Shown here: positions 1 to 64,000 of the stretch, piece after piece
How the letters are laid out: each line of letters opens with the position of its first letter
How positions within the stretch are numbered: position 1 is the first letter of the stretch
Origin: an uncultured Acidimicrobiia bacterium
Lineage (GTDB): Bacteria > Actinomycetota > Acidimicrobiia > Acidimicrobiales > AC-14
Direction: 5' to 3'
NCBI GenBank assembly: GCA_963836205.1
Contig: CAWIIV010000012.1
Coordinates: forward strand, 32,001 to 96,000
DNA: 64,000 nucleotides
Program-made: the position numbers and the translations under genes
The notes under the pieces: generated by a model
What the model saw: the letters and a program-made list of their open reading frames with translations, nothing else
Database searches by the model: none
Told to the model about the DNA's origin: nothing

Positions 1-318
1 GACCCCGGTGACCCGCCGTTCCGAGTAGATAAGGCGATGAGGCACATCCTCGTCGTCGTCGACGAGGCCCGACGGGCGGCCGGCAATCTGAAGCTGGCTT
101 CGGTCGAAGGTCGCGCCATCCGAGCCGAGCTCCTCGACACTGCGGGCGACGTCGTTATGAGCCGGGCGTCCGAGAACGGCGGTGACCACGAATCCGTCGA
201 GTTCGATATCCGCACGCTCGAGGCGGGTACCTACGTCCTCCGGCTCGGGCCCGACAACAAGCAGGATCCCGATTTCGCAAGGAGCCTCAACGTCGAGGTC
301 CTTCCGACATTCGGCTGA
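1..318 (+). CDS. 3' end of a hypothetical protein (beta-rich C-terminal domain), open from the window edge
   Basis: Frame 1 is open from position 1 to TGA at 316-318; contains LEAGTYVLRL, typical of Ig/PPC-like beta-sandwiches. Confidence 0.5.
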   Translation, partial: DPGDPPFRVDKAMRHILVVVDEARRAAGNLKLASVEGRAIRAELLDTAGDVVMSRASENGGDHESVEFDIRTLEAGTYVLRLGPDNKQDPDFARSLNVEVLPTFG

Positions 319-764
319 GCGACCATACGAGGGCGGCCAGCTTCGACGGCGACGGTCTAGTCGACCTGGCGCCCGCCGACGAGTCGGGGACGATTCACGT
401 GCTCCCAACAACGGCCGAAGGGACTCACCGCTGGCACCGATGCTGCGCTGTGCCAACGCAACCCGGGCCGTCGGGGGGCGGCGGCTGACCGCGGCGTTGA
501 CGTCGACAACGACGTCGTGGTAACCGGTCGCAAGTCCTCGCCGACCCCACAATCAATCGCTCCCGGCACGGCGCGGTGGCCGTGCACTTGAGCGACGGCA
601 AGGGGTTTGCAGGCGCAGGCCATGGTCTCGACGGCGAGGAGCAGCCCCGCGTCTTTGTCTCGGGCGTTGTTCTGGGGCACCCCGGAGGGCCCGGAAGGGC
701 GCCCGCACGGCAGTTCGCGACTGGCGTCACCCCAGCGGGGCCTATGAATCGAGCAGTGCCGCCG

Positions 765-1733
765 TCATTCAAGCTCGCGACGTAGTAGCGGCGACACGTT
801 GCGAATCGTTACCCGTCCGCCGAAGTAGGCGTTGACGGTGATCAAACCCCGGCTTTCGAACGGCATCATCAGGGCCTCGGCCACGATCTGCGGGACGTCT
901 TCAGCTTTCGCCAGGTCAGCTAGCTCGAACGACGTCGCCGGATCGTTCACGAGGTGGGCAACAAGTCTCTCCTGCACATCTCCAAGCTCGGGCTGCGCGG
1001 TAGCGAGGTACCTCAACAGTCCGCTCCACGACGGCTTGACGTAGAAGTACCGTCCGCCGTGCACCTCACGTGCCTCGTCGACCAGGCCCTCCGCATCGAG
1101 CGCGTGCACCGACTCACGGACAGCGACATCATCGAGTCCGGATGGCGCGCAGCGGACTGTGAGTTCCTCTCCCGGCACAAGGCGATGCCCCTGTGCGATT
1201 GACGCTTCAGCCAGCGCCACGAGAACAATTGAGTCCGACGCGGTGAGGCCAGGCACCGGATCGCGACGCGCGTAGGCGGGCGGGTCCCCTAAGGGCGGCC
1301 GACTGCTGATGCCGAAGATCGCGGCGAGGATGCGCCGGTACTCCTCCTCGTACGAGTCCACGTCAGCGAGGGGCTGCCAGACCGTCGCCTTGAGGGCGAC
1401 TGGGACCTGGACTCCATCCAGCACCACCGGAATCAGCTTGCAAGCGCCCTCAATTCGCTGGACGACTCCGGCATTCAGCTCCTCGCGCACCCATGGCTTG
1501 TCAATCGAATTCCCGGACAGCACGACGAGGAATACGTCTGCACCACCGATGCCCTCTTCGAAGATGCGACTCACGAGGCTGTCGCCGGGCGCCATCTCCC
1601 ACTTGTCCAGCCACGCATCCACACCGTCGCCTCGGAGACGTTGAGCGAAGGCGAGCACGAAGCGATCCTTGTCCTCGCTCGCGTGGCTGACGAAGACCTT
1701 CGGAGCCGAATGCGCGGTGTCCGATTCGGCCAT
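765..1733 (-). CDS. TIR (TIR_2) domain protein with C-terminal putative winged-helix region
   Basis: N-terminal VFVSHASEDK...AWLDKWEMAPGDSL...FLVVLSGNSIDKPWVREEL is a classic bacterial TIR with the catalytic Glu. Confidence 0.88.
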   Translation of the reverse strand: MAESDTAHSAPKVFVSHASEDKDRFVLAFAQRLRGDGVDAWLDKWEMAPGDSLVSRIFEEGIGGADVFLVVLSGNSIDKPWVREELNAGVVQRIEGACKLIPVVLDGVQVPVALKATVWQPLADVDSYEEEYRRILAAIFGISSRPPLGDPPAYARRDPVPGLTASDSIVLVALAEASIAQGHRLVPGEELTVRCAPSGLDDVAVRESVHALDAEGLVDEAREVHGGRYFYVKPSWSGLLRYLATAQPELGDVQERLVAHLVNDPATSFELADLAKAEDVPQIVAEALMMPFESRGLITVNAYFGGRVTIRNVSPLLRRELE

Positions 1734-1969
1734 GCCCCTATCGTGGCATGCACTCGAGGACCAACTACGGAGACGTCCAAGGTCGAGCGGAACATCATCC
1801 GCCCATCAGCTCTCTCGAGCCCATGTCGCTCATGCACTGGCTGCCGCCGCACCCCGGAACTACGGAAGCCAGTGGCGAGCGGACGCCGCCCCTAGCGGTC
1901 ATACTCGTCACTGCGGCGGAAGTCCCTTCGCGGCTGCGTGAGGCAGTGTTTCGGGGGTTAGGGGTCTGA

Positions 1970-3568
1970 GTGCGTTCTCGCGGTCGTGTTGCGAGCTGTG
2001 GGGCAGCGGTGCTCCTGGTCCTGTCCGTCCTAACCTTCGAGGCTCCCTCCGCTGCCGCCACAGCGAGGCGCGCCGTGCTCCGTTTTGGGTTCGTCGACGG
2101 GGCCAAGACCGGGAACGAGTCGCCGTCCACTCACAGCGCGAGCTACATCGACGACGGCATTCAGTGGGACATCTATGGCTCGGCCGGTAGTGGGGTTCGG
2201 CCCGCCTTCTACTCGTCCGACGGCGCCGTCTCCCTATCGGTCTCCGACGGAGGAGATGTTCGATCCGGCGCCGTCGGGAACGGAGCGGGTCGAATCGCTA
2301 ATGTCGCCGTGCGTGTCGACGGCGTTCAGGTCGGCGTAGTCCGCTTCATGCACCTCGTTTCAGTTGCGGTCGGGCCAGGCTCACCCGATTCCTCCCTCGG
2401 CCCCCTTCCACCCAGCACGCGGTACGACGGCTGTTACGGGTGGCCCTGCTCGGCTAGTTGGGCGGTGCCGTCGCCGGCCGGGATCCACACTCATCTCGAC
2501 ATTGACCACGGCTGCTACCGGAACGTCGGCGTGAACACCGCGCTGGCCGTGGGTGAGCCGATCGCGATGCTGTCTTCAGCGTTCCCGAAGGAGAACCAAA
2601 GCGCTTGTGACCTTGCCGAGATGCAGGCTGTGAACACGGTCGCCGGCGGAAAGCTCGTCATCGCCGGGCTCAACACAAGTCTGCCCGCCGGCTCGAACAA
2701 CGTGTTCGTCCGCAAGCAGCTCGACACCAACGGGAACTGGCAGTCGAGCTGGACTTCCCTGAGTGGCTCCTTCACCGACCTCGACGTGGCGTCGTCTGCT
2801 GGGAAGGCGTCAATCGTGGCCATCAAGAGCGGCGCCGCTCCTGGCACCAACAACGTCTACGTCCGCGCCGAGCTCGACACCAACGGGAACTGGCAGGGTG
2901 GCTGGACCGCCCTGTCGGGCTACATGACGAAGGTGGCCACCGCCGTCGACAGCAGCGGAAAGCTCGTCATCGCCGGGCTCAACACAAGTCTGCCCGCCGG
3001 CTCGAACAACGTGTTCGTCCGCAAGCAGCTCGACACCAACGGGAATTGGCAGTCGAGCTGGACTTCCCTGAGTGGCTCCTTCACCGACCTCGACGTGGCG
3101 TCGTCTGCTGGGAAGGCGTCAATCGTGGCCATCAAGAGCGGCGCCGCTCCTGGCACCAACAACGTCTACGTCCGCGCCGAGCTCGACACCAACGGGAACT
3201 GGCAGGGTGGCTGGACCGCCCTGTCGGGCTACATGACGAAGGTGGCCACCGCCGTCGACAGCAGCGGAAAGCTCGTCATCGCCGGGCTCAACACAAGTCT
3301 GCCCGCCGGCTCGAACAACGTGTTCGTCCGCAAGCAGCTCGACACCAACGGGAACTGGCAGTCGAGCTGGACTTCCCTGAGTGGCTCCTTCACCGACCTC
3401 GACGTGGCGTCGTCTGCTGGGAAGGCGTCGATCGTGGCCATCAAGAGCGGCGCCGCTCCTGGCACCAACAACGTCTACGTTCGCGCCGAGCTCGACACCA
3501 ACGGGAACTGGCAGGGTGGCTGGACCGCCCTGTCGGGCTACATGACCAAGGTGGCCACCGCCAACTGA
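1970..3568 (+). CDS. Secreted protein with a C-terminal repeat-built beta-propeller (lectin-like)
   Basis: Signal peptide, then three 103-aa repeats, each with two Trp-rich blades (NVFVR..LDTNGNWQ..WT.LSG). Confidence 0.75.
   Translation: MRSRGRVASCGAAVLLVLSVLTFEAPSAAATARRAVLRFGFVDGAKTGNESPSTHSASYIDDGIQWDIYGSAGSGVRPAFYSSDGAVSLSVSDGGDVRSGAVGNGAGRIANVAVRVDGVQVGVVRFMHLVSVAVGPGSPDSSLGPLPPSTRYDGCYGWPCSASWAVPSPAGIHTHLDIDHGCYRNVGVNTALAVGEPIAMLSSAFPKENQSACDLAEMQAVNTVAGGKLVIAGLNTSLPAGSNNVFVRKQLDTNGNWQSSWTSLSGSFTDLDVASSAGKASIVAIKSGAAPGTNNVYVRAELDTNGNWQGGWTALSGYMTKVATAVDSSGKLVIAGLNTSLPAGSNNVFVRKQLDTNGNWQSSWTSLSGSFTDLDVASSAGKASIVAIKSGAAPGTNNVYVRAELDTNGNWQGGWTALSGYMTKVATAVDSSGKLVIAGLNTSLPAGSNNVFVRKQLDTNGNWQSSWTSLSGSFTDLDVASSAGKASIVAIKSGAAPGTNNVYVRAELDTNGNWQGGWTALSGYMTKVATAN
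2646..3562 (+). repeat. Three near-identical tandem 309-bp intragenic repeats
   Basis: Units start at 2646, 2955 and 3264 (GCGGAAAGCTCGTCATCGCC); only a few synonymous differences. Confidence 0.95.
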
Positions 3569-3725
3569 CGGCGACCCTGTCCGTGGCCCCGGCTCGTGGA
3601 GCAGTAGTGTCCGGCCGACCGGGCCGCTGGCGGAGGTGCCTGATGGGCCAATTCGTACGCTCACCCAGTTCCGAATCCGATGAGCGCAGGACATCTGATC
3701 CGGGACCCGCAGTCGCGTCCGACGA

Positions 3726-4579
3726 GTGACGAGCAGACATGGGCCATCCGAAGCCCGACACGCGCCACGTTGGCTCTTGACGGCGGCAATAGTCGTCCTT
3801 GCCACGAGCTGCGGTCAGGGCGGGGATGTTGACGCGGGACCAGGGGGGATCGATGGCAGCCGGGAGGCTTCATCCCTACCTGGGAACGGTCAGCCCTCGG
3901 CCACCTGCGAGGTCTTGCCCAGCGGGCCGGCGACCGACGGGTCTGAGATCCTCGGCGACGCAGCGCCGGAAGGCTACGAGGTCATCGGCCAGCAGGCTCA
4001 GACGGTGCCGCCGGGCGACTCGGCCACGTTCCCCGTCCGTTTCGAAGGAGAGCCCGCCGCCGTCCTGTGGGTCCTCCCCGGCGGCGAGGGCATCACGCCG
4101 AGCTACGAGAGCGCAGAGTTCAGCGACGACGAGCTGTTCGGGGCCACGGCCGCCGTCGCCGCCGTCCCGCCCCAACGGACGGTCAGGTGGTCGTGCGCAA
4201 TGGGACCGGGAGCGCCGAGGACATCTCCGTGATCGTCTTCGGCCGAACCGGCCGGCGGCTGTCGATCGAGAGCGAACGTAGCGAAGCCGCAGCTCATGAG
4301 TCAGTTGCGGTCATGGTTCGACTTGGCGAAGCGACCGCCACGGACGCGCCGTGTGCTGCGGTCACAAGAGGCGGCGCGATCTTCGCCACCCTCGCCCTCC
4401 AGCCCGACGGCGTCGGCATCTGGCGGTCGACCTTCCGCCCAGACGCCGTCGGCGACTACGCGTTGGTGGCCTGGGTCGGAGGCGAGCGCCCTCGTCGGTC
4501 GGCGTCGGCCCTCGTGTCGGTCGGGACAGGCTCGCCCCGGGACGAGCCCACGACCGCGCCACCAGCCAAGGGGGACTGA
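3726..4579 (+). CDS. Lipoprotein (frameshift near 4165-4175), paralogous to the central Ig-like region of the 1132-aa hydrolase
   Basis: Lipobox LATSC; ORFs 3726-4232 and 4067-4579 join into one protein that aligns with the central part of ORF 5184-8582. Confidence 0.65.
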
Positions 4580-4580
4580 C

Positions 4581-5114
4581 GTGACCGTCCCCCGCTCGAC
4601 GGGCGCGGCATTTGGCGGCGCAACCGCGGTCGTCGTGGCAGGGGTCCTGGGTGCTTGCCTGGGTTGGTGGGCGGTCAGGTTCGTTCCCCCGACGACATCC
4701 GAGGTGCGTGCCGCGGCCCAATCCCTCGTGCCTCCCGGCTTCACCATCAAGTCCAGCAGCGCCGGGTACCTCTCTGGCCCCCCGACAAGAGGGCCGTATG
4801 GAGTCGGGATCGAGATGGAGAGTGCGGGCACCGTTGACGAGCGTGTGCAGGCAGTCCGTGCCCAGGCCCGGGCCAAGGCCTGGAAGACGGTCTCGACCGA
4901 GAACTTTCCCAACGCCGTCACCCTCAGTTTCGAGCGCAAGGGGATCGACGCGCAGGTCGATGTGCGACTCAGCAGCACCAGCTCGTTCGTCGGGACCAGC
5001 CGCCAGTCCGAGCCTGACTGGCGACTGAAGCTGCTGTGCGCCTCTGGCGCCGCCGCCTTGACCATGGGCCTATGGCTCCTCGTGAGGCGCGTATTTCTCG
5101 CTCACCGCACCTAA
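4581..5114 (+). CDS. Membrane protein with two TM segments
   Basis: GTG at 4581 directly after the upstream stop; hydrophobic N- and C-terminal helices. Confidence 0.6.
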   Translation: MTVPRSTGAAFGGATAVVVAGVLGACLGWWAVRFVPPTTSEVRAAAQSLVPPGFTIKSSSAGYLSGPPTRGPYGVGIEMESAGTVDERVQAVRAQARAKAWKTVSTENFPNAVTLSFERKGIDAQVDVRLSSTSSFVGTSRQSEPDWRLKLLCASGAAALTMGLWLLVRRVFLAHRT

Positions 5115-5183
5115 GCCTTCACCCACAGCGTCCGGGAAGGCCTTGTCAGGCCCCTGATGCACCCGTACTCTCGGCCGTAGCGG

Positions 5184-8100
5184 TTGCCGGTGCGGCGACC
5201 ACGGCGAAACGGAGTCCAGGTGGCGGAGCGGCGACGCGTCTCGACGGGGCGGCACGGGCAACGACGGCTGGCGACGAGGGCGCTCGCCATCCTCATGGGA
5301 GTCCTGGCTGCGCAGGCCACACCTGCCCTCTCGTCTGCTGCATTGGCGCAGGTATCAGCCGGGGAGCGGCCGCCGGTTCGGTCGGTCCAGGCTGGGGCGT
5401 CAGGGCTCGCCGCAGCGGCGGCTGGCCCGGGCGAGACGGATGTCTACCTCGATCAAGGAGGCAACGCCGTCTATCGGGTCGACGACGGCTACAACCTCGA
5501 CCAATACCTCGGCCGGAGCGAGAGCCCGATCAACTTCTCCATCGACCTCAACCGCGACCTTGGACCCGTGGACAGCACCGGCCACCCGGTCGCCGGAAAC
5601 GCCCTCTTCGGCAAGACCGCCCGTATCAGCCTGCGCGCCTTCGATGTCGACGACAAGACCGTGGTGTCAGGGGTTGCCTCCGAACGTGACCTCACCACCG
5701 TGAACGGGGAGATTCTCGAGAGCCCGCTGGCTGGTGCTGACAACCAGTGGAACATCAACACCCTGCGCTTTTCAGCCAACGAACTGCGGCTGCCGACCCC
5801 GTCGAACCCGACGGGGCGCAACGACTTCGAGGTGCTGGTCGATACCGCGAACTCGGGAGCCGACGTCTGGAAGGTGGAGGTCGACTGGGCCGAGCTTCGT
5901 CTGTCGACCGAGGTCGTGCCGATCGCGATGGTCCACGGGTACAACGGTGCCGCAGCCGACTTCACCGCGGGGAGCCGCCTCCTACCCTTCTACGAACGCT
6001 TCGTCCCCGGGCTCGACGGGCGGGCGATCGCCACGGCCGGGTCCAGGCGGGGCAGCATCCAACAGAACACCCAGGTGCTCGACGACGCGATCTCCGACCT
6101 TCTGCGCAGCTCGGGAGCCGACCGCGTCAACCTGCTGGCCCATTCCAAGGGTGGCCTGGAATCTCGGCTCTTCATATTCGACCACCCCGACAAGGTCGAC
6201 AAGCTGGTCATGCTGGGGACCCCCAACGGGGGCACCAAGCTGGCGGACATCGCCTGTGCCTTCGGCGCGCAGATCTTCGGCATCCCGACCAACCCCGTCG
6301 GCGTCATCGTCAAGAGTCAGTTCGGGAACTGCAACGGTCCCCAGGACGGGCTCTACCAACTGCAGCCCTCCTACGTCCTGAAGACGTTCAACAAGAACAC
6401 ACCTGACCAGCGTCAGGTCTTTTACGGCACGATCGCCGGAACCAAGAACGGCCCGGCGAGCGCCCTGCTCGACTCCCCCGACAACGACAGCTTCGTGACC
6501 GTCGGCAGCGTCGAGTACCTCAGCCGCGACGACCCCGCCCACCGCGGCCTCCACAACCCGTTGGACCTGTTCTTTGTGAACCACAGCGGTCTCATCGTCG
6601 ACAGCAACCCACCTGGCACGCGGGCCATGTGTGTGCACTACGAATCGACGTGCGGCGTTGCCGGAGTGTCGGCAAACGTCGCGGCATCCGGACCGGCCCC
6701 GGTGACGGCCGCCGCGAGCGTCTCGTTCGAGACCGCCGCGGCCAAGGCGGCTACGGTGCCGGCGGCCGGCGGTTCCGTCGACGTGGCGCTCAGCTTCGAG
6801 TCGGCCAGTCGGGCGCTGATCACAATCGTCGGAAGCGGTGCTGGCGGCGGGCTCGGGGGCTCCTTCGGATCGACGCCGCTGGAGGTGACGGAAGTCCTCG
6901 GGATACCCGTCCTTGCCGCCACTCTGACCGCGCCCGCGAACGGTTCGCTCCGCCTCACCAACACGACCGGGAGCCCTATCGACGCCGCGGTGATCGTCGC
7001 ACCGGAAACCCAGCGGCGAATGGCCGTGGCCGCCACGCCCAGCTTGGTCCCATCCGGCCAGCCAGTCACGATCGCCGCCAGCGTCAGCGATGCGGTCCCG
7101 ACCGACGCGCCTCGGGTGCAGGTACGGGACGAGTCCGGGGCAGTGGTGGCCGACGCCACGGGGACGAACGGGACGATCAACCTCACGTTCACGCCTCCCC
7201 ACGGCGGCGCCTACCTGGTGGTGGCGGAGGTTGACGGTCCCCGTCCACGTCGGGCAACGGACACCTTCGCCGTCGCCGCCGGTGGGGCCAGCATCGCCGG
7301 CGGCTTCACCGAGGCGACACCGGACGACAACGGCAATGGCCTCGCCGACGCACTGGTCATACGGACGACCGCCAACGCGACGACACCGGGGCCGTACCGC
7401 GTTGCCGCTCGTCTGGTCGACGCCAACGGGATGCCGGTGACCGCAACCGGGGTGCGAGTGAACCTCGTAGCGGGGGCGCAATCGGTGGAGCTGCGCTTCG
7501 ACGGCAAGGCGATCTACGACTCCGGGCTGTCCGGTCCCTACCGGGTCGTCGATGTCGCCCTCAGCCGCGACGACGCCAGCCTCACCCAGGAGCAGCAGGT
7601 CGCCCTCCTGGGCACGACGACTGCCTACGACTATCGGCAGTTCGAGCACTTCCAGGTCGAGATCGACCGCGATGGCTTCTCCGACCGTGGCATCGACACC
7701 AGCGGCGACGGCCAGTTCGACGTCCTGGAAGTGACGGGCCACGTCCGAGTGGACGGAGGCGGAGCGCATGCTGTCAACGCCAGGCTGGTGGCATCCAACG
7801 GCACCGAGGTCGGACGGTTCCAGGCAGAAGCGTCGTTCGTCGCCGGGTCGAACACCGTCACCCTGACGTTCCCGTTCCAGGCGATCCGGGCGGTCGGTCT
7901 CGACGGGCCGTACACCGTGGAGGATCTCTCGATCTACCCCTTGGCCGACGCTGACAGGCTCGGCTACCTCCTGACCGCCCACGTCACCCAGCCTTACCGG
8001 CTGGCACCGCCGGCGTCGTCGTGCCGGGCAGCGGTGATCCGGGTCGGCGGTGCCAGCATCTTGAACATCGGAGGCTCCACCGCGCTGGAGCTGGTCCCGG

Positions 8101-8582
8101 CCAATGCCGCGTACGACCCCTGTGCGACCGCTACAGCCGGCTTCCCTGGCCTGACCGCTGGGGCTGTGGTCCTCGACCTGCCACTGGCGACGACGACGAG
8201 CGGTCCCGGAAGTGGAGCGGCGACCGCGTCGGTCGCGAATGTGAGGGTCCGGGGTTTGCTCGGGCTCGACGTCCGGGTGACCGGGCCGGTCCATGCCGAG
8301 GTCGATGCACGGTGCACCAATGGCGTCCCAGCGCTCTCAGGATCGTCCTCCGTGGGCAGGGTTGTGATCGCTGGCATCGCTCTAGTGCCGGTTGGCACCG
8401 ACCCGTTCCAGCTCCCCGTACCTGGTCTCGGGACGATCTACTTCAATCAGCACGAACGCTCGACGAACGGGTCGACGGTGGACGACACCATCACCCAGAG
8501 AGCGGTCTTCTTCGACTCCACGACCCCACTCCTGCCCGATCTCGTGGTCGGTCAGGTCACCGCCTCGGTGCGGAACTGCTGA
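5184..8582 (+). CDS. Large secreted alpha/beta-hydrolase (lipase/PGAP1-like) with Ig-like and Ca-binding repeat domains
   Basis: Signal peptide; MVHGYNG oxyanion motif, AHSKGG nucleophile elbow, LGTPNGGT, DSFV, NHSGL; DDNGNGLAD and DTSGDGQFD loops. Confidence 0.82.
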   Translation: MPVRRPRRNGVQVAERRRVSTGRHGQRRLATRALAILMGVLAAQATPALSSAALAQVSAGERPPVRSVQAGASGLAAAAAGPGETDVYLDQGGNAVYRVDDGYNLDQYLGRSESPINFSIDLNRDLGPVDSTGHPVAGNALFGKTARISLRAFDVDDKTVVSGVASERDLTTVNGEILESPLAGADNQWNINTLRFSANELRLPTPSNPTGRNDFEVLVDTANSGADVWKVEVDWAELRLSTEVVPIAMVHGYNGAAADFTAGSRLLPFYERFVPGLDGRAIATAGSRRGSIQQNTQVLDDAISDLLRSSGADRVNLLAHSKGGLESRLFIFDHPDKVDKLVMLGTPNGGTKLADIACAFGAQIFGIPTNPVGVIVKSQFGNCNGPQDGLYQLQPSYVLKTFNKNTPDQRQVFYGTIAGTKNGPASALLDSPDNDSFVTVGSVEYLSRDDPAHRGLHNPLDLFFVNHSGLIVDSNPPGTRAMCVHYESTCGVAGVSANVAASGPAPVTAAASVSFETAAAKAATVPAAGGSVDVALSFESASRALITIVGSGAGGGLGGSFGSTPLEVTEVLGIPVLAATLTAPANGSLRLTNTTGSPIDAAVIVAPETQRRMAVAATPSLVPSGQPVTIAASVSDAVPTDAPRVQVRDESGAVVADATGTNGTINLTFTPPHGGAYLVVAEVDGPRPRRATDTFAVAAGGASIAGGFTEATPDDNGNGLADALVIRTTANATTPGPYRVAARLVDANGMPVTATGVRVNLVAGAQSVELRFDGKAIYDSGLSGPYRVVDVALSRDDASLTQEQQVALLGTTTAYDYRQFEHFQVEIDRDGFSDRGIDTSGDGQFDVLEVTGHVRVDGGGAHAVNARLVASNGTEVGRFQAEASFVAGSNTVTLTFPFQAIRAVGLDGPYTVEDLSIYPLADADRLGYLLTAHVTQPYRLAPPASSCRAAVIRVGGASILNIGGSTALELVPANAAYDPCATATAGFPGLTAGAVVLDLPLATTTSGPGSGAATASVANVRVRGLLGLDVRVTGPVHAEVDARCTNGVPALSGSSSVGRVVIAGIALVPVGTDPFQLPVPGLGTIYFNQHERSTNGSTVDDTITQRAVFFDSTTPLLPDLVVGQVTASVRNC

Positions 8583-8603
8583 GACCTCACCCATCCGCGA
8601 GGG

Positions 8604-8873
8604 CGGCGCAAGAAGGACGGCAAGGACCAGGGCGCCGTGTTCGTCAACGTGGTGGCCTACGGCGGCCAGGCGACGGCGTCGAACGACTACTTGACCAAGG
8701 GCCGCCAGGTCGCCATCAGCGGCCTCCTCGAGTACCGGGAGTGGACCGGCGGCGACGGCAGCCCCCACTCCATGCACGAGGTGGTGGCAGACCACGTCGA
8801 GTTCCTCGCCTAGGTCAACGGCACCAGCTCCGCACCGGCTCCCGACGCCGAGCCGGGCGAGGAGCCCTACTGA
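8604..8873 (+). pseudogene. ssb: 5'-truncated ssb remnant with premature TAG at 8811
   Basis: Nearly identical to 15082-15351 (RRKKDGKDQGAVFVNVVAYGG...); CAG changed to TAG. Confidence 0.9.
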
Positions 8874-8930
8874 GACGGGCCCCGGCGGTGGGCGGGGCGC
8901 CCCGGCGCCCCGCTCATCGCGTGGTCCGAG
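8604..8930 (+). repeat. 327-bp direct repeat, copy A (copy B at 15082-15408)
   Basis: Direct sequence comparison: ssb 3' part plus downstream GC-rich hairpin. Confidence 0.92.
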
Positions 8931-9481
8931 CCAGATTGAGTAGTACCTGATGAGCAGGGAAAGACGCTACGGGCGGATGGCATCGGACAGCGGGCCGGGC
9001 CGACGATTGCCTGCTCTTGGCCCACCCGTAGGTGGAGGGGGCGACCCCTGGCGCTCTGCAAGGCGCATATTTGAGATGACACTGGAGGTTGAGCGGGTGA
9101 GCGCGTCGGCGGAGATGGAGGCGGCAGCGCCGCCTATGCGAAAGCGGTTCGCAACCTTCTGTCGCAGCCAGGCCCGGGGCCGAGCCGAGCCCGGGTGCTC
9201 CTCCGCAGCCGACGCGCTGGCCGATGGCGCCGAAGCGCTGCTAACGCTTTCCGACGCTGTGACGGAAGCGGCTCCCGGCTCCAGGTGGATCTGCAGTCCG
9301 TTGAACCCGACGTCCGCGACGACTCAGGGAGGAGGACCTCCGACCACATTCTCAGCCATTCAAGAAGTCTGAAGAGTTCGTTCACACGAAACTAAGGGTG
9401 TTTTGAACAGATGGGAGTTCCGCGGCGCTCAACAGGTCCCAGGGATCCTCTAGACTCTGGCAGCACTCTGAAGTCTGCCGC

Positions 9482-10355
9482 ATGGTTCTACCGCTCCCTT
9501 GGAGCCATTTAGTCCCGTCGGCATCCCTCGCTGCGCTTGGTTATCGGATAGGATGGAAGCGTACTGATGTTCTAGCGTGTTCCTTGGGTTTCGATGCTGC
9601 CGTCCTGGACTTCTCGCCCCAGGATTATATTCTGCGGAGTGCCGATCTACTTCTTCCGCCTCTAGGAATTGTAGCCGTTGGCTTGCTCATTTTGATATTG
9701 GTTCATCTCGCCATCATTAAACACACCAACCACGGACGACACATGACGCTGTTTCGACTTAGCGCCCTCGTGATGGTCATCGGCGGGAGTATTCTTGTCG
9801 GTCGCCTTCGCTTTCGTCCTGCCGTTCCTTGACGGGTATGCGCGTTTTCGCCATACCGGCGAGCCAGAAGTGTCCCCCAACTATACGCCGCTCCTTGCGA
9901 CTGTCCTCGGCGTCCTAGCAGCGTGTTACGGTTGCGTTTTGCATCGCCGGTTGAGCCCCAATGCGCCGGTCTGGCGCGACGCTCGCGCGGCTGCCTGGAT
10001 GGTTTTCCCCGCTCTTTGTCTGATCGGGCTGCTTTCGCTGTTGACTATTACGGAAATCTATGCTGCCACAGCGGCACACCGCCAGGCCCACGCGCTGCGA
10101 ACTCGCCCGGGTGCACTCGAATCGGTAGTTGTAACGAGTAAGAACCGTCTTGGCCTCTTTAGAGATGGGATGGGCGAGGAGTACTTTGGCAGCGCCTCGG
10201 ACGGCCCGTCGGACTTCAAGTACCGGTACTCCGGGTTGCGATTGGTAATACGATCCGGGCCGACGTTTGTCTTGCTCCCAGAAGACGGTCGGAAAGAGGA
10301 CCCGACAGTAGTCGTACCAACGGCGGATAGTAGTATTAGAGTCGATTTCGGATAG
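9482..10355 (+). CDS. Multi-TM hypothetical membrane protein (frameshift near 9800), lower-GC cargo
   Basis: ORFs 9482-9832 and 9795-10355 are consecutive and hydrophobic; LGFD..VLDFSPQDYILRS and C-terminal YRYSGLRLV motifs. Confidence 0.55.
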
Positions 10356-10446
10356 TGCCGTGCATTCGCTGGCCAAAAAGCGACGGGCCCGTCGTCATCT
10401 CGAGTCCCATCGGCGACCAGTCATTGCCGGCCATGCTCAACTAGTC

Positions 10447-13400
10447 TCAGCCGGATTCTGGCCGAGCAGCTTTCGTCATAGCGGGATCCTCGACCACGGT
10501 CGAGAACGGGGAGAGGTAGAACGAGAAGCGGGCCACACGTGGGGCCCAAAGCTGGAACGGCTCAAGCCGGTCGATCTTCATTGCAGGTACGACAGCCTGA
10601 AGCCCTCGAGCGGCGCCTTTCCAGTCATCGATATCCAGGCGGGGGATCTGACCTAGCACGCCGTTTCGCCAATGCCGCCCGTCACTTGTCAGCCGAGGCT
10701 CCAGATGGGCGACGAACGTCGACCATGTCTCGCTTGCTTCTCGACCAAGCAAGCCTGAAGCGCCGTCGTCGACACGCTCGGGATCGCCCCAGCAAACGAG
10801 ACCGTAGAGACGCGGATAGCCGGTCAACAGCCCGAGAAGCACGGCGACCACCTCGTGCTCACCCGCGAGGAACCGTGACGCAAGACCGAGGTCTCGCGTC
10901 GCTCGAAGCATTCGGTAGATGTTCAACATCCGTTTCGCCGCGGCGGGGTACGAACAAGAGGGGCCAAGGCTGCGAGCACGTCGACCTCCGCCGGCGTGAG
11001 GTCGAGACGCCGTGGCGGCGGTCCGCCCTCGGCCATGGAGGCGACGACAGATCCGGGCTCAGCGCTTATCGCAGTGAGCTCGGGCGCTAGGCCCGTACCT
11101 TCGCCGGCCGAGCTGGCCTCGATTCCTAGCTCAGGGACCTCTTGGGCTTCGTCGCCCACGATCGCCCCATCAGCTCCGAGCCCCTCGTGTGTTCGGGGAC
11201 GCTCCGCCGTAGGTTCGGCCGGGTCGACCCCGGGCCGAAGCAGGCTCGCCAGCAGCGTTCGGTACCCCGCCGCGCTCATGCTCGGTAGCACGAAGGGAAT
11301 CTGGAAGATCTTCTCCAGGTAGTTCTGTGGTGTGGACTCCCAGTACCGCCCGTCCCGTGCGCTGTCTCCCGATGTAGCCCCGCGGCCGCCGCCGCTCGTG
11401 AGGACGCCGCGGAAATGCTGCTGCAAGGATCGCAGAAGCCACCGCGGGTCAACCCCCACAACGACGACGAACAGCTCCATAGCAAGCAGCAGATGCACGG
11501 CCTCGAGTACTTCAACGACGCGCGCCGGCGGGCACCGGTCGAGGTCGTCGACGTAAAGAACGATTCGATCGATAGCGGGTAGCGGGCCTGTTCCCCGCTT
11601 GTGCTCCTCGACAGCGGCACGCAGCCCCTCGGTCAGCTCCTCAAAGTCCCGCCGTACGACTGATACGACGCCCAGCTGGCGCCGGTAGTCGGTACTCGCA
11701 CTCCGCTCCGCAATGAACTGCTGGAGGCGGCGGCCAGCAGACAAGTCCAACAGCTGACGACTCAGGGTTTCGGCTTGGGCCCGTGCGTCCACGCCCTTCG
11801 ATTCGAGGTCGCGCCCTTCGGTTCGCGCCGCGTTGATGTCCGCCTGGAGTCGGTCGACTTCCGCGGCGCGTTGCTCCACCGTGGTCGCCCTTACGTTGTC
11901 TGCAACCTCGATGATTGTCTCGACTTGCACAAGCGCGCCGCGGACTGCCGCCGTCCGCCTCTGGAGAGCGGCAGCAAGTCGGCCGGCGACCGCGACCGCT
12001 GTTATCAGTGGCGCGACCGAAAGAGCCTTAAGCGCACCGGGGACCACTAGCACCACGAGGACGAAGACGGCCAGCGCGCAGAGGGTCAGCAGCAAAGCGC
12101 GGCGTCGGCCTCGATCACGCCAGGCGTCTCGGACGGTACCGGCGTCGGCGAGCAGGCTGCGAAGCTCGCCGGCAAGGGCGTGAAAATCGTCCAGCGCTGC
12201 GGTGATACCGAGCCCGGCAACAGCGGCATCGAGCTTTGTCGTCTGGCGGTGAACACGGGGGTTGGCGAGCACAGCCTTAGCGATGTCCGTGGCCCGAATT
12301 CCATCGAGTGTCCTCCGGGCGATCTCCTCGCGATCGCGAGCGGCCTCAAGCTGGCGCTCAATCTCCTCCGCCCGCCGTGTAGACGCCTCTATGGCGACTT
12401 CCATCTGTGTTGCCAGCTCGCGGTAGACACTCAGTTGATGGAGCAGGCTACGACGCAGTTCGGCCCGCTCCTCGGCCGGTCGCTCCTGGCCACCCCCCAG
12501 CTCGTCGAAGATCTGCACGGCAAGCGAAGCCCATAGGTTGGCATCCGCATAGTGCCAGGCGTTGAACCGGATCTGGACAATCTCCGAGCAGTACGGGCTC
12601 TTGCGACCGACAGCGCGGTCAACGGCAGCGCCCGCGGCGAGGCTGTCAAGGCGCTGCTGCATCAGCGCCATGAAGTAGCTCTTTCCGGATCCCCACTCAC
12701 CGAAGAGACCTACCGACAGGGGCAACGGAGTGTCGGCCGCAGCTATAACCGCGCAGAGCATTCCGATGTACGTGTCGACGTCGAGTTGGTCGACCAGAGG
12801 CTTGTCGGATCGCAGGACGACGAGATCGCTGTCGACGTTGCCGACGAGCACGGGCTCGGGCTCGACTGCGAGTGGGCGTTCCTCGATCGTGCCCAGATTG
12901 GGAAGCGGCAGGGTTGCAAAGTCGCGGAGGAGGTCGACGCCCTCTTCAATTGCCGCTTCGGCCGTGTCGCGTCGCCCCGCCCGTCTGTAGTGGTTGCCGA
13001 GGCTGATGAGGGCCGTGGCCAGGTAGGAGGTGAGCTCGGCGTCGTCGGCGACCAGCGCACGGAAGAGGCTTACCGCCTCCTCGGCCGCCGCCGCCGCCTC
13101 CTGAAGCCTTCCCAGGTCGCCGTAGCGGTTGCCGAGCTCGTGGAGTGCCGACGCCAGGTCGCGGAGGAAGTCGGAGCTGTCGGCGGCCAGCTGTCGGTAC
13201 AGAGCCACTGCCTCTGCGGAAGGCGCGACCGCATCATCTGGGCGTCCCGCCTTGGCGAGGGCTTTGCCCCGGAGACTGACCGACAAGGCCAGGTCACGGA
13301 CGGAGGTGGTGGGGTCCACAGTCGTCGCCGTGAACCGAGACGCCCCAGCTCCCTCGTCGGGCTCGAGTGCCCGGTCACCCACCATCTGCTGAGACGGGTC

Positions 13401-14126
13401 TGCAACTTGGAGGGATGGCTCTGCCTCGCCTTCGCTGGCCCCTACCGACGCAGCCTCCAGTGTCCGAGACTCGACGAGTGCTTGGTACAGCGCCATCTCC
13501 AACTGCTCTGGTGACCGGAACGTGCCTACGGCGGCCGAGTCGAGGACGCGATGGCGGAACGCCTCTTGCCGATCTTGGTGGACGGGGTCGAAGAATTGGA
13601 AGGGCACCTCGGCCAGCTCGTCGAGGAGGAAGATCAGCCGTGGTAACCCAGCTTTGGTGGCCGCGTCGAACTCGAGTTCCATGTAGGAGAGTTCTGGACG
13701 GTCTCGGACGGCCGAGCCGTAACGGAAGCCCAAGAGTCCTACATAGAGGTCGGATTCGAGCACCTCGCGACTGACTTGGTCGGCGGCGGACGTGCCTTCC
13801 CTGGGGGCAAGGTCCATGGTTCGGACGATGGCGCCCGCTCGAGCAACCGCGTCCGTGGCGGCCGTGACGAAGGAACGTTCCGGAGGGAACTCGCGGAACT
13901 CGCTCGTGTAACTGAGGAACACCCGCCGCGGTTCCACCAGTTGGAGAGGGTATGCGACCGGGGCAACATCGCGCCTCGGACGAGCATGTACCGGCAGCGT
14001 TCGCGAGAATCCGGTGGTGCCGAGAGTCGGCGAGACGAAGGCGGGCCATTTCGCCCTCGGGCGCACCGGAATAGAAGCGTGGCGCAGCTCGGGACTCCGG
14101 CGCAGACAAGGTTCGGCGGGTATCAC
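10447..14126 (-). CDS. DUF4062-TPR-KAP family P-loop NTPase (frameshift near 10930; start uncertain)
   Basis: N-terminal RVFLSYTSEFRE...SDLYVGLLGFRYGS..SYMELEFDAA (DUF4062); TPR-like helices; Walker A GEWGSGKS, FNAWHY, IVLYVDDLDRC, YLEKIFQIPF (KAP); TM pair and coiled coils; continues in ORF 10447-10929. Confidence 0.85.
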
Positions 14127-14797
14127 CCCGGCACGGTGCGGGCCCTGCAGGAGTCGACTCAGCAGGGTTCGGGATCGATCGCCTCGTACCTATTGACGAC
14201 GGGACGGATCTCCTCCATGTAGGGGTGGACTTCATCGTCCGCGGTCATTAGTTAGGTCCGGGTCGCTCGTGTCCCAATCCCATTCCGAATCGATCAACTG
14301 AGGGCGTCACTGAGCAGACACTGAGCCGCGGCAGTGCCAGCGGCGTGGCGCCGATGGCTCACGACCCCGACAGACACCGGCGGAATGGTCTCCAGTAGGA
14401 CTCCTCTACGACCCGACAGCGGGGTTCGGTTCGGAACCTGATGCCGGTCGACCCTGGCGAGAAACCCGCCGCCCCCGTCCGCCCTGGCCACCTCGTTCCC
14501 TGAGCCGGGTCTGCCGTCCTCGCCGACCGATCAGCTCCCGGTCCTCTCCGCGTCGCGGAGGGCGATGCCTGCCACCCCCGTGGCCAGCAGCCAGTCGCCA
14601 GCGACGCCGACCGCCCGTATGCCACCACGTCGAGTTCGAACATCCAGACGCCCTGTCCGTCGCCCTCCAGTCCAGCGCCGTCCTCCGGCGCCAGGCGCAT
14701 CCAGCAGCGACCGCGACGTACTCGCCCCGTAGATCCCGTCGGCGCGGGGCCAGCGGGCTGAGCCAGCCACGGGGGTAGGCGGCGGTTCACGGGGAGG

Positions 14798-14976
14798 GCT
14801 CCCGTCGTGATCTGAGCTCCGAAGCCACTTCAGGCTGGCACAGCCCGTGCCGGGCGCAAGTGCTGGTCCGTGGCTCCGCCAGCTCCGCTACTCCCAGGCC
14901 TGCGGCAGACCCTTGCCCCCGCCCCTTTGGGCCGCGCCGGCCGAGCGGCGATCGGAACCCCGATCACGAAGGGAGC
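14798..14976 (+). promoter_or_regulatory. Long hairpin upstream of ssb, putative ssDNA promoter
   Basis: GCTCCCGTCGTGATC (14798) pairs with GATCACGAAGGGAGC (14962), which includes the RBS; inner GCAAG/CTTGC. Confidence 0.5.
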
Positions 14977-14982
14977 ACACCC

Positions 14983-15351
14983 ATGAACAGCATCAACCTC
15001 ATCGGCCGACTGACCCGAGACCCCGAGCTCGACGAGACCAAGGGCGGAACCGCGGTCTGCCGGATGCGCCTGGCCATCCCCCGGCGCAAGAAGGACGGCA
15101 AGGACCAGGGCGCCGTGTTCGTCAACGTGGTGGCCTACGGCGGCCAGGCGACGGCGTCGAACGACTACTTGACCAAGGGCCGCCAGGTCGCCATCAGCGG
15201 CCGCCTCGAGTACCGGGAGTGGACCGGCGGCGACGGCAGCCCCCACTCCATGCACGAGGTGGTGGCGGACCACGTCGAGTTCCTCGCCCAGGTCAACGGC
15301 ACCAGCTCCGCACCGGCTCCCGACGCCGAGCCGGGCGAGGAGCCCTACTGA
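14983..15351 (+). CDS. ssb: Single-stranded DNA-binding protein
   Basis: MNSINLIGRLTRDPEL...VAISGRLEYREW; acidic tail ending EEPY; RBS GAAGGGAG. Confidence 0.93.
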   Translation: MNSINLIGRLTRDPELDETKGGTAVCRMRLAIPRRKKDGKDQGAVFVNVVAYGGQATASNDYLTKGRQVAISGRLEYREWTGGDGSPHSMHEVVADHVEFLAQVNGTSSAPAPDAEPGEEPY

Positions 15352-15561
15352 GACGGTCCTCGGCGATGGGCGGGGCGCCCCGGCGCCCCGCTCATCGCGT
15401 CGTCCGAGTGGCCCTGCCAAGCTTCAGCACGGCCCGGCCAACGGCGCGCCCGCCGGTGCCGTTACGGGTGCCCCCGCGATCCATCGCCTCGCCCACGCGA
15501 GAGGCCCATGACGGATCCAGCAGGGACGGTGCCGACGGCGCTAGACAGCCCAACGCGGCCT

Positions 15562-15747
15562 CCTCCTTGCGGCGAGCCCCGTCCCGGCCTCTACCCCCAC
15601 TATGCCGCCGGGCCCTCCATGGCCGGTCAAGGTCGTTCGGCGGCCGACCCCGGAGGGGACCCCCGCCCGGCGCTCCACCTTGACCGGCCCGAGCCCGGCG
15701 GACTGAGGCGGGGCCGGCCGGGCCAACGGGGCCCGCCGCAAAGGAGG
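15562..15747 (+). promoter_or_regulatory. Long hairpin, putative ssDNA promoter
   Basis: Perfect 13-bp IR GGCCGGTCAAGGT (15621) / ACCTTGACCGGCC (15677); outer CCTCCTTGCGGCG pairs with CGCCGCAAAGGAGG (RBS). Confidence 0.6.
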
Positions 15748-15753
15748 TCCCGC

Positions 15754-15975
15754 ATGTACGTCATCCGCCTCGCCCATCCCTGCGGAACCATCGTCGTCCT
15801 CAAGACCGGCGGCCGTCGCATCGGGGGCGAGCTCGTCAGCTGGGGCGCCTACTACATCGGTCAGGCGGCCATCACCCACTGCCCCGGGTGCGGGGAGTGG
15901 CTGGGCAACGCCTTCGTCGCCGCCAAGGTCATGATCGAGCCCTCGCCCCACACCACGTCCCGGTGCGGTCGGTGA
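15754..15975 (+). CDS. Small hypothetical protein with Cys motifs (HPCG...CPGC), possible Zn ribbon
   Basis: Strong RBS AAGGAGG before ATG at 15754. Confidence 0.6.
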   Translation: MYVIRLAHPCGTIVVLKTGGRRIGGELVSWGAYYIGQAAITHCPGCGEWLGNAFVAAKVMIEPSPHTTSRCGR

Positions 15976-16098
15976 GCCGGACCGTTTTACCTGCTGCACT
16001 TCGAGCAGCGCCTACATCACGCCGGGCACTACCTCGGCTCGCCCGACGACGATCTCGAGCTGGCCAAGAGGTCGCCGAACCCGCCACGCGCTCGGTAG
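15972..16098 (+). pseudogene. Fragment of a GIY-YIG-like small endonuclease
   Basis: GTGA overlap start; after removing one T it reads TVYLLHFEQRLHHAGHYLGS, then stops early. Confidence 0.45.
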
Positions 16099-16799
16099 AT
16101 CGTTAGTAGGGGGACGCGCGGGGCCTATGGGGGGGAGAAGGTCCCCGCATTGGTGGCGCGGCCCTGGGCAGGCGAGTCATCTTGTTCGCAGACAATTTCA
16201 GGAGGCAACGGTTCGTGGTGAGAGTTCACAGAGCGCCCTGCAATGCCAGGGTGAGGGACTGCCAATCATGCGGGTTCGGTTACGCGGACCTGAAGCCGAC
16301 GATTCCCAGTGCCTATCCCAGAGGCGCCATGGTCGTCGTGGCCGTGCTCGGTCTCACCGTCGCCTTGGTGGTTGCCAGCTCCACCGGCTCTGCTGGCCTG
16401 GCCGCGCTGGCCGGTGCGATACATGCCCTCGCTCACTTGCTCGCGACGCTTGGACGTGGATCTTCAACGGCTCCATCTCCGCGAAGGTGCCACTACAACA
16501 TGCGATCCCGCCGGATCAGACGGCGATGCATCGCCCTGGCGCTCTGCCGCGGCCGCAGGACGCTTCCGGCTGTCGGAAGGTGCGCCGGTCTCCGCTGCGC
16601 CGCGGGCCAGCACTGCCGGCCCTGCCAGGCCACGAGGGTGAACTGCTGTCCAACGCGCCGGCGGGCGGGCATGGGCGGGACCACGTCGAATCCCTCTGAT
16701 ACCGGCGAGTCGACGTCGCCCACGCTGCGTAGGACTCAGACGCGTCCGGTCACGCCGGCGCCAAGCTCCGAGCAGCCAGCGTGGCCCCGCCGGGGCCAC

Positions 16800-17165
16800 G
16801 GGGGAGGCCGGCACCGGGCCTCCCCCTCGCTCGCTGCGCTCGCTCCCCCTCCCCGAGTAGGAAGGTTCTTTTTCACGGGGCTGACCATTCCGCAGCCCTG
16901 TATTGCTGACGCCCGCAACGGGCCTGGCGGCCCGGCGGGCGCGCTGGAGGAGCTGCTGTAGCGGACCCGGGGCACCCCGCCGTCAAGGCCCGCTCCGGCC
17001 CTCATTCCGGCCGGGAACGACGCCTCGACATCGCCGACACCTCACAGCAACCGCCGACCCCCCGGCCTCCACTGCGGCCCTGCGCTCTGCGGCCTTGACT
17101 GCCGCCCCGGGCCCGCTGGAACGGGCACATCCCGAGAACGACTCGGGAGCTTGACCCCTGGAGGT
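16800..17165 (+). promoter_or_regulatory. Structured ~370-bp upstream element, family member related to 19260 and 20555
   Basis: Shares GCTCGCTGCGCTCGC, CGCCCGCAACGGGCCTGGCGGCCCGGCG, GAGGAGCTGCTGTAGCGGA and CTGCGGCCCTGCGCTCTGCGGCCTTGAC blocks; GTCAAGGCC/GGCCTTGAC stem. Confidence 0.7.
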
Positions 17166-17170
17166 CCGCC

Positions 17171-17617
17171 ATGTCCGCCCCCGTCCCCTTCGGCCCCGTC
17201 ATCACCGTCAGTGCCTGGCTCGACCCCGTCGTCGACGACCTCGGCTTCGACCCCACGTCGTCCTACGTGGAGTACCTCTGGCTGCCCCGCACCGGGCCCA
17301 GCGCGACCTGGTGCTACCGCCGTCTCACCGCCGGACTGCGCCCCGCCGACCAGCCCTACCAGCTCGAGCTCGCCTTCCTGGCCCAGGCGCTCGGCCTTGG
17401 CGTCGGTACCGCCCGCAACTCGCCCATCCAGAGGACGCTCCAGCGACTGGTCACCTTCGGCCTCGCCCTCCAGATCAGCGAGAGCGAGCTGGCGGTGCGG
17501 CGGCGGGCCCCGTGGCTCACCTTGGCCAGCGTCAACCGACTCGACCCCCGCCTGCGACGAGTCCATGACGGTCTGCTGGCCGCCCGCCGCCCCGTCGGCG
17601 AGTCCCGGGCCAGCTAG
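17171..17617 (+). CDS. Hypothetical winged-helix-like protein
   Basis: RBS GGAGG; YVEYLWLPRTGPSATWCYRRL...LAQALGL...IQRTLQRLVTFGL resembles DnaB/DnaD-like N-terminal wHTH. Confidence 0.6.
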   Translation: MSAPVPFGPVITVSAWLDPVVDDLGFDPTSSYVEYLWLPRTGPSATWCYRRLTAGLRPADQPYQLELAFLAQALGLGVGTARNSPIQRTLQRLVTFGLALQISESELAVRRRAPWLTLASVNRLDPRLRRVHDGLLAARRPVGESRAS

Positions 17618-17718
17618 CAGCTCGCAGCGGCCGGGTCTCGTCGGGGAAGCGAGGCCCGGCCCTGCCCCCTTGCCCCTTCCCCCGTGCCACCCGGCCCACG
17701 CCCCCGGAGGTATCCACC

Positions 17719-18021
17719 ATGCCCACCACCACGGCAATGTTCGCGCCCGCCGCCGCTCGACCCCGGCCGGGCCCCATGAGCGCCACGCGGTATCGCCTCA
17801 GCGTCGCCGGCGGCCTCGTCGTGGCCCGCTCGCCCAACCTGCCCTTCCTCGCCGCCCAGTCCCGGGACCTCGTCCGGCGGGGCTACGCGGCCTGGCTGTG
17901 GGACGACCAGGGCCACTCGGTCCGCCTCAGCGCCCACGACGGCGCCATCCGCCTCACTTCCCCTCCCGACAGCACCGCCTGGCACGAGCGCTGCCAGGCC
18001 CTCATCCACGAACACCCCTAA
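17719..18021 (+). CDS. Hypothetical protein
   Basis: RBS GGAGG, high-GC3 codon use, preceded by hairpin 17629-17696. Confidence 0.55.
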   Translation: MPTTTAMFAPAAARPRPGPMSATRYRLSVAGGLVVARSPNLPFLAAQSRDLVRRGYAAWLWDDQGHSVRLSAHDGAIRLTSPPDSTAWHERCQALIHEHP

Positions 18022-18047
18022 GACCATCAAGAAGGAGAGACCAGCCC

Positions 18048-19178
18048 ATGTACCAGGACCTTCCCATCGACGTCGTCCGCCCCGCCGACGACAACCTGCG
18101 CCGCCGCGTGGGCGACGTGAGCGACATCGTGGCCACCATCCCCACCCACGGCATCCTCGAGCCGCTGGTGGTCGCACCCCAGGACGACGGCACCTACGTC
18201 ATCGTCGCCGGCCACCGCCGCTATGCCGCCGCCACCGAGGCCGGGCTGAGCATCCTGCCCTGCGTGGTCAGGCCCATGACCGACGAGGAGCGCACGCTGG
18301 CCGCCCTCGTCGAGAACGGCAGCCGCCAGGACCTGCACCCGAGCGAGGAGGCGACCGGCATCTCCCGGTTGTGCCAGGCCGGCTGGACCCTGACCCGCCT
18401 GGCCGAGGCCATCGGCCGCAGCCGCCGGCACGTCTCCGGCCGCCTGGCCCTGCTCGAGCTGCCGGCGTCGGTGCGCAAGCGCGTCGACAAGGGCACGCTC
18501 AGCATCGCCGACGCGGCCGAGCTGCTCAAGGCCAAGGACTACCCCGAGGCGTTCAAGCAGCTGTGCGCTGCCGCCGTCGCTGGCGAGCTGGGCGACGTCC
18601 GCTGGGCGGTGACGCATCCGCCGAGGCCAGCTGGGCGAGGTGCTGGAGCGGAGGCTGCCAAGGGCCGATCTGGTCCGGCTCGTCTTCGGCCAGTTCGTCC
18701 GCACCGCCAACCAGGCTCCGGCCAAATTCGCCTGCGAGCTACTCGGCATCGAGGCGCCGCCCGCCAGCGGCGACTTCTACGGCGGGGCGACCCGCAAGCT
18801 GTTGCTGCGCCACGCCGGCGACAGCGACGCCCGGCTCCAGCAGGTGGCGCTCGCCCTTGCCTTCGCCCTGGCCGAGGAGCGCATGATCGGCTCCTACGGG
18901 CACTGGGGCGCGGTCGAGGTCACCGCCCACTTCCGCTTCCTGACCGGCGTCGGCTACACGCTGTCGAGTTCGAGGAGGCGGAGCCGCACCGGGCGGCCGA
19001 CGCCCTCCAGGCCGACGCCGACCGCCGGCGGGAGTGGGTCGAACGGCGCCTCGTCGCCCAGGCAACGGCCGAGGAACACTCGGCCGGGGGCGACGCTGAC
19101 CCCGCCGTCATCGGCGCTTTCCCGACCGGCGACGTCGACCAGTCCGACGCCCACGACGTCGAGGCCAACCAAGCCTGA
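18048..19178 (+). CDS. ParB/Spo0J-family protein (internal frameshifts near 18620 and 18965)
   Basis: RBS GAAGGAG; GILEPLVV...YVIVAGHRRYAA, ALVENGSRQDLHPSEEA, HTH LAEAIGRSRRHVSGRLALLELP. Confidence 0.85.
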   Translation: MYQDLPIDVVRPADDNLRRRVGDVSDIVATIPTHGILEPLVVAPQDDGTYVIVAGHRRYAAATEAGLSILPCVVRPMTDEERTLAALVENGSRQDLHPSEEATGISRLCQAGWTLTRLAEAIGRSRRHVSGRLALLELPASVRKRVDKGTLSIADAAELLKAKDYPEAFKQLCAAAVAGELGDVRWAVTHPPRPAGRGAGAEAAKGRSGPARLRPVRPHRQPGSGQIRLRATRHRGAARQRRLLRRGDPQAVAAPRRRQRRPAPAGGARPCLRPGRGAHDRLLRALGRGRGHRPLPLPDRRRLHAVEFEEAEPHRAADALQADADRRREWVERRLVAQATAEEHSAGGDADPAVIGAFPTGDVDQSDAHDVEANQA

Positions 19179-19687
19179 GCACAGCCCAAGGGGGCGGGCA
19201 TCCGACACGGTGCCCGCCTCCCGGCGCGAACCCGGCCGACCCCGGCTTGGTCCTGGCGGACCACGGGAAGGCCGGCTGCCTTCCCGGCTCGCTGCGCTCG
19301 CTCCCATCCGCGCCGAGCGGGATTAGTTCTCGGTCCTTCGCATTCCGCAGCGCGGTGTTGCCGGCGCCCGCAACGGGCCTGGCGGCCCGGCGGTCGCGCT
19401 GAGGAGCTGCTGTAGCGGAGCCGGGGCACCCCGCTGTCAAGGCACGCTGCGGCCCTCACTCCGGCCGGCTCGTCCCCACCGCCGCCCGAGCGGCATCGAC
19501 CGATGACGTCTTCACCCGTGGGCCGAGGCGCGCTCCGGACAGGCCGGCCTGCGCTGCGGCCCTGCGCTCTGCGGCCTTGACAGCCGCCCCGTCCCCGCTG
19601 GATCGGCCGGGGTCCCGAGAGGAGCTCGGGCTCGTGAGCGAAGGAGGCTCCACCATGGCCGTCACCGAACAGACCAGCGAGCACAGC
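19104..19687 (+). repeat. ~584-bp direct repeat, copy A (parB 3' end + structured element + first 11 codons)
   Basis: Near-identical to 20396-20978. Confidence 0.95.
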
Positions 19688-20038
19688 CACCCGGCGCAGC
19701 CCGGCGCCGACGCGACACCGGCGCCGATGATGCGGGTCCTCGTGTGCGGATCACGGACGTGGACGGACGAGGCCAAGGTCGACGAGATCCTGAGGCGGGT
19801 CACCGCGGGAGCAAGCAACGTCGCGCTGGTGCAGGGCGAGACCGGAGGTGCCAACCGCGTGGCTGCCCTCATCGCAGCTCAGAGGGGTTGGACCGTCGAG
19901 CACATGTCCGCCAGTCGCCCGGACTTCGTCGTCGCCTTTCTCGACGAGCGGAATCGACCCTCGCCTGACACTCGGGAGATGGTCCGCCGGGCCCAGCGAG
20001 CGGGACTGCACGGCGTCATCGTGCGGGCGCAGTCCTGA
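19655..20038 (+). CDS. DUF2493/YspA-like SLOG protein, internally shortened copy
   Basis: MRVLVCGSRTWTDEAKVDEIL...QGETGGANRVA; lacks the PADW...AG..RN..ML block found in 22355-22723. Confidence 0.7.
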   Translation: MAVTEQTSEHSHPAQPGADATPAPMMRVLVCGSRTWTDEAKVDEILRRVTAGASNVALVQGETGGANRVAALIAAQRGWTVEHMSASRPDFVVAFLDERNRPSPDTREMVRRAQRAGLHGVIVRAQS

Positions 20039-20116
20039 CTTTGGCCGCGCCCTGGTTCGCTGGCGCGACCTGGCAGCGGCGCGCCGGGAGCAACCGACGG
20101 CGGCCCTGAGTCAGCG

Positions 20117-20320
20117 TCACCCGGTCCGCCTCCGTAGCAACTTCTCAACGGCTTCCAGCGCCCAGGCCACCACGAGCCCCGCCATGCCGGCCGCGAGCAG
20201 CCACCCGGCGACGTGTCCGTCGGCGCTCTGCCACTTCGCTGCGACGCCCGCGGCCAGCCCCAACGCGAGAAGCACGATCTGCGGGATACGCAGCGCCGGT
20301 CGCATTCGCGGCGTGCTCAT
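20117..20320 (-). CDS. Small two-TM membrane protein
   Basis: MSTPRMRPALRIPQIVLLALGLAAG...GWLLAAGMAGLVVAWAL. Confidence 0.45.
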   Translation of the reverse strand: MSTPRMRPALRIPQIVLLALGLAAGVAAKWQSADGHVAGWLLAAGMAGLVVAWALEAVEKLLRRRTG

Positions 20321-20395
20321 ACCCACAGAGTGGCCCCTTTTTGGCTCCCGCCCCGACGGCGTCGGCCCGCGCAGGTGATCTGCGGGCGTCAACGG

Positions 20396-20978
20396 GCCGT
20401 CATCGGCACTTTCCCGACCGGCGACGTCAACCAGTCCGACACCCACGACGTCGAGGCCAGCCAAGCCTGAGGACAGCCGAAGGGGGCGGGCACCCGACAC
20501 GGTGCCCGCCTCCAGGCGCGAACCCCGCCGACCCCGGCCTGGTCCTGGCGGACCAGCGGGAAGGCCGGCTGCCTTCCCGGCTCGCTGCGCTCGCGCCCAT
20601 CCGCGCCGAGCGGGATAGTTCTCGGTCCTTCGCATTCCGCAGCGCGGTGTTGCCGGCGCCCGCAACGGGCCTGGCGGCCCGGCGGTCGCGCTGAGGAGCT
20701 GCTGTAGCGGAGCCGGGGCACCCCGCTGTCAAGGCACGCTGCGGCCCTCACTCCGGCCGGCTCGTCCCCACCGCCGCCCGCCGGCATCCACCGATGACGT
20801 CTTCACCCCCAGGCCAAGGCGCGCTCCGGACAGGCCGGCCTGCGCTGCGGCCCTGCGCTCTGCGGCCTTGACAGCCGCCCCGTCCCCGCTGGATCGGCCG
20901 GGGTCCCGAGAGGAGCTCGGGCTCGTGAGCGAAGGAGGCTCCACCATGGCCGTCACCGAACAGACCAGCGAGCACAGC
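20396..20978 (+). repeat. ~583-bp direct repeat, copy B
   Basis: Near-identical to 19104-19687. Confidence 0.95.
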
Positions 20979-21176
20979 TGCGACGTCGAAGATCACCTAT
21001 TCGTCGGCGAGGTGTTCGAGGCACGCACGTCCAACTGGCTGATTCCCGGCGACATGGTCTGCGTCATGCACGCCTGCGCCGACCACGCCCCGACGGTGGC
21101 CGCCCACACCCGCAGCTGGTGGGAGGAGTGGCTCCGGGGCGAGGGCGCCGAGTGGGGCTACACCACCCTGAGCTGA
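20946..21176 (+). CDS. Small acidic hypothetical protein sharing its first 11 aa (MAVTEQTSEHS) with 19655
   Basis: RBS GAAGGAGG; open 76-codon frame. Confidence 0.6.
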   Translation: MAVTEQTSEHSCDVEDHLFVGEVFEARTSNWLIPGDMVCVMHACADHAPTVAAHTRSWWEEWLRGEGAEWGYTTLS

Positions 21177-21265
21177 AACCCAGGGACCGGAGGGTCGGGC
21201 GGGACCCCGGCCCTTCCGGCGCGTGGGCCGAGATCGTCTCGGCCCCGACGACCGGGAGATCTCGC

Positions 21266-21877
21266 ATGTCCAGCATCGAAGGCCCATACCAGCCCACCCT
21301 CTACCTGTGGGGCGCCAAGGGAGGCGTCGGCACCTCGACGGTGGCCGCCGTCATCGCCCTGCACGCCTCTCGCCAGCGCCCCGTCGAGCTGCGGGCCACC
21401 ACCCCCGAGCGCCTCGACGAGCTGGCAGCGCTGCTCGGCATCACCCATACCCCGGGCGCCCCCCTTATCCTCGGCGGTGATGCGTGCGAGGACACGCTCG
21501 TGGTCGTCGACGGTGGTACCGACGCCACCCTGCCGGAGGGAACGACGGCCTCCCTCCTGGTCATCCGGGCCTGCTACCTCGCCCTGCGCCGTGCGCTCCA
21601 GCGCGCCGGCCCTCGCCCGGACGGCGTCATCCTGGTGGACGAAGCGGGGCGCTCCCTCACCTCCAGGGACATCGAAGACGTCCTCGGCGTCCCGGTGCTG
21701 GCCACCTTCCCGGTGGCGCCAGCGGTCGCCAGGATGATCGACGCCGGGCTCCTGTCCGGGCGCCCGCCCCGGTTCCCGACCGACGTCGTCCTGGCCTACG
21801 CCGGGCTGTGCCCGAGCGACCCGCGCTCAGCCACGCCCCCACACGCCACCCGATCAGCCGACGAGCGAGTTTCATGA
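21266..21877 (+). CDS. ParA/MinD-like (CpaE/Ssd-like) P-loop protein
   Basis: Deviant Walker A GAKGGVGTST, VVVDGG, LLVIRACYLALRRA. Confidence 0.7.
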   Translation: MSSIEGPYQPTLYLWGAKGGVGTSTVAAVIALHASRQRPVELRATTPERLDELAALLGITHTPGAPLILGGDACEDTLVVVDGGTDATLPEGTTASLLVIRACYLALRRALQRAGPRPDGVILVDEAGRSLTSRDIEDVLGVPVLATFPVAPAVARMIDAGLLSGRPPRFPTDVVLAYAGLCPSDPRSATPPHATRSADERVS

Positions 21878-22152
21878 GCGCGCCTGCCATCGCCAGCCAG
21901 GGACCCGTCCCGCCCCCGCTCGGCAAGTGCCGATTCTGCGGCGACGCGACCTGGGCCAGGGACGGCTCCGGACCCGCCCATCCCTGCTGCGTCATCCATG
22001 CCGTCGAGAATCCCGGCCAGCCCTGCATCGCCTGCGTGGCCTCCCGCCAAGCGCGTCGGCGCCGGCACGAGATGGGCATGCACGACGAGGAGCCCGACGA
22101 GATGTGCCCGCGGTGCAGCCCTTCACCCATCGACGACCAGGTCACCACCTGA
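21874..22152 (+). CDS. Small Cys-rich hypothetical protein
   Basis: ATGA overlap with the upstream gene; CRFC, HPCC, CIAC and CPRC motifs. Confidence 0.55.
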   Translation: MSAPAIASQGPVPPPLGKCRFCGDATWARDGSGPAHPCCVIHAVENPGQPCIACVASRQARRRRHEMGMHDEEPDEMCPRCSPSPIDDQVTT

Positions 22153-22190
22153 CCAGTCCCCGAGCCCCACGCCAGGAGCTTTCGCGCTCG

Positions 22191-22348
22191 CCTCCTCTCC
22201 CGGGGCCGTCCCGCCTCTGCTTGCCTTCCGTGCCACAGCCGCCCGGCTCGTGCCGTCAAGGCCCGCTGCGCTCGCCTCCGGCGTCCTTGACGGCGCCCGG
22301 CGCCTGCGGCCTGGTGGCGGCGAAGCGGGGACGGCCCCAGAGAGGAGG
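22191..22348 (+). promoter_or_regulatory. ~160-nt imperfect hairpin, putative ssDNA promoter
   Basis: CCTCCTCT/AGAGGAGG (RBS), GGGGCCGTCCCGC/GCGGGGACGGCCCC and GCCGTCAAGG/CCTTGACGGC nested pairings. Confidence 0.65.
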
Positions 22349-22354
22349 AAGACG

Positions 22355-22723
22355 ATGCGCCTGCTGGTGTGTGGATCGAGGTCCTGGACCGACGAAGCCA
22401 AGGTCGACGAGGTGCTGGAGCGTGTCACCGCCGGCCACAGCACGGTCGTCCTCATCCACGGAGATGCCCGGGGCGCGGACCGCATCGCCGCTGAGGTCGC
22501 CCGTCGCCGTGGGTGGCAGGTCGAGGCCTACCCCGCCGACTGGGACCGTCACGGGCGCCAAGCGGGCATGATCCGCAACCGGGAGATGCTGGCCACAGCC
22601 AAGCCCGATCTCGTGGTTGCGTTCCTCGACGAGCGCAGCCGGCCGTCGGTTGGGACTCGACATATGATCGACCAGGCCCGGCGGGAAGGGCTCCACGGCC
22701 TCGTCGTCAGAGCCGGCTCCTGA
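22355..22723 (+). CDS. DUF2493/YspA-like SLOG protein
   Basis: MRLLVCGSRSW...LIHGDARGADRIA...AYPADWDRHGRQAGMIRNREML...VVAF...GTRHMI. Confidence 0.85.
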   Translation: MRLLVCGSRSWTDEAKVDEVLERVTAGHSTVVLIHGDARGADRIAAEVARRRGWQVEAYPADWDRHGRQAGMIRNREMLATAKPDLVVAFLDERSRPSVGTRHMIDQARREGLHGLVVRAGS

Positions 22724-22824
22724 CCCGCCGCTCTCACCACTCCAACAGCCTGCGGCCACCGACCACGACATCCACCTCCTTGCCACCGCCGGCCATCCCG
22801 GCCCTTGTCCCCTCCGTTGCGCTC

Positions 22825-23347
22825 TCAGGCTCGGCGGTTGCGGCCGGAGCGAAGGATCCGCACGAGGCCCCAGGCCACCGCGCCGACCACCGCGACCAGC
22901 AGGACGCCCATACCGGAGATCCAGATGAGGACCAGCGCGCTGGCCTTGTCCTCGTCGCCGCTGAGGGCTTCGACGAGAACCACCAACAGGACCAGGGCGC
23001 CCAAGGCCGCGAAGATGGACAGGGCGACCAGGCCGACCACGGCCAGGACCAGCGGGGGACCGACCGCCCTCATTGCGCTGGCCGCCGCCGGACCGACCTC
23101 CTCACCCTGCCGGCGGGCGTTGACGCTGCGGGCGACGACGTAGGCCACCGCGCCCAGCACTACGAGGCCGAAATTGCCAGGACGGCGGGAGACCGACCGC
23201 CGTCATCGCGCTCGCCGCAGCCGGACCTACCTCTTCACCCCGCCGGCATGCGTTGAGGCCATGGACGACGAAGTAGGCCGCCGCGATCAGCAGCAGCAAC
23301 ACCAGCAGAACCTGGATGCTGCGCGAGCCCGCGCACGCCGACTCCAC
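22825..23347 (-). CDS. Membrane protein with an internal duplicated unit (frameshifted)
   Basis: Two similar segments (V..S/LNA.R.GEEVGPAAASAM.AVG) in ORFs 22825-23160 and 23102-23347. Confidence 0.45.
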
Positions 23348-23533
23348 GCATCAGTTGCAGCGGCGGTTTCGGCGACGGCCTTCTTCACCGAGTCGGTTGC
23401 GCATCGCCTCACCTTCCGCTGAAATCGACGAGGTCGGCCCCGTTCGTGCCGGTGCCTTTCCCGGTGGAAAGGGTGAGCACTTCTGGCAGAATCTCGCCGA
23501 CGGATTCGCGCGGATCCAGAAGGCAGGGCGCTG

Positions 23534-26500
23534 ATGCGGTCGAGGCGGAGGGTGGGGCGACGAGCATCCGGTAAGGCGGGCGCGGACCGCCGGGGAGTTC
23601 TGGGCTGGACGTCGCTGGCCTTAACCGTGATGTGGCTGCTGTCTGGGCTCGTACTGCCGTCGGAGCGGGCTCTGGGAGCGCTGCACAACCCCATCCCGCT
23701 CAACCAGAACGAGGAGCCGACCTACGACTTTGTTGACGACGATGCGTTGTTCGCGTACGTGACGTCGGACACCGCCGGCGGGCGGGTGTGCATCGTGGAG
23801 GCCTCGGTCGAGGATCCCGCCAATGGGGACTGCGACAGTCCGGCGTGGGGCACGCCCAACGTGGTCGTCGGCGTCGGAAGCGTGTTCACACCGATCGAGG
23901 CCCCGACGCTCAACCCGGGCAGCTGGCGGCTGCTCACCGAGGACTCGGCATTCGATCCGACTGCGGTCAGCGAGGTGTTCACCGTGACGCCGTGCGACGA
24001 CTGCTCGCGAGAGTTGGCGCTGGCGGCCATCCAGGCGTGGAAGGACCGGGCCCGGGAGATGAAGGTGGGGTTGCAGCTCACCTGTTTCGTCTTCGCGGTG
24101 AGGGACGTCGAGGGTGCGGTCACGGGTGCGCGAGGCAAGATCAAGAAGGCGATGGCTCGCGCCGACACGTACGAGGCTGGCGACCGGGGATGGAAGGCCA
24201 CGATCGCGGCGCCGATCGGCGGCGCATTAGGCGGGGCGCTCGGTTTCACTTTCCCCACGATCGACGGTGCCATCGGTGCCGGCTCGGAAAAGGCCTTGGC
24301 CATTCTTCACGACCTGTCCTGCGCCGCCGGCGCCATGTACCACGACATCGTCGAAGATCCGCCCGATCCCGACTTCGCCACGGTGGCCGCCCCGAGGTTC
24401 GCATCGATCTTGGATACCGAGTCGGACAGCCTCGACGAACTTCTTCACGCCCTCGACCGACAGGCCGCCCAGGCGGAGGCGGCCCTGACCGCCTTCGAGC
24501 GGCTCCTCGGTGCCGAGCAGGCCGGTTCGAGCGCCGAACCGGCAGCGGTCGCCCAGGCGGCTGCGGTGGCCCAGCTGACCTTCGACCAGCTTGACGAGAT
24601 GCGAGACTCGGCCGCCGCGCTACGGGAGCACGCGGTCGACCTCGACAGGGCCGGGCTGCTCCAGGGACCGGTTGCCAGCCCGTCGGACTGGACCCTGATC
24701 GAGAACACCTACGCCCGCGTCGTCGCCCAGGGCTTCACCGCCGACGAGATCTCACAGCTCCAAGCCGCAGGTCTCACCGCGGCGGAGATGGACGATCTTC
24801 GGACCCACTTCCACATCCCGCTCGACGACGTCGACCCCGCAGTCGCGTTCACGACCATCCTGCGCCAGCTCGCCGACACCACCGAGGCCCAGATCGAGGG
24901 CTTTGACGCCTTCGCCCGGGAGGCCGCGGCGGTGTCCGCCAGGCGGGCCGCCAGCCCTCCCAACCAGCCACCGATTGCGCTGATCGAGACCGACTCCCTG
25001 ACCGTGCCGGTCGGCTCGGTGGCATTCTATTCCGCCGGTAACGATCCTGACGGATCGATTGACTCCTATAGCTGGGACTTCGGCAACGGCGAGACCAGTG
25101 ACCTCTCCTACGGGTACCCGGTTTACGCCGATCCCGGCACGTACGCGGTCACCCTCACGGTCATCGACAACGATGGCGCCACTGCGACAGCCTCGGTGAC
25201 GTTGGTCGTCTACGCGCCACCGACCGCGTCCTTCACGATTGCTCCCTCATTGGACGGCGAGGTGCCGTTCTCCGTGACGCTGGACGCGTCCGCGTCGCAG
25301 GACAGGAATGGCCAGATCACCGCCTACGCGTGGGAGCTGGGGGACGGAACCACCGCCGTCGGACCGATCGTGCACAAGACGTACGCCGTGGAAGGTCACT
25401 ACAGCATCCGGCTGGTCGTGACTGACGACGAGGGACACGTCGCTGACCTGTTCCAGGCTATTGACGCCCGGAACCCTGCGGACAACCAACGGCCGGTGGC
25501 GTCGTTCACCCACTCCGTCACCACTGCCGGGTACCCGCCCGTCCTCGACGTCGACGGGACCGGCTCGACCGATCCGGATGGCACGATCGCGCAGTACCTC
25601 TGGGACTTCGGCGACGGACACACCGGCACTGGCCCCCGCCTCAGTCATCTCTACGAGAGCTCGAGCCCGTCGGCGTACAACGTCCGCCTACGAGTGGTTG
25701 ACGACCGGGGTGCCGTGTCGGAGACGGTAATGCTGGTTCAGACGACCGCCTCGCACGAGCAGCACATCACGAGCGAGGGGCCTCTGACCGACATCGGTAC
25801 CAATCTCGCCCTGAGCTGCTATGTGACTTATGCGGGTGACAGCGCCCCCCAGTTCTTCGCCGGCTGGGCCTGCGGGACGTTCCTCTCGGTCGGCGTAGGC
25901 GAGGGTTCCACGACCTACGGAGGCCGTCCGCCGGCCGGTGGCAACTCGACCGACGTCCTTTGGTCGCCGATCAAGCTCAGCCCGGCGACCGGCAGTGGCT
26001 CCTTCCAGGATCCATATCGGATCGAGGCGGAGGCGCGAGCCGGCGATACCGGACTCCGGGTCCAGCAACGCGACAGCTACGTCGTCGGCCAGGAGAACTA
26101 CCGCACCGACCTCACTGTGGTGAACGACTCGGATCAGGTCCAAGAGGTCATCCTGTACCGGGCCGCGGACTGCTACCTCCAGGACAGTGACGCGGGCTAC
26201 GGCAGTTACTCGGAAGCGGCCGGCGCCGTGGCCTGCCGCGCCACGTCCGGCCGCATCGAGCAGTGGTACCCGCTCACCGCGGGAAGCCGGTACATGGAGG
26301 ACGGATACAACACGGTATGGGCCAGCATCGGCGCGGGCCAGGATTTCCCTAACACCATCCTCGAGGACCAGTTTCTCGACAACGGGGCCGGGCTCAGCTG
26401 GCGCTTGCAGGTCCAGCCCGGAAGCACCGCGACCGTTTCCCACCTCACCGTCTTCTCCCCGCTCGGGATCCAGCCACTCATCGCCACCGCCACCGTCGCA

Positions 26501-27952
26501 CCTTCGGTCGTGGAGTCCGGGGGCAGTGTGACCTACGAGATCGCGATCGACAACCCCAACGCCACCGAGCTCACACTCGACGGGTTGAGCGTCGTGCTGC
26601 CTCCTTCAGTGACGCCGGTCGCAGGCACCTCTGTTGGCCTGAGCACCTCCCCGCCGGTGGTCGCAGATGGCGTGGCGACGTGGGCGGGTCCGATACTCGC
26701 AGCCCCGGGTCGGTCGGTTCTCACGTTCGACGCCCTCGTGCTGGCGCCTGCCGGTACTTACACCATCGATGTCCGGGGAGCCTCCCAGGCGGCGACGGTG
26801 ATCGCCGCCGAGCAGGTCGCACCGATCACCGTCACCTCGACGGTGCCGCCGAACTCGGCCCCGACGGTCGAAGTCGGCCCCGACCGCGAGGCGGTGGAGG
26901 GTGGGGCGATCGGGCTATCGGGCACCGTTGGTGATCCCGATGGAGACGAGCTCATCCTCAGCTGGAGCTCTGTGCCCGGCTCGGACGTGGACGCCGGCGC
27001 CCGGTGTGGGTTCACCTCGACCTCGACGCCGACGACCACGATCAGCTGCGATGACGACGGCACCTTCCTGGTCACGCTCACCGTCGACGACGGGACCAGC
27101 GACCCGGTCGCGGATTCGTTCCAGCTGCACGTGACCAACGCCTCCCCCGATGTCGAGATACTCGGCCCTGCCGATGCCAATCCGGCTCGAGCCACCAAAG
27201 CCGCCGCGGCCCGTCAGGCGGTGCTCGGAGCCGAGGTGGAGGTGCGGGCCGCCATCTCCGATCCCGGCGCACACGACACGCTCGGCTGCGCCATGGCCTG
27301 GGGCGACGGCACCACGTCGAACGGCACCATCGCCGGCGGCATCTGCTCGGTGCGACACACCTTCACCGCGGCGTCGTCTCCGACCGCCACCCTCACGGTC
27401 ACCGATGACGATGGCGGCCGGACGTCGGTGGAACTGCTCTTCGTCGTCGAGCCGGCGGACCCAGGAACCACCACCACGACCCCGACAACGACGACGAGCC
27501 TGCCGACAACGACGACGAGCCCGCCGACAACGACGACGAGCCTGCCGACAACGACGACGAGCCTGCCGACAACGACGACGAGCCTGCCGACAACGACGAC
27601 GACCACCGCGGTGCCGACCACGACCACCGCGCTGACGACCACGACCACCGTGCGGACAAATTCGGGGCCGACCACCACGGTCACGAAGAGCGCCCCGCCA
27701 GCCGGGACATCGCCCCCGAGGCCCGTGCCGCCGACGAGCAGCGTGACTGCGACGACGAGCACCGTGCCTGTTGTGGCCGATCCGCCCAACCCCCCGTCTT
27801 TCGACAAAGGCCTCGCCCGCACAGGTACCGAGCCGGTGCAGTCGGCCCTAACGGCCATCCTGCTCGTAGCGCTGGGCTCCGGCTTAGTGGCGTATTGCCG
27901 GACGATGTCTGATCGCGCGTCCCGGTGGCGCCGTAGGAGGTGGGTGCGGTAG
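23534..27952 (+). CDS. Large PKD-domain cell-surface protein with sortase-like anchor
   Basis: Signal peptide; several PKD motifs (YSWDFGNG, YAWELGDG, YLWDFGDG, MAWGDG); Thr/Pro stalk; LARTG + TM + basic tail. Confidence 0.88.
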   Translation: MRSRRRVGRRASGKAGADRRGVLGWTSLALTVMWLLSGLVLPSERALGALHNPIPLNQNEEPTYDFVDDDALFAYVTSDTAGGRVCIVEASVEDPANGDCDSPAWGTPNVVVGVGSVFTPIEAPTLNPGSWRLLTEDSAFDPTAVSEVFTVTPCDDCSRELALAAIQAWKDRAREMKVGLQLTCFVFAVRDVEGAVTGARGKIKKAMARADTYEAGDRGWKATIAAPIGGALGGALGFTFPTIDGAIGAGSEKALAILHDLSCAAGAMYHDIVEDPPDPDFATVAAPRFASILDTESDSLDELLHALDRQAAQAEAALTAFERLLGAEQAGSSAEPAAVAQAAAVAQLTFDQLDEMRDSAAALREHAVDLDRAGLLQGPVASPSDWTLIENTYARVVAQGFTADEISQLQAAGLTAAEMDDLRTHFHIPLDDVDPAVAFTTILRQLADTTEAQIEGFDAFAREAAAVSARRAASPPNQPPIALIETDSLTVPVGSVAFYSAGNDPDGSIDSYSWDFGNGETSDLSYGYPVYADPGTYAVTLTVIDNDGATATASVTLVVYAPPTASFTIAPSLDGEVPFSVTLDASASQDRNGQITAYAWELGDGTTAVGPIVHKTYAVEGHYSIRLVVTDDEGHVADLFQAIDARNPADNQRPVASFTHSVTTAGYPPVLDVDGTGSTDPDGTIAQYLWDFGDGHTGTGPRLSHLYESSSPSAYNVRLRVVDDRGAVSETVMLVQTTASHEQHITSEGPLTDIGTNLALSCYVTYAGDSAPQFFAGWACGTFLSVGVGEGSTTYGGRPPAGGNSTDVLWSPIKLSPATGSGSFQDPYRIEAEARAGDTGLRVQQRDSYVVGQENYRTDLTVVNDSDQVQEVILYRAADCYLQDSDAGYGSYSEAAGAVACRATSGRIEQWYPLTAGSRYMEDGYNTVWASIGAGQDFPNTILEDQFLDNGAGLSWRLQVQPGSTATVSHLTVFSPLGIQPLIATATVAPSVVESGGSVTYEIAIDNPNATELTLDGLSVVLPPSVTPVAGTSVGLSTSPPVVADGVATWAGPILAAPGRSVLTFDALVLAPAGTYTIDVRGASQAATVIAAEQVAPITVTSTVPPNSAPTVEVGPDREAVEGGAIGLSGTVGDPDGDELILSWSSVPGSDVDAGARCGFTSTSTPTTTISCDDDGTFLVTLTVDDGTSDPVADSFQLHVTNASPDVEILGPADANPARATKAAAARQAVLGAEVEVRAAISDPGAHDTLGCAMAWGDGTTSNGTIAGGICSVRHTFTAASSPTATLTVTDDDGGRTSVELLFVVEPADPGTTTTTPTTTTSLPTTTTSPPTTTTSLPTTTTSLPTTTTSLPTTTTTTAVPTTTTALTTTTTVRTNSGPTTTVTKSAPPAGTSPPRPVPPTSSVTATTSTVPVVADPPNPPSFDKGLARTGTEPVQSALTAILLVALGSGLVAYCRTMSDRASRWRRRRWVR
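27482..27600 (+). repeat. 21-bp tandem repeat encoding PTTTTSL
   Basis: CCGACAACGACGACGAGCCTG repeated about 5 times. Confidence 0.9.
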
Positions 27953-28148
27953 ATCCCTCGCTATGAGGTACACGCGACAGCCAGTGCTCGCTACGGAACT
28001 CGTCGTCGCCCACCGGCTGTCGGTACTTCCTCCGTTGTCGAGCAGCTCGGGCTCGGGACTCGCCTGCCGCCCGCCGCGTTTTCCTTCGACAGGTACCACT
28101 CGGCTAGGGCCCTGTTGTCTCCGTCAGGGTCGCCCTGACGCCGTCACC

Positions 28149-28220
28149 TCACCGCTGGCCTCGACGTCACCGCTCGCCTCGAGCCTCGGCGTCACCGCTC
28201 GCCTCGAGCCTCGGCGTCAT
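28149..28220 (+). repeat. 25-bp tandem repeats (2 exact plus degenerate copies) next to the putative oriT
   Basis: CGTCACCGCTCGCCTCGAGCCTCGG at 28165 and 28190. Confidence 0.85.
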
Positions 28221-28359
28221 CACCAGCTCGGCCAACTTCCACAGCTCTGACACCATCCACCGCTTGCCTCGGCGACTGCGTGTTTGCAACTCCGCCAGCG
28301 ACCCCCTCCCGTCCTCGGGCCCGAAGCGCGCGCCAACCTCGACCGCGATTCACCGCCAG

Positions 28360-28445
28360 TCAGGCCGTCGCACACACCCCTACCGCTCAGGTCTCAAATG
28401 GGAAAGCCTGCGGCCTACTCCGTCGCTTCGCTCCTCCGCAGGCCT
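28360..28445 (-). other. Putative oriT, with nic between 28374 and 28373 on the minus strand
   Basis: Minus strand reads GCGGTAGGGGTGT^GTGCG, similar to the F nic GCGTGGGGTGT^GGTGC; IR GCCTGCGG/CCGCAGGC at 28406-28443; directly upstream of the MOBF relaxase. Confidence 0.55.
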
Positions 28446-28594
28446 CCGGCACGCACTTGCACCAATGGTGCTAGCTTCCCCTCAAAGGTACTTCTAGACC
28501 CTAATAGGACGTGTTCAGAGCCAAAATGCCCTCAACACCATCAACTTCCTCCTGCGAGACCCTGCGGCCCCCGGCCAGCAGCTAAGCGACACCT

Positions 28595-31500
28595 GTGCTC
28601 AGCATCGGCAAGCTCGCCCCGGGCAAGCACCACTACTACCTGCAGTCCATCGCCGACGGGGTCGAGGACTACTACCTCGGCGCCGGCGAGGCGCCCGGTC
28701 GATGGCAGGGCCGCGTGGCCGAGGACCTGGCCCTCACCGGCGACGTCGACGCCCAGACGCTCCAGCTCGTCCTCGGCGGCTACCACCCCGTCACCGGCGA
28801 GAGCCTGTTCCCCGATGCGGCCGGGCCGCCGCCAGCCCACCATGCCCGGCTTCGACGTCACCGTCTCGACGCCGAAGTCGGTCTCCCTGCTCTACGCCTT
28901 CGGCGGCCCCGCGATCCAGGCCGAAGTCGTCGCCGCCCACGAGGCGGCCGCGGCCCAGACCGTCTCCTACCTGGAGGAGAACGCGACCATGACCCGGCGT
29001 GGCCACGCGGGAGCGGAGCGCATCAGCGGCGAGGGTCTGGCGGTGGCCGCGTTCCGCCACCGGACCAGTCGGGCCGGCGACCCCCACCTCCACTCCCACC
29101 TGCTGGTGGCGAACATGACCGAGGGCGTGGACGGCCGCTTCGGCGCGCTGCACGGCACCCTCATCTACCAGCACGCCCGCACCGCCGGCTTCCTCTACGA
29201 GGCGGTCCTGCGTCACCAGCTCACCGAGCGCCTGGGCGTCGAGTGGACCGAGGTCCACAACGGCTGGGCCGAGATCGCGGGCATTCCCCGGGAGTGGATC
29301 GAGACGCACTCGCAGCGCCGCCAGGAGATCGTCGAGGCCATGGCCGACCGGGGCGAGACGAGCGCCCGCAGCGCCCAGTTGGCGACCCTCGACACCCGTC
29401 GACCCAAAGAGCGCTACGACGTCGACGCCCACACCCTCGAGGCCCAGTGGGCCGCCCGTGCCGTCGAAGCCGGCTGGGATCCGGCAGCCGTACTCGACAC
29501 GCTCGGCCGTCACCGGCCCACGGTGCTCGACCGCCGCGACGTGGCCGAGCTCTACCACCACCTGGCCGGCCCCGCAGGGCTGACCGAACAGGCCTCGACC
29601 TTCACCCGCCGTGACGTCCTGCGGGCCATCGCCGAGCGCCACCCCGACGGAGCCCCCCGCCCGCGCATCGAGGCCCTGGCCGACGACTTCCTCGACTCCG
29701 CCGCGGTCGTGCCGATCGTCGACGCCGCCCAGCGCCTCAGCCACCACGATGGGATCCGCCGCGTCGACGGCCGGCTGGTCTCGGCCGATCCCAACGAGGC
29801 TCGCTACTCGACTCCCGAGCTGCTGGCCCTCGAGCAGCGGACCGTCGAGCGCGCCGTTGCCCGCGCCGATGCCGGCGTCGGCGTCGCCCGGGCCGAGGTC
29901 GTCGAGGCCGTCATCTCCGAGCGGGGCCACGCTGGTGCGGCGTTGGGCGAGGACCAGGAGGCGCTCGTCCGCCAGCTGACGACGTCGGGCGCAGGGGTCG
30001 ACGTGGTCGTGGCCAAGGCCGGAACGGGCAAGACCTACACCCTCGACGCCGCCCGCGAGATCTGGGAACGGTGCGGCTTCACCGTCATCGGATGCTCGCT
30101 CGCCGGTGAGGCGGCCGACGGGCTCCAGCGCGACGCCGGCATCCGCAGCTCGACCATCGACCGGCTCCTGTGGGATCTCCAGGTCGGCAAGTACCAGGGC
30201 GGCTTCGCCCGCAACACCGTCGTGGTCACCGACGAGATGGGCATGGTCGGCACCCGCAAGCTGGCCCAGCTCCTCGACTACGCCGAAGGCGCGGGGGCCA
30301 AGGTCGTCGGCGTGGGCGACGACCGTCAGCTCCCCGAGATCGACGCCGGCGGTCTCCTGCGTGGCCTCGGCGACCGCCTGCCGACGCTGCAGCTCCACGA
30401 GAACCGCCGCCAGCGCCACGCCTGGGACCGGAGCGCCCTCGACCAGCTGCGCAGCGGCGATCCCGATCTCTTCGTCGCCGCCTACCGCGACCAGGGCCGC
30501 TTCGTCACCGGTCCCAACGCGGCCCAGGTTCGCGGCCAGATGGTGGCTGACTGGTGGGCCGCGTTCAGAGCCGACGGCCCCGAGGCGCTGATGAGCGCCC
30601 CCCGCCGCGCCGACGTCGACGACCTCAACCGGCGGGCCCGCCAGTGCATGGCCGAGGACGGCCGGCTCGACGGTCCGACACTGTTCGTCGGCCACCGGCC
30701 GTTCCAGCAGGGCGACCTGGTGATGACGCGGGTCAACGACTCCCACGCCGGCGTGCGCAATGGAACGAAGGGCTTCGTCGACGCAGTCGACCTCAACGCC
30801 AACACCCTGGCCATGACCACGATCGACGGCCGCCAGGTCACGCTCGACTCGGCGTACCTCGCCAAAGTCGGCGGCGGCCGGCCCCCGGTGCAGCACGCCT
30901 ACGCCGCCACCATCCACAAGTCCCAAGGCAAGACCGCGGATCGCAACTTCGTCCTCGGCGACGACAGCGTGTTCCGCGAACTGGCCTACTCGGCTGCCAG
31001 CCGCCACCGGGAGACCGCCGTCTTCTACGTCGTCGCCGGCCGGGACTACGGCCTCGACGTCGGCCGCCCCGATGCTCCCCGCGATCCGTTGGCCGAGTTC
31101 GAGCGCTCCATCGCCCGCTCCCGGGCCAAGGCCCTGGCCGTCGACAGCGGCGGCAGTCATGCCGACCTCGTTGGCGCCAGCCTGCGTCAGCTGTACGACC
31201 GAACGGGCCGAGCTCAAGCGCAGCGTCGCCGTGCCGCAAGACATCGCCGCCGCGCCCCACCAGCTGGCCATCCTCGACCGGCGCCGTGACACGGCGTCGG
31301 CCAAGCTGGCCCGCCTCGAGGCGACGGATGCGCCCGCCGCCGCCCTCGACGACGTGCGCCGGGAGCTGGCCGCCCTCGACCGGGCCCGGCCCCCACTCAC
31401 CGCCCGGGCGGCCGAGCTCGACGGCTACGAGGCCGTCATGCGTCCCCGGCTCGAACGCGGCGCCGCAGTCGACGACGCCATCGACCGCCGGCTCGGCCGA

Positions 31501-31821
31501 GTGCTGCGTTCAGTGGAGCAGCGACCGCCTGCCTACATCACCGACGCCCTCGGCCCCCGTCCCGAGCAGTGGCGCGACCTGCGCCTGTGGCGTCAGGGGG
31601 CGGTGGCCATCGAGGGCTATCGCCAGACGTGGGGGGTCAAAGGCGTCGGCGGCGCGGCCCTGCCGCTGGAGCGAGCCCTCGGCGCCGAGCCGGCGTCAGG
31701 CCAACAGCAGGCCCATCGCGTCCGCGCCGGCCACAGTGCCCAGCAAGCCCTCGAAGGCCTCCACCGCAGCCGGGCCATCATCCGCCCCGGGCCCACCCTG
31801 CAGCCGGCGGGACCCCGCTAA
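28595..31821 (+). CDS. MOBF (TrwC/TraI-like) relaxase-helicase (frameshifts near 28820 and 31200)
   Basis: MLSIGKL...HYY...EDYY...GEAPGRWQG; GFDVTVSTPKSVS; HRTSRAGDPHLHSH; RecD-like helicase AKAGTGKT, TDEMGM, VGDDRQL, HAYAATIHKSQG. Confidence 0.93.
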
Positions 31822-32845
31822 GCCAGCAGGGCCAGCAGCACCAGCACCAGGACGATGACGGCCGCGGCCGCCACCAGCACCGCCCGGCGGCTGCGCCGCT
31901 GGGCCACGGCTACCTGCTCGGCCTGGCGTTGCTGGGTGACCGCCGCCTCCCGCTCGCGCATCTGTGCCTCCGCCCGGGCCACCAGAGCCGCCGCTGCGGC
32001 CGACGGCGTCGGGAAGATGGCGTGGGCGACCATGTCGCACACCGTTCGATCGGTGGCGTGGCCGAGCGCGGTCAGCACCGGGACCGGGCAGCCGGCGACG
32101 GCCAGGGCCAGCTCCGGCGAGTCGAACGCGGCCAGGTCGCTGCGGGCGCCGCCGCCTCGGGCCAACAGGATCACCTCGACCTTCTGGGCGCATAGGCCCC
32201 GCAGCGCCCGCTCCACCTGGGGGGCGGCCGACGGACCGCTCATCGCGGCCCGAGCCTCCAACACCTCGAAACCATGGCGCGACCGACCCAGCACCTCGAT
32301 GACGTCGGCCGCGGCCCTGCCCCCTCGGCGCCCGAGACCAGTCCGATCCGCCGGGGAGCGGCGGGCAGTACGAGCGCCCGCTGCGACGCCATCGCCCCAC
32401 TGGCCTCAAGCTCACGCACCAGGTCGTCGCGGGCGAGCACGGCCGCGCCCACCGCGATGCGGGGGTCGACCCCGAGGGCCACCATCCGCAGCGGGCCGTA
32501 GGCGCCGTTGGACTCCAGCCGGCCGTAGACGGCGACCTCGAGTCCGTCGGCCAGCTCCACTCCTACTCTGGCCAGGACCTGGTCGATCTCGACCGCCGAC
32601 TGGCGGAAGATGCCCACCGGCAGCACCGCCCGCACCGTGGTGGCGTCACGCTGGTACTCCACGAGCTCCAGCGACACGAAGCCCTTCCGCCGCCGCAGGC
32701 TGCTGATGGTGCCTACCACCCACAGCTGGCGCATCCCGGCCGTGGCCAGCGCCGCATCCAGCCCCGCGTGCACCTGACTCACTGTCCAGGACCCAGGCGT
32801 CTCAGCGCCCTGCGCCGGGTCGATCGCTCTCCCGCTCGCGCGCAT
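31818..32845 (-). CDS. Exonuclease VII large-subunit-like protein with C-terminal TM anchor (frameshift near 32310)
   Basis: WTVSQ..WVVGTIS OB-fold; PRRIGLVS, ARGGGARSDLAAFD, ALGHATDRTVCD, PTPSAAA; ends in VLVAAAAVIVLVLVLLALLA. Confidence 0.82.
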
Positions 32846-32941
32846 CGCGTCCTCCTTACGCAGCCGTGCCGAATGGTAGAAGGCCCCTGCGACAACAAGG
32901 GGCGGCCTCTGAGGCGAGGCAACGCGAGCCGAAGCCTCAGT

Positions 32942-33622
32942 TTACCTGCGCCCCTCCAGGTCCGGGGGGACCATTCGGTGCGCGGGCGGCTTGCGCAGGG
33001 GAGCGTGATCGCGTACCCACCCGGGGCACTTTCGTTTCACGACGGCCCAGCTCCTCCTGCCAGGAAGGTAGGGCGAATTGTCGAGCCGCCGGGCGATGAC
33101 GCCTTCGGCCCCGATCTCCTCGCACGCCTCGAAGAGCGCGTCGCCGTCGGGGAACTCGGTTGCCGTCACCCAGTGCCGACCGCCGAACTCAAGAGCTTCC
33201 AGCGACGCTCGGCGCTGCCGGTAGGCGTTGTCGAGGAGCAGACGCCCGTCGAGCCACAACAGGTCGAAGGCCACGAAGGTCACCGGCGTCGACCGGCGGC
33301 CCCGATCGATGGCCAGTGCTCCCGTCGCGTTCATCCGGCCGCCGAGGCGGTAGAAGCTGGGGGGCGACCCGTCGCCGGCGATGAGCTCCCCATCCAGTAC
33401 CGCCCGGTGGCCGTCGACCGCAGCGGCCGCGGCCGCCAGCTCCGGTACCGCCCGTTCGACGTGGCGGCCCGTACGGGTGACGAGGCGGATCTCTCCGGAA
33501 CAGCCGTCGATCAGCAGCTGCACCCGCCAGCCGTCGTTCTTGACGGCGTAGACAACCTCACCTGTCGGCACCGGTCCGGTGGAGACCAGCATTGGTGCGA
33601 TCCGGGGCAGGTCGGAGATCAC
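32942..33622 (-). CDS. ATP-dependent DNA ligase, adenylation domain only (LigD/LigC-like)
   Basis: KNDGWR, VLDGEL, FVAFDLLWLDG, EGVIARR..SPYLPGRRS..VKRK; no OB domain follows. Confidence 0.82.
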   Translation of the reverse strand: MISDLPRIAPMLVSTGPVPTGEVVYAVKNDGWRVQLLIDGCSGEIRLVTRTGRHVERAVPELAAAAAAVDGHRAVLDGELIAGDGSPPSFYRLGGRMNATGALAIDRGRRSTPVTFVAFDLLWLDGRLLLDNAYRQRRASLEALEFGGRHWVTATEFPDGDALFEACEEIGAEGVIARRLDNSPYLPGRRSWAVVKRKCPGWVRDHAPLRKPPAHRMVPPDLEGRR

Positions 33623-34105
33623 CGGCGAGCCACCACCCTTGCTCTACGTCGGATTCCGGGTCCCCGTCCCACACCCGTGCACCGTCCACGATCCCCTATA
33701 TGTCTCGCTCCCCGGCGACGGAAGATGCCTGTGGTGTCGTCGGGCCCGTCGCCCAGCCCGGTTCCCTGCTCGGCGCAACGCTCGAGTCGAGTGAGTCAGG
33801 CTCGACGCAGCAAATCCGAGCGACGCGGCGTGCCCGATCGCCGGCGCCACGTTCGAGTAGGTCGACGGCGGCAACTTCGGGCCACGCCAGGCGTTCCCGA
33901 TGAGCCTGCCAAGGTGCGCTCGAACGAGTTCACGAGGTTGACGTGGTGGTGGTCATACACGCCCGTGGGCATCGCCGCGAATGAACTGGGTAGTCGGGGA
34001 ACGCGGGGCCAGCACGCGCCGGACCGACCGCGGAGCCAGTGTGTCTGTAGGACACGGGGTTCAACGCCGCACGCGCTACTACCAGCACGCGTAGCGTCTC
34101 TGTTA

Positions 34106-34762
34106 GTGGACCTCTCAAACAGCTACGAGACAGCGGTCCCGGCGGACGTGCTTGCCCGCTATGACTGGCGAGAGACCCGCAATGCGGCGAGCATCATCCG
34201 CCACACGAACCCGGACGAGTTCGACGACTTCCTAGAGGTCCTGCGCGCCTTTACGCTCGACGAGGCCAGGGACATCCTGGTGGCCGGCAAGAACGAGAGT
34301 CTGACGGCCAAGTGGCTCAACCATGCGTTCCGAGCCCGAGGATGGCGAGAGGCGACCTATCAGGTCCAGCTCAGGGCGGAGTTGATCCTCAGGCCGTATC
34401 GGCTCGCAGGTGAGTTGAAGTCCCAGAGCCAGGTGTCCGAGGTCGTGACGTCGTCCTACCTGGTGGACAACGTGAAGGGACGGGTCGCTCTCGACGTCGA
34501 GTGGCAAGCGAAGGACGGCAACCTCGATCGAGACATCGCCGCGTACCGGTCCCTCTACGACGCGGGGATTATCGACGCAGCCTTGATTGTGACGATGACT
34601 CGAGCGGACCTACGGGCCATGGTGCTCGACGCCGACCCAGCGTCCAAGAAATTCGGCACCTCTACAACCACCAACGTGGAGATGGCCACGCCGAGACTGC
34701 AACGAGGCGACGGCGGTGGGTGCCCGCTCCTAATCGCCGCCATCTGCGCCCGGACGACCTAG
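34106..34762 (+). CDS. BglII/BstYI-family restriction endonuclease
   Basis: FRARGWRE...VDNVKGRVALDVEWQAKDGNLDRD...RGDGGGCPLLI. Confidence 0.85.
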   Translation: MDLSNSYETAVPADVLARYDWRETRNAASIIRHTNPDEFDDFLEVLRAFTLDEARDILVAGKNESLTAKWLNHAFRARGWREATYQVQLRAELILRPYRLAGELKSQSQVSEVVTSSYLVDNVKGRVALDVEWQAKDGNLDRDIAAYRSLYDAGIIDAALIVTMTRADLRAMVLDADPASKKFGTSTTTNVEMATPRLQRGDGGGCPLLIAAICARTT

Positions 34763-35397
34763 CGTGCGCCCCTATACATGGGGTGTTGCAGACCCCGGGG
34801 CGTCACGTCGGGGTCTGACTCGTTACCCCAGACTCGCCATCCCGGGGCGGGGTACCGCGCGAACAGCTCAAGGCGGGGTCCTGGTGAGCAGGCCTCGATG
34901 ACTGGATACAACTCGTCGGGCTTGCGCGAGTGCTCCCGCTTCTGCGTCTCGATCATGTTCACTTGGCGTCGGCCCGGAGGGAGCGTCCGCAGCTTGCCCC
35001 GCACCCCGAACAGGACCGGTTCCGTCACGTTGCGGAAGTAGAACCCGACACCCCGCCCATCGGGCCCGCCGTCCTTTCTCCTCTTCGCCCAGACGATCAT
35101 CGACTTGTAGGTGAAGCCCCAGGCCTCCATCACCGCCAGGCCCTCTGAGATCAGAGCGTTGGGCACCCAGAGGTAACAGTGAGACTGCCGAGCGACCACG
35201 TTCGCCACGGGAAGCGCGGCGATGTCCTTCCAGGTCATGGTGTCGTAGCGGCTCAGTCGGCGGTGCTCGGGAGCGACCTTGCCGGTTCGATTCTGAAAGC
35301 GCCACGGCGGGTCAGCAAGGATGGTGCCGAACGGTACGCCGCCCAGGCAGCCAAGCGTGAGGTCGGCGGCCTCAGTATCGACTGGAAGGGCGGTCAC
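34759..35397 (-). CDS. MT-A70 family adenine methyltransferase
   Basis: ILADPPW, HCYLWVPN, WGFTYK, GVGFYFRNVTE, REHSRKPDE, LELFAR. Confidence 0.93.
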   Translation of the reverse strand: MTALPVDTEAADLTLGCLGGVPFGTILADPPWRFQNRTGKVAPEHRRLSRYDTMTWKDIAALPVANVVARQSHCYLWVPNALISEGLAVMEAWGFTYKSMIVWAKRRKDGGPDGRGVGFYFRNVTEPVLFGVRGKLRTLPPGRRQVNMIETQKREHSRKPDELYPVIEACSPGPRLELFARYPAPGWRVWGNESDPDVTPRGLQHPMYRGAR

Positions 35398-35669
35398 TGC
35401 TCGCCCCGAATGTCAGCCAGGTGCTTGTTTCCAAGCCGAGGCACCCGCCAGCGGATCCAGCCGTCCACCGCCTTGAGTTCCAGAGCGAAGCGAGCCGCCC
35501 GCGAGGGCGAGCCGAACGTCCTGCCACCGACCGTGACTGACCCGTCTGCCTCCAGGACGCCGTCGATGTTCGGTTTCGACAGCCGCTGCAGAATCACTTT
35601 CTCCCCTGCCTGAAGGGCCCCCCTGTCGATCAAGTCCTTCACCGTCATCGTCCCTGTGGGTTTTGCCAT
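35394..35669 (-). CDS. Stand-alone RAMA (DUF4357-like) domain protein
   Basis: VKDLIDRGALQAGE...GVLEADGSVTVGGRTFGSPSRAA...VDGWIRWRV; 4-bp overlap with the MTase. Confidence 0.75.
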   Translation of the reverse strand: MAKPTGTMTVKDLIDRGALQAGEKVILQRLSKPNIDGVLEADGSVTVGGRTFGSPSRAARFALELKAVDGWIRWRVPRLGNKHLADIRGEQ

Positions 35670-36011
35670 CCTGTCCCAACCTCTCGGTTGACCGCCCGGT
35701 AAATCTCTGGATCCGCAGATCTAACCCTACTGCCACCGGTCTAGCAATTGCTGGCATTCCCACAGTGAATGCCGAGGGTGTGACAACCTCAGGCGGCGAC
35801 GTGCGAACTGCGCTCCGTCCGCACCCGACGGGTCCCCCCCCGAGTGCCAGGCGTGAAGGCGAACTGACTCGCACACCTGATTACCCTGGCCGGAACTAGC
35901 GCGTGGCGCTCGACGAGCGTCTGCGCGAGCCCCGCGTTCAGTTCGGCACGGTTGTCCGCCGAAGGCGCCCGTCAACGGAGGCGGGTCGGTTGCTTCGTCC
36001 GGGCGCCGAGA

Positions 36012-37341
36012 TCATGGATTCGCCACCAGGTCATCAAGCTGCCTGTAGAAGCCGCCAAGATTGGAACTCGCGGAGAACCCGATGTCGAAGAACAAAATGG
36101 CGATATCGTCGCCGAATCCTCTAACGCGGTACGGAGGCGGTATCGTGTCCCCCGCATCCAGGGTGACCGGGTAGATGAGGCCGACCACAGCCGGCCGCCA
36201 TTGATCGTGACGACCATAGGATACGGCTTGGTAGACGTCGGTTCGTCCGATCCGTACCTTCCTTCCACCGAGCGCAAACTCAACGTCGCCCTGCGCCGAT
36301 GGCTTGTCGACCTCCTTGTACTTAGCGTCCAACAGCAGCCGCGTCGCCCCGACATCCAGGACGTAGTCAGGGTCCACCGGGCTCCGTTTGACAATCAGTC
36401 CCTGGTTGTCTAGAAGGTGCGCAGACGGCCGGGCCTTCACGAGCACCCCGCCCGACCACGCACTGAGCGCACCCCGGACGGCCTCCTGGAACAGCTTGCT
36501 TGCGTCCCAGAGAAAGGCGTCTTGGGTATGAGGTCCGCGCTCATCGCTCACGAAGAGGCCATTGATGATCGCTTGTGTCTTAGCGATGATCGGCGAATAG
36601 TGCCGCATGGCTCCTCGGAGTTGTAACCGCCGACAATCTGCTTGGGAGGCAGGGCGATCTGTCACGGTTGCGAGCAACGGTAGGATGCGGTTGCCCACGC
36701 GAGCGAGAGCCTGCCTCGCCGCCGGAATAGGGACTTCGGTCGCGAGCCTTAATGCCTTGCGTAATCCTGCCTTGAGCACCTGATTGGCCAGGTTGTCGTG
36801 CGTAGACTCGAAGAACTGGCACGGCACACTCTCTGCCTGGCCTCGGGCTAGGTGTCGACCGACGTAGTCGTGGACCAACATTCGGCCACGGACGCGCGCC
36901 TGGAGCACCTCCCGACGCAAGACGTAGTCTCGCCGAAGCCATCGCGGACGCGAACCGTTCAAGCTCGCCGATGTACCAGGCGAGCATGCAGGCCACAGGG
37001 TCGAGACGTAGCACCTTAAGATCGGCCTCCAGCGGTGTGATGGCTAGTACGTCCTTGACCCCTCCGAACGCCCAGTCAGCCATGAAGAACAGATCGGCGT
37101 CGATCTTCGGACGCAGGCGCACTTGGCGGCTCCGATCTGTGCCAACGAGCTTTGCCACACCGACGTAGCTACCTGCGCTGACGGCCCACGAACCCATACC
37201 CATTCCCAAGGGCCGCGCCACGCTCAGACGCAGGCTGGACCACGTCTCAGGAGGCACTGTTCCAATCAAGCTCTCGGGCGCGATCACCGTCTCGTGTTCC
37301 GCCGCCTCCAGTTCATCGTCGTCGAGCGACCACGAGCGCAT
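36012..37341 (-). CDS. mcrC: McrC-like restriction subunit (frameshift near 36950)
   Basis: SYVGVA..VRLRPKI; THDNLANQVLK; LFQEAVR; VDPDYVL..LLLDAKYK; DVYQAVSY. Confidence 0.82.
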
Positions 37342-37345
37342 TCGC

Positions 37346-39082
37346 CTAGAGCTGGGCAAGATGTCCGGCTAGGACGGCCCTGAGGTCGCCCTGCTTGGGT
37401 CGTTGACCGCCGGTGTGACCCACCGACGCAAGGAGTTGGTCCAGCCGGCCAGCGGCGAATCGTCCTTCGGCGGCGTACTCAAGTAGAAGGGGATACACCT
37501 CATACGCGAATCGTCGGGCGAGTGAGTCCAGCGCCTCGCTCGGCGTCAAAGCTGTTGGAGGTCGATCTGGCATAAAATAGGAGTGTCCGACCTGCAGATC
37601 GCGGAGTTCGGGTTCTTCGGCGAAAAGCAGGGCCACCGAGTCGAACAGGTGTAGCGCCGCAGTGCGATCCTCGGTGCCGACGAAGCCCGGCGCTTTCTCG
37701 ATCACACCGCGGTCAGCCTGAACGTCGATGAACACGAAGCGGCGGCGCAACGCGTAGTCGATCAACGCAATCGAGCGGTCGGCCGTGTTCATCGTCCCGA
37801 TGAGTCGAACGGAGGTGGGAAGCGTCAGAGTGGCCCGCCCGTCAACTTCATAGGGCGTGCCTACCGCTTCCCCCCGGTACTCGAGCGCGTAGATGAGCTC
37901 ACCGAAGATCTTGGAGATGTCGCCCCGGTTGATTTCATCGACGATAAGGACGATGTCGACATCGGCGCTGCGCGCCTCGAGTGCGGCCCCGAGGCTTGCC
38001 ACGAATCCGAGGATGCGGTTCTTCGCAACGAATGTCACCCCCCCGACGACGGTCTCGGCCTGCAGACCTCGCACGAAGTCCTCGTAGGTATAGGAGGGAT
38101 GAAACTGGACGATGTCCCAGACGGCGGGTGTTCCAGACTGGACTACCAGATCGGCTACCCGCTCCGCCGTGCGTTCATGACTTGGGAGTGAGTCGACCAG
38201 CGCACCGATACGGGCGAGTTCCGGGTCGGCCGCGACCAGCCAGCTCACGTACTGCCGGGCGACGTGGGTCTTTCCCACTCCCGGCGGACCCTGGAGGACT
38301 ACCTGGCCCTTGCGCCTCAGCTCGACATCCAGCTCCCGTAGCTCGGGGGGGAGCACCGACTGGGTCCGCCGCGGGACCGCCGTTATCACTCGACGAGACG
38401 CCGCGCGGAACTCCTGCTGCGTCAGGTTCAGCCAGTGATTCGCCCCAACTCCGAGGGCTAGGTCAACCGGATCGGAACCAGGAGCGGGGCGAATGTTGAG
38501 CTTCTCTAGCCGAGAGACGAGGTACGCCACCACGGCCGGGACCGCATGCGAGGTGGGCATTTCCGCGTCGATACCGATGATCGTCCCACCACGCTTACGC
38601 GGCACCACAAGACCCGCAGTCTCGAAGTAGCGCAGGAAGTTTGTCGCCGGCTTCCTGTCACCGAGCGCCGCCATCACGTGATCGACGTCAAAGACACTCG
38701 GGTCGAGCTTGCCGTCCTGCGTCGTCAGTACCTGTTCAACCACGTTAGCGAGGCGCGGGTCGGCTAGAAGCAGCGCCACCCACACGACCAGAGGAGCTTC
38801 ACGAGCGCGAGTGCGGCAGGCCTGTAGCAGTGGGTCGTCCCGAATTCGATCTCCATCAAAGCTGAACAGGTCGTCCGCCAACTCACCGTGAGCGTGGTCG
38901 GTGCCCTCCAGCACCCGCCGCCCCTCCAGCCTCGTCATGCCTGGCAGCACCTCGCCCAACTCCGCGACCAGCTCCTGGATCATGTAGTGCTTGGTCAGGG
39001 AGAGCTTGCCTGTGCCGATGGGACTCACAGGACCGCTCGACTCTCCGAGGGCGATTCGACGCTTCCGCTCCTCACTTTGCAC
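37346..39082 (-). CDS. mcrB: McrB-like AAA+ GTPase with an unrecognised N-terminal domain
   Basis: QGPPGVGKT, VQFHPSYTYEDFV, IVDEINRG, GTMNTADRSIALIDYALRRRF, GHSYF. Confidence 0.9.
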   Translation of the reverse strand: MQSEERKRRIALGESSGPVSPIGTGKLSLTKHYMIQELVAELGEVLPGMTRLEGRRVLEGTDHAHGELADDLFSFDGDRIRDDPLLQACRTRAREAPLVVWVALLLADPRLANVVEQVLTTQDGKLDPSVFDVDHVMAALGDRKPATNFLRYFETAGLVVPRKRGGTIIGIDAEMPTSHAVPAVVAYLVSRLEKLNIRPAPGSDPVDLALGVGANHWLNLTQQEFRAASRRVITAVPRRTQSVLPPELRELDVELRRKGQVVLQGPPGVGKTHVARQYVSWLVAADPELARIGALVDSLPSHERTAERVADLVVQSGTPAVWDIVQFHPSYTYEDFVRGLQAETVVGGVTFVAKNRILGFVASLGAALEARSADVDIVLIVDEINRGDISKIFGELIYALEYRGEAVGTPYEVDGRATLTLPTSVRLIGTMNTADRSIALIDYALRRRFVFIDVQADRGVIEKAPGFVGTEDRTAALHLFDSVALLFAEEPELRDLQVGHSYFMPDRPPTALTPSEALDSLARRFAYEVYPLLLEYAAEGRFAAGRLDQLLASVGHTGGQRPKQGDLRAVLAGHLAQL

Positions 39083-39538
39083 ACGGTATCGAAGGCGCGC
39101 AACTGACCCACGCCAGGGGTCTCCTTCTAAAGCACTTCGAGCGGTCTGAATCTCCTCGTTCTTTAGGCGACCGTGTCAGCGAGCCCACAACGGAGGGCGC
39201 CCCGCTCGCCTGACGGCGGATCAGGCGAGCCGGGACGCCGCACGATCCTCCCAGATCTGCCGGGGCAGGACAACGTCTTCAGCCCCCGCCTCACTGAGTG
39301 TCGTTCCAGCGCGGGTCACGCACGGCGATAGTCGCCAGGTCCCGCCACCTCCGTATGGCACGGACCGGAAACGGGGGCGGCAAGTGTGCCGCGCAGGCAA
39401 GCCGCTGATCGCCGCCGCCACGTCGACGAGGCGTTGCTGCGGAGAGACACCGGAGGACCGAACGCGGGATTGCGCCGGCCCGTGCCTCACGGGCGACGAG
39501 GTCGGTCAGGATTGGTCGTTGTCCTGGCGGGCCGGGTA

Positions 39539-41047
39539 CTAAATGTTCTGGCATCCGGGGCCGCCGAGCGCTCGTACCGCCTCGTCGAGGCTGTCGACGC
39601 CGATCACGGTCATCAGGCCCGCGTAACGGCGGGCGAATTCGGCCTGGCCACCCGGCACGACGAGGAGCGATGCACCCGCCCGCTGCGCCGACGCGGCCTT
39701 GAACCGCAGCCCGACGATGGGACCCACGACGCCATCCGTGCCGATGGTCCCGGTAACCGCGATTGCGCGGCCGGCGGCCAACGTGTCCGGTCCGGTGGCG
39801 TCGACCAACCCAAGGGCGGCCGCCAGACCCGACGAGCTCTGCACCAGGCCGCTCAGGTCCACACGAGCAAAGCCGTCGCCGTCCACCAGCTCCACCGGGC
39901 GCCGTTCGAGCGACACCGCCCGCAGTCGAGGAGCTCCCTCGTCGCCCACCTCGACGGGCAGCGTGGCCTCGTGCGTCGCGCCCTCAGCCGAGCGGGTCTC
40001 GATGACGAGCGTTCCGTTTCCCCGCGCGCTCGCCGCGGCGTAGAGATCCTCGATGCCGTCGACGGGCCGGCCGTCTGCGCTCATAAGCTGGGCCCCCGAC
40101 GGGATCAGCCCGGTGCCGCCGAGCTGGGGATCGTGACGAGTCACGAACACGCCCCCGCCGCGAAAGGCGATGGGCCGCCCCACGCATGCGGATGCAGCCA
40201 CCACCGCGGAAGACTCCGCCAGCGTGCGACCGGCGAGGTCGCGGTCCCGGGAGCTGACCGGCCTGGTCCACGGCAGCTGCCAGTGTGCGTCCGCCGCGCT
40301 GTCGAGGGCAGCCCGGAGGAGAGTGAGTCCGGTGGCGGTGCCGTCGCTCACCGAGACGATCGGAATGCTGCCCGGCCGAGGCTCGGCGCCCTCGAGGCGG
40401 TCGCCAACGGCTACGGCATCGCCCGGCCCCTCGACGCTGGCTACGACAAGAGGCATCCGGACGAAACAGAACGCCAGGGAGGTGACGGCGAGTGCCGCGA
40501 ACAAGGTGCGGCGAACACCTGCCAGGCGAGCGGGAGTAGGACCGTTGACGACCATGCCCTCGTCGGACCGGGCCCGCAGCTCGTCCACCACCTCCTCGAT
40601 GGGAACGGGGAGGAAACACTGGTAAACGACCGGGGTACGCCGGGCCCTCCCGGTGTGGTCCAGTCGGGACCGGAGTGAGCGGCCGAGGAAGGTCTCGCGC
40701 ACCTCGACGCCGACGACGTCGCTCCACCTGGCGTGGCGTCGATCGAACATGAGCCCTTCGTCGTCCAGGCGCACGATGACCGGCGGTCGGAGAAGACGAC
40801 GAAGGGCCCACACCAGCATCACGACCGCGCCCACGCCGTAGCCGATGGCCACGGTTCTGGGCGCCGTGGGCGACAGCGCCTGCGACGCCAGCCCCCAGGC
40901 TAGGAACAGGAACATGCCTCCGACCCAGCGACGACAGCGCACGCAGTAAACGGCCGACGGATCGGCCACCTGGTGCGGCGCGGGCGAACTCATCGTCCCA
41001 TCAGCAGCACCATCGAGCTGCGACAGACCCGGCCCCCGGGCGGTCAT
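39539..41047 (-). CDS. Membrane protein with PDZ-like and Lon (S16) protease C-terminal domain
   Basis: TM helices; SSGLAAALGLVD...IAVTGTIGTDGVVGPIVGLRFKA..A..AGA. Confidence 0.72.
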   Translation of the reverse strand: MTARGPGLSQLDGAADGTMSSPAPHQVADPSAVYCVRCRRWVGGMFLFLAWGLASQALSPTAPRTVAIGYGVGAVVMLVWALRRLLRPPVIVRLDDEGLMFDRRHARWSDVVGVEVRETFLGRSLRSRLDHTGRARRTPVVYQCFLPVPIEEVVDELRARSDEGMVVNGPTPARLAGVRRTLFAALAVTSLAFCFVRMPLVVASVEGPGDAVAVGDRLEGAEPRPGSIPIVSVSDGTATGLTLLRAALDSAADAHWQLPWTRPVSSRDRDLAGRTLAESSAVVAASACVGRPIAFRGGGVFVTRHDPQLGGTGLIPSGAQLMSADGRPVDGIEDLYAAASARGNGTLVIETRSAEGATHEATLPVEVGDEGAPRLRAVSLERRPVELVDGDGFARVDLSGLVQSSSGLAAALGLVDATGPDTLAAGRAIAVTGTIGTDGVVGPIVGLRFKAASAQRAGASLLVVPGGQAEFARRYAGLMTVIGVDSLDEAVRALGGPGCQNI

Positions 41048-41056
41048 GACGGCGGA

Positions 41057-42160
41057 TCACGACCTGCCCCCGGGGACCGGGAGCTCGCACCGTAGCGAAG
41101 CGGGCGGGACGCCCAGCCAGGAGCGAGCGGGTTGATCCGGGGTCACTGCACGGACGCGTCGGCCGGTGCCCCCCGGATTTCGATGACGTGGTAGGGGATG
41201 ATCGAGGGCTCGCCGGTCACCGGGCCTAGAGCCTCGGTGCGGGACGACGCCGAAGCCTGAGAACGTGTACGACCCCTCCCACACGACCGACAGCGCGATG
41301 CGGTAGTCGCCCTTCGTCTCCCACTTGTAGCGGGCGGCCGGCGCGTCTCGGGTACCGGGCCCGTCGGTGGTGAACCTCGGGCTGGGGTTGCGGATTGACT
41401 CGGTGTCGCCGGGCTGACGCATGTCCCACTGGTAGCGAACGGGATGAGCCCTGGTGGTCACCGTGTAGCCCCGGATCGCCACCGTCACCGACACCTCGGG
41501 GGGTGGGGGCGGGTCGATCCACAGAAGCATCTCGAGCCCAGTTAGCCCGGGCGCTTCACCCGCCGCACACCCTGCCGCCGGATTCGCTGGCCCCGGACTG
41601 GCGCTCGCCGGCGAACAGTTTCGGCCTGAGGGACTCAACATGAACGGCAGCTTCGGCAGCGGCGCCTCGGCGACGACTTCGGCGGCGCTGGGGGCTGGGG
41701 GCGGAGCGGATGTGACTCCGGCCTCTCCTGGCAGCTCACATCCCGTACTGGAGCTGACCACCTCGCCGTTTCTGGTATCAGTGAGCGTGTCCCGGTATGG
41801 CCGTCCCACCTCGCCGCTGGGCCCCGTGCAAGTGGGGGCGGGTCCGTCCAACGTCACCGGCAGGCCAGTCGTCGGATCGATCGTCGTCCTGATCGCCGCC
41901 GGATACTTATCGGGATAGGTCCGTGCCCACTGGTAGGGTGACTCGCCGGTGGTGCCCGACGATTCGGTGTCGTTCGAGCCGGTGCCGTCGGCGGGAGAAC
42001 CTGTGCTCTCCTCGTCCGGCACGCACACTCCCGCAGTGAGGTCACTGCTGCCTAACAACCCGACGCCATCTGGGCATGGAAGGGCGGCGACCGCTGTCGA
42101 CGCTGTCGACATTGCACCGATTACAAGCGTCAGCACCAATAGGACGCGCCGCGTTCTCAT
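41057..42160 (-). CDS. Secreted protein with C-terminal PKD-like domain (3' end probably frameshifted)
   Basis: Signal peptide; GLTGLEMLLW...AHPVRYQWDM...YKWETKGDYRIALSVVWEG. Confidence 0.65.
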   Translation of the reverse strand: MRTRRVLLVLTLVIGAMSTASTAVAALPCPDGVGLLGSSDLTAGVCVPDEESTGSPADGTGSNDTESSGTTGESPYQWARTYPDKYPAAIRTTIDPTTGLPVTLDGPAPTCTGPSGEVGRPYRDTLTDTRNGEVVSSSTGCELPGEAGVTSAPPPAPSAAEVVAEAPLPKLPFMLSPSGRNCSPASASPGPANPAAGCAAGEAPGLTGLEMLLWIDPPPPPEVSVTVAIRGYTVTTRAHPVRYQWDMRQPGDTESIRNPSPRFTTDGPGTRDAPAARYKWETKGDYRIALSVVWEGSYTFSGFGVVPHRGSRPGDRRALDHPLPRHRNPGGTGRRVRAVTPDQPARSWLGVPPASLRCELPVPGGRS

Positions 42161-42768
42161 GACGGGCCGGCCTGGTCAGTGAAGGGCGTGACCTCGAACA
42201 GTCGCCAATGAGCATCGGTCGCCGGTTCTCGCACCAGCGTCCAAAGCGAAGCTCCAGCCGGTGTACCCGGACTGTCCTGAATCACCTCGCCAGCTCCGTC
42301 CACCACACGAATACGTGGGGTCGGTCCGAAGCGGACGAACAACATCACCACGTTGTCAGCGGTGCGCTCCCGCAGCTGTACGAGTTCGACCGTTAGGTTT
42401 TCAGGCGGCGGGTCGTACCGCCAGCCCTTCGTCGCCAGGTTCGTAAGTCCCAGCTGACCTTCGGCGAAAAACTCGTAGCCGGGCACCTGAATTCTCTCTA
42501 GGAGCGCTGGGTCCGGGTGGGTGAAGAGCCAGTCCCTGTAGCTCACGATGCTTCGCACGATCGTGTCCCAGTCCTCGCCCGTGTTCCTAAGCTCCGGCGG
42601 CGCGTCCGGGTCAACGACGGACGGGGCGGTCGTCGCCGGCGCGTCGTCGCCCCCTTCGTCCGCGCCGCCACCGAAGACAATGAACGAGCCGATGACTACC
42701 ACCGCCAGCACGACCACGATGCCGATCCCGAGTGCTGTGCGGCTGCGCTGGCTGGGGCTGCTGCTCAC
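42157..42768 (-). CDS. Single-TM hypothetical protein
   Basis: N-terminal TM; overlaps both neighbours by 4 bp. Confidence 0.7.
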   Translation of the reverse strand: MSSSPSQRSRTALGIGIVVVLAVVVIGSFIVFGGGADEGGDDAPATTAPSVVDPDAPPELRNTGEDWDTIVRSIVSYRDWLFTHPDPALLERIQVPGYEFFAEGQLGLTNLATKGWRYDPPPENLTVELVQLRERTADNVVMLFVRFGPTPRIRVVDGAGEVIQDSPGTPAGASLWTLVREPATDAHWRLFEVTPFTDQAGPS

Positions 42769-43400
42769 GGGGCACCTCCGACTGATGCGTTACTGGCCGC
42801 TCGAGCGCGCACGGTCCACAGCCTCCAACTCTGGTCGGCTCCCTGGCGCATGACGACCTCCCAGCTGAACCTCTGGTCCGCCTCGCCCGGCCGACTCACC
42901 ACGACGTCGGCCATCACCACCTGCTCGCCCACTCGACTCCCGGCGCTGGTAGGTCCAATGGTTGCGTCGAAGCGGTACGGCGGCCCCGCCACCGGGCTGA
43001 TCTCTTCGCCGGCCAGCTGGGCGAATTGGGGTCCGCCGGCGTCGAAAGTGTCCCGCAGGGCGTCGAGGTCGCCGGTGGTGGCGAAGCGGGCCCAGTCCTC
43101 GAGCGCGGCCCAGGCCGCGGCCTCGGCCGGGGGAGCGACCACGACCGTGGTCGGAGCCGCGGTCGAGGCCGGCTCGGTCGAGGTCGGCACGGCCCCGCCG
43201 CCGCCGAGGCTACGGGCGACGGCCAGGGCGAGGGCCACGACCACCAGGATGGCCCCCCACCGCCGCCAGACGCTCGGCGACCGCCGCCGCTCGAAGCTCA
43301 CGACGTCCTCACCGTCGCCGTCGACCAGGTCCGGACCCGCGACCTCCGGCCGAGGCTCCGGCTCGTCGCCCAGCTCGCGGATGCCGAGCACCTCAGGCAT
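42765..43400 (-). CDS. Single-TM hypothetical protein (NTF2-like C-terminus possible)
   Basis: TM segment, then a domain ending WRLWTV; coupled to the tad genes. Confidence 0.65.
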   Translation of the reverse strand: MPEVLGIRELGDEPEPRPEVAGPDLVDGDGEDVVSFERRRSPSVWRRWGAILVVVALALAVARSLGGGGAVPTSTEPASTAAPTTVVVAPPAEAAAWAALEDWARFATTGDLDALRDTFDAGGPQFAQLAGEEISPVAGPPYRFDATIGPTSAGSRVGEQVVMADVVVSRPGEADQRFSWEVVMRQGADQSWRLWTVRARAASNASVGGAP

Positions 43401-43403
43401 GTC

Positions 43404-43829
43404 TCATCCCGAGTAGCGGGGCTCGGCCACCGCCGTCACCTCCACCCGGATGGGCTCGCTCGTGACCAGGCGCAGCAGCGTGAGTTGCACCTGCTCCTGG
43501 GCCCGCACCGTGATCCGCTCCGGAGTGGCGATCACCTCCGACGCGCTGAAACGGGCGGTGTCGCTCTGCGCCGCCAGATTGGCCCACGCCGCGTCCTCGG
43601 CCCGGGCCGGGTCGAGGGCAACCGTCCCCTCCCGGAACGACGCCTCGTCGATCTCGGCCGCGCCGGCATGGGCGGCGGCGTCGACCGCGGCCGCCACCCC
43701 CGCCCGCTCGCTGAAGACCCGCCACAGATCGAGGGCGACGCCGGCGAAGGCGAGGAAGCCCACCATGAGCCCGAGGAACCACAGTGCCGCGAAGCCGCCC
43801 TCGCCTCGGCCCCGGCCCCGACCCCTCAC
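43404..43829 (-). CDS. TadG/TadE-like pseudopilin
   Basis: GEGGFAALW...AGVALDLWR...AAVDAAAHAGA. Confidence 0.8.
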   Translation of the reverse strand: MRGRGRGRGEGGFAALWFLGLMVGFLAFAGVALDLWRVFSERAGVAAAVDAAAHAGAAEIDEASFREGTVALDPARAEDAAWANLAAQSDTARFSASEVIATPERITVRAQEQVQLTLLRLVTSEPIRVEVTAVAEPRYSG

Positions 43830-44266
43830 GGCAGGCTCCGGTAGCCGCCGGCGGCCTCGGTGTGCGACGTCGTCCACGTCCAGGCCCCGGCGCTGGCCAA
43901 CCCGGGAACGGCGATGGCCGGCATGCGGATACCGACCGTCGCCGTCACCTCGCCGTCGCGCTCGATGGAGCCGGTGAACGCCACCGTTATCGCCCCGGCC
44001 GCCAGCCCGTAGTTGGCGGCCGCATCGACCGCGGCCGCCACCCCCGCCCGCTCCGCGTCCGGCCACGACGTCTGCTCCGCCGCGGCCTGGGCGCCGACTC
44101 GGGCCAGCGTGCGGGCGGTGCTGGCCCGCTCCGGCCACACCGTCACGCTGACGGTCACCATCGCCACCAGCACCAGCACGATCACCCCGACGGCCAGCTC
44201 CAGCGCCGCCTGGCCGGCCTCGGATTCGACCCGGGCCCGTCTGACGCCCGCCGTCACCACGCTCAC
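43826..44266 (-). CDS. TadE-like pseudopilin
   Basis: SEAGQAALELAVGVIVL prepilin motif. Confidence 0.8.
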   Translation of the reverse strand: MSVVTAGVRRARVESEAGQAALELAVGVIVLVLVAMVTVSVTVWPERASTARTLARVGAQAAAEQTSWPDAERAGVAAAVDAAANYGLAAGAITVAFTGSIERDGEVTATVGIRMPAIAVPGLASAGAWTWTTSHTEAAGGYRSLP

Positions 44267-44649
44267 GGCAGCGCCGTCCGCCGGGCGGTGGCGGTGATGT
44301 CGAAGGTCCAGTCCGGGCCGGGGGCGATGGAGACGAAGCGGACCCGGGCCCGGGCCAGCACCCGTTCGCCGTCGTCGCTGCAGACGATCCTCACCTCTTC
44401 GCCCATGCGCCCGCCGAGCAGGCCCCCCAACGCCTGCGCCGCCCGCTGCTCGCAACGGGCGACGACGTCGTCGACCAACGAGCCGGCCCGGGCCCCCTCG
44501 TCGATGGCGGCCCGGACCACGCCCCGTCCGTAGGCGAACAGGGCCAGCTGCAGCAGCCAGACGAAGACCACCAGGGCGAGGACGTAGACGATGAGGGCCT
44601 GGAGCACGGCCTGGCCCCCCTCGTCCGCCCCGCTCCCGCCGGGGCCTAT
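44263..44649 (-). CDS. TadE-like pseudopilin (start uncertain)
   Basis: DEGGQAVLQALIV...RAAIDEGARAGS. Confidence 0.75.
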   Translation of the reverse strand: MGPGGSGADEGGQAVLQALIVYVLALVVFVWLLQLALFAYGRGVVRAAIDEGARAGSLVDDVVARCEQRAAQALGGLLGGRMGEEVRIVCSDDGERVLARARVRFVSIAPGPDWTFDITATARRTALP

Positions 44650-44840
44650 GAGCCGATGGTGCTGTCGCGCACCCACGTCACGACATCGGCCATGAGCGTG
44701 CGGGCGGGAGGCAGGAAGGCCAGCAGCAGGATGATGCCGACCACGCCGATGGCGACGGACTGCATGACCTCCCCCACCCCTGCCTCGTCCCGGCGCACGC
44801 GTGCCGTCACCCACAGGACCAGGGTGATGATCGGGTCCAT
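44646..44840 (-). CDS. Flp-type major pilin
   Basis: 64 aa; RRDEAGVGE cleavage motif plus hydrophobic helix; RBS AGGAGG. Confidence 0.75.
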   Translation of the reverse strand: MDPIITLVLWVTARVRRDEAGVGEVMQSVAIGVVGIILLLAFLPPARTLMADVVTWVRDSTIGS

Positions 44841-44955
44841 CGTCCTCCTGTCCGCGGCGACGGGTCAGCGCCGACCGCTTCGTTGATTGTGGATAAGTGT
44901 AAAACAGATGCGGTAGTCGTATCTAGTAGGAAGTTAGCGTGGCTTATCCCGCCGC

Positions 44956-45896
44956 TCAGGGGCTCCCGAAGACCAGGCTGGGCAACGGCGGCACCAGGAA
45001 CACGAAGCACACCGGGGCCATGAACACGATGGTGACCAGCATCATGCGCAGCTGGCGGGCGGTGGCCTTGCGGTCGACCTCCTCCCGCCGCTCGGCCCGC
45101 AGGTCGTCGGCGACGGCCCGCAGCGACTCGGCCAGATCCCCGCCGGCCTGCATCCCCGCAGCCAGCACCCGGTAGAGGCGACCGGCCATGGGCTCGGGCG
45201 TCTCCAGGGCCAGGCGCTCCAGCGCCTCGGGCTCCGCTCGTCCGCTCGACACCCATTCCAGGGCCATGGCCAGCTCCTCGATCACTGGGCCGCGGCCCCG
45301 GCCGCGGACCTCGCGGATGGCCCCCACCGGGCCGTAGCCGGTGCGGATCATGACCGCCAGCAGCTGGGCCACCACGTAGAGGTCGACCCGCATCCGCTCC
45401 CGCCGGGCGTCGATGGCCTTGGCCACCCGGCTGCGCCAGTGGACGGCGCCGAAGAACAGCCCCGCCGCCCCCAGCAGCAGCACCCCCGCGGCCTTGGGCA
45501 GCCCCGGCTGGACCAGCCCGAGGGCCACCCCCGCCCCTGTGCTGCCCGCGGCCCACGCCAGCTGGCGCATCCGGTAGTGCTGGGCGGACAGGCCGGCGAA
45601 GCCAGCCTGTCGCAGGCGCAGTACCAGCTCCTCGTCGCTGCAGGCGTCGACCCAGCCGCTGAGCCGCCGCGCCCCGCGGCGGCCAGGGGACCGAAGACCC
45701 GGCCCAGGCTGGTGGTGGGGCTGTCCACCCCCAGCACCGCGCTCATGTCGGCCGAGCGCCCGAGGCGGCTGCGGGCCAGCTGGGCGTACGGCGCGACCAG
45801 GGGCGCGAGGCGCCGGGGCGGGCGCACCAGCAGGCCCATCGCTCCGGCCGCGGCCACGGCCGCCCCCAGCGCCGCGCACAGGACCTGGACGCTCAC
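44956..45896 (-). CDS. tadC: TadC-like T2SSF-domain protein (frameshift near 45665)
   Basis: RLRQAG, IRTGYGP..AI, GMQAGGDLAESLRAVADDLRAERR. Confidence 0.8.
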
Positions 45897-46790
45897 CGGA
45901 TCGGGACCGCCTCGCCGGCCGCCGCGAACACCCGCTCCTCGCCCGGGATGCGGGCCTGGCGGCGGACCACGGCCATGCCCCCGAAGCCCAGCGCCACGCC
46001 CACGCCGAGCACGACCACCCCCCCGGGGGTGCCGAAGAAGCTGCGGTACTCGGGCACGCTCATGCACAGCACGACGAGCAGGAAGTAGGGCAGCACCAGG
46101 ACCCCCCGGGCCGAGAGCCGGTCCATGAGCTGGCGGCTCTCGATGTGGGCCATCAGCTCGAGGTCGGCGGTGATGGCCCGGGCCTGGTCGGCCAGCAGGT
46201 CCAGGATGATGGCTGGGCCCCTGGTCGACCGACGCGATGAGCACGTCGAGGACGCGGTCCGACACCGAGTCGGCCAGGTCGTCGCGCACCGCCTGTAGTG
46301 CCGCCCGCTGGTCGAGGGCCGCGCTCAGGCGGCTGTAACGCACGAAGGCCGCTCGCAGGGGCAGCGGCCCGGTCCGGGCCAGCGCGACGAGGGACTGGTG
46401 CATCGACAGGGGGCTGGCCAGGCTGGCCGACAGGTGGCGCAGGGCGTCGGGCCAGGCCTTGGCCCGCAGTCGGGCCTTGTTCCGCCGCACGGAGGCGAAG
46501 TAGGTCCGGGGCAGCGCCGCCACCGCCAGCGCCGGCAGCAGAGCCACGGTGACGGTGCCGGTCAACGCCAGCAGCAGGACGAAGGCGACCAGGCCACCGC
46601 CGATGGAGGCACCCCAGAACTGGACGGGATTGACGTCGGCCCCGGCCTGGTCCAGCCACTGCTGGGCCCGGGGCCGGCGGGGGCGGCGGGGCCGGGCCCG
46701 CAGGCCGATTCCGTCGGGGCTGTAGCCGACGAGGATGCCGACCAGCAGATAGACGAACACGGCCGCGGCCAGCGCCGCCAGCAGCCTCAT
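45893..46790 (-). CDS. tadB: TadB-like T2SSF-domain protein (frameshift near 46213)
   Basis: WLDQAG, AWPDALRHLSASL, several TM helices. Confidence 0.8.
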
Positions 46791-48130
46791 CGGGGCATCA
46801 CTTCGATCCTGCGCATGCGGCCCTCGAAGACCTTCTCCAGGCTGCTGCCCTGGTTGTGCAGCACTCGCTCCAGGCGCTCCCGCAGCCCGCCCGAGGGGTA
46901 GACGCCGGTCCAGCGCAGCGGGGCCCCGAGGTGGTCGCGAACGAAGAGGGGTTCGGTGGTGAAGCTGTGCTCGGCCCCCTGCATGGGCGGCACCGCTGCG
47001 ATCTCGAGCACCTGGCGGGTGATGGCGACGGCTCCGTCGCCCCCCTCCCGCAGGGCCAGGTCCTCCCGGTCGAGGTGCACCACGAGGTCGATGATGTCGG
47101 CGAACACCGACTGGATCTGGGCCGCGGGGACGTTCTCGCCGGCCAGCAGGGCCGTGTTGACCAGGGCGTTCATCGCCTCCCGGGGGCCGTTGGCGTGGAT
47201 GGTGCACAGCAGGCCGCAGCCGGCGTTGCCGGCCCGGGTCAGCTCGTAGGCCTCGGCCCCGCGCACCTCGCCCACCACCAGCACGTCGGCCCGCATGCCC
47301 AGGCACTGGTGGACGAGCTCGCGCAGGGAGATCTCGGCCTCGCCCTTGGAGCCGACGCCGACCTGGCGGGTCTTGTAGTAGTCGCCGTGGAACAGCGGCG
47401 CCGACAGCTCCCGGGTCACCTCGCAGCCCAGCACCCGATGGGCCGGGGGCATGGCCCGCACCAGGGCGTTGAGCATCGACGTCTTGCCCGCCCCCATGGG
47501 CCCGCTCACCAGCACCCCGGCCCGGATCTGGACCATGGCCCGCAGCAGCATGGCCGCCGAGCGCGTCAGCGAGCCCCGCTCGACCAGGGTGTCGAGGGTC
47601 TCGTTGCGCAGCGTGTACTTCCGAAGGGTGGCCGACAGCCGGTCGGAGATGGGCGGGATGATCACGCCCAGGCGCGCCCGCCCTCCCAGAACCTGGGTGG
47701 ACAGCATGGGCGTGCGCTGGTCCACGAAGCGCCCGGCGGTGCGCAGCAGGCGGTTGACGATGGCGGTCAGCTCCTCCTCGCTGGTGGGCTCGGAGACGTT
47801 CTCCAGGTTGCCGTTGGCGTCCAGGTACCAGACGTCGCCCCCCCGGATGAAGATCTCCTCCACGTCCCGGCGCTCCAGCAGGTCGGTCAGCACTCCCCAG
47901 TTGAGGACGGAGCGGATGAGGCGGCCGACCATGTCGGGGGGATCGGCCAGGGGCAGGCCCCCGAGTCCGGTGCGGGCCTCGCGCTGGTAACGGTCGACGA
48001 GGGTGCCGGCCAGCTCCGCGATGCGGCTGGCGTGCTCCTCGTTCTCGACGTCGAAGCTGCCTTCCCGCAGGGCGTCGAGCATCTGCTGGCGCAGCACCTC
48101 GTAGGCATCCCGTCCCGGTCCCCGGCTCAC
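46787..48130 (-). CDS. cpaF: CpaF/TadA pilus assembly ATPase
   Basis: DVEEIFIRG, SGPMGAGKTS, LGMRADVLVVGEVRGAEA, CTIHAN. Confidence 0.92.
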   Translation of the reverse strand: MSRGPGRDAYEVLRQQMLDALREGSFDVENEEHASRIAELAGTLVDRYQREARTGLGGLPLADPPDMVGRLIRSVLNWGVLTDLLERRDVEEIFIRGGDVWYLDANGNLENVSEPTSEEELTAIVNRLLRTAGRFVDQRTPMLSTQVLGGRARLGVIIPPISDRLSATLRKYTLRNETLDTLVERGSLTRSAAMLLRAMVQIRAGVLVSGPMGAGKTSMLNALVRAMPPAHRVLGCEVTRELSAPLFHGDYYKTRQVGVGSKGEAEISLRELVHQCLGMRADVLVVGEVRGAEAYELTRAGNAGCGLLCTIHANGPREAMNALVNTALLAGENVPAAQIQSVFADIIDLVVHLDREDLALREGGDGAVAITRQVLEIAAVPPMQGAEHSFTTEPLFVRDHLGAPLRWTGVYPSGGLRERLERVLHNQGSSLEKVFEGRMRRIEVMPR

Positions 48131-49371
48131 TGGACCCTCTCCCGCACCGGCACCAGCGCCGCGGCCAGGTCCTCGACGGCCTTGGCGAAGGGTCCCCGGC
48201 CCACCGGCGCCCCCCGCCAGCCGGCCTCCTCCACCCGGGGGTCGTCGGGCAGGAACCAAACGCCGGCCAGCAGGGCGGGGGCCATGTTCGAGCGCAGCGA
48301 TTCCTCCAGCTCGGCCCGCGCAAAGCGCGCCGACGGCATGCGGGCCAGCACCGCGTGCAGCGGTCGGGGACCGGCCAGGTCCTGGACCTCGGCCGCCCAG
48401 TCGAGCAGGGCCAGCGCACCCAGGCGGGTGGCGGGGCTGACCCCCACCACGGCGTCGGTGGCGGCGACCGTCGTACGGCTGGCGCCGAAGCGCTCCGGAC
48501 CCAGCCCGTCGAGCTCCTCCAGATGCGGCCCGCCCACCGCCACCACCCGATCCCAACGGGCGCGCAGTTCGTCGAGCAAAGCAGCCAGATCGGCGTCGCG
48601 CAGCTGGGCCCAGTCGGCGACGTTGGCCAGCCCGACGATGGCGTCCCACGCCACCGTTCCGCTGACCGCCCCGGTGCGGGTGGCCAGGGCCGGGGCGTGG
48701 GCGGCGTCGAGGTCGCCGTGGCGCAGCCAGTCGAGGGCGCTGAGCAGGTTGGGCTCGAGGCCGAAGCAGTAGCGCCGGGCCAGCGCCGGCCTGACCTCGT
48801 CGACGTCGACCACCACCGTGCGCTCGCCCCGGGCCACGAAGGCGCTGGCCAGGCTCCCGGCCACCTCGACGCCGGTGGGCTCGCCGCCCACGCCGACCAC
48901 GGTGATCAGGCGGGGCCCCCACCAGCCGCCCGGCGGCAGGCCCGGCTCCGGTGTCGCCGGCTCGATGCTGTCGAGGAGCATCCGCACCTCGTCGCCCAGG
49001 GCGGCGGCGGGGCCGAGGATCGAGATCTCCCGCAGCAGCGCCTCGGCCCCGGCGCCGGCGCCGACGGTGACGTCGACGCCGAGATCGTGCAGCGTGCGGC
49101 TGCCCGCGCCGTCGTCCTCGTCGGGATCGAAGACCCCGACGATGCCCACGCCCAACTCCCGTAGCCGGCGCACGCTGTAGCGGTCGAGCATGGAGGCCAC
49201 GTCGTCGATCACGACCACGTCGAAGGCGTCGTCGAACAGGGCCCGGGGCTCGCGCACCACCACCAGGCGCATACCCGACACGTGGTTGCGGACGTAGGCC
49301 TGCAACTCGCTGCGCCAGGCCCGGGTGCTGGCCACCACCGCCACCGTGAGCTCCGGCCCCGGCCCGCTCAC
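48127..49371 (-). CDS. CpaE/TadZ-like protein (receiver-like + degenerate MinD domain)
   Basis: Position in the tad operon; ITVVGVGG...ERTVVVDVD. Confidence 0.7.
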   Translation of the reverse strand: MSGPGPELTVAVVASTRAWRSELQAYVRNHVSGMRLVVVREPRALFDDAFDVVVIDDVASMLDRYSVRRLRELGVGIVGVFDPDEDDGAGSRTLHDLGVDVTVGAGAGAEALLREISILGPAAALGDEVRMLLDSIEPATPEPGLPPGGWWGPRLITVVGVGGEPTGVEVAGSLASAFVARGERTVVVDVDEVRPALARRYCFGLEPNLLSALDWLRHGDLDAAHAPALATRTGAVSGTVAWDAIVGLANVADWAQLRDADLAALLDELRARWDRVVAVGGPHLEELDGLGPERFGASRTTVAATDAVVGVSPATRLGALALLDWAAEVQDLAGPRPLHAVLARMPSARFARAELEESLRSNMAPALLAGVWFLPDDPRVEEAGWRGAPVGRGPFAKAVEDLAAALVPVRERVQ

Positions 49372-49547
49372 CGCTTCCCCCGGCTCAGCCCGTCACCGCC
49401 AACCGGCGGTACTGACTCGGGCCGCCGCCCGCCTCGTCGTTGGCCGCCGCCGGCCCCCGAGTTCACGACCGCCCCGGCCATCACCGGGCAAAGGGAGGTG
49501 TCCGGGCCCAGCCGTGTCGCGCCGATCGGGTGCATGGTCGTACCCAC

Positions 49548-50240
49548 CTACCCGGCCGTGCCGGGGATCGGCTCCGCTCCCGTCGAGCGCAGCACCTCGA
49601 TCTTGCCGCCCCGGACGGCGCCGGCCAGGCGCAGGGCGGTGTCGGCGTCGACGGCCAGGGTGACGTAGAACTGGCCTCCGGCGGTGCCGGACAGCCCCGC
49701 GCTGCCCCGCCGGGGTGCGACGGCGATGACCTCGGCGCCCCGGACCACGTACTCCACCGCCCCGTCGGCGGCGATGACGTCGACCCGGTCGCCCACCGCC
49801 AGCTCACCCCCGACCGCATGCTCGGCCGCCACCGGCACGCTCATGGCCCGCAGGCCGCTTGGCCCCGCCGTCCCGGCCAGCGCACTCGGCAGCACCGGCT
49901 CGCCCGCCGCGATGCGCCGGGTGGCGACGCGTGCCCCGGAGGCCAGCTCGGCGGGAGCAAGGAGGCCGGGTCGCAGCGACGACGACGCGCTCAGCTCGAC
50001 GGTGCGCACGTCTTCGGGCCCCACCGCCGCGCCGGGAGCGATGTCGTGGGCGGCCACGGCCACGGGGACCGTCTGGCCCCGCTCCCGCAGGGCGCTGACC
50101 ACCAGCACGAAGGTCAACAGCCCGGCGACGATCATAAGGAGATGCCCGCTGGCCAGCCGGCTCCGCCACCGCCGGCGCGGCGGCGGCGCGTGGCAGACGG
50201 GAGCTGCCGGCGTCGCTGTGAGTTGGCCGTTGCTGGTCAC
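49548..50240 (-). CDS. cpaB: CpaB/RcpC SAF-domain protein
   Basis: VAVAAHDIAPG..V, RRIAAGEPV, LRAMSVPV, LAVGDRVDVI. Confidence 0.85.
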   Translation of the reverse strand: MTSNGQLTATPAAPVCHAPPPRRRWRSRLASGHLLMIVAGLLTFVLVVSALRERGQTVPVAVAAHDIAPGAAVGPEDVRTVELSASSSLRPGLLAPAELASGARVATRRIAAGEPVLPSALAGTAGPSGLRAMSVPVAAEHAVGGELAVGDRVDVIAADGAVEYVVRGAEVIAVAPRRGSAGLSGTAGGQFYVTLAVDADTALRLAGAVRGGKIEVLRSTGAEPIPGTAG

Positions 50241-50364
50241 TGTCCGCTACCTCCCCCTAAAGGTTGCGAGATGGCGCTGGAAGATAGCTATGCGCCCTGA
50301 ACACATCAAGCATCCTCGGAACCGGTGCTACTTCTCCCTAACACCGCTGGGCTACCATCACGGC

Positions 50365-50676
50365 ATGACAAGCAGCGAGCCCGCCCCCCGGCGGGAGCGC
50401 AGGCCCAGTGTCGAGGCGGAAGGCGACTCGGCCGAGCGTCCCGAGGACGTTCTGCTGACCACGGCCCAGGTGGCCAAGATGCTCCAGCTGACGCCCAAGA
50501 GGGTCCTCGACCTGGTGAACGCCGGCATCCTCCCGGCCCACCGCCTGCCGGGGATGCGCCAGTTCCGGTTCTTCCGCCAGGCCATCCTGGACGCCTTCGC
50601 CGCCAACCCGGTCGGACCCGGGGAGGCCTCCGTCGAGGACGCTGAGGACACCGACACCGTCAACGCCGAACGATAA
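50365..50676 (+). CDS. Excisionase-like (HTH_17) DNA-binding protein
   Basis: LLTTAQVAKMLQLTPKRVLDLVNAGILPAHRLPGMRQFRF. Confidence 0.82.
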   Translation: MTSSEPAPRRERRPSVEAEGDSAERPEDVLLTTAQVAKMLQLTPKRVLDLVNAGILPAHRLPGMRQFRFFRQAILDAFAANPVGPGEASVEDAEDTDTVNAER

Positions 50677-51224
50677 AGCCAACCGCGGCCCGGGCCAGGA
50701 TCCGCTCCGGGCTCGGGGCCCGCCGGGCCAGGACGAGGTGGTCCCGGGCGACGACCAGCACCCGGCAGACCATCGACTCGAGGTCGGCACCGCCCAGCTC
50801 TACCTCTCGCCCCGTGGCCTCCAAGCCCTCGAGGCAGTCGGCGAAGGTGGCGGGGACGGTCCGACGCCGGGCTCGGCCCGCGCCCGGTGTCGGCTCGTGC
50901 AGCACCAGTTCGGTGACCGCGCTGAGCGCGATGTCGACGTCGCGCGCCACCCGAATCGCGCAGCACGGCCACATCCTGGCCGACATGCAGGATTGCGCCC
51001 ACGAAGCTCCGCCCGCCGATACGCACCCGCAGGCGTTGCCCCTTGTACATGGCCTCCAGTACGACATCGGCCAGGGTCTGTTCCTTGCGGGCGAGCTGTT
51101 CGCTGGCCTCCTCCAGGACTTCCTGCTCGTCGCGCAGCTCGGCCCGCAGCCGTCGCGATGACTCCGCCAGGTCGTCGGCCACCCCCTCCACGGCCATCAG
51201 CAACGTTGCCAACTGGCCGCCCAC
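50660..51224 (-). CDS. Hypothetical protein (frameshift near 50945)
   Basis: Two overlapping ORFs join; GRSFVGAILHVGQD and VLVVARDHLVL repeated beta motifs. Confidence 0.5.
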
Positions 51225-51335
51225 CGTTCAAGCATCTCCCCGACCTCCCTGTGCGCCGCATGCACTACCTCTAAGCTATCTTAACAATAAGTTAGCGTAA
51301 GTTGCTACCGTCGAGTGCGGAGGAGGTAGCTCCCA

Positions 51336-52064
51336 ATGAGCCCTCGAGTGGGGCCGGGTCTGCGGCTGGCCGGACTGATCGGGTTCGAGGCGGCCGCGGT
51401 GACGCTGCTGTGGGGCGGGGATCGGGCCGGCCTCGGCCGCGTCAAGTGGTCCCGCCTCGGGCACTGGCTCAGCGGAGCCCCGCCCGAGGACGCCGTGCTC
51501 ATCGCTGTGCGGACCGTGGCCGTCGTCCTCGCCGCCTGGCTGCTCCTCAGCACCCTGGCCTATCTGCTGGCCCGCCTCGCCGACGCGCCCGGGCTGGTGC
51601 GCGGCGCCCGCTGGGCCACCATGTCCGGCGTCCGCCGGCTCGTCGATGCGGCCGTCGCCGTATCGGTTCTCGGCGGCGCCTACCTCGGCCCTCGCCCCGC
51701 CTTCGCCCAAGTCCCGGTCCCATCGCCGCTCGTCATCGAGCTCTCGGTGCCGGCCCCCCACCTCTACACGCCCGTCGCCGCCGGCGACGGGCCGCCGGCC
51801 GTCTCCGAAGTCATCGCCACGCCGGGGGCGACGGTCCAACAAACCTGGACCGTCGCCCCCGGCGACTGCTTCTGGACCATCGCGGAGGAGGCTTTGGCCC
51901 GTACCTGGGGCCGGCCGCCCACCGACGCCGAAATCGTTCCCTACTGGCAGGTGGTGATCGAGGGCAACCGGTCCGTGCTGGTGGATCGCGACGATCCCGA
52001 CCTGATCTATCCCGCACAGGACTTCAAGGTCCCGCCCCCGTCGTCCCCCGATGTCACCGGCTGA
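51336..52064 (+). CDS. Membrane LysM-domain protein
   Basis: TM helices, then WTVAPGDCFWTIA...NR...DPDLIYPAQ. Confidence 0.85.
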   Translation: MSPRVGPGLRLAGLIGFEAAAVTLLWGGDRAGLGRVKWSRLGHWLSGAPPEDAVLIAVRTVAVVLAAWLLLSTLAYLLARLADAPGLVRGARWATMSGVRRLVDAAVAVSVLGGAYLGPRPAFAQVPVPSPLVIELSVPAPHLYTPVAAGDGPPAVSEVIATPGATVQQTWTVAPGDCFWTIAEEALARTWGRPPTDAEIVPYWQVVIEGNRSVLVDRDDPDLIYPAQDFKVPPPSSPDVTG

Positions 52065-52142
52065 CTCCCCGCAAGACCCTCGCAAGGAAGGACGCCCCCG
52101 GCGGTCGGTCCCCGCCGTGATGCGTCGAGCCGGATGGGCCAT

Positions 52143-52260
52143 GGGGGAGGGGCGTCCTCCCCCGGGCCCATGGTTGGGGTGCGGGGTGCCCGGCCCGTCA
52201 AGGGGCTGCGCCGTGAGGGCGACACCCCACACCCTCACAACGGTCCCCTTGACCGGCCTC
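52143..52260. promoter_or_regulatory. Hairpin element of the GTCAAGG/CCTTGAC family
   Basis: GTCAAGGGG (52197) / CCCCTTGAC (52245), inner GTGAGGG/CCCTCAC, preceded by GGGGGAGG/CCTCCCCC. Confidence 0.5.
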
Positions 52261-52338
52261 GGTGGGCGGGAGTTGTTGACGACCCGAACGGGGCGCTGTG
52301 GGCCGGTGACCATGGCTGTCGCCGAAGCTTCGCCGAGA

Positions 52339-52593
52339 TCAGGGGTAGAGGTGGCGGAGCTCGCCCGGCTTCACCCGAGCCCGCTCGATGTACGCCTCGA
52401 CCTCCGATCGTCGGAGCCGGATCACTCGTCGATGCCTGATCCGGTGCGCCTCCGCCGGCAGCTCGTAGCGGTCAATCATGTTGAGGATGGTGCGCACCTG
52501 GACGCCGAGCATCCTCGCCGCCATGGGAGTGGTGATCCAGCCGTCGTCGTTGGCGGGCGCCGAGCCCGACTCAGGCATTCTCGACTCAGGCAT
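52339..52593 (-). CDS. Excisionase-like (HTH_17) DNA-binding protein
   Basis: WITTPMAARMLGVQVRTILNMIDRYELPA...VIRLRRSEVEAYIE. Confidence 0.8.
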   Translation of the reverse strand: MPESRMPESGSAPANDDGWITTPMAARMLGVQVRTILNMIDRYELPAEAHRIRHRRVIRLRRSEVEAYIERARVKPGELRHLYP

Positions 52594-52869
52594 CCTCGAG
52601 TCCTTCCGCCAAGGCGATCAGCCGCGATCGAATCGCAGTCCGCCGTGCCGTCGCCTCGTCCTGGACTCGATCAGATCCACCATGAGGTCCAGAAAGGCGG
52701 TGGCGAGCTGTGCGGCCTGGCTGTCGGGTTCGTCGACCACCGCAAAATGTTATGGTCGTCTGGCCTTTGCGTGCAGCTCGTGGCCGCCCTTTTATCACTT
52801 TGCCGGGCGGGCGGCGACTAGCCTGCGGGTCATGCTCCGAGCTAATCAGCGACGCTACGTCATCGTGGA

Positions 52870-53622
52870 TTGCCTGGGCGCCCCGTTAGGCTGGCAGGGG
52901 CCGAGAATCGCCAAGGCAAACATGCGTACGTCGTGACAGCTCGTTTGAGCGCATGGGTAACGAAAGCGGCTCGGGAGCTGGTACGTCGAATCAAAAGCCG
53001 CTTTCGTCCACTCTGGGCCAAATTAGCAGCCTTGCTCGCCATCCTAGGAAGCATAACAAGCATATGGGCATTCATAGTTAGTTGGAGTAACCAGACAAAC
53101 CAGGTCCCTTCACCCCAGGAAGTCGCCCAGGCGATCGCCGAAGGAAATAGTTCGCCGTCATTCTTCGATGCTGACGGTGTTCGAATGTCTGTCAGGGCTG
53201 GTGCTCGGCTGGCTGGGAAGGACGTTCCGGTAGCGAGCACACTGACCGTGCGTCCTGGGGACCGTGTCACGATCGTCATTTCTGTTGAAAACCGAGATAA
53301 CGTCGCCAGCGGACCGGTAGCTGTATTGATTAAACTACCCGAGGGCGGACTCTCAGTAGTTCCTGACACAACGAAGAAGTATTTTGGCTCGTACGATGGC
53401 GAGGTGAGCACTCGCGATGTCGACGGTGTAGGACCAACTCTGATTGGACTTGGGTCTTATGGCGCGGGAGCCAGCGGGTTCTTAACATTTGATACGTTGC
53501 TTGAACCAAACTTTGTCTGTGGGCGAGCGTCTCTAGTAGCGGCCATCTTTGGGCGTTCGGCACTTCCTGCCGCTCAAGACGCGCGCAGCGAGGTAATACT
53601 GATCGTAGAGAACCTATGCTGA
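52870..53622 (+). CDS. Lower-GC membrane-anchored hypothetical protein (DUF11-like Ig domain); start uncertain
   Basis: TM, then VRPGDRVTIVISVEN...LSVVPDT. Confidence 0.5.
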   Translation: MPGRPVRLAGAENRQGKHAYVVTARLSAWVTKAARELVRRIKSRFRPLWAKLAALLAILGSITSIWAFIVSWSNQTNQVPSPQEVAQAIAEGNSSPSFFDADGVRMSVRAGARLAGKDVPVASTLTVRPGDRVTIVISVENRDNVASGPVAVLIKLPEGGLSVVPDTTKKYFGSYDGEVSTRDVDGVGPTLIGLGSYGAGASGFLTFDTLLEPNFVCGRASLVAAIFGRSALPAAQDARSEVILIVENLC

Positions 53623-53697
53623 CCAGGTAGTGGCCTATCAGGTCAAATAGCAAGGCTATGGTGACTACGCCAAGTGGAACAAGGAGTCCCATGTACA

Positions 53698-55374
53698 TCA
53701 GTGGACCGCTGGCGCCGACAACGACGTCTCGGCCCGCTTGCGAAGCTCGCCGTCCTCATACCAAGGGCGCAGTCGCAGCCGGGCCGGCGGAAGGTGTCCG
53801 TAGATCAGCACGCCCTCGCCCGGGACGACGCGGCGCAGGGCGTCGACGGGGGCGAGGCGGCGGTAGGTGGTCGACTCGGTGTTGGAACGCAGCCCACTCG
53901 CGTCGCGGGTAGTCGAGTCGCGGGCGACCTCCTCGTCCCCGCTCAGCCGGCTGACGTAGTCGAGGGCGCCGGGGTCGGAGATGCCCGACAGCAGCGCCTT
54001 GGCCCGGTGGTTGTTGATGATGGTCGGGGCCCGCTTGCCGTAACGGGCCTCGATCTGGGCCAGGTCCTGCCACACCGTGACCAGCTGCACGCCGAGGCCG
54101 GCAGCGGTCGACGCCAGCGTGTCGAGGTTGCGCAGGGGGGCGATGTTGGCCGCCTCGTCGAGAACGACGAGCAGGGGTGGATCGATCGGTCGCCCAGCCG
54201 CCGCCCGCCGGCCGACCGCGGCCAGGACCTGGTGGACGAGGGCGCCGAAGAGGGGCCGGAGCTGATCCTGATCGTCGCCCGGGGCCGAGATGTACAGGGT
54301 GTGGCTGCCCCCGTCGAGGAGGAGATCGGGGTGGATGTCGGAGCGCTCGGCGGAGGCGGCCACCGCCGGATCGGCGTAGGCCTCGAGGAGGATCTCGGCA
54401 GTGGTAAAGATCGAGGAACGCTGGCGCTCCTCCCGGCGCCAGTTGGCGTGGGCGGCACGCAGCGCGGCCCGGGGCGCCATCGAGCCCAGGATGTCGGCCA
54501 CCTCGTCGACCTCCTGGGTGTCGATCCACTCCACCACCCGGGCCATGTCCTCGGCGCCCAGCTTGGCCGCCAGCAGGTACGGCGCCAGCAGCTTCTTGGC
54601 TGCCTTGTGCCAGAAGTCGGCGTCCTCGACCCCGCCTGGGGTCTCGGCCGCGCTGACCAGCCACGCCGCCACCCGCCGGGCGCTGGCCCAGTCCTCGACG
54701 CCGCTCAGCGGCGTCCACCCCGCCGCCGACCGCCCGGTTGCCTCGGTCGGGTCGTAGAGCCACACGTCGCCCTGGGTGGCCCGCCAGCCGAGCGTGTTCG
54801 CCACCAGGTCGTCCTTGACGCTGGTGGCCAGCACCGGCCCCTGCCATTCCAGGATGGCGGGCACCGCGAAGCCGGTGGTCTTGTTGGTCTGGGTCGGGCC
54901 CAGGACGCACACGGAGTGGCGCGACTCGGTGGCCACCAGGTGGCGGCCCGAATAGCCGAGGATCAGCCGGCCCTTCTCCGGTTGGCCGACGACGAGGGCC
55001 CGCAGATCCCGACCCTCCGCCCAGCTCGCCCCCTCCCGCCGTCGGTCCCGGGTGAAGAGCCGCCGCACACCGAGGGCCAACGCCACGGCCGCCGCCAGGA
55101 GCACTGCGAGGGTCGGATAGAAGGCCCACGGCCCAGGAATGAGATTCTGATCGGGCGCCGGCCACGCCAGTGCGGGCTGGCCCGCGTCGCGGACCAGGCC
55201 GGCCAGGATCGACCCGGATTCTCCCGCTCGGGCCTGGGGCCAGGCCCCGCCCCACAGTCGGCCGGCCACCATCCCCGCTCCCCACACCAGCGTGCCGAAC
55301 CCGAACAGGCCGAAGAGCACCGCCAAGATCGCCCCGTCGTTGGACCTGGTCGGCGATGCCGACGGGGCGCTCAT
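53698..55374 (-). CDS. virD4: VirD4/TraG type IV coupling protein
   Basis: VLGPTQTNKTT, VLATSVKDDL, LVVLDEAANIAPL, VWQDLAQIEARYG. Confidence 0.92.
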   Translation of the reverse strand: MSAPSASPTRSNDGAILAVLFGLFGFGTLVWGAGMVAGRLWGGAWPQARAGESGSILAGLVRDAGQPALAWPAPDQNLIPGPWAFYPTLAVLLAAAVALALGVRRLFTRDRRREGASWAEGRDLRALVVGQPEKGRLILGYSGRHLVATESRHSVCVLGPTQTNKTTGFAVPAILEWQGPVLATSVKDDLVANTLGWRATQGDVWLYDPTEATGRSAAGWTPLSGVEDWASARRVAAWLVSAAETPGGVEDADFWHKAAKKLLAPYLLAAKLGAEDMARVVEWIDTQEVDEVADILGSMAPRAALRAAHANWRREERQRSSIFTTAEILLEAYADPAVAASAERSDIHPDLLLDGGSHTLYISAPGDDQDQLRPLFGALVHQVLAAVGRRAAAGRPIDPPLLVVLDEAANIAPLRNLDTLASTAAGLGVQLVTVWQDLAQIEARYGKRAPTIINNHRAKALLSGISDPGALDYVSRLSGDEEVARDSTTRDASGLRSNTESTTYRRLAPVDALRRVVPGEGVLIYGHLPPARLRLRPWYEDGELRKRAETSLSAPAVH

Positions 55375-56645
55375 GCCGCCTCCCGTCGCATTCGCTCGTC
55401 GGTGTCGATGATGTCCCACTCGTCGTCGCCGACGACGTGGTCCACCACGTGCTTGTGGTGGGCGCCGACCTTCCACAGCCCGGCCGACGGCTCCAGGTCG
55501 GGGAGAAGCTGGGCCTCGCGCTGGGACAGGCCGAGGAGCTGCTCGGCGTTCTCCATCTCGTCGCTCGGCTGGCCGTAGATGACTCTGGTCTCGGTGTCGG
55601 CCAGCAGGCCCCGGGCCAGGCGCATCTGGCGCGACCCGTCGTCGCCCGCCGCTAGCAGGTCCGACAGCCGATGGATGACCACCACCAGCTGCACCCCCCA
55701 CAGGCGGGCCAGCTTGGCCAATGCCTGCAGCCAGCGGGCCACGCCCGGGTTGGCCAGCACCGCCCACGCCTCGTCGACGACGACGATGCGCTTGCCCGCG
55801 TCGGGCCGGGCGATGGCCGACTGCAGCCACGACGAGGCGCACGTCATGAGCAGCCCCAGGGCCTCGGAGTTGAAGACCTCCGACAGGTCCAGGACAACGG
55901 CGCCGTTCCAGTCGACGTCGATGTTGGTGGGCCCGTCGAACATGCCCTGCAGGTCGCCCTCGCACAGCCGGCGCAGCTCGAGAGCGACCTCCCGGCTGGC
56001 ACCGGCCAGGCGGTCGGCGGTGGTGTGCACGGAGCTGGCCATGGCCGACGACGGTGACAGGAGGGCGTCGACGACCTCGACCATGGTCGCCACCGAGTTG
56101 CTGCGCTGGTTGACCGCCTTGATGGCCAGGTCGCAGGCCGTGCGCTCCTCCGAGTTGAGCGTCCGGATCAGGCAGGCGCTGGCCAGGGACTGCAGCAGCA
56201 CCAGCTGGCGGCGCCGGACCTCACGGTCGCCCAGGTCGGCGGCCGCGGGGCCGGGGTCGAGGGGGTTGAGCCGGACGCCGCGCCCGGGGGCGATGCGGAT
56301 GGGCTCGACCCCGAGCGAGACCGCCAGCGGGCCGTACTCACCCTTGGGGTCGAGGATGGCCACCTTGCGCCCGAAGACCTCCTGGCGCTTCAGGTAGGTC
56401 TTGACCAGGCTGGACTTGCGCCGGCCGAGCATCCCCGCCACCAGCATGTTCGGTCCGGTGAGGACGCCGGCGTAGCCCCGGCGGCGATCGGGATACAGCT
56501 CCCACGGGTCGTAGCAGAACGACCCGCCCAAGCGGTCCCGGCCGATGTAGACACCGTCGCCCCCGAGGCTTCCGGCGCTCAGGAACGGGTACGCGGCCCG
56601 CAGGTTGGCGGTCGAGCAGCGGTGGGCGGACAGGCGCAGACTCAT
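55371..56645 (-). CDS. virB4: VirB4-like conjugation ATPase
   Basis: GPNMLVAGMLGRRKSS, ILDPKGEY, IVVVDEAW, HRLSDL. Confidence 0.88.
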   Translation of the reverse strand: MSLRLSAHRCSTANLRAAYPFLSAGSLGGDGVYIGRDRLGGSFCYDPWELYPDRRRGYAGVLTGPNMLVAGMLGRRKSSLVKTYLKRQEVFGRKVAILDPKGEYGPLAVSLGVEPIRIAPGRGVRLNPLDPGPAAADLGDREVRRRQLVLLQSLASACLIRTLNSEERTACDLAIKAVNQRSNSVATMVEVVDALLSPSSAMASSVHTTADRLAGASREVALELRRLCEGDLQGMFDGPTNIDVDWNGAVVLDLSEVFNSEALGLLMTCASSWLQSAIARPDAGKRIVVVDEAWAVLANPGVARWLQALAKLARLWGVQLVVVIHRLSDLLAAGDDGSRQMRLARGLLADTETRVIYGQPSDEMENAEQLLGLSQREAQLLPDLEPSAGLWKVGAHHKHVVDHVVGDDEWDIIDTDERMRREAA

Positions 56646-56812
56646 GGGGCTTGCCTCCGGCGTTGTTGGGTGACGATGTTGTGGACGATGGCGAACGGGC
56701 ACTCCTCCGCCCAGCGCAACAGGTCCTCCAGTCGCGACCGCGACCGCTGCGGGTCGGCCTCCGGCGCAGGTGCGGGCTCATCGGCTGGCCCGGGCCCGGT
56801 CCGATCGGTCAT
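56642..56812 (-). CDS. Small hypothetical protein
   Basis: ATGA overlaps with both neighbours. Confidence 0.45.
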   Translation of the reverse strand: MTDRTGPGPADEPAPAPEADPQRSRSRLEDLLRWAEECPFAIVHNIVTQQRRRQAP

Positions 56813-58254
56813 CGCAGGCCCCGGGCCAGGGGAAGGGCGCAGGCGAAGCCCAGGTCCTGCTGGCCGTAGAGGCGCCAGAGGCGCAACTGGCAACGATTGG
56901 CCAGGCGGATGGCATGGGTGGCCGTCGACTCCAACGTGTCGACATCGGGGGCGCTGACGGTCACGTAGGCGCTGAAGCGGAACTCACCGTGCCCGGCGGC
57001 CAGATCGGCCTCCCGCTGGGCCAGGGCCACGCCTTGGGCGTCGCGAAAGGCCGTCGGCACGTAGCCCTTGTTGTCCCGGATGCGCTGGTCGGCCAGGAAG
57101 GCGGTTCGGGCGTCGAGGACGTCGCGGGCGGCCTGGGCGGGTGGCACCGGCTCCATGACGATGCTGAGCGTCCGCGTGCCCCGGCTGTGCAGGAACATCG
57201 GCCCCAGGAAGTCGGCTCCCACCGGGATCCGGGGCCACTCCGCCACCCAGAAGGAGGCGTGGCACAGCCCGTCGGTCTCGTAGTGCGACCACGTCGTGCG
57301 GGCCTGGGCCGGCCAGGCATCGGCCAGGCAGGGTGGACGGCTCTCATCCAGGGCCCACGCGCCCGGTCGCAGGGCCACCTCGGGGTCGAAGCCGACCCGG
57401 AAGCAGCGCACGAGCTCCTCCGGACCCAGCACCCGGTCGATGCCGACCTCGGCATGGCGGGCCCGCTCGCGCAGGCTGAGCAGCTCCTGGGCCAGCATCT
57501 CGCACGCTCCGAGGTCGCCCCCGCCGGCACGGCGAACGGCGGGGGAGACCTGTGACACCGCGACCACCGCGAAGGCCTCGTGGCGCTGGCTGAGGGGCTG
57601 GGCGGTGTCGAGGAGGCGGGCGTAGGAGGCCCGCGACGCGGCAGTCCGCGGGCAGGGTTGCCGCCCGCTCCAGGTACCTGGCCATGGCGTCGCCGTCTTC
57701 GGGCAGGGTGCGCTCGAGCAACTGGAGGCGGTGGATGGACTCGTCGTCGACGCACCAGCCGTTGAGCACGTCGCCCCAGGCCCGCAGCAGCCGGTCCTGC
57801 TCGGTCCGGTCCACCAGGAGGAAGGAGCTGCCCCCGCAGCTCATCACTCCCAGATAGGTGCCGTGGATCTGATCGAAGACCACACCCACCTCGCCCTGGG
57901 CCAGGCGCACGGCGAAGAACTTCAGGTGCTCGAAGCCGGGCGGGTTGGCGCCGTCGCCGTCGCTGACCCAGTGCCGGGCCCGGCGGCCCCGGCGGCCGAG
58001 CCAGTACCGCACCGGGAACGAACCACTCCTCGACGAGGCGGCCGCCGATGCGCACGAAGCCGACGGCGAAGCCCGCCGCCAGCAGCGCCACGCCCCCCAC
58101 CATGCCGATGGTGATCGGCATCGTTCGGGTCAGCCCCACCGCCACGGTGCCGCACAGTCCCGAGCGCGGCCACCTGGAACCACGACATCCCCCCGACGGC
58201 CGAGGACTTCTGGAGGGGGCCGAAGTGGTAGGTCTGAACCCTGGCCTCAGCCAC
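56809..58254 (-). CDS. SCO6880-like conjugation membrane protein (several frameshifts)
   Basis: TYHFGPL..S...G, GSSFLLVD..EQDR....WG.VL, HRLQLLERT, HASFWVAEWPR, GQQD.GF..ALPLARG. Confidence 0.75.
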
Positions 58255-59631
58255 CAGCGCCGCCCCCCGGGGATGGCGGCGGGCTGGCCGGAGTCGGAGA
58301 CGGCGCCGTCTGGGCGGTGGCCTCGGTGGCCTGGCTGGCGGCCCGCGCGCCGGCGCCCGCGACCGCCATGGGCACGGTGGCCGCCGCCGCCGCCGCTCCG
58401 CCCGCGCCGGCACCGGACGCTGCCGCCGCTCCGCCGCCGCCTCCCGCCGCGCCACCCGCCATGGCCGAGATCCCGCCGCCCCCGCCGGCGTCGGCCATCG
58501 GGGCGCCGCCCGCCCCCGTCGGCGCCGCCCCTCCACCACCGCCGCTCCCGTTGCCACCGAGCAGCGCCTGGCCCCAGTACAGCGTCGACATCGTGGAGGA
58601 TCCCGCCTGCAGCGGACGTCGGGTCAGTCCCTCGGCCACGGCCAGGGTGCCGAGAGGGATGATGCTGAGCAGCACGTAGGGGGTGAACACGGCCACGGCC
58701 AGGATCCCGGCGCCGAGGATGAGGGCGGCCGGGTTGTCGCCGCCCTCGGCCACTGCGCTTGCGCCCACCGCCACCACCGCGGTGATCACGAACTTGGCCA
58801 GGATGATGGCCAGCAGCCCCTCGGCCAGCTTGCGCAGCCAGTGCGCAGTGGACTCCCACACCATCCCGGCGAAGCCCACCGGCAGGAACAGGGTGCCCAC
58901 CAGCACCGCCGCCTGGCGGACCACCAGTTCGATCCACAGCAGCAGGGCGCAGACGGCGATGACCAGGGCCACGATGAACAGGGCGAAGCCGACGAGCCCG
59001 CCGTTGCCGGTCAGCACCCCCGCCTCGAGCAGGTGGACGATGCCGGTGGCGAACTTCTCGCCGCTGCCGCCGATGGTGCCGCCCGACGAACCCCGACAGG
59101 TGGTCGGTGATCTCGACGAGCAGGCTGATGACGTAGGTGGCGAGCACCATGCCCACCGCCGCCGCCGGCAGCTTGATGGTGACGATCTTGACCACCCCCG
59201 CGGCGTCGTGGCGCAGCAGCGACCACAGGGCGGCGAGCAGGACGAGGGGCAGCAGGAAGGCCCCTCCCACCTGCAGCATGAGTTGGTAATTGGGCTCGAA
59301 CCAGCTGGCGTTGACGTCGGGCCTGGTCGAGCTGTCGATCGACTGCCCGACGAAGCCGACCACGCTCTTGGCCCCGGCCACCACCCACTCCGTGAGCTGG
59401 CCGAGCACGCCGCCGGCCACCCCCTCGACGCCGTCGGCCAGCAGGTTCGGCACCGCGGTGGCGACGGAGCACACCTGGTGGACGATGGGCGTCTCGGGAC
59501 AGGTCAGCAGCGGACCGTCGGGGTCGGTCTGCGCCTGGGCCGGCGCGGGCCACCACGACCGCGGCGGCCAACAGGATCAGGAGGAGCCCGATGGCTGCGG
59601 CGCGACAGCGCCGGTGCTCAGGCCGGGCCAT
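58247..59631 (-). CDS. VirB6/TrbL-like polytopic conjugation protein (frameshifts)
   Basis: Multiple TM helices; LLWIELVVRQAAV; Gly/Ala-rich tail. Confidence 0.75.
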
Positions 59632-60368
59632 AGCGATAGCTCGAGAATCCGGCCAGGGCCGCGATCGAGCTCCTCCGTGCCGGCCACCGGGCCCGACGTC
59701 GTCGCCGGCGTGGGACCGTCCGCCGAGCTCAGCGACCACAGGCGCCAGTCCCCGTCCACCCACTCGAGCTCCAGTGCCGTCGTCGTCCACGCCTCGCTGG
59801 GGCCACCGACGCCGGCGATCGACCACACGGCCGCCGCCCAAACACTGACCCGAGCCCGCTGCGGGGTGAAGGCGTCCACCCGGTAGGCGACGGGCAGGTT
59901 GCGCAGCACGGCCCGGGGTGCGCCCGACGACGACGCCGCGGTGCGGATGCGTTCCAGCAGTGCCGGATTGCCCACCACCGACGCCACCGTGCCCGCGCTG
60001 GCGTCCGGCACCAGCATTCGCCGCACCGCCATGTCGCGGGCCACCGGGTCCATCAGCAGCAGTCCCTCCGATGCCACCGTCAGATAGGCGGTGGCCGCCG
60101 CCGCCGCGCCCTGTTCGCTGTGGCCATAGCCGACGGGCACGCCCGCCTCGACCGATCGGGGGCCAGCATCGTCGGTCGCGCCGGGAGGAGCACCCACCGG
60201 GGTCGAGGAGGTCTGCCCCGGTCTGAGCTGGAGGGCGACGAGCACGCCGCCGAGGAAGGACACCAGAGCGACCACCGCTAGCCGCCTCCAGTCCCGGCCC
60301 GAACCCGATTGCGGCCGGCCGGCCCGTGCCGGCGCCGGGCGGGGACGGGCGAGCGACGGTGACCTCAC
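59577..60368 (-). CDS. Conjugation-associated single-TM protein (VirB8-like position)
   Basis: AGVPVGYGHSEQGAAAAATAY...WTTTALELEWVDGDWRL. Confidence 0.7.
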   Translation of the reverse strand: MRSPSLARPRPAPARAGRPQSGSGRDWRRLAVVALVSFLGGVLVALQLRPGQTSSTPVGAPPGATDDAGPRSVEAGVPVGYGHSEQGAAAAATAYLTVASEGLLLMDPVARDMAVRRMLVPDASAGTVASVVGNPALLERIRTAASSSGAPRAVLRNLPVAYRVDAFTPQRARVSVWAAAVWSIAGVGGPSEAWTTTALELEWVDGDWRLWSLSSADGPTPATTSGPVAGTEELDRGPGRILELSLWPGLSTGAVAPQPSGSS

Positions 60369-60787
60369 TGGACCTGGCCCCCGAGGCCGACGGCGAATTT
60401 GACCAGACCGGCGGCGGCGGCGACCACCCCGGCGACAAGCGCGGCCCGGGCGACGCCTTCCTTGCCGTCCTGCACCTTGGCCATGTTGTGCTGCTGGGAG
60501 CCCCAACCCCACCGGCCGCCGTGGAAGGCCATCGCCCCCACGCAGCCGATGAGGATCATGCCCGCGCCCCAGTTCACGAGCTGCTGGAGCTGGGGACCGC
60601 CCGGTCCCTGGCCGGCGTCGGGGGAGTACTGGGCCCATGCCGCCGAGGCGTCGAGCACCAGGGAGCTCAGCCCCAGCCCGACGGCGCCGGCGGCCCGTCG
60701 CAGCCGAGCCGTCAACCGGCCGATCAAACCAGCGAATCGCCCGCCCCGGCTGCCGCCGTGGCCAGTCTCATCTACGAACCCGAACAC
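60365..60787 (-). CDS. VirB2/TrbC-like pilin-type small membrane protein (start uncertain)
   Basis: First gene of the T4SS operon; PPG-like linker and two TM helices. Confidence 0.6.
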   Translation of the reverse strand: MFGFVDETGHGGSRGGRFAGLIGRLTARLRRAAGAVGLGLSSLVLDASAAWAQYSPDAGQGPGGPQLQQLVNWGAGMILIGCVGAMAFHGGRWGWGSQQHNMAKVQDGKEGVARAALVAGVVAAAAGLVKFAVGLGGQVQ

Positions 60788-61022
60788 CTGTCCTCCCCTC
60801 CTGGGGCAGCAGCCCCAGCGTGTTGTCCACTAGCGGCGCCGCTGAACATCAGTTACGCTAAACAACCATAACAAACCGTAACTTTCTGTCAATTCTGCTG
60901 AAAAGCGCTCAGCGTGCGCTTTCAAGCGGTGCGGCGCGAGCCGACGCCGGGCATCTGGGAGGGCCAACCTGAAGCGCCTCGCCGTCGCCGGGGGCGCCAT
61001 CGCCCTGACCCTGCCGCTGGCC

Positions 61023-62144
61023 ATGGCCTTCCTCGCCCTGGCCGCAGCCCAGCAGGCCGACGCCACCTGCAGCGGCTCCATCCCCGCGTCGGCCCAGCTC
61101 GACCCCGCCGCCCGCGAGGCCATCAACGCCCTCAAGCCCATGTACGAGCAGGTCGGACGGGACACGGGTCTCGCCTGGTCGGCGCTGGCCGCCGTCGACT
61201 ATCGGGAGTCCGGCAACGATCCCGACCGCTCCGCCCTCTCCGGTGAGCCCATCGGCGCCGCCAACCCCGACAACCCCGGCGTCACCACCACCACCAAGGC
61301 CGACAGCCTGCGACTGGCGGCCGACCACCTCAAGGCCATGGCCTCCTCCGTCTACGGGATCGCCCTCACCGCCGCCAGCCCGGGCCAGGACCTGCAGCTC
61401 GGCTTCCTGGCCTACAACCGGGGCTCCATCTACCGCGACGCGGGCGTCGGGCCCGAGCGCAGTCCCTACGTGATGAACCAGTCGCCCGGCTACGCCGACA
61501 TGGCCTGGCCCGAGATCCCGGGCGAGCCCCTGGCCGGGCGCACCGAGTACGGCCGCCTCGGTGCGTGGACGGTCTTCCTGCGCCTCGGTGGCCCCGGCGG
61601 CAGCTGCGCCGGGCTCAGCAACGTCGACGTGGTGAGGGTGGCCCAGCAGGAGCTGGCCGCAGGTATCGCCGAGGACAACCCCGGCAGCGACTGCGACTGC
61701 GGCGCCCCGATGAAGTACCAGGGCAGCACCGGCCCCGAGGACTGGTGCGCCGACTTCGTGTCGTGGGTGTTCCTTACCGCCGGCCACCCCTTCGACGGCG
61801 GCGTCGATGGCGTGCCCACCATCGGCAGGGGCTGGCGCCTGCCCGGCGTAGCCCAGCTGCGGGCCTGGATGATCGGCCACGGAACCTATGAGGAGCGGGC
61901 CGGCTACGGCCTGGCCGACGCCGCTCCGGGCGACGTCGTGATCTTCGGCGGGGGGACGGGCAGCCATACCGGCATCGTCGAGCGCGTCTCGGGCCTCGAG
62001 ACGCCCGACCCCGCCGACGACTTCCTGCATACGATCGAGGGCAACAGCGGCGACCGCGTCAGTCGACGGGACTACTCGGCAGCCGACAGCTACGTGTCCG
62101 GGTGGGGCGCCGGCCCCGGCGCCGCGGCGGCGGTCGCGGTATGA
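61023..62144 (+). CDS. Bifunctional lytic-transglycosylase-like/CHAP peptidoglycan hydrolase (VirB1 role); start may be near 60914
   Basis: WSALAAVDYRES, FLAYNRG; WCADFVSWV, PGDVVIF, HTGIVE, TIEGN. Confidence 0.85.
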   Translation: MAFLALAAAQQADATCSGSIPASAQLDPAAREAINALKPMYEQVGRDTGLAWSALAAVDYRESGNDPDRSALSGEPIGAANPDNPGVTTTTKADSLRLAADHLKAMASSVYGIALTAASPGQDLQLGFLAYNRGSIYRDAGVGPERSPYVMNQSPGYADMAWPEIPGEPLAGRTEYGRLGAWTVFLRLGGPGGSCAGLSNVDVVRVAQQELAAGIAEDNPGSDCDCGAPMKYQGSTGPEDWCADFVSWVFLTAGHPFDGGVDGVPTIGRGWRLPGVAQLRAWMIGHGTYEERAGYGLADAAPGDVVIFGGGTGSHTGIVERVSGLETPDPADDFLHTIEGNSGDRVSRRDYSAADSYVSGWGAGPGAAAAVAV

Positions 62145-62614
62145 GGCGAGGTCTGCTCCGCTCCGCGCTGGCCGCCAGCGTCTTGGCCGTGCTGGCCGCG
62201 TGCGCCCCCCCGTCGAGCACCGGACCCCGCCCGGCGAGCCCGGCAACGGCGGGGGCAGAGCCCGAACCGACTGTCTCCCGAGCGCCGCCCCGGAGTAGCT
62301 CCGACACCATCTCGCCGGCCGATGTCGACCGCCAGCTCGCGGGCGTGGACGAGCTGGAGCAGACCGAACCCCTCACCCGCCGGCTGCCCCACGACAGCGA
62401 CCACTTCCGCGTCGACTACCGCCTCGACGACGAAGGCCGACTGGTGGTGGAGATCGAGCTGCGGGCCGTGCTCAACCGACCCGAGCAGCTGGCGGCCTAC
62501 GAGGACCAACTCCGGGCCTACCGGGGCGAGGCCCTCGCCTGGCTGCGCTCGGTCGGCGCCGATCCGGCCTCGCTTGACCTCCTCTACCGGCCCCCCGAGG
62601 CCGCCAGTTTGTGA
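62141..62614 (+). CDS. Lipoprotein
   Basis: Lipobox VLAAC; ATGA overlap. Confidence 0.7.
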   Translation: MRRGLLRSALAASVLAVLAACAPPSSTGPRPASPATAGAEPEPTVSRAPPRSSSDTISPADVDRQLAGVDELEQTEPLTRRLPHDSDHFRVDYRLDDEGRLVVEIELRAVLNRPEQLAAYEDQLRAYRGEALAWLRSVGADPASLDLLYRPPEAASL

Positions 62615-62657
62615 TGCCCGGTTCGATCGCTGACCTCCCGAACAGAAGGAGCGCCCC

Positions 62658-62861
62658 GTGACCACCACCGACCGCAGCGCCGCCGCTGCGCCTGCGCCTG
62701 TCGCTTTCTCCCGACCCCGACACCTGCCCGACGTCGGCGCCGTCGCCGTCGTGCACCCGAAGCTGCCGCTCGCCACCGCCCGTGCCCTGCTCGACGCCGG
62801 CGTCGCTCGGCTGGGGAGTGCCGGCGATGTCGAGATCTGGGTCCGCTACCCGGGCCGGTAG
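62658..62861 (+). CDS. Small hypothetical protein
   Basis: RBS GAAGGAG before GTG. Confidence 0.5.
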   Translation: MTTTDRSAAAAPAPVAFSRPRHLPDVGAVAVVHPKLPLATARALLDAGVARLGSAGDVEIWVRYPGR

Positions 62862-62952
62862 GGCAGGCCGGTGGACCAGTCCCGGGCCCGAGCGCCCCCG
62901 TGCATGAGCGCCCCAACCAGACACAACAGCGACCCAAAAGGAGGGCAACAGC

Positions 62953-63303
62953 ATGAACAGCATCAACCTCGTCGGCCGCCTCACCCGAGACCCCGAGCTC
63001 GACGAGACCAAGGGCGGCACGCCCGTGTGCCGCATGCGCCTGGCCGTGTCCCGGCGCAGGAAGGACGGCAAGGACCAGGGCGCCGTCTTCGTCAACGTGG
63101 TGGCCTACGGCGGCCAGGCGACGGCCTCGGCCGACTACCTGACCAAGGGCCGGCAGGTCGCCGTCAGCGGCCGCCTCGAGTTCCGGGAGTGGTCGGACGA
63201 AGGCGGCGATGCCCACTCGCTCCACGAGGTGGTGGCCGACCACGTCGGTTTCCTCGGCAGCCCGCCGGCCAATGGCGACGCGGATGCAGGGGAGCCGGCG
63301 TGA
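62953..63303 (+). CDS. ssb: Single-stranded DNA-binding protein, paralog of 14983
   Basis: MNSINLVGRLTRDPEL...; RBS AAGGAGG. Confidence 0.93.
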   Translation: MNSINLVGRLTRDPELDETKGGTPVCRMRLAVSRRRKDGKDQGAVFVNVVAYGGQATASADYLTKGRQVAVSGRLEFREWSDEGGDAHSLHEVVADHVGFLGSPPANGDADAGEPA

Positions 63304-63875
63304 GCGCCGGCAGACGGTCGGGTCGGCCGTCGACGACCCTCAAGCGCGACGACTGGGGGCCCTGGCGGCCCCCGGTCGAAGACCGGCTCCTGGCCTGCGA
63401 GGACTTCCTGGGCCGGCTCCGACGCAGCTTCGACGGAGAGATCGCCCCCGACCGTCACTATTTCGATGAGAAGGCCCACGGGCTGCGCGACGCGGCCCAG
63501 GCTCTCGTGGAGCGGGTCGAGGATGTCGAGTGGTGGCTGGGGACCTGCCCCGAGGATGTCGTGCTGACGGATCGGGACCCGGACGGCCCGACGTCCGTCA
63601 CCGACTGTGGTCGGGCCGTGGGCCATGTCGGGACCCACCAGGACGCGGACCTCTGCGCTGAGCGCCGGGTCCTGGTCGAGGTTCGCAGCGTGGTCCACGC
63701 CTTGCGGCAGGCGACCGACGGGCTCGCCTGGGGCCTGCTCACGGTTCGGGCCGAGGCCGGTGTCACCGACGCCGAGACGCTGGCTGCTGGACTGCGGCCC
63801 CTACAGGGCAGGCTCGACAAGGCGGTGTCAGCCGTTGCTGCCCTCGCCCCCCCGAGCGACGGGGAGGATCGGTGA
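63300..63875 (+). CDS. Hypothetical protein
   Basis: GTGA overlap with ssb; C..HVG.H motif. Confidence 0.6.
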   Translation: MSAGRRSGRPSTTLKRDDWGPWRPPVEDRLLACEDFLGRLRRSFDGEIAPDRHYFDEKAHGLRDAAQALVERVEDVEWWLGTCPEDVVLTDRDPDGPTSVTDCGRAVGHVGTHQDADLCAERRVLVEVRSVVHALRQATDGLAWGLLTVRAEAGVTDAETLAAGLRPLQGRLDKAVSAVAALAPPSDGEDR

Positions 63876-64000
63876 CCGCCCGCAGCCCAGCGACCGAGCA
63901 CGGCCACCAGCCCGGGGTCGGCGGCGGCCCGCCTCACGAGGCCCTGAGCGCGGCGCTGGACTACGCGGCCAAAGGCTGGCGGGTGTTGCCGGTGGCGGGC
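63872..64000 (+). CDS. N-terminus of a bifunctional primase/polymerase (truncated by the window edge)
   Basis: In-frame ALSAALDYAAKGWRVLPVAG, the typical Prim-Pol start. Confidence 0.7.
   Translation, partial: MTARSPATEHGHQPGVGGGPPHEALSAALDYAAKGWRVLPVAG

What the first reader, a model, noticed from the sequence alone, without database searches (positions are those of the whole stretch)
14798..22723. Array of small genes each behind an RBS-pairing long hairpin: a candidate actinobacterial ssDNA-promoter leading region
Seen: long imperfect hairpins precede the genes at 14983, 15754, 17171, 17719, 19655, 20946 and 22355. Five have a GTCAAGG...CCTTGAC core whose flanks co-vary: GGCCGGTCAAGGT/ACCTTGACCGGCC (15621/15677), GTCAAGGCC/GGCCTTGAC (16982/17091), GCTGTCAAGG/CCTTGACAGC (19433/19575 and 20725/20866), and GCCGTCAAGG/CCTTGACGGC (22252/22285). 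In several, the outer arm pairs with the gene's own RBS. TTGAC is a -35 motif, but no good -10 follows on the + strand. All genes point toward the putative oriT. Known: F-plasmid Frpo-type promoters form only on the transferred single strand and drive early ssb and anti-defence genes. Inference: this is a distinct high-GC family of ssDNA promoters for zygotic expression, and the unknown ORFs behind them are candidate new anti-defence or establishment proteins.
Basis: partly seen in the sequence, partly recalled or inferred. Interest (0 to 1): 0.85.

Follow-up and report, generated by a model that had tools for sequence, protein, structure and literature searches.

The report
Hairpin promoters for incoming single-stranded DNA
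Upstream of a relaxase gene in a high-GC actinobacterial mobile element, small genes each sit behind a long DNA hairpin that looks built to form a promoter only on the transferred single strand, which would extend a trick so far known from E. coli-type plasmids to a distant phylum.

Summary
Long imperfect hairpins precede the genes at 14983, 15754, 17171, 19655, 20946 and 22355, but not 17719. Five carry a GTCAAGG/CCTTGAC core. Two of those are a recent duplicate, so they represent three lineages.

Genome-wide there are 8 such core pairs. Six lie in this window and a seventh lies beside another TrwC relaxase gene.

The 17171/19655 type is a conserved element of about 300 nt. It occurs in several copies per element in related genomes and in soil metagenomes, always 68-82 nt before a start codon. 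Covariation supports the stems, while the core never varies.

On the strand that templates the genes, the arm opposite the template reads TTGAC. After 16-17 stem pairs there is an unpaired A where a -10 element would have its key base. No ordinary double-strand promoter is found in the region. All genes point toward the relaxase gene, here and in a syntenic relative.

My best reading, at about 0.5, is a non-homologous, Frpo-like family of single-strand promoters. Nothing is shown experimentally, oriT is unmapped, most copies lack a full -10, and only 2 of 40 other relaxase loci have look-alikes. The genes look like establishment functions, not proven anti-defence.

The parts
14798..14982 (-). 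E0: long hairpin before ssb. Its core is GCAAG/CTTGC rather than GTCAAGG, and the outer arm pairs with the RBS.
   Evidence: DNA fold z is -3.2 (+) and -4.0 (-). On the minus strand the arm opposite the template reads TTGCGC-N16-CAGCCT, and the A and the T of CAGCCT are the only two bulged bases there. TTGCC lies 70 nt before the ATG.
14983..15351 (+). ssb gene
   Evidence: Pfam SSB, E 7.7e-28.
15363..15398 (.). 17-bp near-perfect hairpin behind ssb, terminator-like but without a T run
   Evidence: Inverted repeat I7, 94% complementary.
15560..15753 (-). E1: hairpin of about 190 nt with core 15621-15689. The RBS is paired.
   Evidence: z is -6.1 / -6.6. The ladder shows TTGACC, a net +4 bulge on the arm opposite the template, a 10-bp stem, then C(ATA)GT, which reads CATAGT. 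TTGAC lies 75 nt before the ATG.
15754..15975 (+). orf73, no known family
   Evidence: No Pfam or NCBIfam hit.
16872..17170 (-). E2: member of the conserved element family of about 300 nt, core 16982/17093
   Evidence: Direct-repeat families D7, D9 and D10. Included in alignment A2. TTGAC lies 76 nt before the ATG.
17171..17617 (+). orf148, a winged-helix protein resembling the N-terminus of the Firmicute primosome protein DnaB
   Evidence: AF2 pLDDT 87. Foldseek best hit is 5wtn, E 1.4e-3, probability 1.00, TMq 0.50. The Atlas lead is WHD_DnaB at 0.91.
17719..19178 (+). orf100 (17719-18021) and a ParB-like gene (18048-19178). No long hairpin lies before them.
   Evidence: Pfam ParB_N and HTH_ParB. 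The fold of 17618-17721 is not significant.
19327..19654 (-). E4: family member, core 19436/19575. TCCTTCGC pairs with the RBS GCGAAGGA.
   Evidence: TTGAC lies 78 nt before the ATG.
19655..20038 (+). YAcAr/SLOG gene 1
   Evidence: Pfam PF10686, E 1.9e-13.
20619..20945 (-). E5: near-identical duplicate of E4, core 20728/20866
   Evidence: Repeat families D4-D6 and D12, 94-100% identity, spacing 1291-1293.
20946..22152 (+). orf76, orf203 (weakly ParA/CpaE-like) and orf92
   Evidence: Homologues lie behind the same element in G461 and G030.
22185..22354 (-). E6: hairpin of about 170 nt, core 22255/22285, 23-nt apical loop holding CGCTGCGC. The RBS is paired.
   Evidence: z is -3.8 / -4.7. This is the most extreme minus-strand window in the scan. 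TTGAC lies 68 nt before the ATG.
22355..22723 (+). YAcAr/SLOG gene 2
   Evidence: Pfam PF10686, E 1e-21.
28284..31289 (+). TrwC-type (MOBF) relaxase-helicase gene, toward which all the genes above point
   Evidence: Pfam TrwC 1.4e-63 and AAA_30 8.4e-54.
52197..52253 (.). E7: a sixth GTCAAGG/CCTTGAC pair with co-varying flanks. It has no convincing long stem or downstream gene.
   Evidence: Its status is uncertain.

Best explanation
These are promoters that exist only on single-stranded DNA. They work like Frpo of the F plasmid but are not visibly related to it.

Proposed mechanism:
1. When the element is transferred by its TrwC relaxase, the minus strand, which is the template of all these genes, enters the recipient first as a single strand.
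2. Each element folds into a long hairpin.
3. In the hairpin, an invariant stem rebuilds a duplex -35 box (CCTTGAC paired with GTCAAGG).
4. A second stem of 16-17 pairs, counted on the template arm, acts as the spacer. Extra bases on the other arm are looped out: 4-7 nt, or a 38-nt mini-domain.
5. The helix ends or is interrupted exactly where a -10 element starts. This leaves an A, and in some copies also a T five bases on, unpaired on the arm opposite the template. Those are the bases that a sigma-70-type factor captures.
6. RNA polymerase then transcribes the template arm out of the hairpin. The mRNA starts 30-45 nt before the start codon and lacks the left arm, so its RBS is free.
7. Once the complementary strand is made, the hairpin and the promoter disappear. 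If read-through RNA is made from duplex DNA, it contains both arms, and in several copies these sequester the RBS. The genes are therefore confined to the first minutes after entry.

Shown here: the hairpins, the covariation, the invariant core, the fixed spacing to start codons, gene orientation toward the relaxase gene, and the absence of a duplex promoter.

Inferred: which strand is transferred, polymerase binding, the start site, and the RBS lock.
For: 1. Clustering. 6 of the 8 genome-wide GTCAAGG...CCTTGAC pairs lie in this 64-kb window. A seventh (C17:167644-167698) lies about 1.3 kb upstream of another TrwC gene (C17:165461-166309, minus strand).

2. Hairpins. Significant z-scores, and E6 and E1 are among the most extreme windows in the scan.

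3. Conserved family.
- Twelve members from 5 genomes align.
- 84 consensus pairs, 93.6% of cells paired against 88.7% in shuffles.
- 19 pairs change on both sides against 9.4 +/- 1.6 in shuffles (0 of 500 reach it); slid controls give 5-9.
- The spacer stem has 7 of 15 compensatory pairs.
- The core stem has 9 of 10 invariant pairs.
- Selection therefore keeps pairing in general, and keeps the sequence in the TTGAC stem.

4. Fixed position. TTGAC lies 68-78 nt before the ATG in the five window copies and 70 nt in E0. It lies 68-82 nt in 15 of 19 relatives. Three different gene families sit behind the same element.

5. Geometry. On the minus strand the arm opposite the template shows TTGAC(N), then 16-17 template-counted pairs, then a paired Y followed by an unpaired A:
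- E0: CAGCCT, with the A and the T as the only bulges
- E1: C(ATA)GT
- E2/E4 family: GCT|AC, with an A.C mismatch in 10 of 12 members (column pair 156/404)
- E6: GGC|AC
- L007: GGC|ACCCC
- G013b: (CA)GAGT

6. No sigma-70-like promoter on either strand of 14300-23600. A terminator-like hairpin follows ssb.

7. Strand of folding.
- Consensus folds are more stable on the antisense strand: RNA parameters -95.9 against -78.4, DNA parameters -36.9 against -25.5.
- The constrained antisense energy is lower in 9 of 11 elements.
- Main-stem G.T wobbles number 23 of 450 pairs on the antisense strand against 7 of 474 on the sense strand.

8. Synteny. In G461 the order is ssb, element, orf148..., element, orf76, orf203, orf92, TrwC, all in one orientation.

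9. Gene content is typical of leading regions: SSB, ParB-like and YAcAr. Samuel et al. 2024 (PMC11541004, passages read) report SSB and anti-defence genes encoded so that the T-strand is the template, next to Frpo.
Against: - No experiment and no RNA data. No RNA run was listed.
- oriT and the nick site were not found, so the identity of the transferred strand rests on gene orientation alone.
- Only 3 of 6 lineages have xAxxxT at the -10 place (E0 CAGCCT, E1 CATAGT, G013b CAGAGT). The large family has TAC(A/G)(G/A)(C/G). E6 and L007 have CACGGA and CACCCC.
- The unpaired-A rule was noticed after looking, so it is post hoc.
- In most family members the arm opposite the template carries a 38-nt insertion between the two stems. 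This needs a three-way junction for the geometry to hold.
- The conserved box is longer than a -35 hexamer (about CGCAGCGNGCCTTGAC), which suggests another protein may bind it.
- The strand asymmetry is modest. In helices predicted on both strands the wobble counts are 2 against 6. Total wobbles are 19 against 32. The three G220 copies show none.
- Only 2 of 40 other relaxase-upstream regions have look-alikes, and the G220 type has a 10/8 internal loop right after the core that does not fit.
- Covariation fits either strand, and RNA as well as DNA.
Confidence: 0.5

Rival explanations
1. Structured 5' leaders of the mRNAs. The hairpin forms in the + strand RNA. It controls translation by sequestering the RBS, or controls stability or processing, for example through RNase III cleavage or protein binding. 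The promoter lies further upstream or is non-canonical.
For: - The RBS is paired in E0, E1, E4/E5 and E6.
- Covariation is equally compatible with RNA.
- Several invariant U.G pairs appear on the sense strand in the consensus fold (156/404, 226/356, 237/344).
- In Bacillus plasmid p576, inverted repeats in a long leader before ardC raise expression, probably through transcript stability (PMC6294495, passages read).
Against: - No promoter-like site lies upstream of the hairpins, and a terminator-like hairpin separates ssb from E1.
- Folding is more stable on the opposite strand, and main-stem wobbles favour that strand by 23 to 7.
- An RNA model gives no reason for an invariant TTGAC duplex at a fixed 68-82 nt from the start codon.
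- No Rfam family matches.
Confidence: 0.17
2. Ordinary double-strand promoters under an element-encoded repressor. CCTTGAC holds the -35 box. The inverted heptamers (GTCAAGG and CCTTGAC, plus the CGCTGCG repeats) are operator sites. Expression is transient after transfer because the recipient lacks the repressor, as in plasmid p576.
For: - The conserved box is longer than a -35 hexamer, and direct CGCTGCG repeats lie beside it.
- A winged-helix protein (orf148) is the commonest gene behind the element.
- p576 uses sigma-A promoters with TTATCCC heptamer operators bound by Reg576 for its establishment genes (PMC6294495, passages read).
Against: - No -10-like hexamer lies 16-18 bp after TTGAC on the + strand in any copy.
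- The distance between the two heptamers varies from 23 to 132 nt, which does not suit a dimeric operator.
- Compensatory changes in the flanking stems show that pairing itself is selected. A pure protein-site model does not need that.
Confidence: 0.13
3. Single-strand initiation or origin signals only (ssi / sso). The hairpins recruit RNA polymerase or a primosome to prime synthesis of the complementary strand after entry. They do not serve gene expression.
For: - Frpo also primes DNA synthesis (title of Masai and Arai 1997, as cited in PMC11541004).
- ICEBs1 has a functional sso (PMC4595007, abstract seen in the listing).
- ssb and a protein resembling primosome DnaB are encoded here.
Against: - Six or more copies are present, each 68-82 nt before a start codon and oriented with the gene. 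This is not needed for priming.
- The RBS pairing and the link with three different gene families point to expression.
Confidence: 0.1
4. Selfish or structural repeats (MITE/REP-like palindromic elements, or recombination hot spots) that spread within the island and have no regulatory role.
For: - There are several copies per island.
- E4 and E5 lie in a 1292-bp tandem duplication that carries the first 11 codons of the downstream gene along.
- The same element precedes different genes.
Against: - All copies found so far have one orientation and one distance relative to a start codon.
- No copy was seen in the rest of the 4-Mb genome apart from the one near a second relaxase.
- The stems are maintained by compensatory changes, and the core is invariant across genomes and metagenomes.
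Confidence: 0.05

Closest known systems
Frpo / ssi single-strand promoters of F and ColIb-P9 (IncF, IncI1 plasmids of Enterobacteria)
   Same: - A long imperfect hairpin on the strand that templates leading-region genes.
- A -35 box rebuilt in the stem.
- Mismatches around the -10 place.
- Placed before ssb and other early genes that point toward the relaxase/oriT side.
(Properties of Frpo are from passages of PMC11541004 and PMC8708921. The detail on mismatches is recalled from Masai and Arai 1997 and Nasim et al. 2004, which I did not read here.)
   Different: - No sequence relation is expected: 70% G+C, a different host phylum, a TrwC-type ICE.
- The core is an invariant CCTTGAC with an extended conserved box.
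- There is a constant extra loop or mini-domain on the arm opposite the template.
- Most copies lack a full -10.
- The hairpin base often pairs with the RBS.
- Published surveys find Frpo by BLAST to proteobacterial sequences. Their main texts do not mention Actinobacteria or Actinomycetota (0 occurrences in PMC11541004 and PMC12826799). Their supplements were not seen.
Single-strand origins (sso) of rolling-circle plasmids and of ICEBs1
   Same: An ssDNA hairpin that is used after transfer in a Gram-positive host. ICEBs1 sso: abstract seen in the listing only.
   Different: An sso is present once or twice per element and is not tied to start codons. Its conserved motifs (RS-B, CS-6; recalled) were not compared here.
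Repressor-controlled establishment promoters of p576 / pLS20-family plasmids (Bacillus)
   Same: Several establishment operons each preceded by a repeated conserved regulatory sequence with heptamer motifs, and expression transient after transfer (PMC6294495 and PMC8708921, passages read).
   Different: Those are duplex sigma-A promoters with mapped start sites and a repressor. The authors argue against ssDNA promoters there because the transferred strand is the non-template one. Here no duplex -10 exists and the orientation fits template-strand transfer.
Integron attC sites
   Same: An array of small genes separated by imperfect hairpins of variable length (23-132 nt between cores) with conserved 7-nt inverse cores. 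They function as a folded single strand (recalled knowledge).
   Different: - Here the conserved core is in the middle of the hairpin, not at its base.
- The elements are tied to the downstream RBS rather than to the upstream gene end.
- The duplication junction lies inside a coding region, not at the core.
- No integrase was noticed among the ORFs scanned. This was not an exhaustive search.

Membership tests
Frpo-type single-strand promoters | Long imperfect hairpin formed by the single strand | tested here: met
   DNA-parameter folds have z down to -6.6. Covariation: 19 compensatory pairs against 9.4 in shuffles, 0 of 500 reaching it.
Frpo-type single-strand promoters | Duplex -35 and -10 boxes of a sigma-70-type promoter rebuilt in the stem at 16-18 bp | tested here: inconclusive
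   The -35 box is met: TTGAC is invariant in the stem. At the -10 place an unpaired A lies at 16-17 bp in six lineages, but xAxxxT is present only in E0, E1 and G013b.
Frpo-type single-strand promoters | Lies in the leading region with the transferred strand as template of the genes | tested here: inconclusive
   All genes point toward the TrwC gene here and in G461. The oriT/nic site was not identified.
Frpo-type single-strand promoters | Sequence similarity to known Frpo/ssi | not tested
   No Frpo sequence was on hand from a tool. Rfam has no matching family.
Frpo-type single-strand promoters | Transcription from ssDNA but not from duplex DNA | not testable with these tools
   Needs in vitro transcription or reporter assays during conjugation.
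Duplex sigma-A promoter with operator (p576 type) | -35 and -10 hexamers on one strand of duplex DNA | tested here: not met
   0 promoter-like sites in 14300-23600. The right arms show no TANNNT 16-18 nt after TTGAC.
Integron attC | Conserved inverse cores at the base of the hairpin, at cassette boundaries, with an integrase nearby | tested here: not met
   The core is internal and stems continue outward to the RBS. No integrase was found among the ORFs scanned with Pfam.
Described RNA families (Rfam 15) | Match to a curated covariance model | tested here: not met
   0 hits at gathering score in the window. Only 3 chance-level hits at E 1-3.4 in 14700-22800, none on an element.
Intrinsic terminators | Short GC-rich stem followed by a T run | tested here: not met
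   1 terminator-like site in the region against 1.7 expected, and it is not at the elements' main stems.

The most novel reading that the evidence does not exclude
This would be a separate, convergently evolved class of single-strand promoters in Actinomycetota ICEs.
- The folded template strand offers RNA polymerase a ready-made fork junction. It has a duplex -35 box and a stem that acts as a ruler for the spacer. The -11 A, and in some copies the -7 T, are already flipped out as bulges.
- It is coupled to a second lock: the same two arms sequester the RBS in any RNA made from duplex DNA.
- The genes could then be expressed only from incoming single strands.
- These would be the first ssDNA promoters described outside the Proteobacteria, and a structural rule for finding more.
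Probability: 0.35. Interest if true: 0.85.

Novelty: new variant of a known kind. Interest (0 to 1): 0.72.

Why it matters
Early expression from the entering single strand is how F-like plasmids get SSB, SOS inhibitors and anti-defence proteins made before host defences act. So far it is documented and searched for only by similarity to a handful of proteobacterial Frpo sequences.

A non-homologous family in high-GC Gram-positive ICEs would show that the strategy is general. It would give a sequence-independent signature for finding such promoters: a TTGAC stem, a 16-17 bp ruler stem and an unpaired A, 70-80 nt before a start codon. It would also mark the genes behind them as the first proteins an actinobacterial ICE needs in a new host. 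Those include a protein resembling primosome DnaB and two small unknown families.

It is directly testable with oligonucleotide templates and purified polymerase.

Tried and rejected
- **Covariance model.** MAFFT could not align the three lineages (E1, E6, L007 with E2/E4) in register.
- **The search for related loci with the relaxase in genome contigs** gave only 1 locus, a 4.5-kb MAG contig.
- **YAcAr protein** against relatives (3 of 61 genomes) and against plasmids (40 records, all under 45% identity) brought no useful loci except L002.
- **BLAST of E6 and E1 in the 58 genomes of the family.** E6 had no clear homologue; the best hit outside G000 was E 4e-5 over about 50 nt. E1 had one, G010:C209, with a decayed core (GTCGAGG / CCTGAC).
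- **Pattern GTCAAGGN{1,6}CGCTGCG in 401 genomes of the class.** 146 genomes were hit, at about the rate of the reversed control pattern, so this is uninformative.
- **A crude k-mer hairpin score over the whole genome** was dominated by noise in 71% G+C DNA and was dropped.
- **Strand of folding from wobble pairs.** In helices shared by both consensus folds the counts are 2 against 6, which does not discriminate. An automated arm-against-arm alignment gave 8 antisense-type, 2 sense-type and 8 transversions, but it was noisy beyond the stems. The ladder-based count (23 against 7) is the one I use. Family members are not independent.
- **oriT.** Inverted repeats exist upstream of the relaxase gene. 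G461 has four GCTCGACCGTCGAGC palindromes and a large palindrome there. There is no conservation between the two elements and no recognisable nic motif. A TTGTCT near 28113 was considered and rejected as too short to mean anything.
- **Sigma-54 reading of TGTGGCAC in E6 and L007.** Rejected: no TTGC at the right spacing, and the absence of sigma-54 in this phylum is recalled, not tested.
- **Sequencing runs.** No RNA holder was listed. There was one soil-metagenome DNA run with a 0.06 share of words, which I did not lay.
- **Supplements** of PMC11541004 (its table of Frpo candidates) were not seen. They could hold Gram-positive candidates that bear on novelty.

Full report
**Context.** The window is G000:C12:32001-96000 of a 4.05-Mb, 71% G+C genome in 25 contigs. 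The only close relative of its relaxase in the genome collection is titled as an Acidimicrobiales MAG. The host is therefore probably an acidimicrobial actinobacterium. This is an inference from one record title.

The finding region holds ten genes, all on the + strand:
- ssb (14983-15351)
- orf73
- orf148
- orf100
- a ParB-like gene
- a YAcAr/SLOG gene
- orf76
- orf203 (weakly ParA/CpaE-like)
- orf92
- a second YAcAr gene

Downstream on the same strand lie a PKD-repeat protein gene (23534-27952) and a TrwC relaxase-helicase gene (28284-31289). Further on are restriction genes, Tad-pilus genes, a VirB4/TraG-like ATPase, a CHAP hydrolase and another ssb. This is an integrated conjugative element or a large plasmid-like island of the MOBF type.

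**The observation.**
- The motif is over-represented: 17 occurrences against 7.0 +/- 2.8.
- Of the 8 pairs with a 10-200 nt gap in the whole genome, 6 are in this window. From the motif counts (325 and 349 in 4.05 Mb) I estimate about 5 chance pairs per genome but only about 0.08 per 64 kb. The clustering, not the total, is what is significant.
- A seventh pair (C17:167644-167698) lies about 1.3 kb upstream of a second TrwC gene of the same genome. It carries the neighbouring CGCTGCGC motif on the relaxase-sense strand.

With DNA energy parameters the hairpins before 15754 and 22355 are strongly significant. Those before 14983 and 17171 are moderately so. Those before 19655 and 20946 are significant only weakly, and only on the minus strand. 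The one before 17719 is not significant.

The 19655 and 20946 elements are copies within a 1292-bp tandem duplication, and the 17171 element is their 84-93% relative. The window thus holds three lineages with the core (E1, E2/E4/E5, E6) plus E0, which has a related GCAAG/CTTGC core.

**A conserved family.** BLAST of E4 against the 58 genomes of the bacterial family found multi-part homologues in G030 (one 41.8-kb contig with 6-7 core pairs), G461 (2), G013 (3 contigs) and G014. It also found one in an unpublished genome that I do not use.

Twelve members align over 477 columns. RNAalifold gives one extended hairpin of 84 pairs. The pair-count test gives:
- 93.6% of cells paired against 88.7% in shuffles
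- 19 pairs with changes on both sides against 9.4 +/- 1.6 (0 of 500 shuffles reach it)
- 5-9 such pairs when partners are slid by 1-3 columns

The stem next to the core (columns 156-173 with 388-404) has 7 of 15 compensatory pairs. The core stem (214-224 with 376-385) has 9 of 10 pairs that never vary.

An exact-pattern scan of metagenome contigs with two conserved blocks returned 14 loci. Twelve are family members and eleven have both cores, from several soil-type samples.

The element always precedes a start codon.
- TTGAC lies 68-82 nt before the start in 15 of 19 relatives.
- Three further cases were called at an upstream in-frame GTG. In two of them (L153, L157) an ATG 9 codons further in would give about 78 nt; the third (L146) is uncertain.
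- One case is at 61 nt.
- In the window the distances are 75, 76, 78, 78 and 68 nt, and 70 nt for E0.

Behind it sit at least three different gene families: orf148-like, orf76-like and a 59-residue family that in G007 is fused to a YAcAr domain. The element is therefore modular.

**Which strand folds?** Covariation cannot tell, so I looked at energies and wobbles.
- Single-sequence folds are more stable and have more negative z on the minus strand for all six long hairpins (E0, E1, E2, E4, E5, E6), but not for the short E3.
- The family consensus is more stable on the antisense strand under RNA and DNA parameters.
- With the core pairing enforced, the antisense energy is lower in 9 of 11 elements.
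- The main stem contains 23 G.T pairs of 450 on the antisense strand against 7 of 474 on the sense strand.
- From the base composition I estimate a bias of only about 1.4-fold.
- Within the family's ruler stem, every transition between the two arms keeps a T.G or G.T pair on the antisense strand and makes an A.C mismatch on the sense strand.

Against this, helices common to both consensus folds show 2 against 6 wobbles, and the G220 copies show no asymmetry. I rate this as moderate evidence that the minus strand, the template of the genes, is the one selected to fold. An antisense RNA is the only other molecule with that sequence, and nothing suggests one.

**Promoter geometry.** In a minus-strand hairpin the 3' arm (the reverse complement of the + strand left arm) would be the non-template strand for transcription toward the gene. 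Ladders of the constrained folds show a common plan:
1. CCTTGAC sits in a 10-13 bp stem.
2. An extra loop follows on the non-template arm only. It is net +4 nt in E1, E2, E4 and E6, +5 in L007, and a conserved 38-nt mini-domain with a CCACCG-ATGA-CGGTGG hairpin in most family members.
3. A second stem brings the template-arm count to 22-23 after the first T of TTGAC.
4. The last paired base is a pyrimidine.
5. The next non-template base is an unpaired A.

The copies compare as follows.
- In E0 the arm reads TTGCGC-N16-CAGCCT, and the A and the T of CAGCCT are the only two bulged bases of that stretch.
- E1 reads TTGACC ... C(ATA)GT, that is CATAGT.
- G013b reads (CA)GAGT.
- The family reads GCT|AC(A/G), with the A facing a C in 10 of 12 members and GCTAC invariant in the metagenome copies.
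- E6 and L007 read GGC|AC.

From established knowledge of sigma-70-type polymerases (recalled, not from a call), -12 is read as duplex, and A-11 and T-7 are flipped out of the non-template strand. A helix that ends at -12 and offers an unpaired A is the 'fork junction' such enzymes bind well.

The same arms read on the + strand as duplex DNA have nothing -10-like 16-18 nt after TTGAC. The consensus scan finds no promoter on either strand of 14300-23600.

Two cautions apply. I saw the rule after looking, and only three of six lineages have the T.

**Orientation and synteny.** If the nick lies between this gene array and the relaxase gene, and the relaxase gene enters last as in F and R388 (recalled), then the transferred strand is the minus strand. 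It enters 5' end first with this region leading. This is exactly the condition for transcription from the entering strand.

In G461 the same order and orientation hold: ssb, element, orf148, orf100..., element, orf76, orf203, orf92, TrwC. I could not find the nick site.

**How general?** I took 40 regions of 20 kb upstream of TrwC domains from other genomes of the class. These were chosen by me from the 150 matches listed (of 258) for having enough contig upstream. A strict scan for a 10-bp TTGAC stem gave 7 hits.

One (L007, G298) has the full architecture 2.3 kb before the relaxase gene. Three are paralogous hairpins in G220 with a GTCAAGC/GGTTGAC core, 2-4 kb before the relaxase gene and before start codons. 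Those three have a 10/8 internal loop after the core that does not fit the geometry. The other three look like chance or an ordinary operator.

The background in the rest of the own genome is 3 such sites in 4 Mb. The class is thus enriched near relaxase genes but rare: 2 of 40 loci.

**The genes.**
- orf148 and six relatives gave a confident model (pLDDT 87). Its best solved matches are the four chains of the Geobacillus primosome protein DnaB(1-300) (E 1.4e-3 to 5.5e-3, probability 0.99-1.00, TMq about 0.5), followed by the RctB N-terminal domain and winged-helix regulators.
- The language-model search independently gave WHD_DnaB at 0.91.
- This is a lead, not a membership.
- Together with SSB, ParB-like, ParA-like and YAcAr proteins it points to establishment and second-strand synthesis. 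No anti-defence family was matched, but I did not scan the anti-defence or PHROG libraries.

**Comparison and novelty.**
- Frpo-type promoters are the closest known kind.
- The full-text library holds 44 papers with the word Frpo.
- Two large surveys detect Frpo by BLAST to proteobacterial sequences. Their main texts contain no mention of Actinobacteria or Actinomycetota.
- 'ssDNA promoter' or 'single-stranded DNA promoter' together with words beginning 'Actino' gives 2 papers each. Judged from titles and the starts of abstracts alone, none looks relevant.
- Rfam has nothing.
- Subscription papers and supplements were not searched.

Within those limits, I find no description of such elements in Actinomycetota.

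**Verdict.** The feature is real, conserved and under selection for structure, and it is tied to gene starts in the relaxase-proximal array of an ICE. The single-strand promoter reading is the best explanation (about 0.5). The main rivals are an RNA leader (0.17), a repressed duplex promoter (0.13) and priming-only signals (0.10).

Noticed in passing
window 17171-17617 and relatives (L154, L156, L071, L065, L153, L157): The orf148 family is the commonest gene behind the element. It folds confidently and resembles the N-terminal winged-helix part of the Firmicute primosome protein DnaB (5wtn). It may be an ICE-borne helper for priming or loading on the incoming strand.
   Followed up: partly
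window 19104-19687 and 20396-20978: The 1292-bp tandem duplication carries the end of the ParB-like gene, the whole element and the first 11 codons of the next gene. As a result, YAcAr-1 and the unrelated orf76 share the N-terminus MAVTEQTSEHS. The elements seem to act as recombination joints that swap genes.
   Followed up: partly
window 8604-8903: A 5'-truncated ssb copy, 98% identical to 15082-15381, sits directly behind the 1132-residue ORF 5184-8582 (weak alpha/beta-hydrolase hits). It is a remnant of a duplication or an insertion.
   Followed up: no
window 62953-63303: A third ssb (71% DNA identity to the first) with a plain RBS and no hairpin before it. It follows a CHAP-domain gene in what looks like the transfer-gene part of the island.
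   Followed up: no
window 2646-3563: Three perfect 309-bp tandem repeats inside a Tectonin-domain ORF (1970-3568).
   Followed up: no
window 765-1733, 10923-14126, 32768-39082: Defence-type genes flank the array: a TIR-domain protein, a 1067-residue KAP NTPase/TPR protein, BglII-like and MT-A70 genes, and McrBC-like genes.
   Followed up: no
window 27440-27668: A run of 21-nt repeats (seven successive start-to-start spacings of 21-24 nt) at the C-terminal end of the PKD-repeat protein gene that separates the array from the relaxase gene. G461 lacks this gene at that place.
   Followed up: no
L039 (G220:C1) 16100-18230: Three paralogous hairpins with a GTCAAGC/GGTTGAC core, a constant G.G (or C.C) mismatch beside it and a small GCCGCCC-TTCG-GGCGGGT hairpin upstream. 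They lie before start codons, 2-4 kb upstream of a TrwC gene. The architecture differs from the window's elements.
   Followed up: partly
L140+L141 (G461:C12), about 35800-36250 in contig coordinates: Four copies of the palindrome GCTCGACCGTCGAGC and a large palindrome (GCAGCTTGCGC/GCGCAAGCTGC) lie between orf92 and the TrwC gene. This is a candidate oriT or accessory-protein binding region, and it is not conserved in the window.
   Followed up: partly
sense strand next to the left core: window 19443-19451, 22262-22271; relatives: A second conserved motif, CGCTGCG(C), lies 2-5 nt after GTCAAGG and is repeated 2-3 times in the apical domain of the family. On the template strand it sits just upstream of the -35 box, and it may be a protein site.
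   Followed up: partly
L108 (G010:C209) 850-974: The only homologue of E1 found has a decayed core (GTCGAGG and CCTGAC) but keeps much of the rest. It is possibly a dead copy.
   Followed up: no
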